Shown piece after piece: positions 1-34,166 of a stretch of DNA of 34,166 nucleotides. Within the stretch, counting starts at the first letter, position 1. The number at the start of each line of letters is the position of its first letter. A model generated the notes under the pieces. It did not search any database, was not told the origin of the DNA, and saw only the letters and a program-made list of their open reading frames with translations. The stretch spans positions 21,834,487 through 21,868,652 of the forward strand of contig NC_069004.1 of the NCBI RefSeq assembly GCF_001194135.2, written 5' to 3'. The position numbers were made by a program, and so were the translations under genes. Source of the stretch: Octopus bimaculoides (taxonomy: Eukaryota).

Positions 1-21
1 TATCGTTACTGTTGTTTGCAG

Positions 22-104
22 GAATTGGACGGAAGAAAAAGAAGAACAAAGTGGAGCAACTGAAAAGATGCAAAAAATCTTTCAATGCATTGTTGGAAGA
101 AGAG
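22..104 (+). CDS. ZNHIT1: ZNHIT1 (zf-HIT subunit of SRCAP/SWR1, Vps71/SWC6 family), internal coding exon; upstream exons lie outside the window
   Basis: tttgcag acceptor ending at 21 and GAG|gtaaga donor at 105. Translates xIGRKKKKNKVEQLKRCKKSFNALLEEE, matching the basic patch plus 'F.ALLEE' of ZNHIT1 as I recall the human protein. 83 nt, ends in phase 0. Confidence 0.9.
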
Positions 105-163
105 GTAAGAAGTCTTCTATTGTTTCTAGTTAACCCTTTCATTACTGACTTCTATTTCTGTCC

Positions 164-569
164 AAGCCACTATTAGGGGTAATTTTGAAAGGGGATAAAA
201 AATAAAAACATTTACCATCTATTTCCTGTACCATGGTTTCAAGCTATCTTCAGCAAATAAAATAATTTGCTAGGCGCAGCTATCATCAGCAGGAAAGCCA
301 AGATTAACATATAAATACGAGGCAATATTTGCTGCTGATAAAAAACTGCACTTGCGCAGTGGATTTATAAAATTATAACATGTAAGCACGAGGCATGTTC
401 TGTATTGCCTCGTATATATATGTTAATCTTGGCTTTCCTGCTGATGATTGGCGCAAACGCCTAGCAAATTATTTTATTTGCTGAAGATAGCTTGAAACCA
501 TGGTATAGGAAATAAATGGTAAATGTTTTTATTTTCATTCCCTTTCAAAATTACCCCTAACAGTGGTTT
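164..569. mobile_element. Fold-back MITE-like element: ~165 bp inverted arms with a ~75 nt loop
   Basis: 164-327 is nearly the reverse complement of 403-569. Outer TTAACCC (130) and GGGTTAG (~593) suggest it may extend into a piggyBac-like TTAA element. Confidence 0.75.
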
Positions 570-680
570 AGATTTTAACTACTTCTTCTAGTGGGTTAGA
601 TGCCCTATTATGGCCATTTCTTATGTGTTTAAATGTACACTGTATTTATATGGATGATATATATATTATGTATTTATATG

Positions 681-685
<5 letters not shown>

Positions 686-721
<36 letters not shown>
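686..721. repeat. (TA)n microsatellite
   Basis: Direct reading. Confidence 0.95.
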
Positions 722-724
<3 letters not shown>

Positions 725-749
725 TCGTCATCATCGTGATGACTTGCGA

Positions 750-1322
750 CTGTGACCTTCGACTGTGACCTTTGACTGTGACCGTGAGAAGACCCGGCAA
801 GCCAAGTGAGACCAAAATCCAAGGCCTCTGCCAGGGATGTAGCCAGCCCACTTACACGTAACATTCCTTCATTGGAAACTAAACTCTGCTTGCGAAGACA
901 TGGTGAGGCAAGTGAAATCGAAATGGAACTATATTTGTAGGCACACTAAACTCGGCTTGCGAAGACTTGTTGGGGCAAGCAAAAGCGAAATCGTGATGGC
1001 TCCTGTACCAGTGGAGCACTAAGAGCACTGTTCGAGCGCGATCGTTGCCAGTGCCGATGGACTGGCTCTTGTGCGGGTGGCACATAAAATACACCATTTC
1101 GAGTGTGGACGTCGCCAGTACCACCTAACTGGCACGTAAAAGCACCCACTACACTCTCAGAGTGGTTGGCGTTAGGAAGGGCATCCAGCTGTAGAAACTC
1201 TGTCAAATCAGATTGGAGTCTGGTGCAGCCATCTGGTTCACCAGTCCTCAGTCAAATCGTCCAACCCATACTAGCATGGAAAGCGGACGTTAAATGACGA
1301 CGATGATGATGATGATGATGAT
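750..1322 (+). mobile_element. 3' UTR/tail of an RTE-type LINE ending in (GAT)n
   Basis: Same tail (ggttggcgttaggaagggcatccagc...ccaacccat..gcatggaaagcggacgttaaa + gatgatgat) as the one following RTE ORF2 remnants at 15485-16783. Confidence 0.75.
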
Positions 1323-1478
1323 GTATACATATGTATATATATATGATACAAGAAGAATAACAACCCGTATATGAATATCTTTCTACTGCTTTATCAGTGA
1401 TTTATAAAAATATATTAAATTATTTACTGAAATTCATTTTGCCAGTTATCTATAATCTATGTTTTTCCTTTTCTCTAG

Positions 1479-1567
1479 CAACTGGCCATTAAAAAGACAC
1501 CAAATTACTTCTCTGCTGTGGTTCCACCATCAAAATTTCCAGAAAAGCATTTCTGTGCCATTTGTGG
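1479..1567 (+). CDS. ZNHIT1: ZNHIT1 coding exon (start of the zf-HIT domain)
   Basis: ttttccttttctctag acceptor, phase 0. Translates QLAIKKTPNYFSAVVPPSKFPEKHFCAICG. Ends at GG|ATATCCTTTT, a U12-type 5' splice site. Confidence 0.92.
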
Positions 1568-1607
1568 ATATCCTTTTACCTGCTGTGTTATTCTTTTAGC
1601 TTTGTCT

Positions 1608-1768
1608 TTTATTCCTTTCAGTCACTTAACTGTGTCTGGATTTTTTTTTAAGCTTAATACTTATTCTACTGGTCTCTTTTGCTGAACCACTAAGTTACAG
1701 CAACATAAACATACCAACACTAATTATCAAGCAGTGGTGGGGGACAAACACACACACACACACACACA
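1608..1768 (-). mobile_element. Truncated SINE beginning about 40 nt inside the U12 intron
   Basis: Similar to the copies at 11128-11324 and 11666-11875 (tttcagtca..., cttattct..., gctgaaccactaagttac..., ggacaaacac). Confidence 0.6.
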
Positions 1769-1809
1769 TTTGGTTAATGAGAGACAGAAGATGGAAGATA
1801 TGACAATCT

Positions 1810-1945
1810 TTATTAATCACTACAATTGTTTTGACACATCTAGCATTGATCCCTCATGGGTAGGATACTTAACTGGTTCAGGAGCATCTAACAGTACAGA
1901 TGTGTCTCTTTGGGTGATAAATAGACATAACTCGTTAAAATAACA
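1810..1945 (+). repeat. Unclassified dispersed repeat; second copy near 30190-30330
   Basis: Shared 'ttgttttgacacatc..gcat.gatccctcatgggt' and 'ctcgttaaa' blocks in the same order. Confidence 0.55.
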
Positions 1946-2707
1946 GTTCTGCAATGTATCTTCTCATTTTGTGTAAAGGAAAGCAGCAAATTAAAGGATA
2001 TATCTTTATTTATATAGAAGATCAATAATAAAATCACAGATACAAAAAAGAAACGAACATGCAATACAGTAATAAAAGTATTAAATATAACCATTAACAG
2101 ATATGGATGTATAAACACCCTTGTGCAGGTTGTATGGCGCCTGTACACGTGCTCATACAAGCATCCATAAAGATGTAAGCATAGACACACATGGTGTGGT
2201 GCACATATGTTCACATAGTTAGTTAAATAGCTACTTGGTGTTTATAAGAATGGGGAGATTAAACCTAAATTTAATTCATCTTTACCTTAAGGTGAATTAT
2301 GTCAACAGTTACTCAAATTCATTTCCACTGCATTGTGCAAAAGTGCATTTATATGCATGGAAGCATCTTGAGAATCCTTCAGAAATTGTATTAATGATTT
2401 TCTCATTGGTCCACGGAATAGACAGGGGTTCCTCAGAGCAGAGACAGTATCTCTTGGAAATGGTATTATATGGTATTGCATGCCTTACTATGAACCAAGT
2501 TATGTTATATTTAATTTTATCTTCCTTAAGTCATCACAAAATTTGCCAAAGATGTTGAATGTCTCTTATTGATTTTCTTGAAGCTGGTGGCATGGTTGCA
2601 ATATTGATTCTTAAATGAATCAGCCATTGCTCCAGTGTAAACATACAGCCCTCCCTTTGTGTGCACAGTACATTTGTGTACAAGATTTGTACTCATACAT
2701 ATATATT

Positions 2708-2834
2708 ATGACAGGCTTCTTTCAACCTGGGGCTATAGTAGGAGACACTTGCCCAAGGTTCAACACAGTGGGACTGAACCTAGAATCATATGGTTCAGAA
2801 GGAAGCTTCTTACGACACAGCCACGCCTGCACCT
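2708..2834 (-). mobile_element. tRNA-derived SINE, internally deleted
   Basis: gacaggcttctttca...ctatagtag.agacacttgcccaagg...cacagccac.cctgcacct; same family as 11351-11515, 26920-27073 and 28412-28583. Confidence 0.75.
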
Positions 2835-3405
2835 TATATAATCATTATTTAGTTATCCCTAACTATTACTCTTCCATTAACCCCATTCTCCTCAACAAAG
2901 TTCTTATTTTAGCTATGAAATATGCATAACTATTTGGGCGAGATATAGGTACCATATTAGTGGCTAGGGAAAGGATTATTGAATAAGAGATTAAATACTG
3001 GGCTGTGTAAAGTAGATCTAACAACTTTGATATAACTACGGGATCACATGACTCAGCACAAGTTACAGATCTAGCAGGTATTTACACATTACACTATCAA
3101 TAAGGAATTCCCAGAAATAGTAGGATAGTTTTTATAGGGAATACACTCTATTCACTCTCCATATATGGTAATGTATTATTGTAAAAAGATAAGAAGAAAA
3201 CTTGGAAAATTCTTTAAACATATAGGACTTTTTTATTTCTTTAGAGCTTGACTGTGAAGCAGTGAACTATCTGGACATAACATTGGACCTTGAACTTGGA
3301 GTTTGAGTTTATCATTTGCATGATGTCTGGTATATAAGTATATGATACACACACACACACATACATATGTATGTGTGTATGTATATATTTGTGTGTGTGT
3401 GTGTA

Positions 3406-3581
3406 TGTTGTAGGGAATTAGTAATAATAGTACACCCCTCTCATGTGGGGAATGGAATAACCTAGTCACTATAAGTAAAGAGAAGTACATGAAGTACCAG
3501 AGTATATAGTAGGCAGTCAGAGATAACGTGTCTTTACTGGTTTTACTAAGTTTACAGTATACCGAGGTGGGCATTATAACA
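3406..3581 (+). mobile_element. Candidate LTR (TGTTG...TATAACA), distantly similar to the LTRs at 21937 and 25696
   Basis: TG...CA ends; shares acacccct, gggga.tggaa, ctag and tataag blocks with those LTRs. No PBS follows it. Confidence 0.45.
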
Positions 3582-3678
3582 ATCCAATATTGTAAGGAAT
3601 GAGGATTTAAATAACTCACAAGGAATTAATAAACTCGACGAGTAAAGTTAATAGAAACTTGAAGAGGAGTTAATAAAT

Positions 3679-3894
3679 TCACAAAGTTGGTGTACGAATT
3701 TTACGAAAAATTTTAGAAGTATAGAAAATTGTCAGCAGGTGTTCTGAATGACCAGCAATTCCTGGTAGTGAATCTATAAAGTTGGTGAAAGTTCTAAACC
3801 AATGATTACAAGTCTTGTCAGCATTTGTGGAGTTTAGGTCGGCATTCAATCTGTCTGCTTTCAAGTATCTTTCCATATATGATATCCTTCCCAA
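3679..3894 (-). pseudogene. N-terminal gag-like fragment of a second LTR-retrotransposon family, antisense
   Basis: MERYLKADRLNADLNSTNADKTCNHWFRTFTNFIDSL resembles Gypsy gag N-termini ('MER.L.PERL..D.....A...W.HW..TF.NF') as I recall them. Confidence 0.5.
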
Positions 3895-4139
3895 TTCATA
3901 CTCATCTTTTCATTAATCTTGTTCTCTATAGATTATTCAACAACTTCTTCAAGATTTTGAAATTATCTTTTTTGATTGTTATGAATGACTAGTAATTCTT
4001 GGCTCAAAGAAACTAATTTCCAATCATAGTCCAAAACAATAAAGTATCATATAGTGCTGTCCGTGATATTTTCGATTAAACATATGTTATTCAAAATGGC
4101 CATTCTCTCTCCCTGATTATCAAATGTGCATGCCCTTTA

Positions 4140-6630
4140 TGTCAAAGGAAATCACTGAAATCTTAGCACAATTTATATAAAAGCAGGTGTGCTTGAGTTG
4201 CAGAAACAGCAACAACAGCAGAAATAACTGCAAGAGCAACAACAACAACAAATGATATTAAGCAACAAATGCTGCAATTACTGAAGTCATCAGGAAAGTC
4301 AGAAAAAGTGTTCTCGACAGACTACGCCACAAATTCCATAACAGAGTTCAAATATGAACCTGATGAAGGAGTTACCTTTGAGACATACTACAGAAAATAT
4401 GAGCAAATCTTCAATAAAGAATGTAAAGGTTGGGATGACAAGATGGAAACACGTTTGTGCTTAAGAAAACTGGTGGCAGCAGAACATGAGCATTACTCTC
4501 AAGAAAACCTGGCATAAACTTTAATGACAATAGATATATATATTGTGTAAAATTTTTAGTGAAAAAAGCTCATTGATCAACACATATTGGAAGTGTCTGA
4601 AAATAGAAAAACACAATGACAAAGACTACATTACATATGCTGGTAGAGTTAACAGGGAATGCAAGAAGTTTAAACTGGAGGAATTAACATCATAAATGCC
4701 TGATTTTTACACAGGGACTTACTGCCAAAAAGAACGCAGAAGTTAGAACTAGAACTCGCAAAGTTGAAACAAAACCAGGTTGTAACCCTACAACAAGTGT
4801 CTGAAGAATGTGAAAGAATAGTCAAATTAAGACAATACACAGAAGAAATTGAACATAAAGATTGTTTCCAAGTAAAGCAAGTGCAAAATAGTCAGAATAG
4901 AGACAAAGTGTTTTCTAAAAACACAACGAAAATCAGGAAATAAACCCATGTTTTGCAAGTGGCAATATACACCTGAGGAAAAATTGTCCATTTAAAAAAA
5001 GTGGAGTCCGTTCATTGTGGTAATATAGGACATATAAAGACGCACTGTAGAATAAAGATGGTAAAATGGCAGAACAAAGGAAAAAGAATAAATAGTATGT
5101 CATTGGAAGAAATTGGAAATATAACAATAAGAAAATTCGTAAAGGTGAAAATCAGAAATACAAGTGTTGAAATGCAATTGGACACTGGTAGTGACATCAC
5201 TATTATAAATGAAAAATACTTGGAAATATGTCAGTAAGTCAAAATTAAATTGTTAAAGGTAGCATATGGTGTTACAGGAAAAAGATTATATTTTTTCACT
5301 GAATTCATATGCAATGTAACATTTTGAGGTTAAACAAAAAAAGCAAAGATATATGTATTAAAATATTTACTTAATCTATTTGGCACAGAGTAGATGGAGC
5401 TATTCAAATTGTGGGATATATTTCTGTGGGGAAATATAGTTGGGTCAGTCAAAGGTTCAAATGAAGCCGAAGGACTGAAACAAAAAATTAAAAAATTATT
5501 TTCAGATGTTTTTTCGGAAGAACTGGGTTGTTGTACAAAAACAAAAGCTAAGATTGTTGTAAAACAAGATGCAACATCAGTTTTTAGACTAAAACAGAAT
5601 GTACCATTTGATCAGGTTAACAAAGAACTTGAAAGACTGGAAAGTCTTGATATAATTGTAAAGACAGACCACACAGACTGGGCAGCACCGACAGTTTACG
5701 TGAAAAAGAAGAATAACAAACTAAGAGTCTGTGCAGATTCTTCAACTGGGTTGAATGATTGTCTAGTTGCACATAACTACCCATTGCCCATTCTGGAGGA
5801 AGTGTTTGCAAAATTGAATGGAGGGAAATTCTTCTCTAACTTAAACCTCTCAGAGGCATATCTACAGATACAAGAAGAATGTGCTCATTTATTAACAATT
5901 AACACACGCCATGGCTTATTTAAATTTAAGCAGCTTCTCTTTGGTGTAAAAGTGGCTCCTGCCATATTTCAGTAAGTAATGGACGCAATGCTGAGTGATT
6001 GTGATTTCGCTATCATCTATCTAGACGATATTTTGATAAAGAGTGAAACGGAAGAAAAAAAAACATATGGAACATGTTAAGAGTATTTGAGAAAATAAGA
6101 AAATGCAGGTTCAAGTTAACAGAGGGAAAATGTCAGTTCTTGTTGAATAAAATCAAATACTTAGGACAAGTAATTGACAAAAACTGTAGAAAACTGGATG
6201 CATCAAGAGCAACAGCGATAAAGAATATGCCCACACCAAAAAATGTAACTATGCTGCAAGCATTCTTGAGTTTGGTAAACTATTACCAAATTTACATTCC
6301 AAACATACATAATGTAAGGGCCCCACTCAATGATCTGTTGAAAAAGAATACAGAATGGTGTTGGATGAATAAGTGCCAGAAGACATTCAAGGAATTGAAA
6401 AGTATTTTAACTTTGGACCTATTACTGACACATTTTGATCCAAAGTTGGATACTCTACTGGCTACAGATGCAAGCGAGTATGGTGCAGGAGCCATACTCC
6501 TGCACAAATACGACAATGGCAGTAAAAAAGCTATAGCTCATGTGTCAAGATCATTATTGCCAGCTGAAAAGAATTATAGTCGGATAGAAAAAGAAGCATT
6601 GGCAATCATATTTGGTGTCAAGAAGTTCCA
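4140..6630 (+). mobile_element. Decayed Ty3/Gypsy (K02A2.6-like) gag-pol remnant, 3' truncated after RNase H
   Basis: Q-rich gag start, CCHC knuckles (~4950-5050), protease LDTGS (5181), RT with YLDD (6018-6029), RNase H 'LATDASEYGAGAIL...AEKNYSRIEKEALAIIFGVKKFH'. Many stops and frameshifts. Confidence 0.92.
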
Positions 6631-6699
6631 TTCAGTAACAATAATAGATTTAAATTATCCTCGACAATTTTTAGTTTTACCAATTTTGAATATATCACT

Positions 6700-6965
6700 C
6701 CTGTTTAAAACTTCTTACCTACTTGACTGTTGCATTTCTAGCTTTGCCTTGAAGGAAGCTTTACTCCTTGGACTCATGTTTTTGTGCGCAACAATGTTAT
6801 TAAACCTCCGTTAACAACACCATATGCAGGTCCTTTCCATTTTCTTACACGCATGGATAAATTTTTTACTATAGACCTTAATGGTCGTAAAGACACTATA
6901 TCAGTGGATAGACTAGAAAAGGCCTTCATAGAGAAAACTGTCTCTGTTCCCACTGCAGACAACAC
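6700..6965 (+). pseudogene. Integrase C-terminal (GPY/F-like) fragment of a different Gypsy lineage
   Basis: RNNVIKPPLTTPYAGPFHFLTRMDKFFTIDLNGRKDTISVDRLEKAF matches the 'PL..PY.GPF.V......F.I..NG..D.VS.DRLK.A' pattern. Confidence 0.7.
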
Positions 6966-7004
6966 ACACAGCCAGCACACCCACCTTCACATTTCATGAC
7001 TACA

Positions 7005-7200
7005 ATTGGGATTGATCAGGTACCGGACAAGGATTCTGGATTATTTTTCCAGTTTTTTTACTTAAATGTTGAGAGTAGTCCAGTTCGTTTTTAGTATTCT
7101 TGTTTGTGAGAGCAGTCGAGTTTATTTCAGATATTCTCATTTTAAAAATCATCTCTGGCTAATCGTTGAGGTTTGCACTCTCTGAGTGCTCTTGCTGTTG
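7005..7200 (-). repeat. Unclassified interspersed repeat fragment ending about 55 nt before the U12 branch point
   Basis: Minus strand gagcactcagagagtgcaaacctc...gagaatatctgaaataaactcgactgctctc...tccagaatccttgtccggtacc, recalled as a common octopus repeat; not verified. Confidence 0.4.
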
Positions 7201-7271
7201 TTGTTGTTATTATTATTATTATGTGTCAATCATTTACATATGTATCACTCAAGCACCTTAACAGTTATAAC

Positions 7272-7352
7272 ATTTCCATCTAATTATAAGTGTGTATCTT
7301 GTGGTGCACGCTACTGTTGTACAAAGTGTCTTGGAACACATCAAGATACACG
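7272..7352 (+). CDS. ZNHIT1: ZNHIT1 coding exon (rest of the zf-HIT domain)
   Basis: Translates (G)FPSNYKCVSCGARYCCTKCLGTHQDT(R), a typical zf-HIT Cys/His pattern. Donor CG|gtgagt at 7353. This frame is not in the supplied ORF track. Confidence 0.93.
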
Positions 7353-7431
7353 GTGAGTTTCAGCATTTTACTTTCTTATTTCTGTATTCCTCTCTCTTTC
7401 GTTATATACGTGTTTATGTGTGTGTTCATTC

Positions 7432-8330
7432 ACCATCATCATCATCGTTTAACATCCACTTTCCATGGACAGTTTGACAGGAACTGGCCAGGCAGAAGAC
7501 TGCACAGACTTCTGTGTCTGTTTTGGCATGGTTTTAATGGCTGGATGCCCTTCCTAACACCACCCATCTTGCAGAGTGGACCGAGTGCTTTTTCTGTGGC
7601 ACCAGCCCAGGCTTATATGTCCACCAGACTGATAAGTGATTAGGTGTCTGGCTGGTTTTCTGAAGTTAGTGTTGCAGATCATGAGATCTTTTGCATCACA
7701 GAATTCCAGTAGCCTTGTTCCCTCCTCATTCCTAGGACCAAAGCCAATACCATCATACACACCATAGGATCCATGAGAATGCTGCCCCATGTGTCCATTA
7801 AAATCACCAGCCACAATAACATCTCTGTCATTTCTTGTTGAGGTAGCATGCAGAAGGACCTCGTAAAATTGGTCCTCAGCCAACTCAGACTGTGGAGCAT
7901 AGGCAGAAATAAATGTAACTCTTAATTTATCTATGACGAGTCTCAGCTTGATAGCCCTATTACATACTCTGACTACCTCAATTACCTTATCTACCCACTT
8001 TTCTGCTAAGAGTATGCCTACCCACTGCATTATTTCTGCCTACAGAAGAATTTGAACCTTTGTTTCTTACCTGCGAGAAATCTAGCAGAGGCTCCCATCC
8101 ATCTTCTTACATACCACGCGCACTAACATGGCAATGCTCCAGCATTTCAATAATCTCACCTGACCCTCCTTTCATTGTGCCAACATTGATGATAGCAGCC
8201 CTAAAACTGTATACTTGGGAGTGACAGTTGCTGTGGAACATTTGTCAGCACCTGAAAAGAAGATCAGTGCAAATGCTCAGATCTATGCTACTTGCCAGGT
8301 AGCATAGAACTTTGGTACTTCCTCAATCCC
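7432..8330 (-). mobile_element. Internally deleted RTE-type LINE: apurinic endonuclease domain fused directly to the 3' tail
   Basis: EN motifs 'INVGTMKG', 'VGILLAEKW', 'ISAYAPQ', 'VAGDFNGH', 'EEGTRLLEFC', 'ITYQSGGH', then an abrupt switch (~7603) to the (GAT)n-ending tail. No RT domain. Confidence 0.85.
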
Positions 8331-8462
8331 ATACAACATCCAGATTAAGGGCTAATGAGGATAGAAGTAAAGAGGTCATGAAAGTAGGGCATGCAGGTTG
8401 ACCAGGAAGAAAGGTGGGGTGGCCACATAACATGGTATAAATTTTATGCTTATATATATATT

Positions 8463-8892
8463 TAAGACCTGTCAAGCCAAGTGAAATTGTAGTCGTCTCC
8501 AATGCTGGTGTCATGTAACTGGCACTTGTGTGGGTGGCACGTATAAAGCACTTTTCGAGCATTAGGCCTCATAGAGGCAAAGTAGCCAATGCCGGTGGCA
8601 CATGAAAAGCACCTTTCGAGTGTTAGGCCTCATGGAGGCAATGACAAATGACTGAAACCTTTGGCATTATGCCATGCTTGACAAGAAAACCTATCAAGCC
8701 AAGTAAAATTGCAATCATGGCAGATACTGGTGTCACGCAAATGGCACCTGTGCCGGTGGAATATAAAAGCACTCTTGGAGTGATTGGCATTAGGAAGGTC
8801 ATCCAGCCATAGAAACCATGCCAAATCAGACTGGAGTCTGGTGCAGCCTTCCAGCTTGTCAGCCCTGGTCAAACTGGTTAAATGATGATGAT
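8463..8892 (+). mobile_element. RTE-type LINE 3' tail with internal modular subrepeats
   Basis: Same family as 750-1322 and 16280-16783; ends aaatgatgatgat. Confidence 0.75.
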
Positions 8893-8899
8893 ATGTATG

Positions 8900-8919
8900 T
8901 ACACGTTACACACACACAC

Positions 8920-8974
<55 letters not shown>

Positions 8975-8988
8975 CACACACATATACA
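8900..8988. repeat. Compound (CA)/(TACA)/(TA) microsatellite
   Basis: Direct reading. Confidence 0.9.
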
Positions 8989-9818
8989 GTCCACGTAAAT
9001 GCACACTTAGATGTGTATAAGTAGCTAAGGAAGCAAGCCATGTATGTTTAGATTAAAATGGTGGAGGTGGTGGTTTGTAATGGGTTTGTGAAAATTGACT
9101 GTGCTCAGAGCCTACACAAAAAAATAATAATAGTTCCTAATTATTATTTGCTAAACAGACTTACAATAAATTGTAATATTTAATTATTATTAATACAATA
9201 TTTATACACATGTACAGCATATTTATTGTATAAACATATAAGCAATGAGGAGGATCACTAAACTACATGGTCTTAGCAAGTGGGATGTTGATGGGAGAGA
9301 GGAAATTTAAGGTATAGATCGAGTTACATTTGAATAAAATAAGAACTTAGCTGTTGTTTTGTGAACAGGCTATAGGCCAAAGTGAATGATAATAACAAAC
9401 TATTCTTCAAATAGTTAAAATACTGTCATGGGTTAGGTGAATACTAATTCATCTTTCCATCATTTTACTAAATCGTCTTCCCATCATCTTTGAGGCCTCT
9501 GAGTAGTCTTTTCCAATCTCTTGGATACCTCTCTGCAACTTTGTGTTTTCACCTGTTGTCTGACAATAGAGAGTTAGGGGAGTCTTCAGTCTTGCTAAGG
9601 GTAACCTCTCTAGTGCTGGGTGGGTGGGTGAAAATCTAATTGAGTACTATGTATACATCTAAGACTATGGCAGCTGAAGGTGATCAAAGAGTAAACCAAT
9701 CAAAATGAAGAGGTGTAAATATTTGTAAAATATACATTCTAAAGATGAAGTTAATTAAAAGTTTGATGGGAAATTATTATTGAACTTGTAATTTAATTTT
9801 ATTTTCTTACTCATTTAG

Positions 9819-9840
9819 ATGCCTAAAATATACTGCATGA
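9819..9840 (+). CDS. ZNHIT1: ZNHIT1 last coding exon
   Basis: attttcttactcatttag acceptor, phase compatible. Translates (R)CLKYTA* (human ends RCLKWTV*); stop TGA at 9838-9840. Confidence 0.88.
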
Positions 9841-9981
9841 TGAGCTGATGATGAAGTTCAGAAGGAGCCATATTTAAAGGTGTCATTTGAAGCCACTGGA
9901 GTAAAATGTAACAGAATATGACCAACAGATACACAGTCCATTCCATTTGCCTGCACACATCAGATGAAGAAAAAAAAGAGG

Positions 9982-10195
9982 AATAAACAACAGAATTGGT
10001 GATTTTTATTACAAGCTACTTTTGCTGTTTTAAATGTGATGAAAATATCAGGCAAAACAGCAAAATATAACATTGTTGCTGTTTCATACTAAACTCAATT
10101 AGTGATGAGGAAGTGATGAGAAACAGTTTTTTAATCTAAAGTTGGAATCTATCTGACATTGTAAATAACAGCTTTCTTTTTTGTTTTTCAATAAA
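9982..10195 (+). terminator. Candidate ZNHIT1 polyadenylation signals
   Basis: AATAAA at 9982-9987 and 10190-10195 downstream of the stop; motif only. Confidence 0.35.
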
Positions 10196-10243
10196 CCAAA
10201 TAATCTTAAAAGATTCTCAATGACTTCAGTACTTGATGTTATT

Positions 10244-10340
10244 TTAACCCTTTAGCATTCAGATTATCCTGTCAAATGTAATGCTTATTTATTCATATTG
10301 TTTGGAATTAGTCATGCATTACCTTGTAACTTAGAGTTAT
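10244..10340. mobile_element. End fragment of a TTAA-CCC (piggyBac-like) MITE between the two genes
   Basis: ttaaccctttagcattcagatta...gtcaaatgtaatgc; only one end is recognisable. Confidence 0.35.
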
Positions 10341-10824
10341 TTTTTATTTATTCCATTTGTCTTCACAGGGCAGAAAACCCAAATGTCAAAAGGAATGTAA
10401 AAACTACAGGATATCAGCTCTCTCTTTCTCACACACACACACACACATAAACACAAACACATATGTATGTTGTCTCAGCATGTCTTCATATTGACACCTT
10501 TTGAGCAAAAAAACAAGATGACATCAGGAAGGGAATCCTTTCATAGAATAATTTCTAAAGAAATCTTGTCCAGTCTACACCAGGATGGAAAAGCCTACTC
10601 AAAAATTGATGTTTACTCTCTCTCACACACACACACACACAGAAGTTCACACAACATTGGTCAACTCTAATCTACAGCAGGTAACACCAGCACAAGTGCC
10701 ATTCACTCTGAAATTACATGGTTGCAAAATGAGCTTCTTACCCCGCAACTATATTCCCACTAATAAAGGACACATCTAAAAGGACACATGAAAAAATGAA
10801 AACAAACAAATAAATATCTTATAA

Positions 10825-10830
10825 TTTATT
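10825..10830 (-). terminator. Candidate polyadenylation signal of the JmjC/cupin-like gene
   Basis: AATAAA on the minus strand about 110 nt past the stop; motif only. Confidence 0.35.
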
Positions 10831-10941
10831 AAATCCATCTTTTCTGACCCAGCCTTTTTTTTTTTTTTTTTTAAATCCTTTGCTATGAAATCTAATGTGG
10901 TTGGCATTGATCTTCAGCCAATCACATGAAATAAGATTATT

Positions 10942-11027
10942 TCAGTCATACTCTGATCCGATAGCAATACTCACCTCTTTAAGATGGATGTAAGTAGAAT
11001 GATACCACTGATTGGTGTCCAATATAA
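10942..11027 (-). CDS. JmjC/cupin-like protein, coding exon 4 (last)
   Basis: ttccttttgtcttgtag acceptor. Translates (L)ILDTNQWYHSTYIHLKEVSIAIGSEYD*. The four exons total 680+136+133+86 = 1035 nt = 344 aa + stop. Confidence 0.9.
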
Positions 11028-11127
11028 CTACAAGACAAAAGGAAATAAATTATCATAAATATAAATATACACAGATTTATATGCATAGCACATATTCATG
11101 ATATCACATAATTCACAGGAAAACATA

Positions 11128-11324
11128 TTCTTTTATTTGTTTCAGTCATTTGACTGCGGCCATGCTAGAGCACCGCCTATAGTCAAACAAATCGACCCCA
11201 GGACTTATTCTTTGTAAGCCTAGTACCTATTCTATCAGTCTTTTTTGCCAAACCGCTAAGTTATGGGGATGTAAACACATCAACATTGGTTGTCAAGCAA
11301 TGGTGGGGGACAAACACAGACACA
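11128..11324 (-). mobile_element. SINE (3' part)
   Basis: tttcagtcatttgactgcggccatgctagagcaccgcc...cgaccccaggacttattctttgtaagcc; near-identical copy at 11666-11875. Confidence 0.8.
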
Positions 11325-11350
11325 CAAAAAAATATATATATATAAATTAT

Positions 11351-11515
11351 ACGACAGGCTTCTTTCAGTTTCCGTCTACCAAATCCACTCACAAGGATTT
11401 GGTCGGTCTGAGGCTATAGTAGAAGACACTTGTCCAAGGTGCCACGCAGTGGGACTGAACTTGGGACCTTGTGGTTGGCAAGCAAGCTACTTATCACACA
11501 GCCACTCCTGCACCT
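11351..11515 (-). mobile_element. tRNA-derived SINE
   Basis: Minus-strand head ggtgcaggagtggctgtgtgataag...ggttcagtcccactgcgtggc with A/B-box-like motifs. Confidence 0.85.
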
Positions 11516-11665
11516 TAGATGAACTTATTAACTCCTCAATCCATGAACCAAGTTTGACATAAAAAATTCTATGAAATCTCATAAATAATTATATGCACAT
11601 ATTCAAACAGGAACAAAATGCATATTGCAGGGATGTGTGAATGCAAAAATGATTTTTCTTAAATA

Positions 11666-11875
11666 TTCTTTTATTCTTTTACTTGTTTCAGTCATTTGAC
11701 TGTGGCCATGCTGGAGCACCACCTTTAGTCGAACAAATCGACCCCAGGACTTATTCTTTGGAAGCCTAGTACTTAGTCTGTCGTTCTCTATTGCTGAATC
11801 ACTAAGTCACAGGAACGTAAACACACCAACATTGGTTGTCAAGCAATGGTTGGGGGGGGACAAACACAGACACAC
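11666..11875 (-). mobile_element. SINE (3' part), second copy
   Basis: Aligns with 11128-11324. Confidence 0.8.
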
Positions 11876-11900
11876 AAATACATACATACACACATATATA

Positions 11901-12643
11901 AAGAACATTAATACTCATGAGAGATAATAATGTTAGTGGCCACAAGGTAAAGACCGTATAGGAAAAATTGATAGATATATATATAAGAGTGATATATAAT
12001 AAGGGTGCTGTGAAGCACCAGCTTTGCTAAAAATAGGAGTCAAAAATACTCTGAAGCCACAAAAATTAACACTAGATTTTCACGGGCATGGTTAGAAAAA
12101 AACTAAGTGAATAAGGATTGCATCTTACCTTTGCAAAATTGCAAGAAGGAATGCCAGTTAACCTGGTATGGCCAAAAGCACTTGATTCTCTTCAGCCAAG
12201 TCTACTCACAACAAACCTATGTATCACTTTAACCAATGCTTGTGTTCGTTTCAGTGCCCAAACCACATTGAGAAAACAAACTGAGTGAATAATATTTTTA
12301 AATATATAAAGAACATTAATAATCATGACAGATAATAATGTTAGTGGCCGCAAGCTAAAAACTGTATAGGCAAAATTGATATCTATAAGAATTATATATA
12401 ACAAGGGCGCTATGAAGCACCAGCCTCAGTAATAATAGGAGTCAAAAATGCTCCAAAGCCACAAAAGTTAACACTTGTTATTAACTGGCATTCCTTCTTG
12501 CAATTTTGCAAAGGTAAGATGCAATCCTTATTCACTTAGTTTTTTTTTCCAACCATGCCCGTGAAAATCTAGTGTTAATTTTTGTGGCATCAGAGTATTT
12601 TTGACTCCTATTTTTAGCAAAGTTGGTACTTCATAGCTTTCTT
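11901..12643. repeat. Local duplication-inversion: A (11901-12161, +), partial B (12309-12475, +), C (12481-12643, inverted)
   Basis: C is the reverse complement of 12001-12161 with about 10 differences by eye. B repeats the first ~170 nt of A with more divergence. Confidence 0.88.
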
Positions 12644-12709
12644 GTTTTATATATGTATATATAAATATATTTGTATGTGAGTGTGTGTCTGCGAGTGCAT
12701 ATATATACA

Positions 12710-13991
12710 CACGAGGGAGTACTCCCAAAAAACTGGAATTTTGCAGTATTAATTTATTCACTTAGCTTTACATGTTTACACTTTTATTGCCTTCAAAGTA
12801 TTCTCCATTTGAAGCAATGCATCAATCCAGATGCGTTTTCCACAGTTCGAAGCAGTCCTGGAACTCTTGCGAAGTGATGCCTTTTAACACTTCTGTCGTT
12901 TTTTTTTTCTTCACCTCTTCCGCATCTGCAAAACGTCTTCCTTTAAGGACTTTTTTCATTTGAGGTAACAGAAAAAAGTCACAGGGAGCAAGTTCGAGTG
13001 AATAGGAAGGGTGGGTAAGCAAGGTCATGCCACTTTTGGCAAAAACTGTCTCACACTCAAAGCAGCGTGTGCAGGCACATTGTCATGATAAAACCACCAC
13101 TTTCCACTTTCCCACAGGTCAGAGCATTTTTGTCTCACTGCGTCTCGTAAACACTTCAGAACTGCTAAGTAAAATGTCTGGTTAGCAGTTTGACCAGGAG
13201 GAACAAATTCTATGTGGACAATTCCCTTTGCATCAATGAAACAAATCAGAATCGTCTTGATATTGGACTTCACTTGATGCGCTTTTTTGAGGCATGGTGA
13301 CACTGAATGCTTCGATTGCCTTGATTGCTGCTTCATTTCCAGGTTGTAGCCATAGCATCAGCTTTTGTCACCCGTGATGACCTTCGGAAAAAGGTCCAGA
13401 TCAACTTCCAACTGTTATTTTAGTTGTGATTGCTTTTGACCTTCCTTGAGCAAGTGAGGCACAAATTTTGCTGCAACACTTTTCTTTCACAATTCCTTGC
13501 TCAAAATTCTTTGGCTGGAACTCCAGGATACACCAATCATATCAACAAGTTCTTCAATTGTTCAGCAACAATCCTCCAAGATCAGTTCATGAATTTCCAT
13601 GATGTCGCCCTGAACGAGGTTGGTCTTCAAGTGACAAAAGACCATTCCTAAAGCATGAAAACCACTTGTAAACTTGTGTTTTGCTGATGGCAGCATTCTT
13701 GTAAGCTGTTTGAAGTATGGCAACTGTTTCGGCTGCCACTTTCCCCAGCAGAAAACAGAATTTCTTGGAAGCATGCTGTTCCTTCATTTCAGCCATCACA
13801 GAAATTGACAAATGGGAAAAGCACTGCAAAGCAAAGACGCACCATGTGGCAGTACAACTTCAGTCAATGACACCGGTTGGCAGACTGATGCCTGAGGGTC
13901 GCATCAAGTGGCTTCTAGCAGTAAAAGCCTGGACCACCACAGGCTTGTCCCATAGAGAACATTTCTGGTTACGTTTGGTTACACCCTTATA
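12710..13991 (-). mobile_element. Decayed mariner (Tc1/mariner) transposon, ~1.28 kb
   Basis: HTH-like N-terminus 'KFCFLLGK.AAETV..LQTAY...AISKTQVYKWF..FRNG..SLED.PRSGR', catalytic 'WFYHDNVPAH' and 'YSLELAPCDFFLLP'. Degenerate TIRs acgagggagtactcccaaaaaactggaa and rc(ttctggttacgtttggttacacccttata). Frameshifted. Confidence 0.9.
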
Positions 13992-13993
13992 TA

Positions 13994-14075
13994 ATGTTAT
14001 CAAAAAGTTCTGGGACTAGTTATGCTTAATAAAAAATAACTTATTTACCTAAGTTCTCATATAAACATTGGCATG
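13994..14075. mobile_element. End fragment of a second mariner-like element abutting the first
   Basis: atgttatcaaaaagttctgggactag resembles mariner TIRs of the 'tcaaaaagttcccggac' type. Confidence 0.35.
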
Positions 14076-15484
14076 CACAAGCTTTCTCGCATAAGATAAT
14101 TAAGGAATTAATTTTGCAATGCAAGGTAGATACCAATCAAGATATTCTTATAAGTTGCCTCCAGTGATCTGTGCATTTATTTCAAAATCCCATTCAGTCT
14201 CATGTAACCTTGCACATTCTCCTCTAAAATGGGGACAAGTACCAACACTTCTGTGTGGCATGCTTGAACAATTGTGAAAATCTCTTCACATGAAGCCATT
14301 GGTTGCCTTGTTAACCCATAAATAAGTAAGTATATTTATATATATACAACATTAAAACATTGCCCAAATGAAATTTAAAATCTACCAATAATCAACATTA
14401 TAGTCAATTAGGAATACATAAATTCATTATTAATTATTGAACTTAGATAATTAATCTGAATGGATCTAACATCACATCAATGACCATGTTCTATTCAAAT
14501 AATGACATTTTTCAACAAGATACTAACCCAATTTTTACTTAAATCATACTCATTGTATTTTTACCTTGTTCACAATATGTAAAAGATATAAGATTGAAAC
14601 TCAGAACATGAGTTGCTCTAAAAACTGCAAGAGCCAATGAAGTAGCCTGTCAATTACATCCTTCTAATTATAAAAAAAAAACAGAAGGGCACATCAAATA
14701 ATGTAAATCTGGAAATACACTCCTGGGGTACTTTTGGCTGTACCTTGTTTACATGGAATAAAATTCTTCAATGAAATCGTGTTTTGTACATGAAGACCCC
14801 TTCTAATGCTAACATTTTTAGTCACCTCTTATAATACATAGGAATGTGGTTAATTATTCTGAACTGGGAATTATTGAATAGAAGAAGTGGATTGAGCTCA
14901 GTAATGATAACTAAAGTGAGGTGCATATGGAAGAAATTCTGGAAGCAGTGGAGAAGAAATTAAGAAGGGGATTGTTACTGAAGAGAAAAGTATATGCTGT
15001 AAGGTGAACAGAACATAAATCTCATTAGTTCAGTGAATGAGTTTGGAGAGGAAACCAAACAATGAATTGCAGCGTATGATAAAATAGAACCACTGATGGG
15101 TGTTGTGAAGAGAAATGGAATGGAATGGTTGAGTCATGTACTGAAAAGATGAAAGTGAGCAAAGGAATGAATGTGGAAAGGAAGTAGATGAAGGAGAAAA
15201 CTATTGATTCTTCTACCCACAGACTTTGTAAAACTTTATGATAATAATTGTTTCTAATAAGACCAGAAATTTTTTGGAGGAATCAGTTGATTACATAAAC
15301 GTCAGTACTTGACAGCTACTTTATTTTATTGACTCAACACAGGAAGGATAAAAGGTTATGTGTCTTTGGGTAGCTTTTATCTCAGAATGTAAATTACAGG
15401 AACCAATATCACAAAACATTTTGTTTTACAGTGCTCTATTGATTTTCCTATCCAATGGTCTTTGTGATGATTTATAATAATTTT

Positions 15485-16783
15485 GGGTAGTGTAGCAAGG
15501 TCTAGACTCAAAGAGCCTTAGAGTTAATCTAGCAAAAACCAAAGTCTTAGTAAATAGGAAAGCAGACAAATCACAAATCACTGCTCAATCTGTAGAAAAG
15601 GCATAGGTAGAAATTCCATAAGATGTACCTGGTATAAGCTATGGATACATAAGAGGTGTAGCAATATCAGAGAAAGGTTAACAGGGAAAATATTTTTCAT
15701 GTGTGGAAGGTGCACAGGTACAATTAACACTAAAAATGTACACCAAATGCCAGGGAGGATACCTAGAAGCAGTTGATAGCTTCTGTTATCTAGATGACCA
15801 AGTCAGTAGCAGAGGTGGATGCTCCAAGACCATAACTGCTAGAATACGAATAGGCTGGACAATATTCAGAGAGTTCCTACCTCTGTTCGGCAGATTGTAT
15901 GATGCCTCTGTGTGAACAGCCATGCTACACAGCAGTGAAACAGGGCTGTGACTGCTGAGAACATGCATAGGCTTGAAAGAAATGAAGCTGGTATGCTTCA
16001 CTGGATGTGCAATGTCAGTGTGCATGTACGACAGAGTGTAAGCATCTTGAGAGAAAAGTTGAGTATAAGAGGCATCAGATTTGGTGTGCAAGGGAGACGA
16101 CTGTGCTGGTATGGTCATGTGATGCATATGGATGAGGATAGCTGTGTGAAGAAGTGCCGATCTCTAAAAGTGGAGGGAAACCCAGGAACACACTGGAGGA
16201 GGTGGTGAAGCATGATCTTCAAATGTTGGGTCTCACAGAGGCAATGACTAGTGATTGGGACCTTTAGTGGTGTACCATGCTTGAGAAGATCCATCGAGCC
16301 AAGTGAAATCATAGTTGTGGTTGTTGTCAGTATCACATAACTGCCACCCATGCTGGTGGCATGTAAATAGCACCTTTCGAGTATTGGGCCTCATGGAGGT
16401 AATGCGGCTGATGCTGGTGTCATGTAACTAGTACCCTTGCTAGTGACATGTAAGAAGCACCTTTCAAGTGTTGGGCCTCACAGAAGCCATAACAAATAAC
16501 CAAGACCTTTGGCAATATGCTGTGCTTGAGAAAAAGGCCCATCAAGCCAAGTGAAATTGTAGTTGCGACAGATACTGGTGTCATGCAACTGGCACATGTG
16601 CCAGTGGTACACAAAAGCACCGTTACACTCTCAGAGTGGTTGGCATTAGGAAAGGCAACCAGCCATAGAAACCATTCCAAATCAGACTGGAGTCTGGTGC
16701 AGTCCCTCAGCTTACCAGCCCTGGTCAAACTGTCCAACCCAAGCCAGCATGGACAACAGATGTTAAACGATGATGATGATGAT
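15485..16783 (+). mobile_element. 5'-truncated RTE-type LINE (end of RT, ORF2 C-terminus, modular 3' tail)
   Basis: 'LRVNLAKTKVL', 'EAVDSFCYL', 'ARIRIGW..FRE.LP', 'RLERNEAGMLHWMC', 'RRLCWYGHV', followed by the (GAT)n tail. Confidence 0.88.
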
Positions 16784-16844
16784 TATGTTTCTGATTTAGG
16801 TACAATGACAGCAAGTTTAAAGAAAGGAGTTAGTACCATCTGCT

Positions 16845-16975
16845 AGTACTAGACTGGTACTTTATTTTATGGATTCTGGAGAGATGAAAGGCAAAGTTAA
16901 CCTCAGTGGGATTTCGATTCAGAAGATAAAGAGCCAGAACAAATACTGCAATATATTATCTCTGTTACTAATGTT
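16845..16975 (-). mobile_element. Degenerate SINE fragment; a similar one lies near 15270-15470
   Basis: ctggtactttatttt...gatgaaaggcaaagttaacctcag is the reverse complement of the 27782-27995 family core. Confidence 0.55.
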
Positions 16976-17032
16976 TGTATGAAGCAACAATGACAAGAAC
17001 AGCAAAGTAAAAAATGAGAACAAGTGACTCAC

Positions 17033-17165
17033 GAATATCTCCAGTTTCCATGGTAACATTCAGAGTATATTTGCATAAATGTTCACACTCCGGAGGAACA
17101 ATAAGCATAAATGTTTTCTTACCAGCTATCATAGCTTGCCATGATGGGCGTTTTACTGCATCAAT
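17033..17165 (-). CDS. JmjC/cupin-like protein, coding exon 3
   Basis: ctcattctattatag acceptor. Translates IDAVKRPSWQAMIAGKKTFMLIVPPECEHLCKYTLNVTMETGDI. Donor C|gtgagt, phase 1. Confidence 0.9.
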
Positions 17166-17684
17166 CTATAATAGAATGAGGATGGTGCAACCATTGAGAA
17201 CAAGATGATGATTAAAGATTGTCATTTAGTGCAACTTGAAGTTATAGAAACATATTGTTTAGATATGGGAACACCATAATCATCACATTTGTCATGTTTG
17301 ACCAAATTTAATTGTTATGAATAAAAATTTCCACTCACTAACATAAAGTCTATACATATATAAATGTGTGTGTATATGGTGTGTACACACATGCATATGT
17401 CTAAATTTAACAGAGCAAGGTATTTAAGAAATAATTATATATCTATGTAACTTTTGCTAAACCAAAGATTTTCAAGAAAAATCTTTGAACTCCCAATTTG
17501 CATAAAAATATGCTGTTTATGGTCCTTTGTTAATGCAGTTTTCAACTGCACAAAATGAATCTTAATTCACTGCAACATCTACTTCGTGTTTCCATCTATA
17601 AATATATTCATGACTAACTTCTGACTCAAATGAGTGCATTCGTCTCTCACTTGCAGTGGCATACATACCTATACTAATTGGTTC

Positions 17685-18373
17685 CAGGAGACACGACTTA
17701 GGTTGGAAAATGATTTAAGTCGAATTAACTTGTCTCTAGGCTAGGCTAGGCTGATAAGAACCATTCCCAGTTCTGTACTTTATTTATGAATGCATTTTCA
17801 ATAATACATGGTTAATAAAACCCATTTTAAGCTTACAAACAAATAATTTTTATTTTTTAATACTGTACAGTAAAAAAAAAAGTAATCTAAATTTATGAAT
17901 ACAATTTGGAGGTGTTTACCATACATCACAGACGCTTTATTTATGAATGTGGTTTGCAATAAGACATGGTAAAATAAAAGTCTTTTTTAAGCTCAAAAAA
18001 CAAATTCAGTAATTATTATTATTTTGCAATATTAAAAAAAAAATTGATTATTTTAAATTTACCAATATGTACATACAATTTAGTGGTTCTGTGATTTCAT
18101 GATTTCATTCACTAAGCGACACTACTTTATGATGTGTATCTTAACATTTACTGTACATATGATTTTATATGCTTTTATTCTTATTTATTGTACAGTAACA
18201 TGATTTTATGTGCTTTTAACAGTTTTGTAGTGATTTTATGATTCCAATCTTTGTGGTGACAGACGTAAAGTCAAGTAAAATGATTTTTTATTTTTCCATA
18301 TCTTATTTTTGAAAACCGAAGTATAATCAAGAATGACTTAAATCAAAATGACTTAAGCCGAGGTATGCCTGTA
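17685..18373. mobile_element. pogo/Tigger-like MITE with an internal ~100 bp tandem duplication
   Basis: Right end reads (rc) TA-CAGGCATACCTCGGCTTAAGT, Tigger-like; left end caggagacacgacttag is degenerate. Duplicated block near 17780-17880 and 17938-18050. Confidence 0.45.
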
Positions 18374-18387
18374 CTTAAAAGCAACAA

Positions 18388-18500
18388 GCTGACAGAATGG
18401 GGAAAATTCTTTGGATGCATTTCGTCCATCCTTACATTCTGAGTTCAGATTCCATCAAAGTTAGCTTTGCCTTTCATCCGTTTGGGGTTGAGAAAATAAA
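18388..18500 (+). mobile_element. Degenerate SINE fragment
   Basis: cattctgagttcagattcc...gctttgcctttcatcc.tttgggg, as in 27600-27772. Confidence 0.6.
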
Positions 18501-18510
18501 AAATAAATAC

Positions 18511-19578
18511 TGTAGTGAAACTACTTCCCGCCATTAGATACAAACTACTATCGCCATTACATACATTCTTCTCATTTAAATATAAATAAATGCGAGCGTA
18601 GTAGAGAACCCATTCCTTGTCATCACGTGACTGATCATTATTCGAATCGGCAACTTCTTCGAACCGTTCCCGTCAGAACGCAAACTGACCAATCACGGCC
18701 CCTAATAAGGTCACGTGATAGAGTAAAATTCTGAAGGCATTTGGAGCCCTCTTAACGCTATATATAGATCAACTCATACCCCACAATTGGTCTCGGTCCA
18801 GTNNNNNNNNNNNNNNNNNNNNNNNNNNNNNNNNNNNNNNNNNNNNNNNNNNNNNNNNNNNNNNNNNNNNNNNNNNNNNNNNNNNNNNNNNNNNNNNNNN
18901 NNNNNNNNNNNNNNNNNNNNNNNNNNNNNNNNNNNNNNNNNNNNNNNNNNNNNNNNNNNNNNNNNNNNNNNNNNNNNNNNNNNNNNNNNNNNNNNNNNNN
19001 NNNNNNNNNNNNNNNNNNNNNNNNNNNNNNNNNNNNNNNNNNNNNNNNNNNNNNNNNNNNNNNNNNNNNNNNNNNNNNNNNNNNNNNNNNNNNNNNNNNN
19101 NNNNNNNNNNNNNNNNNNNNNNNNNNNNNNNNNNNNNNNNNNNNNNNNNNNNNNNNNNNNNNNNNNNNNNNNNNNNNNNNNNNNNNNNNNNNNNNNNNNN
19201 NNNNNNNNNNNNNNNNNNNNNNNNNNNNNNNNNNNNNNNNNNNNNNNNNNNNNNNNNNNNNNNNNNNNNNNNNNNNNNNNNNNNNNNNNNNNNNNNNNNN
19301 NNNNNNNNNNNNNNNNNNNNNNNNNNNNNNNNNNNNNNNNNNNNNNNNNNNNNNNNNNNNNNNNNNNNNNNNNNNNNNNNNNNNNNNNNNNNNNNNNNNN
19401 NNNNNNNNNNNNNNNNNNNNNNNNNNNNNNNNNNNNNNNNNNNNNNNNNNNNNNTATATGCCGCATTCACACTCACACACAGACATACATCTTTAACGCT
19501 ACAATAAATATCTCTGTTATTCATCTAATACGGTTGTGGTCTTTCATTACTGGTCATCTATGTTATCGTCGTATAACA
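18511..19578 (+). mobile_element. Candidate LTR-like segment spanning the assembly gap
   Basis: TGTAG... start, two CACGTG, CCAAT and TATATATA before the gap; AATAAA and a ...TATAACA end after it; CpG-rich. No TSD found. Confidence 0.3.
18803..19453. other. Assembly gap (651 N)
   Basis: Direct reading. Confidence 1.
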
Positions 19579-19907
19579 TATCATGTATATCATCATCTCT
19601 GATATATATATTTTGTGTTCGACCGTGTGACGCGTTTAAATAAAAGGAGTCCTCTGTTTTTCCATTCGTCACCATATCTCCTTTTTGAGTTTGCATGGTC
19701 GTCCCTTACAATACCATTTGAGCATTGGGGGGGGGGGCAATGTAATCAACTTAGCCCCTCCCCTGAAATTGTTGGCGTTGGACCAAAATTTGAAACCAAT
19801 ATTCATATACTTAAGTTTTGAAGATATACACAGACTTCTCAGATTTCATTATTGTAAACAGTGAGATGTTACATAACAACCATAACTTACAGCCAACATT
19901 TGTGTCA

Positions 19908-20129
19908 TTAACCCTTTCGTTACTGTATTTCTTTTGAGATGCTTTGTGTTTCTTTCAATTATTTTAAATATAACAAAGAATTTAGTAAAATAACTTAGTT
20001 ATCATTCAGCTAGTGTTAGGAACATAAATTGTGACTAAGGTTTGGTGGAAGATTTTAATTGAAAACTTATGAAAACAAGACATTTGTACTCAGAGCTGGT
20101 TTCAGCTCGGTTGGTAACAAAACAGTTAA
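19908..20129. mobile_element. TTAA-flanked MITE (piggyBac-like ends), 222 bp
   Basis: ttaaccctttcgttac ... gtaacaaaacagttaa; 13 of 16 terminal positions are complementary. Confidence 0.65.
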
Positions 20130-20257
20130 GGCCACCACTGTGGTATCATTTAAACTACTTGTACTGTCTTATTACAATCAGTACTCATCTGTGTCACTGA
20201 AACATTACCAAAATGTTTCCCAACATGACTACTGAGTTATTATTGGTGTTGATGTGT

Positions 20258-20412
20258 TTATGCCCCCCAAACTTAGCAGATTGGCAAAAGAGACCAATGT
20301 TCCAGGCATAAAAACAAAAAACAGGTACTGGTGTCAATTCATTCGACTAAAAATTCTTCAAGGCAGTGCCCTAGCATGGCCACAGCCTAATAAATGAAAC
20401 AATTAAAAAGTA
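20258..20412 (+). mobile_element. SINE 3' part whose A-rich tail is the insertion site of the palindromic element
   Basis: Reverse complement of the 11128-type SINE (cgactaaa...aaggcagtgccctagcatggccacag...tgaaacaa). Confidence 0.65.
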
Positions 20413-20901
20413 CATTATTTACATTTGACGGATATTTGTCCTCATCTTATTTGTTGTTAACACATTTTGGCTGATATACCCTCCAGCCTTCTTCAGGTGT
20501 CTTGCGGAAATTTCGAACCAAGCTTCTCATTCCTAAGGTATTTTTCAATGTAAGAATTGTTGTTGTTGTTGTTTAGGTCACTGTTTGGAATCGAAATCGG
20601 AATCTTGGGGTTAGTAGCCTGCGCTCTTAACCACTACCCCATATGGCGTAGTGGTTAAGAGCGCGGGCTACTAACCCCAAGATTCTGAGTTCGATTCCAG
20701 GCAGTGACCTGAATAATAAAAATAATAACATCAAAAAATACCTTAGGAATGAGAACCCAGGTTCGAAATTTACCCACACACCTGAAGAAGGCTGGAGGGT
20801 ACATCAGCTGAAACGTTGTGTTAACAACAAACAAGATGAGGACAAATATCCGTCAAATGTAAAAAATGTAAATAATTCCATATCTCTTAAATATAGAACT
20901 A
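20411..20901. mobile_element. Palindromic element: two head-to-head tRNA-like SINE units with a hammerhead-like/Penelope-like tail
   Basis: Arms 20411-20642 and 20643-20870 are reverse complements around ccAT|ATgg. A box TGGCGTAGTGG (20644-20654) and B box GAGTTCGATTCC (20687-20698). Direct repeat aattaaaaagta at 20401-20412 and 20902-20913. Confidence 0.85.
20778..20821 (+). ncRNA. Putative minimal type I hammerhead ribozyme motif
   Basis: Stem I acac/gtgt, core CUGAAGA (20782-20788), one extra A, stem II GGCUG/CAGCU, GAAA (20810-20813), minimal stem III A-CG-U, cleavage triplet GUU. Activity not shown. Confidence 0.5.
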
Positions 20902-21119
20902 AATTAAAAAGTAATAGGTAAAAGGAACCCCAGAACTAATAAGACTGCTTACTCAGTTTCCATGGAGATCAAGACTACAACAGTACACTTGAATGTGATG
21001 CTGGTCAATTGCAGGGTTCAAGGCCAGCAACTTTTGAGGGGAGGAAGAAGCAAGTTGATTACAGAGATTGCCATGTTGGGTGACACATATGGCAGTCAAA
21101 GTAGTTGAACAGAAATGGA

Positions 21120-21570
21120 GTGAAGCCACCCTCAATGCATTGCTCCATCATAGGTCTACGAAGGTCCCTGTCAATAATCTGGGGCTAGTTTATCTTGAGA
21201 CATCCACTAAAGGACTTGGTGAGATTGACATGTTGGAGAAAACATAATTGAGAGATAACTAAGGTAGAGAACCCAAATTCCATTTTCGATACCAGCTCAA
21301 GGCCGCTCTCCTCCACTGTTCCATTGACCCAAATACCTGGGAGACAATCACCAAGGACCACCCAAGATGGCAGCATGTCATCATCAAGGGAACAGATAAG
21401 AAAGAAAATAACAGACGTCAAGAGGCAGAGATCAGATGTTGAAGTGACAAAGTGCAATTCACACATCCTCATCCCCTGCCAACCTTCCCTTGCAATAAAT
21501 GCTCCTGGTTCTTCTATACCACCCTTGGCCTGAACAGCCACATCCGGCACAAGCACCCATCACACCATTA
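21120..21570 (+). mobile_element. RTE-type LINE ORF2 C-terminal remnant of a second subfamily, with a terminal C2H2-like finger
   Basis: HFRYQLKAALLHCSIDPNTWETITKDHPRWQHVIIKG, then FPCNKC and LGLNSHIRHKH across a frameshift. Confidence 0.65.
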
Positions 21571-21746
21571 GGATGAAGATGCTCAATTACTCGCTACAGA
21601 TTAAGTACTTGGACACAAGTTAATGCCAATGATGATGACATGTGAGAAGGATTTAAATGCCTGCAATAGAATGAGCTCTGCTAAAAGAATTACTGAAGTA
21701 CTATATGATGGATTACACTGGATCAGGTATAAGGTCTGATACTTAC

Positions 21747-21882
21747 ATGAATGTGAGCACCCTTGCCAAATCCACCCATAAAAATCCAATCCACTGAAGT
21801 TGTTTCTGAATCCCCTGGCAGAAAATAAGGTTTCTCATAATGCTTCCTCAATTCAACAGAAATTTCTGGATCACAATTGCTC
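21747..21882 (-). CDS. JmjC/cupin-like protein, coding exon 2
   Basis: ttttcttcttctaag acceptor. Translates (W)SNCDPEISVELRKHYEKPYFLPGDSETTSVDWIFMGGFGKGAHIH. Donor CAT|gtaagt, phase 0. Phases match the neighbouring exons. Confidence 0.9.
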
Positions 21883-21936
21883 CTTAGAAGAAGAAAAAGA
21901 AAATTAGTTTTAAGTAACAAAATATAACTAAATGAC

Positions 21937-22126
21937 TGTTGTGGTGAGAGTCATTGACACCCCTGGGGGATTGGAAGAATAGACTAGCCGAACTCTTATA
22001 AGAGTAGAGGTTGGTAGTAGTGAGTAGAGAGCGTTTTGGTAGTCTCGTAAAGTATGCTGTGTGAACACATTGATCAAATCTCTGCTGCGTAATTTATATA
22101 TCTAACGTGTGTACAAGGATATAAAA
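21937..22126 (+). repeat. 5' LTR
   Basis: About 190 bp direct repeat of 25696-25885, roughly 88% identical by eye. Confidence 0.9.
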
Positions 22127-25100
22127 GTGGTGACAAGATATTCGAAGCTTGTGTCGGGTGTTTAAATTTTTTTTTTTTTGGTACGTAACCAAAGAAAGAA
22201 TCATTTTAACATGAAAAATTTGTTGGCTCACATGACTCACAACAACTGCAACAGCAACAACAATAGTCACAACAAATACAACAGCAACAACAACAAAACC
22301 AACAGTTACTGGAAGTAATGTTGAAGGAGTTTGAAAATACTTCAGGTTCATTCTCATCAGACAGTGTAGCAAATTCATTTGGAGAATTTATTTATAACTC
22401 AGAAGGTACTACTTTTTCTGCATATTTTAGAAGATACAAAGAAATCTTCAAAGAAGAATGTAAAAATTGGAATGATGAGAAAAAGGTGTGACTACTTTTA
22501 AGAAAGTTATCCCCTCCTAAACACAAAAAATACTGAAATTATATCCTGCCAAAGAAACCAGGTGAGATTTGTTTCAATGAAACAGTTAATCTGTTATCGA
22601 GAATTTTCACTGAAAGAAGTTCTCTGTTCAATACTTGTTCGCCGTGTTTAAATTTAGTTAAAAAAGATGAAGGTTTTGTCACCTATATGGGGTCATTAAT
22701 AGAGAGTGTGAAAAATTCAAATTAAATGAATTAACTTTGGATTTGTTCAAATGTTTAATTTTTGTTTAAGAGTTAACAGCAAGAAAAAATGCTGATATAT
22801 GTTCCCTTTTATTAACAAAATTAGAACAGGACCAAAAATTAACTCTACAGGCAGTGGCTGAAGAATGCCAAAGGATTATAAATTGAAGACATGACACTGA
22901 TAAAATTGAAGAAAAAGATTGCTCTTAGATACATTACGTGTTGACCTGAAATGAATAAGAAAGAAAGAAAATGAATGTCAAGACCAAATCCATGCTATGG
23001 TTACGGAGGTTTACATTTTAAAAGTAATTGTCCTTTCAAATGTCATAAATGTTTTGATTGTGGAAAAATTGGACATAAAATATCACATTGTATAGCAAAG
23101 CAAAAAAAATTCTAGACAGAATGTATTGTTAAAAAAAATTCTAAGCAAGGATCAGAAAAGAAAATATGTGTCCATAAAAATGAATAATGTGAATATCAAG
23201 TTACAATTGGATACGGGCAATGATATCATGATAATTAATACAGATACATGGGGAAAAAATAAGGAAACCTAGATTAAAGGAAACTTCAAAAATTGTGCGA
23301 GGTGTTTCAGGAAAAAAATTGCATTTTATGGGCGAAAGGATAAGTGATGTTACATTTTGTGGAAAAACTTTGAAAGCCAAAGATTTTGTGTTGAAAAATA
23401 CAAATTTATTTGGAACAGACTGGATGGAATTATTTAACTTATGGGACCTACCCATAAATATTTCTTGTAAAAATATGAATGGTTTTTCCGCCAGTACAAA
23501 TAAGGCATCAGATGATTTATAAAAAAACAATTTAAAAAATTTTTTCCTACAGTTTTTTCTGAGGAATTGGGTCTTTGCACCAAAACAGAGGCAAAGAAAA
23601 TGCTATACTGATTTTTAAACCAAAAAGAACGGTACCTTTTGCAGTGTTGAAAGAAGTCAACGAAGAATTGGATAGACTTGAAAAGCTTGGCATTATTGAA
23701 AAAATTGATTACTCAAAATGGGTGTCCCCAACAGTTTATGTCAAGAGAAAAATAATAAAATCTGAGTATGCGCTGATTTCTCAATGGGATTAAACAAATG
23801 TTTGATGCCATATAATTATCTGTTACTTAGTCTGGAAGAAATTTTCGCTAAGTTGAATGGAGGAAAACTTTTTTCAAAGTTGGACCTATCTGAAGCATAT
23901 TTGCAGGTAAAAGTCAATGAGGAATGTTCCAAATTATTGACAATAAATACCTATAAAGGGTTGTATAAATTTAATTGACTCCCCTTTGGTATAAAGGTAG
24001 CACCTGGCATATTCCAACAAATTATGGACATTATGCTTGTAGGTTTGGATTTCGCTGTAGTTTACCTTGATGACATACGTGTAAAAAGTGAGTCTCAATG
24101 TCAGCATGTTGAGCATGTTAAAAAGGTCTTCAAAAGAATAAAAGAGAATAGTTTTAAGCTCAGCGAGGAAAAGTGTGAATTTTTTATGCCAAGAATAAAA
24201 TATCTAGGGCAGATTTATTGATGAAAATGGATGCAGACCAGATCCGTCTAGGGTGAGTGCAATAAAAAATATGCCTCTCCCAACAAACACTACATCACAA
24301 GCATTTTTGGGGCTTGCAAATTACTACCACGTATACATACCGAATATGCATGATTTAAGAGCACCTCTCAATGATTTATTAATGTCTTAACGTCGGAATT
24401 GTCGTTAACACATTTTGACCTGAATTTAGGAAAAGTAGTGGCAGCAGATGCTAGTGAAAGTGGTATTGGAGCTGTGATTTTACACAAGTATGAAGATGGT
24501 AGCCTGTTCATTATTGCCAGTAGAGAAAAGCTACAGTCAAATAGAAAAAGAAGTATTTGCCATCATATATGTGGTAAAAAAATTCCATAAATTTATACAT
24601 GGAAGAAGGTTCCATCTGCAGACAGACCACCACCTGTTATTGTCGATCCACAAATCAAAAAAGGGTATCCCTACTCATACAGCCAACAGATTGCAGCGCT
24701 GGGAAACAATCCTCTTAAATTACAACTTCAAGATGGAGTATATGCCATTGAAAAAATTGGAACATGCAGATGGTTTATCAAGATTGATACCAAAATACAG
24801 TGAACCACTAAAAGACACAGTGATAGACTTCTAATAGTGGTAGATAGCTATACAAAATGGCCAGACATGTGTAAATGTAGCAAACTGATATCCACAGCAA
24901 CAGTTGAATTTCTACATGAACTTTTGCTAGATATGGTGTCCTAGATACCATAGTCTCTGATAACAGTACACAATTCACAGCGAATGAATTTAAGACTTTT
25001 TACAAGATGTACTCAATTGAATATATTACTACTCCTCTGTATCACCCAAGATCTAACAGGCAAGCTGAAAGGTAGGTTCATGGATACATTTAAAAGAGCA

Positions 25101-25695
25101 TTAAAGAAATTAAGAAACGACCTAGTTGATGATGCAGTATTGACACAACTCTTGAAGGTTTATAGGATAACACCAAACCCAGACACTTTTTCAGGCAAGT
25201 CACCTGTGGAACTAATGTTTGCTCGAAAAATAAAGTCAAATTCTGACAAGCTGCTACCAGTAAGAAAAACAAATAGAGAAAAGACTAAAAATATGATAGT
25301 TTTTTAATATTGGTGTCAAGGTGTTTTTCAAAATATATAAAAATGGAAGACGCGGTTGGGAAGACAGAGTAGTAACAAAAAGAATGAGGCGAAAAATGGG
25401 AACATAAAAGGCATTTAAACCATCTAAAAAAAAAATATACAGAAAAAAGAAAAGAGATACCCATAGAAGTGTTCGATGACACCTTTGACGTTCCAATGCC
25501 ACAAGAAATTGAACTTAGGCGTAGCAGCACAAGAAAGAGAAAACAAACAGAAGGGTTGAAAGCAGTGCCAAAACGGAAGAAATATTAAACTTCCCTAGAA
25601 GGAAAACTTCAAAAAGGGGGATGTGATGAAAGAAAAATAAATAAATAAAAATAATAATATTAACTTCGAATGGAAGTCAATCTCAAAGGAGGAGA

Positions 25696-25885
25696 TGTTG
25701 TAGCGAAAGTCATTGACACCCCTGGGGGATTGGAAGAATGGACTAGCTAAACTCTTATAAAGAGTAGAGGTTGGTAGTAGTCAGTAGAGAGTGTTTTGAT
25801 AGTCTCACAAAGTATATCATGTGAACATATTGATCAAAGCTCTTCATGTAATTTATATATTCAACATGTGTACAAGGATATAAAA
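25696..25885 (+). repeat. 3' LTR
   Basis: Starts TGTTG immediately after the PPT. Confidence 0.9.
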
Positions 25886-26290
25886 TGGATCAAGGACACA
25901 GACGTAGTTTCAGTAGAGGATCAAATCCCGGTCAGGGGATCAGTTATGCAATAAATTTAAATGAGGGCTGCTGAAAAGTTTCTGACTTTGGATAAGAGAA
26001 AATACAGGAGGATCAGTTAATTATGATTTTATCATTGAACATATTCCCCTTTCAGATTCACACACTTACTTGCAGTGGTCCTTTAGTTTTTCTAAACCTT
26101 GTAAAAGAACTTTAAAGATTGGGCCCCCAACCAAGCCTTTCACAATACCCTTAAAGCCAGGAACTTTTTAGCACCCACTCATATTTTCCAAAAGTAGTAA
26201 TTTCTCATAGCAGCATGAAAGCTACCTTTTCCCTAATCTGTAGTAATAATTATTTCTTAGATTTCCCTTTCTGTAAAGTAGTGGTGGCCC

Positions 26291-26291
<1 letters not shown>

Positions 26292-26322
<31 letters not shown>

Positions 26323-26350
26323 CCAATAAGGATGATGACAATGATGATAT
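26292..26350. repeat. (GAT)n microsatellite
   Basis: Direct reading. Confidence 0.9.
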
Positions 26351-26389
26351 GCCTGGTAGCAAAGAGAAATAAAGTTCTTTCCCATATCA

Positions 26390-26582
26390 TATAAACTCAT
26401 AGAGCTGGTTTCCTCACCTGGATGACATGCCAGTCCATTTCAGGAATACTCTGAGTGGACTGGAGCAACATGAAATGAAGTGTTTTGCTCAAGAACACAA
26501 CAAATTGCCTGATCCAGGAATCAAAACCACAATCTTACAATTATGAGTCCAACACCCTAACCACTAAGCCATGCACCTCTAT
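26390..26582 (-). mobile_element. tRNA-derived SINE of another family
   Basis: Minus-strand head gaggtgcatggcttagtggttagggtgttggactc...gtggttttgattcctgg with A/B-box-like motifs. Confidence 0.7.
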
Positions 26583-26919
26583 ACATGCTTGGTATTGACT
26601 AGAGAAGGAAGAAAGTGCTTGTTTTTGTTATTATAGTCGTTGTTCTGCTTCACCATCACCCCCACCCCAACAGGCCAAATCAAACAGAGATAAGATTGAA
26701 AGCCATTCCACTCATGACCATCTTCCTTTGATCAAGTTTCATGACACACTTGAGATCAGATAAAAAATGTTTACTGGTACACACAAAAGGGAAGTATAAA
26801 GCCAAACTGCTAAGTCATCGGTATGTAAATGCACCAACAGTTGTTGTCGAGCAATAGTGGGAGGGGGGACAAGCACTAACATAAAGACACATACACTCAC
26901 ACGCACACAAACATATATA

Positions 26920-27073
26920 ATGGTTTCTTTCAGTTTCCGTCGACCAAATTCACGCACAAGGCTTTGGTCGTCCCGAGGCTATAGTAGACATTTGCCCAAG
27001 GTATAATGTAGTGGGACTGAACCTGGTACTATGTGGTTGGGAAGCAAGCTTCTTATCACACAACCACACCTGC
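26920..27073 (-). mobile_element. tRNA-derived SINE
   Basis: Same family as 11351-11515. Confidence 0.8.
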
Positions 27074-27599
27074 ATATAAACAAATGATAAATTACACATT
27101 TTCAAGGTGCTGAAGTTTTGGTGTGGATTTTCTAAAGTCTCAAATTATATTTTTAAAAATCAATGACACACTTAGAATTCCTTTACAGCACAGCATTCAA
27201 AAAGCACCAGACAAAATCATAAAACAAAATATCAAACAAACACAACACAAAGAATAAAACAAAATACACACAAATGCACCAATATGTGTAAGCAATGATG
27301 ACTAAAGCAAACTAAAGAATCTGCACATGTCTAGCCAGTATATAGTATGAATGATTAAAGACACAACTTTCTAAAATCTTTGCCTCCATTCTAAAGTCAA
27401 ATTATTAAGCACAGCTGTCCCAACAATTTTTTAAAAATAACTTAGCCACCTCCAGTCCACAAACACTCCAGTTTTTATAGGAATGTTTCCCCTCATAAGA
27501 GATGAAAGATCTGTTATACTACAAAGTAGGCCAAAAGTCATGCACCAATACATTTGACAATTATTTATGTTAATTACATTATTTTTATTATTATTGGTG

Positions 27600-27995
27600 T
27601 TTCGCCCGTTGCTACATTCTGAGTTCAAATTCTGCCAAGGTTGACTTTGCCTTTCATCCTTTTGGGGTCGATAAATTAAGTACCAGTTGCGTACTGGGGT
27701 CGATCTAATTGACTGGCCCCCTCCCCCAAAATTTTGGGCCTTCTGCCTAAAGTAGAAAAGATTATTATAATTATTATTCATAGGATGGCGAGCTGGCAGA
27801 ATCATTAGCATACCAGGTGAAATGCTTAGTGATATTTCATCTGCCTTCACGTTCTGAGTTCAAATTCCACCAAGGTCAATTTTGCATTTCATCCTTTCAA
27901 GGTCAATAAAATAAGTACCAGTCGAGTACTGGAGTCGATGTAATTGACTACCCCTCTCCCACACATTTCAGGCCTTGGCCTAAAGTAGAAAGAAT
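27600..27995 (+). mobile_element. Two tandem SINE copies (27600-27772 5'-truncated; 27782-27995 with tRNA-like head)
   Basis: ggcgagctggcagaatc head; shared ttctgagttcaaattc...tttcatcctt...taagtaccag...aattgact...cctaaagtagaaa + (ATT)n tail. Confidence 0.8.
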
Positions 27996-28194
27996 TATCA
28001 TTATTCATTTTGTTCATCATGTACATGTGTATTCATCATTATTTTATTCAATTTTAAAAAATTGAAGCATGTCTTTGACAATTCCGGAGTGTATCGAACT
28101 TATTTTGTGGATGACTTTAGGCCCAGCCCGTATATTATGTGTGTGTTTTTACATGGCTCTACCAACAAATCAAAATATTCTCATTATCATCATT

Positions 28195-28370
28195 TTAACA
28201 CTCATTTTACCATGCATACATGATTTGGGTGGAATTTGTTGGAGGCAGATTTTCAATGGCTAGATACCCTTCCTGTTGCCAATGTTCCCCTGTTTCCAAG
28301 AAACACAATATTTCTGCATGACCAGACATATTTTCACAGAATATTGGAAACAAGAGACACCACTTGCTTG
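28195..28370 (-). mobile_element. Degenerate RTE-tail-like repeat
   Basis: ttttcaatggctagatacccttcctgttgccaa resembles the reverse complement of the RTE tail core. Confidence 0.5.
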
Positions 28371-28411
28371 GTGATGTTAAGGCAAAGAGACAGTAACATA
28401 CACACACACAC

Positions 28412-28583
28412 ATGACAGGCTTCTTTTTGTTTCCACCTACCAAATCCATTTACAAAGCTTTGGTAGGCCCGAGGTTATAGCAGAAGACAATTTGCCAAAG
28501 GTGCCAGACAGTCGCATTCAGTCTGGAATCATGTAGTTGGGAAGCCAACTTCTTACCACACAGCCATGCCTGTGCCTGCACCT
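28412..28583 (-). mobile_element. tRNA-derived SINE starting ~38 nt inside intron 1 of the JmjC/cupin gene
   Basis: Same family as 11351-11515. Confidence 0.8.
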
Positions 28584-28621
28584 ATAGAAATAGAAATCAA
28601 CGAAAATCCTGAGTTACTTAC

Positions 28622-29301
28622 CATCCAACATACCAAGGTAATTGACCAGGATCAAACCGAGCCCTGGCCAGGGGCATTCCTAAGAACTGAGCAAAACTTG
28701 TAAAATTAGTGTTGTATGGGAAAAACATGCATTCTTCCAAATGGCTCAGTCTTGAACTAAAAAGTTTATGGAAGAAGTTGAAATTGAACATCTTCAGAGC
28801 TGTCCAGTTAGTTGTAGCATTTTTGATCAAAACAGGATGTCCAGTATATGCATATTTTTGCATGAAGTTTTCTGTGCTGATGTTAAATTCTGTTGGCACT
28901 GAATCCATTCCAAGACACAGCTCTTCACAGTTTGAAGCTGGTCTCAATACTTCCATCAGGATTTCATTGTTTTCAAGCAAACATGGTGAGTTATGAAGCC
29001 AATCCTGAAATGTTGGTGAAAGAACAAGACAAAGGGTGAATGCAATGACGATAATGTGATGTAGTGTTTTCTTCCATTGCCATATAACCATTGTCAGCTT
29101 CCTCTCTTCAGTAAGTTGCAGATGTGATCTAACAAGACAGTGGACCATATTAATATCAATACCAGAAAGTCTTGCTTTTTCATATATTATTTCCAGTTTC
29201 CTAGTCAAATCTAACAATTGCTCTGGTTCTTTTAAAGATGTATCACTATTTTTAGTTGTCTTTGAGGGTGGGAAATTTCTAAGTCTGTTTCTGGTTACCA
29301 T
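28622..29301 (-). CDS. Uncharacterised JmjC/cupin-like single-pass membrane protein, coding exon 1 (aa 1-227)
   Basis: 227-codon ORF with hydrophobic IIVIAFTLCLVLSPTF and 'KYAYTGHPVLIKNATTNW', resembling the N-terminal part of JmjC/Cupin_8-type proteins. Donor TG|gtaagt at 28621, phase 2. Confidence 0.88.
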
Positions 29302-29394
29302 TCTTGTGCAAAAGGCAGAACTTGCTGTCTTTTTGGAAGACTAAAAGAAGTAAATTCAACTTATACTGCTGGAGTTCTTAGTTTACAACTAATC

Positions 29395-29660
29395 CTTGTG
29401 TGTGTGATGTGTGCATGTGTGTATGTGCATGTGTGTGTATGTGCATGTGTGTGTACGTACATGCATGTGTAAGCATGAATGTGTGGGGTGGTCTTTGTGT
29501 ATTCGCATGTGTGTATAGAAAAGCAGCTGGCAGGTGTTATGAGGATGATAGGAGCATGTCAATAATGTAACAATTAAGTCACGTTCCACACTCAGTACTA
29601 CATTTCAGGCACATGCATGTGTGTGTGTGTGTGTGTGTGTATGTGTGCATGCGTATGTGA
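29395..29660. repeat. Degenerate (GT)/(GTAT)/(GCAT) microsatellite region
   Basis: Direct reading. Confidence 0.8.
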
Positions 29661-30394
29661 TTCAAATAATTGTTGACTTTATTTTCTATCTAAACTCACT
29701 TAAGAGAAAGAGAGACAGAGAGATGTGCAATGAAGAAGAAGAAGAAAAAGAAGATGATGAAAAGAAGAGAAGGAGGTTAAGTGAGTCATGTGTGTGAACC
29801 ATCAAATAGTAAAATGAGTTTGTGTATATTCAGATGTCTATAAAATAGATACTTTTGTTAATTATATAAAGGAAACAAAATGAACCAACAAACCAGTATG
29901 GAAAGTAGACATAAAATTATTATGTTGATGATGATGGTATATGAATGTGTGCGTGTTTGTGTGTGTGTGTATGTGTGTAAATATATATATTTTTTTATAC
30001 ATATATATATATTTAAGTGTTGGGTATGTTTCCTAGAAGTATGCCAATAAAGCACATTCACTGTCTATGGCTACCTGGTATCATCCACAATAATTACATA
30101 ATTGTTGCTGGTTCTACTTCAGGAGATCTGCAGTGTACATTGAGTATAAAACAAACGATAGAGATGGAAAATGGAATACATGGGAAACTTTATTGTTCAC
30201 AATGATTGTTTTGACACATCCTGCATCGATCCCTCATGGGTGGGAAACTATACAACTTGCTGTGGTGCACCCCTTGGTGCAGAAGCGTCTTGTCAGGTGA
30301 CATAATAAGAGGTATCTCGTTAAATGAACTCTGTTTCACTCGGATTAATACAGCATGTTGTTAGTGTCCATAGTTTAAGGCTGTTGGGCCAATA

Positions 30395-30595
30395 TTATTT
30401 TGTTAGAATGCTGGACAAAATGCTTAGTGACATTTTGTCTGTCTTTATGTTCTGAGTTCAAATTCTGCCAGGGTTGACTTTGCTTTCATCCTTTCAGGGT
30501 CAATAAAATAAGTATCGGCTGAGCACTGGGGTCAATTTAATTGACTTACCCCTTCTCCCAAACTACTGGCCTTGTACCGAAATTTGAAACCAATA
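30395..30595 (+). mobile_element. SINE of the 27782 family, followed by a short RTE-tail fragment (~30630-30700)
   Basis: aaatgcttagtgacattt...ttctgagttcaaattctgcc...aaatttgaaacca. Confidence 0.75.
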
Positions 30596-31589
30596 TATGA
30601 AACATTGGAAGATGTTGTCCTATAACTTATTGAACTGTCCTACCCATGTCAGCATGGAAAGTGGACATAACAGGATGATAATGGTGATGATGATAATATA
30701 TGTGTGTGATGACAGTTGACTTGCAATCCCATTTCCTTTTGAGATGTAGTACTCCCTGTCATAGGTTCTTACAATGAAGACATATATCACAATGTCAAGA
30801 CAAGAATCCATCTCCAAGACACTGACATCACGTGAATGGAGTACATAACCATGTAGGCAATGGGGGGGGGGGAATCACAGCAGCTCCAGTGTACACCACA
30901 TCTTTCATGTGACCTAACAAGTGGGGAAGCTATGAATGTGGCAATATTTCATTATATGTCCATACAATACCCTGGCATCTGCAATGAAAGACATACCATT
31001 TGCTTGTAGTTGTAAGAATTTTGAGGTTTGACTTCATCATCATTTAAGCCCACTTTTCCAGTGCTAGTATGAATTGAATGGGTTGCCACAGTGCATTCTC
31101 ATTAAATAGGCTTTGGATCCCATCATGTTCATATATTACCTTACATGGGATGATTTCTTAAATTGGATGCTCTTTTTATCACCAATCGTTTTACAGAATG
31201 TCCTGGGTACACTTTACCATTGTACCAGCACTAAAGAGGTTGCCATGATCTTAGCAACACTTAAGAGCCCCCACTACCCTGTGTTGCATTTGTTTCTTCA
31301 CCAATAATAATTTAAAAAAAGACCCCCTCTTGCCTGCTTTGTCTCCATTTATTTGTACTATTAATTCATACTACTTGATAGGAAGAGCCAATGTGAGAGG
31401 ATGATAAAAGAGAGAGACAGTTACATGATGGTTGTTGGTAAAGAGACTGGATAGAAATAGCATGAGCAAGAGAGATCAAAGTCTAAACATGAAACATCCC
31501 ATAATGGTGGGGGAGGAGAGAGAGTGACAGGTGAAAGATAGATGTTCATAAATGTTTCTAACTGAAGAACAAAGCCTTTGAAGACAGAG

Positions 31590-31755
31590 GTCAGTCAGTT
31601 AAATTAACCCCAGTAGTTGACTGGTACTTTATTTTGACTTAACCCAGAGGGATGAAAAGCAAAATTGTCCTCAGCAGGATTTGAATGGAGAATGCAAAAT
31701 GTCAGAACAAGTATCTCAAAGCATTTTGCTTGGCACTAACAATTCTGCCAATCTA
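31590..31755 (-). mobile_element. Degenerate SINE of the 27782 family
   Basis: ctggtactttatttt...gatgaaaagcaaa...ctaacaattctgcca. Confidence 0.6.
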
Positions 31756-31879
31756 CTATCTTAATGCATACCAATAAAGAATTAAAGAGGAGTGGAGAGA
31801 TATATGAGAGGGAGAGAGGAGTAACAATAAAGATGGGAGATGGTAAGAGAGAGAGATGCATGCCAATTATGACCACCAC

Positions 31880-32600
31880 CACCATTATTATATCCATTTT
31901 ACCATGCTTGCTTGGGTTGGAAAGGTCTTGTCAATCAACACTTCACCATTTGATGCAATCCTTTGCTGTCTCTTACATCTGTGTTAGACTCTTGTGAATA
32001 GTCTTCACCTCTTCATCTTTTTCCAGAACTTCTGATTACTTGGAACTCTTAGCACTTCTTTATACAACTTACACCTGTCATAGGTATCACTTACCAGCAC
32101 AGTTTTTTCTTTTCTTACACACCGTTTGATCCTTCTTGTATCCAGTTTTCTCTCAGCTGATTTGTGCTTTGACATTTGTTCACACTAACATCACACAACC
32201 AGTGAAACATAGTCATCTCTTTCTTTCTCCAGCCTTCACGAATTCTCTTTATTCAGGGTCCACATCCCACTACTGTGCAGTACAACACTTTAAATACAAA
32301 TACTGCATTTTCTAGTAGCAAGTTGACATAGTATATAATGTATATGTAGTGTCAACATTCAAGCATCATCACTATCTCTCCAAATGCTGCTGCATTTCAC
32401 ATGGAATTTTTGATCCTCCAAAGTGAACCCATCCCTTTTGGGCTGTAAATTTTGGTCTGAAAAGTTTGACTTGTAAACCAGAATATACAGTGTCATACAA
32501 TCTGCTCCTCACACAAATAAAGAATCTTTCTTACTCTGCCAGCTATACTTTTAGAACACCCACCTTCACTGCAAATTATAGACTGCTGAGTAACAAAAGT
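31880..32600 (-). mobile_element. Highly decayed RTE ORF2 C-terminal remnant
   Basis: Minus strand parallels 15900-16170 (ctgcacagtagtgg..tgtggaccctg, cactggttgtgtgatgttagtgtg, ctgagagaaaactgg). Confidence 0.6.
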
Positions 32601-32881
32601 TACCTTTTCTCGGGTGTCTTCTGAACATGAGATTTATTTCATGCGTACTTTTACTGTTAATTTCTGTGTATCTGCCACATTTGAAGATTACATATTCCCA
32701 GTCTGTGATCCCATGACATCTTCTGCACCTATGGTTTACATAGGGTCCAATATTGAATTTCTACCTACTCTTTTTCTGCATATCAATTCTGGTATTTGAT
32801 TGGTACTTTATTTTATCAATTGTAAAAGGATGAAAATTAAAGTGACTTCCAGGCATGGTTTGAACTTACATACTATAATAC

Positions 32882-33328
32882 TGTGTAACAATTTTTGTCC
32901 TTGGGTAGCAACTGTTATTTCCTATTTGCTTACTTCTAGAAAGTAAGAAAAATGGTTAACAGTTCCTTTTGTTACATTTATTCAAACCCCAAAGAATCCT
33001 TCTCAACACATGGCTATGATGCTCCCCCTATTACTCTTGTTCATGATCAGAGATGCACATATTGTCAGTCACTAAGGAACATGCTCAAGTGGTTAAGGTG
33101 AATTTGGTATTGAGCAGAATATTTGCTGTAATGATAGTTCTGCTTCAGCAACTCAGTGCTGAATCTGTCTGAAATGTAATGGAAAATAGGTCAGTTTCAA
33201 AACATTGATGTCCAGGTTACAAAAGCAAACATTGACGAGAATAGTTACCATTTCCTTTGATTTCTAGAGAGAAGCAAATAGGAAATAACACTTACTGACC
33301 AATGACAAAAAAAAAATAAATGTAACCA
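32882..33328. mobile_element. MITE-like element with ~80 bp imperfect terminal inverted repeats
   Basis: Left tttgtccttgggtagcaactgttatttcctatttgctt..ttctagaaa matches the rc of right tttctagagagaagcaaataggaaataacacttactgaccaatgacaaa. Confidence 0.65.
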
Positions 33329-33959
33329 AGATATTTTACTCATCATTTATGCCACTTCACCACTCTTTAAAAGACCATAAAGGCAACAAAATTATATTTT
33401 TAAACTCTTTCAATACAAGCTCATCTTCAGTTTTATGATACAAAACTTCTTGTTTTAAACTTCCTATTTAAATTTATATCTATCATTATTTTCCTTTGTA
33501 AGAATCTTTTGTGTCCCAAAATACTGACTTGAAAAACAATAATGAATTATTTTACTTCTCAGTAAAATTCTTGCTAGTTTTCAAAATGAACTTACACACA
33601 TTAGCAGTGCAGTATTTTGTTAAAGAGATTCACAACAGGGCTAAACAGAAGCACAACATTAATTACTGGATTGGTGGGACAGAGTTTAACTTGGCTCCAG
33701 CAAGACTTGAATTCAGAATCTTTAATCTGATTTTCTATTGTTTCCCCTGTTCAATAATCACATCATAGCTGATCAGATCAAATTAAAGAAAACTGTTTCC
33801 ATTGATTTTTCAATTGCTGCTATAGGAAAGTTGGTTATACATCATTAGATGTACACCTGCTTTCCTATATTAAATTAGAATGAACAGAACGCACGAACTC
33901 CAAACTATCAACTCAACAATATTTATTCATGGTGGAAAATATACAGCTTTAATCTTGTT

Positions 33960-34166
33960 TGTTGAGGCGCCTTCTGTGTGTGAGAACATGGTTGTTGGGA
34001 CGTTGATGTGAGCTGTCTAGCGTAAGTTCGAAAGATGGAGCGAGCTAGACACGTCCATGCTCAATCGCTGGCCAGTAAGAAAGAGACAGAATAAAGCGGG
34101 AAACGCTTGGATGTTGAATTCCACGCATGCGTGAGACTACGCATGCGCACGGCGTTACTACACTAC
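33960..34166. promoter_or_regulatory. CpG-rich promoter-like region with NRF1-like palindromes
   Basis: Sharp rise in CpG; CACGCATGCGTG (~34123) and TACGCATGCGCA (~34138); ACTAC motifs. Lies 5' of the minus-strand gene. Confidence 0.5.

Follow-up and report, generated by a model that had tools for sequence, protein, structure and literature searches.

Evidence for a U12-type AT-AC intron within the HIT zinc finger of Octopus bimaculoides ZNHIT1

In the ZNHIT1 gene of Octopus bimaculoides the codons of a single zinc finger are separated by 5,704 nt that begin with AT and end with AC, which raises the question of how this interval is removed and by which spliceosome. The window analysed here, a stretch of 34,166 nt, is 100% identical to O. 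bimaculoides chromosome CM046624.1; its positions 1-11840 correspond, again at 100% identity, to positions 13232-25071 of the chromosome locus L004. We conclude that positions 1568-7271 are very probably a U12-dependent AT-AC intron of ZNHIT1 removed by the minor spliceosome. As such it is an ordinary example of the known U12-type intron class.

The gene consists of six coding exons. All are intact, their order is correct, and together they form a complete open reading frame; coding exons 1 and 2 are situated upstream of the window. The NCBI ZNHIT1 protein (P0222, 164 aa) was mapped onto the chromosome considering GT-AG, GC-AG and AT-AC introns. A single spliced solution was found, which needs the AT-AC intron and has GT-AG termini at the other four introns; no other chain of these three intron types codes for P0222. 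The features of the locus are as follows.

22-104, forward strand: ZNHIT1 coding exon 3 of 6 (..GIGRKKKKNKVEQLKRCKKSFNALLEEE), acceptor ttgcag before and donor GTAAGA after, from the unique spliced mapping of P0222
105-1478, forward strand: ordinary GT-AG intron (GTAAGA...TCTCTAG), 1,374 nt, from the spliced protein mapping
1479-1567, forward strand: coding exon 4, 89 nt, after acceptor ctctag
1568-7271, forward strand: very probable U12-type AT-AC intron, 5,704 nt, phase 2, from motifs, spliced mapping and shared position in relatives
1568-1577, forward strand: 5' splice site ATATCCTTTT, an exact match to the U12 AT-AC consensus /ATATCCTT
4269-6814, forward strand: decayed LTR-retrotransposon in sense orientation within the AT-AC intron, with broken ORFs (gag-like DUF7083, aspartyl protease, RT, RNase H)
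7255-7262, forward strand: predicted branch-point box ACCTTAAC (CCTTAAC at 7256-7262), 7/8 bases of TCCTTAAC, ending 9 nt before the intron end
7270-7271, forward strand: 3' terminal AC without a strong polypyrimidine tract (55% pyrimidine at -25 to -4, a soft criterion)
7272-7352, forward strand: coding exon 5, 81 nt (FPSNYKCVSCGARYCCTKCLGTHQDT plus CG), followed by GTGAGT
7353-9818, forward strand: ordinary GT-AG intron (GTGAGT...CATTTAG), 2,466 nt, from the spliced protein mapping
7554-8030, reverse strand: LINE-type endonuclease fragment inside the intron 7353-9818
9819-9840, forward strand: terminal coding exon, 22 nt ((R)CLKYTA; stop TGA at 9838-9840), from the spliced mapping

A search downstream in the window for a terminal exon coding for C[LIVM][KR]W found none; the octopus protein ends in CLKYTA, encoded at 9819-9840.

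Exon 4 ends with the first CxxC of the HIT finger and two nucleotides of a glycine codon (..HFCAIC GG|), and exon 5 carries the other six zinc ligands. When exons 1479-1567 and 7272-7352 are joined they read ...HFCAICG|FPSNYKCVSCGARYCC..., the 170 nt being translated to ...EKHFCAICG|FPSNYKCVSCGARYCCTKCLGTHQDT. The product contains a C-terminal HIT zinc finger with all eight Cys/His ligands. It scores 36-37 bits with Pfam zf-HIT (PF04438; cut-off 24.7, E=3e-9), and the finger is 100% identical to that of the NCBI O. bimaculoides protein, which is also present in UniProt and EukProt. The whole peptide encoded in the window agrees at 100% identity with that NCBI protein, and its identity to ZNHIT1 of named metazoans is 55-74%. 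These orthologues were reached by an exhaustive HMMER search and an alignment query; a word-indexed search gave three matches. Four full-length cephalopod-like ZNHIT1 proteins (P0231, P0377-379), 82% identical to that of the window, carry FCAICGFPSWYTC. These proteins were called on more than 150 Logan contigs, each of at most 2.1 kb; contigs of this size must derive from spliced mRNA and provide indirect transcript support. For O. bimaculoides itself, the support for the junction 1567^7272, at about CM046624.1:21,836,053^21,841,758, comes from annotation and comparative evidence.

We considered whether the major spliceosome might use cryptic GT-AG or GC-AG sites close to these boundaries, in which case ATATCC and CCTTAAC would be incidental. 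Such pairs that are in frame and free of stops do exist, for instance 1564/7264, which gives ..HFCAIFITFPSNY.., and the published JGI model of Lottia uses a pair of this kind. Every alternative, however, removes or displaces zinc ligands and lowers the zf-HIT score below threshold: the four in-frame GT/GC-AG products reach 14.6-24.4 bits, all under 24.7, and the conserved CxxCG-FPSxY spacing is recovered by none of the 32 alternatives enumerated. Their donor sites are poor (GTGGAT, GTGCCA, GTGTTA), and no pyrimidine tract precedes the acceptor at 7264. In Lottia the AT-AC join of the same DNA restores FSSNFTCVQCG, whereas the CGYPFYFIQFS of the model is not conserved. The U12 motifs are furthermore conserved between phyla in introns that otherwise cannot be aligned. 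Splicing at cryptic GT-AG sites is consequently very improbable.

The splice signals themselves agree with a U12-type AT-AC intron. U12 branch boxes usually lie about 10-26 nt, mostly 10-15 nt, from the 3' splice site; this class is also typified by phase 2 and by a weak pyrimidine tract. The octopus box deviates at its first position, which is A and not T. Its predicted branch A, position 7261, is separated from the final base of the intron by 10 nt, which is among the shorter of the usual distances. The 5' site, the branch box and its distance, the termini with the correct frame and the weak pyrimidine tract all correspond to a U12 AT-AC intron. Each motif by itself is within chance expectation for the window: ATATCCTTT occurs twice against 0.55 expected in this AT-rich DNA, and CCTTAAC-N5-12-AC twice against 1.5 expected. 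Both motifs are located exactly at exon edges fixed by homology (roughly 8e-6 x 2e-5 per position pair), and this placement at independently fixed edges is far beyond chance. Coincidence is made still less likely by the recurrence of these motifs at this codon in five or more named species and in seven further complete metagenome loci. The first-pass annotation, which had proposed a U12-type AT-AC intron splitting the ZNHIT1 finger on the grounds of the 5' site, a CCTTAAC near the AC end and a restored zf-HIT frame, was right on all these elements and their positions as well as on the flanking exons of 89 and 81 nt; consensus motifs, unique protein mapping and conservation from sponge to mollusc bear out its reading.

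A further possibility is that the major spliceosome removes the intron as one of the rare U2-type AT-AC introns with an /ATAAGT-like 5' site, since AT-AC termini alone do not settle the type of spliceosome (PMC10639083). Against this, the 5' site is ATATCCTTT (ATATCC) and is not ATAAGT-like, which places it outside this class; in all species examined a TCCTTAAC-type box lies 9-14 nt before the 3' end, and the two conserved boxes are the defining U12 signals. We judge this reading highly unlikely.

The octopus intron contains much foreign sequence, the LTR-retrotransposon at 4269-6814 accounting for much of its length. An Rfam scan of the whole window returned no RNA family, so that the intron hosts no snoRNA or other RNA of a known family. 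The abundance of repeats and transposons, together with an N gap elsewhere in the window, might suggest a pseudogene or an artefact of assembly whose exons are not functionally spliced. The AT-AC intron is free of gaps, however, the GT-AG sites at the remaining four introns are good, the six coding exons form a complete reading frame, and over the 85 aa encoded in the window this highly conserved protein and Argonauta ZNHIT1 are 93% identical. An artefact or pseudogene is thus extremely improbable. All three alternatives considered were rejected on the evidence given above.

With the U12-type intron as the preferred reading, the next question is how old it is. An AT-AC intron is present at the same codon and in the same phase in five named species, namely Octopus (5,704 nt), Lottia (931 nt), the crinoid Anneissia (664 nt), Nematostella (279 nt) and the sponge Amphimedon (118 nt). 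All the orthologous introns match /ATATCCTT at the 5' site. The five introns named share /ATATCC and a [TA][CT]CTT[AG]A[CT] box with the predicted branch A 9-14 nt from the terminal AC, and are otherwise unrelated in sequence. Metagenome contigs, sought with an alignment of eight metazoan sequences, added seven AT-AC introns in complete form and another eight 5' sites, from coral-like and other invertebrate loci. At the same position the skate has no intron and encodes the finger in one exon of 170 nt, and in the owl the finger is unsplit (tblastn residues 91-148 contiguous). The intron is likewise absent from Ciona, a tunicate-like contig, termite-, wasp- and Daphnia-like contigs, rice and the glomeromycete fungus Gigaspora. 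The state of the termite was taken from termite-like genomic metagenome contigs; the Cryptotermes match is an mRNA contig and carries no intron information.

Presence from sponge to mollusc together with scattered absences shows that the intron is ancestral in animals and that several lineages, vertebrates among them, later lost it. The AT-AC intron goes back to sponges at least and is no younger than the last common animal ancestor; it was not gained in octopus. In vertebrates the excision was precise, 89 and 81 nt becoming one exon of 170 nt, with losses also in tunicates and pancrustaceans. The comparison of intron positions proposed in the first-pass annotation thus gives the same position from sponge to mollusc and absence in rice, and modifies its evolutionary reading: of a gain or loss in one lineage, loss stands, in several lineages, and gain does not; the intron is no feature of this animal in particular, being ancestral in Metazoa and widely shared. 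A single exon in vertebrates, which it had supposed for human, holds in skate and owl, the vertebrates compared, and fits the absence of ZNHIT1 from the human and mouse tables of MIDB. The finger intron of ZNHIT1 is a useful marker for reconstructing the loss of minor introns.

The AT-AC termini also affect public gene models. At least five protein models read through /ATATCC as 'GYP..', those of Lottia (P0002), Solemya, Geodia and the anthozoans Actinostola and Desmophyllum, and two more, of Tegillarca and the amphioxus Branchiostoma belcheri, break at the site and probably misread the AT-AC intron as well. The earlier expectation that GT-AG predictors would mis-model the gene is therefore correct for Lottia, Solemya, Geodia, Actinostola and Desmophyllum, whereas the NCBI model of O. 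bimaculoides already includes the AT-AC intron. Pipelines restricted to GT-AG and GC-AG introns corrupt a conserved chromatin factor here, and the trap is reproducible.

From the signals, removal of the intron would depend on the minor spliceosome (U11/U12/U6atac). By analogy with U12 introns already characterised, the U11/U12 di-snRNP would jointly bind the 5' site AUAUCCUUU through U11 and the branch site ACCUUAAC through U12, and U4atac/U6atac.U5 would then join. The bulged A near 7261 would attack the 5' site, and the AC 10 nt downstream of the branch A would serve as 3' site. The join GG|A gives the glycine codon and assembles the CxxCG-FPSxYxCxxC...C...C...H...C finger. In evolutionary terms, sponges, cnidarians, echinoderms and molluscs retained the intron, whereas it was cleanly deleted in vertebrates, tunicates and pancrustaceans; the octopus copy has grown to 5.7 kb by transposon insertion. 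Molluscs including Octopus have been reported to retain comparatively many minor introns (PMC10639083).

Translation of a transcript that keeps the intron ends at 1683-1685 and leaves a product with the first CxxC pair only, which suggests that functional ZNHIT1 would require the minor spliceosome. By orthology ZNHIT1 is probably the SWC6/Vps71 subunit of SRCAP/SWR1, which exchanges H2A.Z, and H2A.Z deposition may in this way be under minor-spliceosome control. Expression of ZNHIT1 should then need the minor spliceosome in most non-vertebrate animals and not in vertebrates, a difference relevant when minor-spliceosome phenotypes are compared between model organisms. One could go further and propose that the AT-AC state was kept from sponge to cephalopod as a regulatory gate, in which slow or conditional splicing and retained-intron transcripts (stop at 1683) adjust the supply of a limiting subunit of SRCAP/SWR1, so that H2A.Z deposition is tied to how active the minor spliceosome is. 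We consider such a gate unlikely; if it existed, vertebrates, tunicates and pancrustaceans would have given it up on deleting the intron.

The classic U12 AT-AC example is intron F of P120/NOP2. With U12 AT-AC introns the octopus intron shares the 5' site, the TCCTTAAC-type box near the 3' end, the AT-AC termini, a weak pyrimidine tract, a non-zero phase and deep conservation. It differs in its unusual length of 5.7 kb, which is due to the retrotransposon insertion. With U2-type AT-AC introns it has the AT and AC termini in common, but it lacks an /ATAAGT-like site and possesses both U12 boxes. The 2019 MIDB tables of human and mouse minor-intron genes hold no ZNHIT entry, because vertebrates lack this intron; the supplement text of a 2023 minor-intron survey has none either, and among full texts searched for a minor or U12 intron in ZNHIT1 only unrelated papers came up. 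The minor introns of human and mouse SCN1A and ZC3H8 (MIDB supplement) are identical to the octopus intron in their nine intronic 5' bases, and the branch box of human ZNF207, TGTGCCTTAACA (MIDB score 84/100), is comparable to ACCTTAAC. As regards the gene, skate and the glomeromycete fungus agree with octopus in the positions of the neighbouring introns and in having a terminal exon of 22 nt. The finger is contained in one exon in vertebrates, Ciona, pancrustacean-like contigs, rice and Gigaspora, whereas in octopus and many invertebrates it is split by the minor intron.

The peptide encoded in the window is 100% identical to the NCBI octopus ZNHIT1 protein (P0222; zinc finger HIT domain-containing protein 1 of Octopus bimaculoides, 164 aa), and window 1-11840 is 100% identical to chromosome CM046624.1 of GCA_001194135.2 (locus L004, 13232-25071). 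An exact spliced mapper was written for protein-to-DNA chains, with GT-AG, GC-AG and AT-AC introns permitted. On L004 only one exon chain was found for P0222, consisting of six coding exons, four GT-AG introns and one AT-AC intron. Since this chain requires the AT-AC intron, the public octopus gene model already uses it. Four of the six coding exons lie within the window, and the coordinates and motifs proposed for the intron by the first-pass annotation were all found on reading the sequence.

ZNHIT1 coding exons and splice signals in the window
22-104, coding exon
1479-1567, coding exon of 89 nt, preceded by the acceptor ctctag
1568, 5' end of the AT-AC intron, beginning ATATCCTTTT
7255-7262, branch box ACCTTAAC
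7270-7271, AC at the 3' end of the intron (length 5,704 nt)
7272-7352, coding exon of 81 nt, followed by GTGAGT
9819-9840, coding exon

The octopus C-terminus reads CLKYTA, which is why a search for a terminal exon encoding CLKW was unsuccessful. Octopus, crinoid, sea anemone, sponge, skate and Gigaspora share a last coding exon of 22 nt, encoding (R)CLK[WY]T[AV]-stop, and the intron ahead of it has one and the same phase in all of them (window 9819-9840; compared loci L002 7227-7248, L005 2493-2514, L006 1386-1407, L007 7638-7659 and L012 1284-1305). This GT-AG intron position is absent from the rice gene; being common to animals and the glomeromycete fungus Gigaspora, it predates animals.

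The AT-AC intron is in phase 2 and interrupts a Gly codon (GG/A) after the first CxxC pair and before the remaining six zinc ligands of the HIT finger. The joined exons 1479-1567 and 7272-7352 encode QLAIKKTPNYFSAVVPPSKFPEKHFCAICG and FPSNYKCVSCGARYCCTKCLGTHQDT on either side of the junction. Against Pfam zf-HIT this product scores 36.9 bits (E=2.9e-9; gathering cut-off 24.7), in agreement with the restored finger frame claimed at first reading. The predicted branch A is situated 10 nt from the intron 3' end, and the pyrimidine tract upstream of the AC is weak.

The window has a G+C content of 36% and contains ATATCCTTT twice (0.55 expected) and CCTTAAC-N5-12-AC twice (1.5 expected); either motif by itself is unremarkable. 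The signal is their position, as both fall exactly on exon edges set by protein homology. Splicing by ordinary sites near the intron boundaries was represented by 32 in-frame, stop-free GT/GC-AG pairs. None of the 32 regained the CxxCG-FPSxYxC spacing, the donors were poor (GTGGAT, GTGCCA and similar), and four representative products reached 14.6-24.4 bits against zf-HIT, all sub-threshold, versus 36.2 bits for the AT-AC product. GT/GC-AG splicing was rejected on these grounds. Introns of the U2-type AT-AC class are rare and have an /ATAAGT-like 5' site. Judged by sequence, the octopus signals are unlike this class and are those regarded as U12 hallmarks, and a U2-type AT-AC intron was rejected as well. 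We consider it very probable that window 1568-7271 is a U12-type AT-AC intron.

When ZNHIT1 intron positions were compared, as had been suggested at first reading, the octopus position and phase were found in a gastropod, a crinoid, a cnidarian and a sponge. In these four species an AT-AC intron with the same signals interrupts the identical codon.

ZNHIT1 AT-AC introns in species besides octopus (length; 5' site; branch box and 3' end)
Lottia gigantea, gastropod: 931 nt; ATATCCTTTT; TCCTTAAC..AC
Anneissia japonica, crinoid: 664 nt; ATATCCTTTT; ACCTTAAC..AC
Nematostella vectensis, cnidarian: 279 nt; ATATCCTTTT; TTCTTGAC..AC
Amphimedon queenslandica, sponge: 118 nt; ATATCCTC; TCCTTAAC..AC

Among the metagenome contigs scanned, 15 loci have CxxCGG/ATATCC, and seven of these contain a complete AT-AC intron (356-1,281 nt, box TCCTTAA[CT] or TTCTTAAT); two are closest to Acropora. 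Contig L003 holds the 3' half of the intron only (ATCCTTAAC..AC/ATTTCC). Outside the splice boxes the orthologous introns are unrelated in sequence and length. U12 consensus signals at both ends and a frame that is correct only with AT-AC are thereby joined by conservation across phyla.

The intron was scored as absent where a genomic locus contains other introns and the HIT finger is undivided. In the skate Rhinoraja the single finger exon comprises exactly 170 nt (= 89+81) with both flanking intron positions conserved, and in the owl Athene ZNHIT1 residues 91-148 are contiguous in genomic DNA. ZNHIT1 is absent from the human and mouse gene tables of the minor-intron database MIDB, in which ZNF207, ZPR1 and ZC3H8 are present. 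Skate and owl therefore have the single exon that was proposed for human at first reading, and the MIDB tables fit it. The finger also lies in one exon in contigs 92-93% identical to termite ZNHIT1, contigs nearest parasitoid wasps, contigs 97% identical to Daphnia, contigs nearest the tunicate Phallusia, rice SWC6 and Gigaspora (176-nt exon). Ciona intestinalis ZNHIT1 is intronless (L008 501-1028, AP043570.1), all ancestral introns being gone; the next gene there begins only 8 bp downstream.

The first-pass annotation had left it at a gain or loss in one lineage; the comparison favours an ancestral intron with losses. The parsimonious reading of these sequences would place the minor intron in the last common ancestor of animals, with later precise loss in vertebrates, tunicates and pancrustaceans. 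Its origin is a gain on the animal stem or older, two cases that an outgroup sample of one plant and one fungus does not separate. In two metagenome contigs (L062 2125-2298, JAAUXT010008359.1; L067 2439-2588, JAAUXW010016413.1) finger residues ~94-151 lie in one exon. Their ZNHIT1 is ~81% identical to the scallop protein, and the contigs suggest a further independent loss in a lophotrochozoan-like lineage.

The expectation that predictors restricted to GT-AG would mis-model the gene was borne out by wrong public models in several species (proteins P0076, P0128, P0143, P0146, P0021 and P0132). In the JGI Lottia model (L001 10321-11425, KB201549.1) the coding sequence runs on past the 5' site (..CAVCGYPFYFIQFSCGARY..) and a GT-AG intron is invented. 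Solemya velum, Geodia barretti, Actinostola sp. and Desmophyllum pertusum have read-through models with 'CGYP..' as well. For Tegillarca granosa and Branchiostoma belcheri the model breaks exactly at the minor-intron site; the latter break is indirect evidence that amphioxus carries the intron. The cause of such errors can be seen in octopus as well, where the first codons of the intron, Y-P-F-T-C, mimic F-P-S-x-Y-x-C, so that tblastn extends into it.

By analogy with established U12 splicing, the U11/U12 di-snRNP would recognise the 5' site and branch box jointly, U6atac would take the place of U11 at the 5' site, and the 3' site would be picked by its short distance to the branch point. The predicted reading of a retained intron is ..CGYPFTCCVILL.. 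with a stop at 1683-1685. Nonsense-mediated decay of such a transcript is plausible, as the last exon junction follows a long way downstream of this stop. As the retained-intron product has the first CxxC only, functional ZNHIT1 in octopus should need the minor spliceosome.

With 5.7 kb the octopus intron is far longer than its orthologues (118-1,281 nt). Its size is put down to a decayed LTR-retrotransposon with several broken ORFs, and it also contains microsatellites; Rfam found no family in it.

Elements in the window
4269-6814 (approximate), + (sense), LTR-retrotransposon in the minor intron, from domain matches: gag-like DUF7083 (E=4e-12), protease fragment, weak RT, RT_RNaseH_2 (E=1e-28)
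7554-8030, -, LINE-type endonuclease fragment (Exo_endo_phos_2, E=1e-7) in the last ZNHIT1 intron
about 10942 to at least 11840, perhaps to 28618-29301, -, gene converging on ZNHIT1
13025-13336, -, mariner-type transposase fragment (Transposase_1, E=5e-9)
18803-19454, assembly gap of 652 N, outside ZNHIT1
24490-25307, +, second gypsy-like RNase H fragment; the adjoining ORF is without Pfam match
28618-29301, -, 227-aa ORF with a very weak Cupin_8 match (E=0.1)

For the converging gene the public annotation gives a 344-aa product with a faint Cupin_8 match, starting some 1.1 kb beyond the stop codon of ZNHIT1; the 227-aa ORF may be its first exon.

The first reading is correct both in what it observed and in its main interpretation, and the intron is a standard one of the U12-type AT-AC kind. 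The intron is already known in so far as the NCBI octopus model includes it and Octopus has been included in genome-wide surveys of minor introns; molluscs were reported to retain comparatively many minor introns, in a sample that includes Octopus sinensis (PMC10639083). A link between ZNHIT1 and minor splicing was not found in the searchable literature. What emerges is that the gene of a chromatin-remodelling subunit carries a minor intron which is probably ancestral for animals as a whole, was cleanly lost in vertebrates and repeatedly causes annotation errors.

Its signals resemble those of known minor introns. At the 5' site, all nine intronic bases are the same as in the SCN1A and ZC3H8 minor introns of human and mouse, which MIDB scores at 98-100 on a 0-100 scale, and the branch box is comparable to that of human ZNF207, TGTGCCTTAACA (MIDB score 84).
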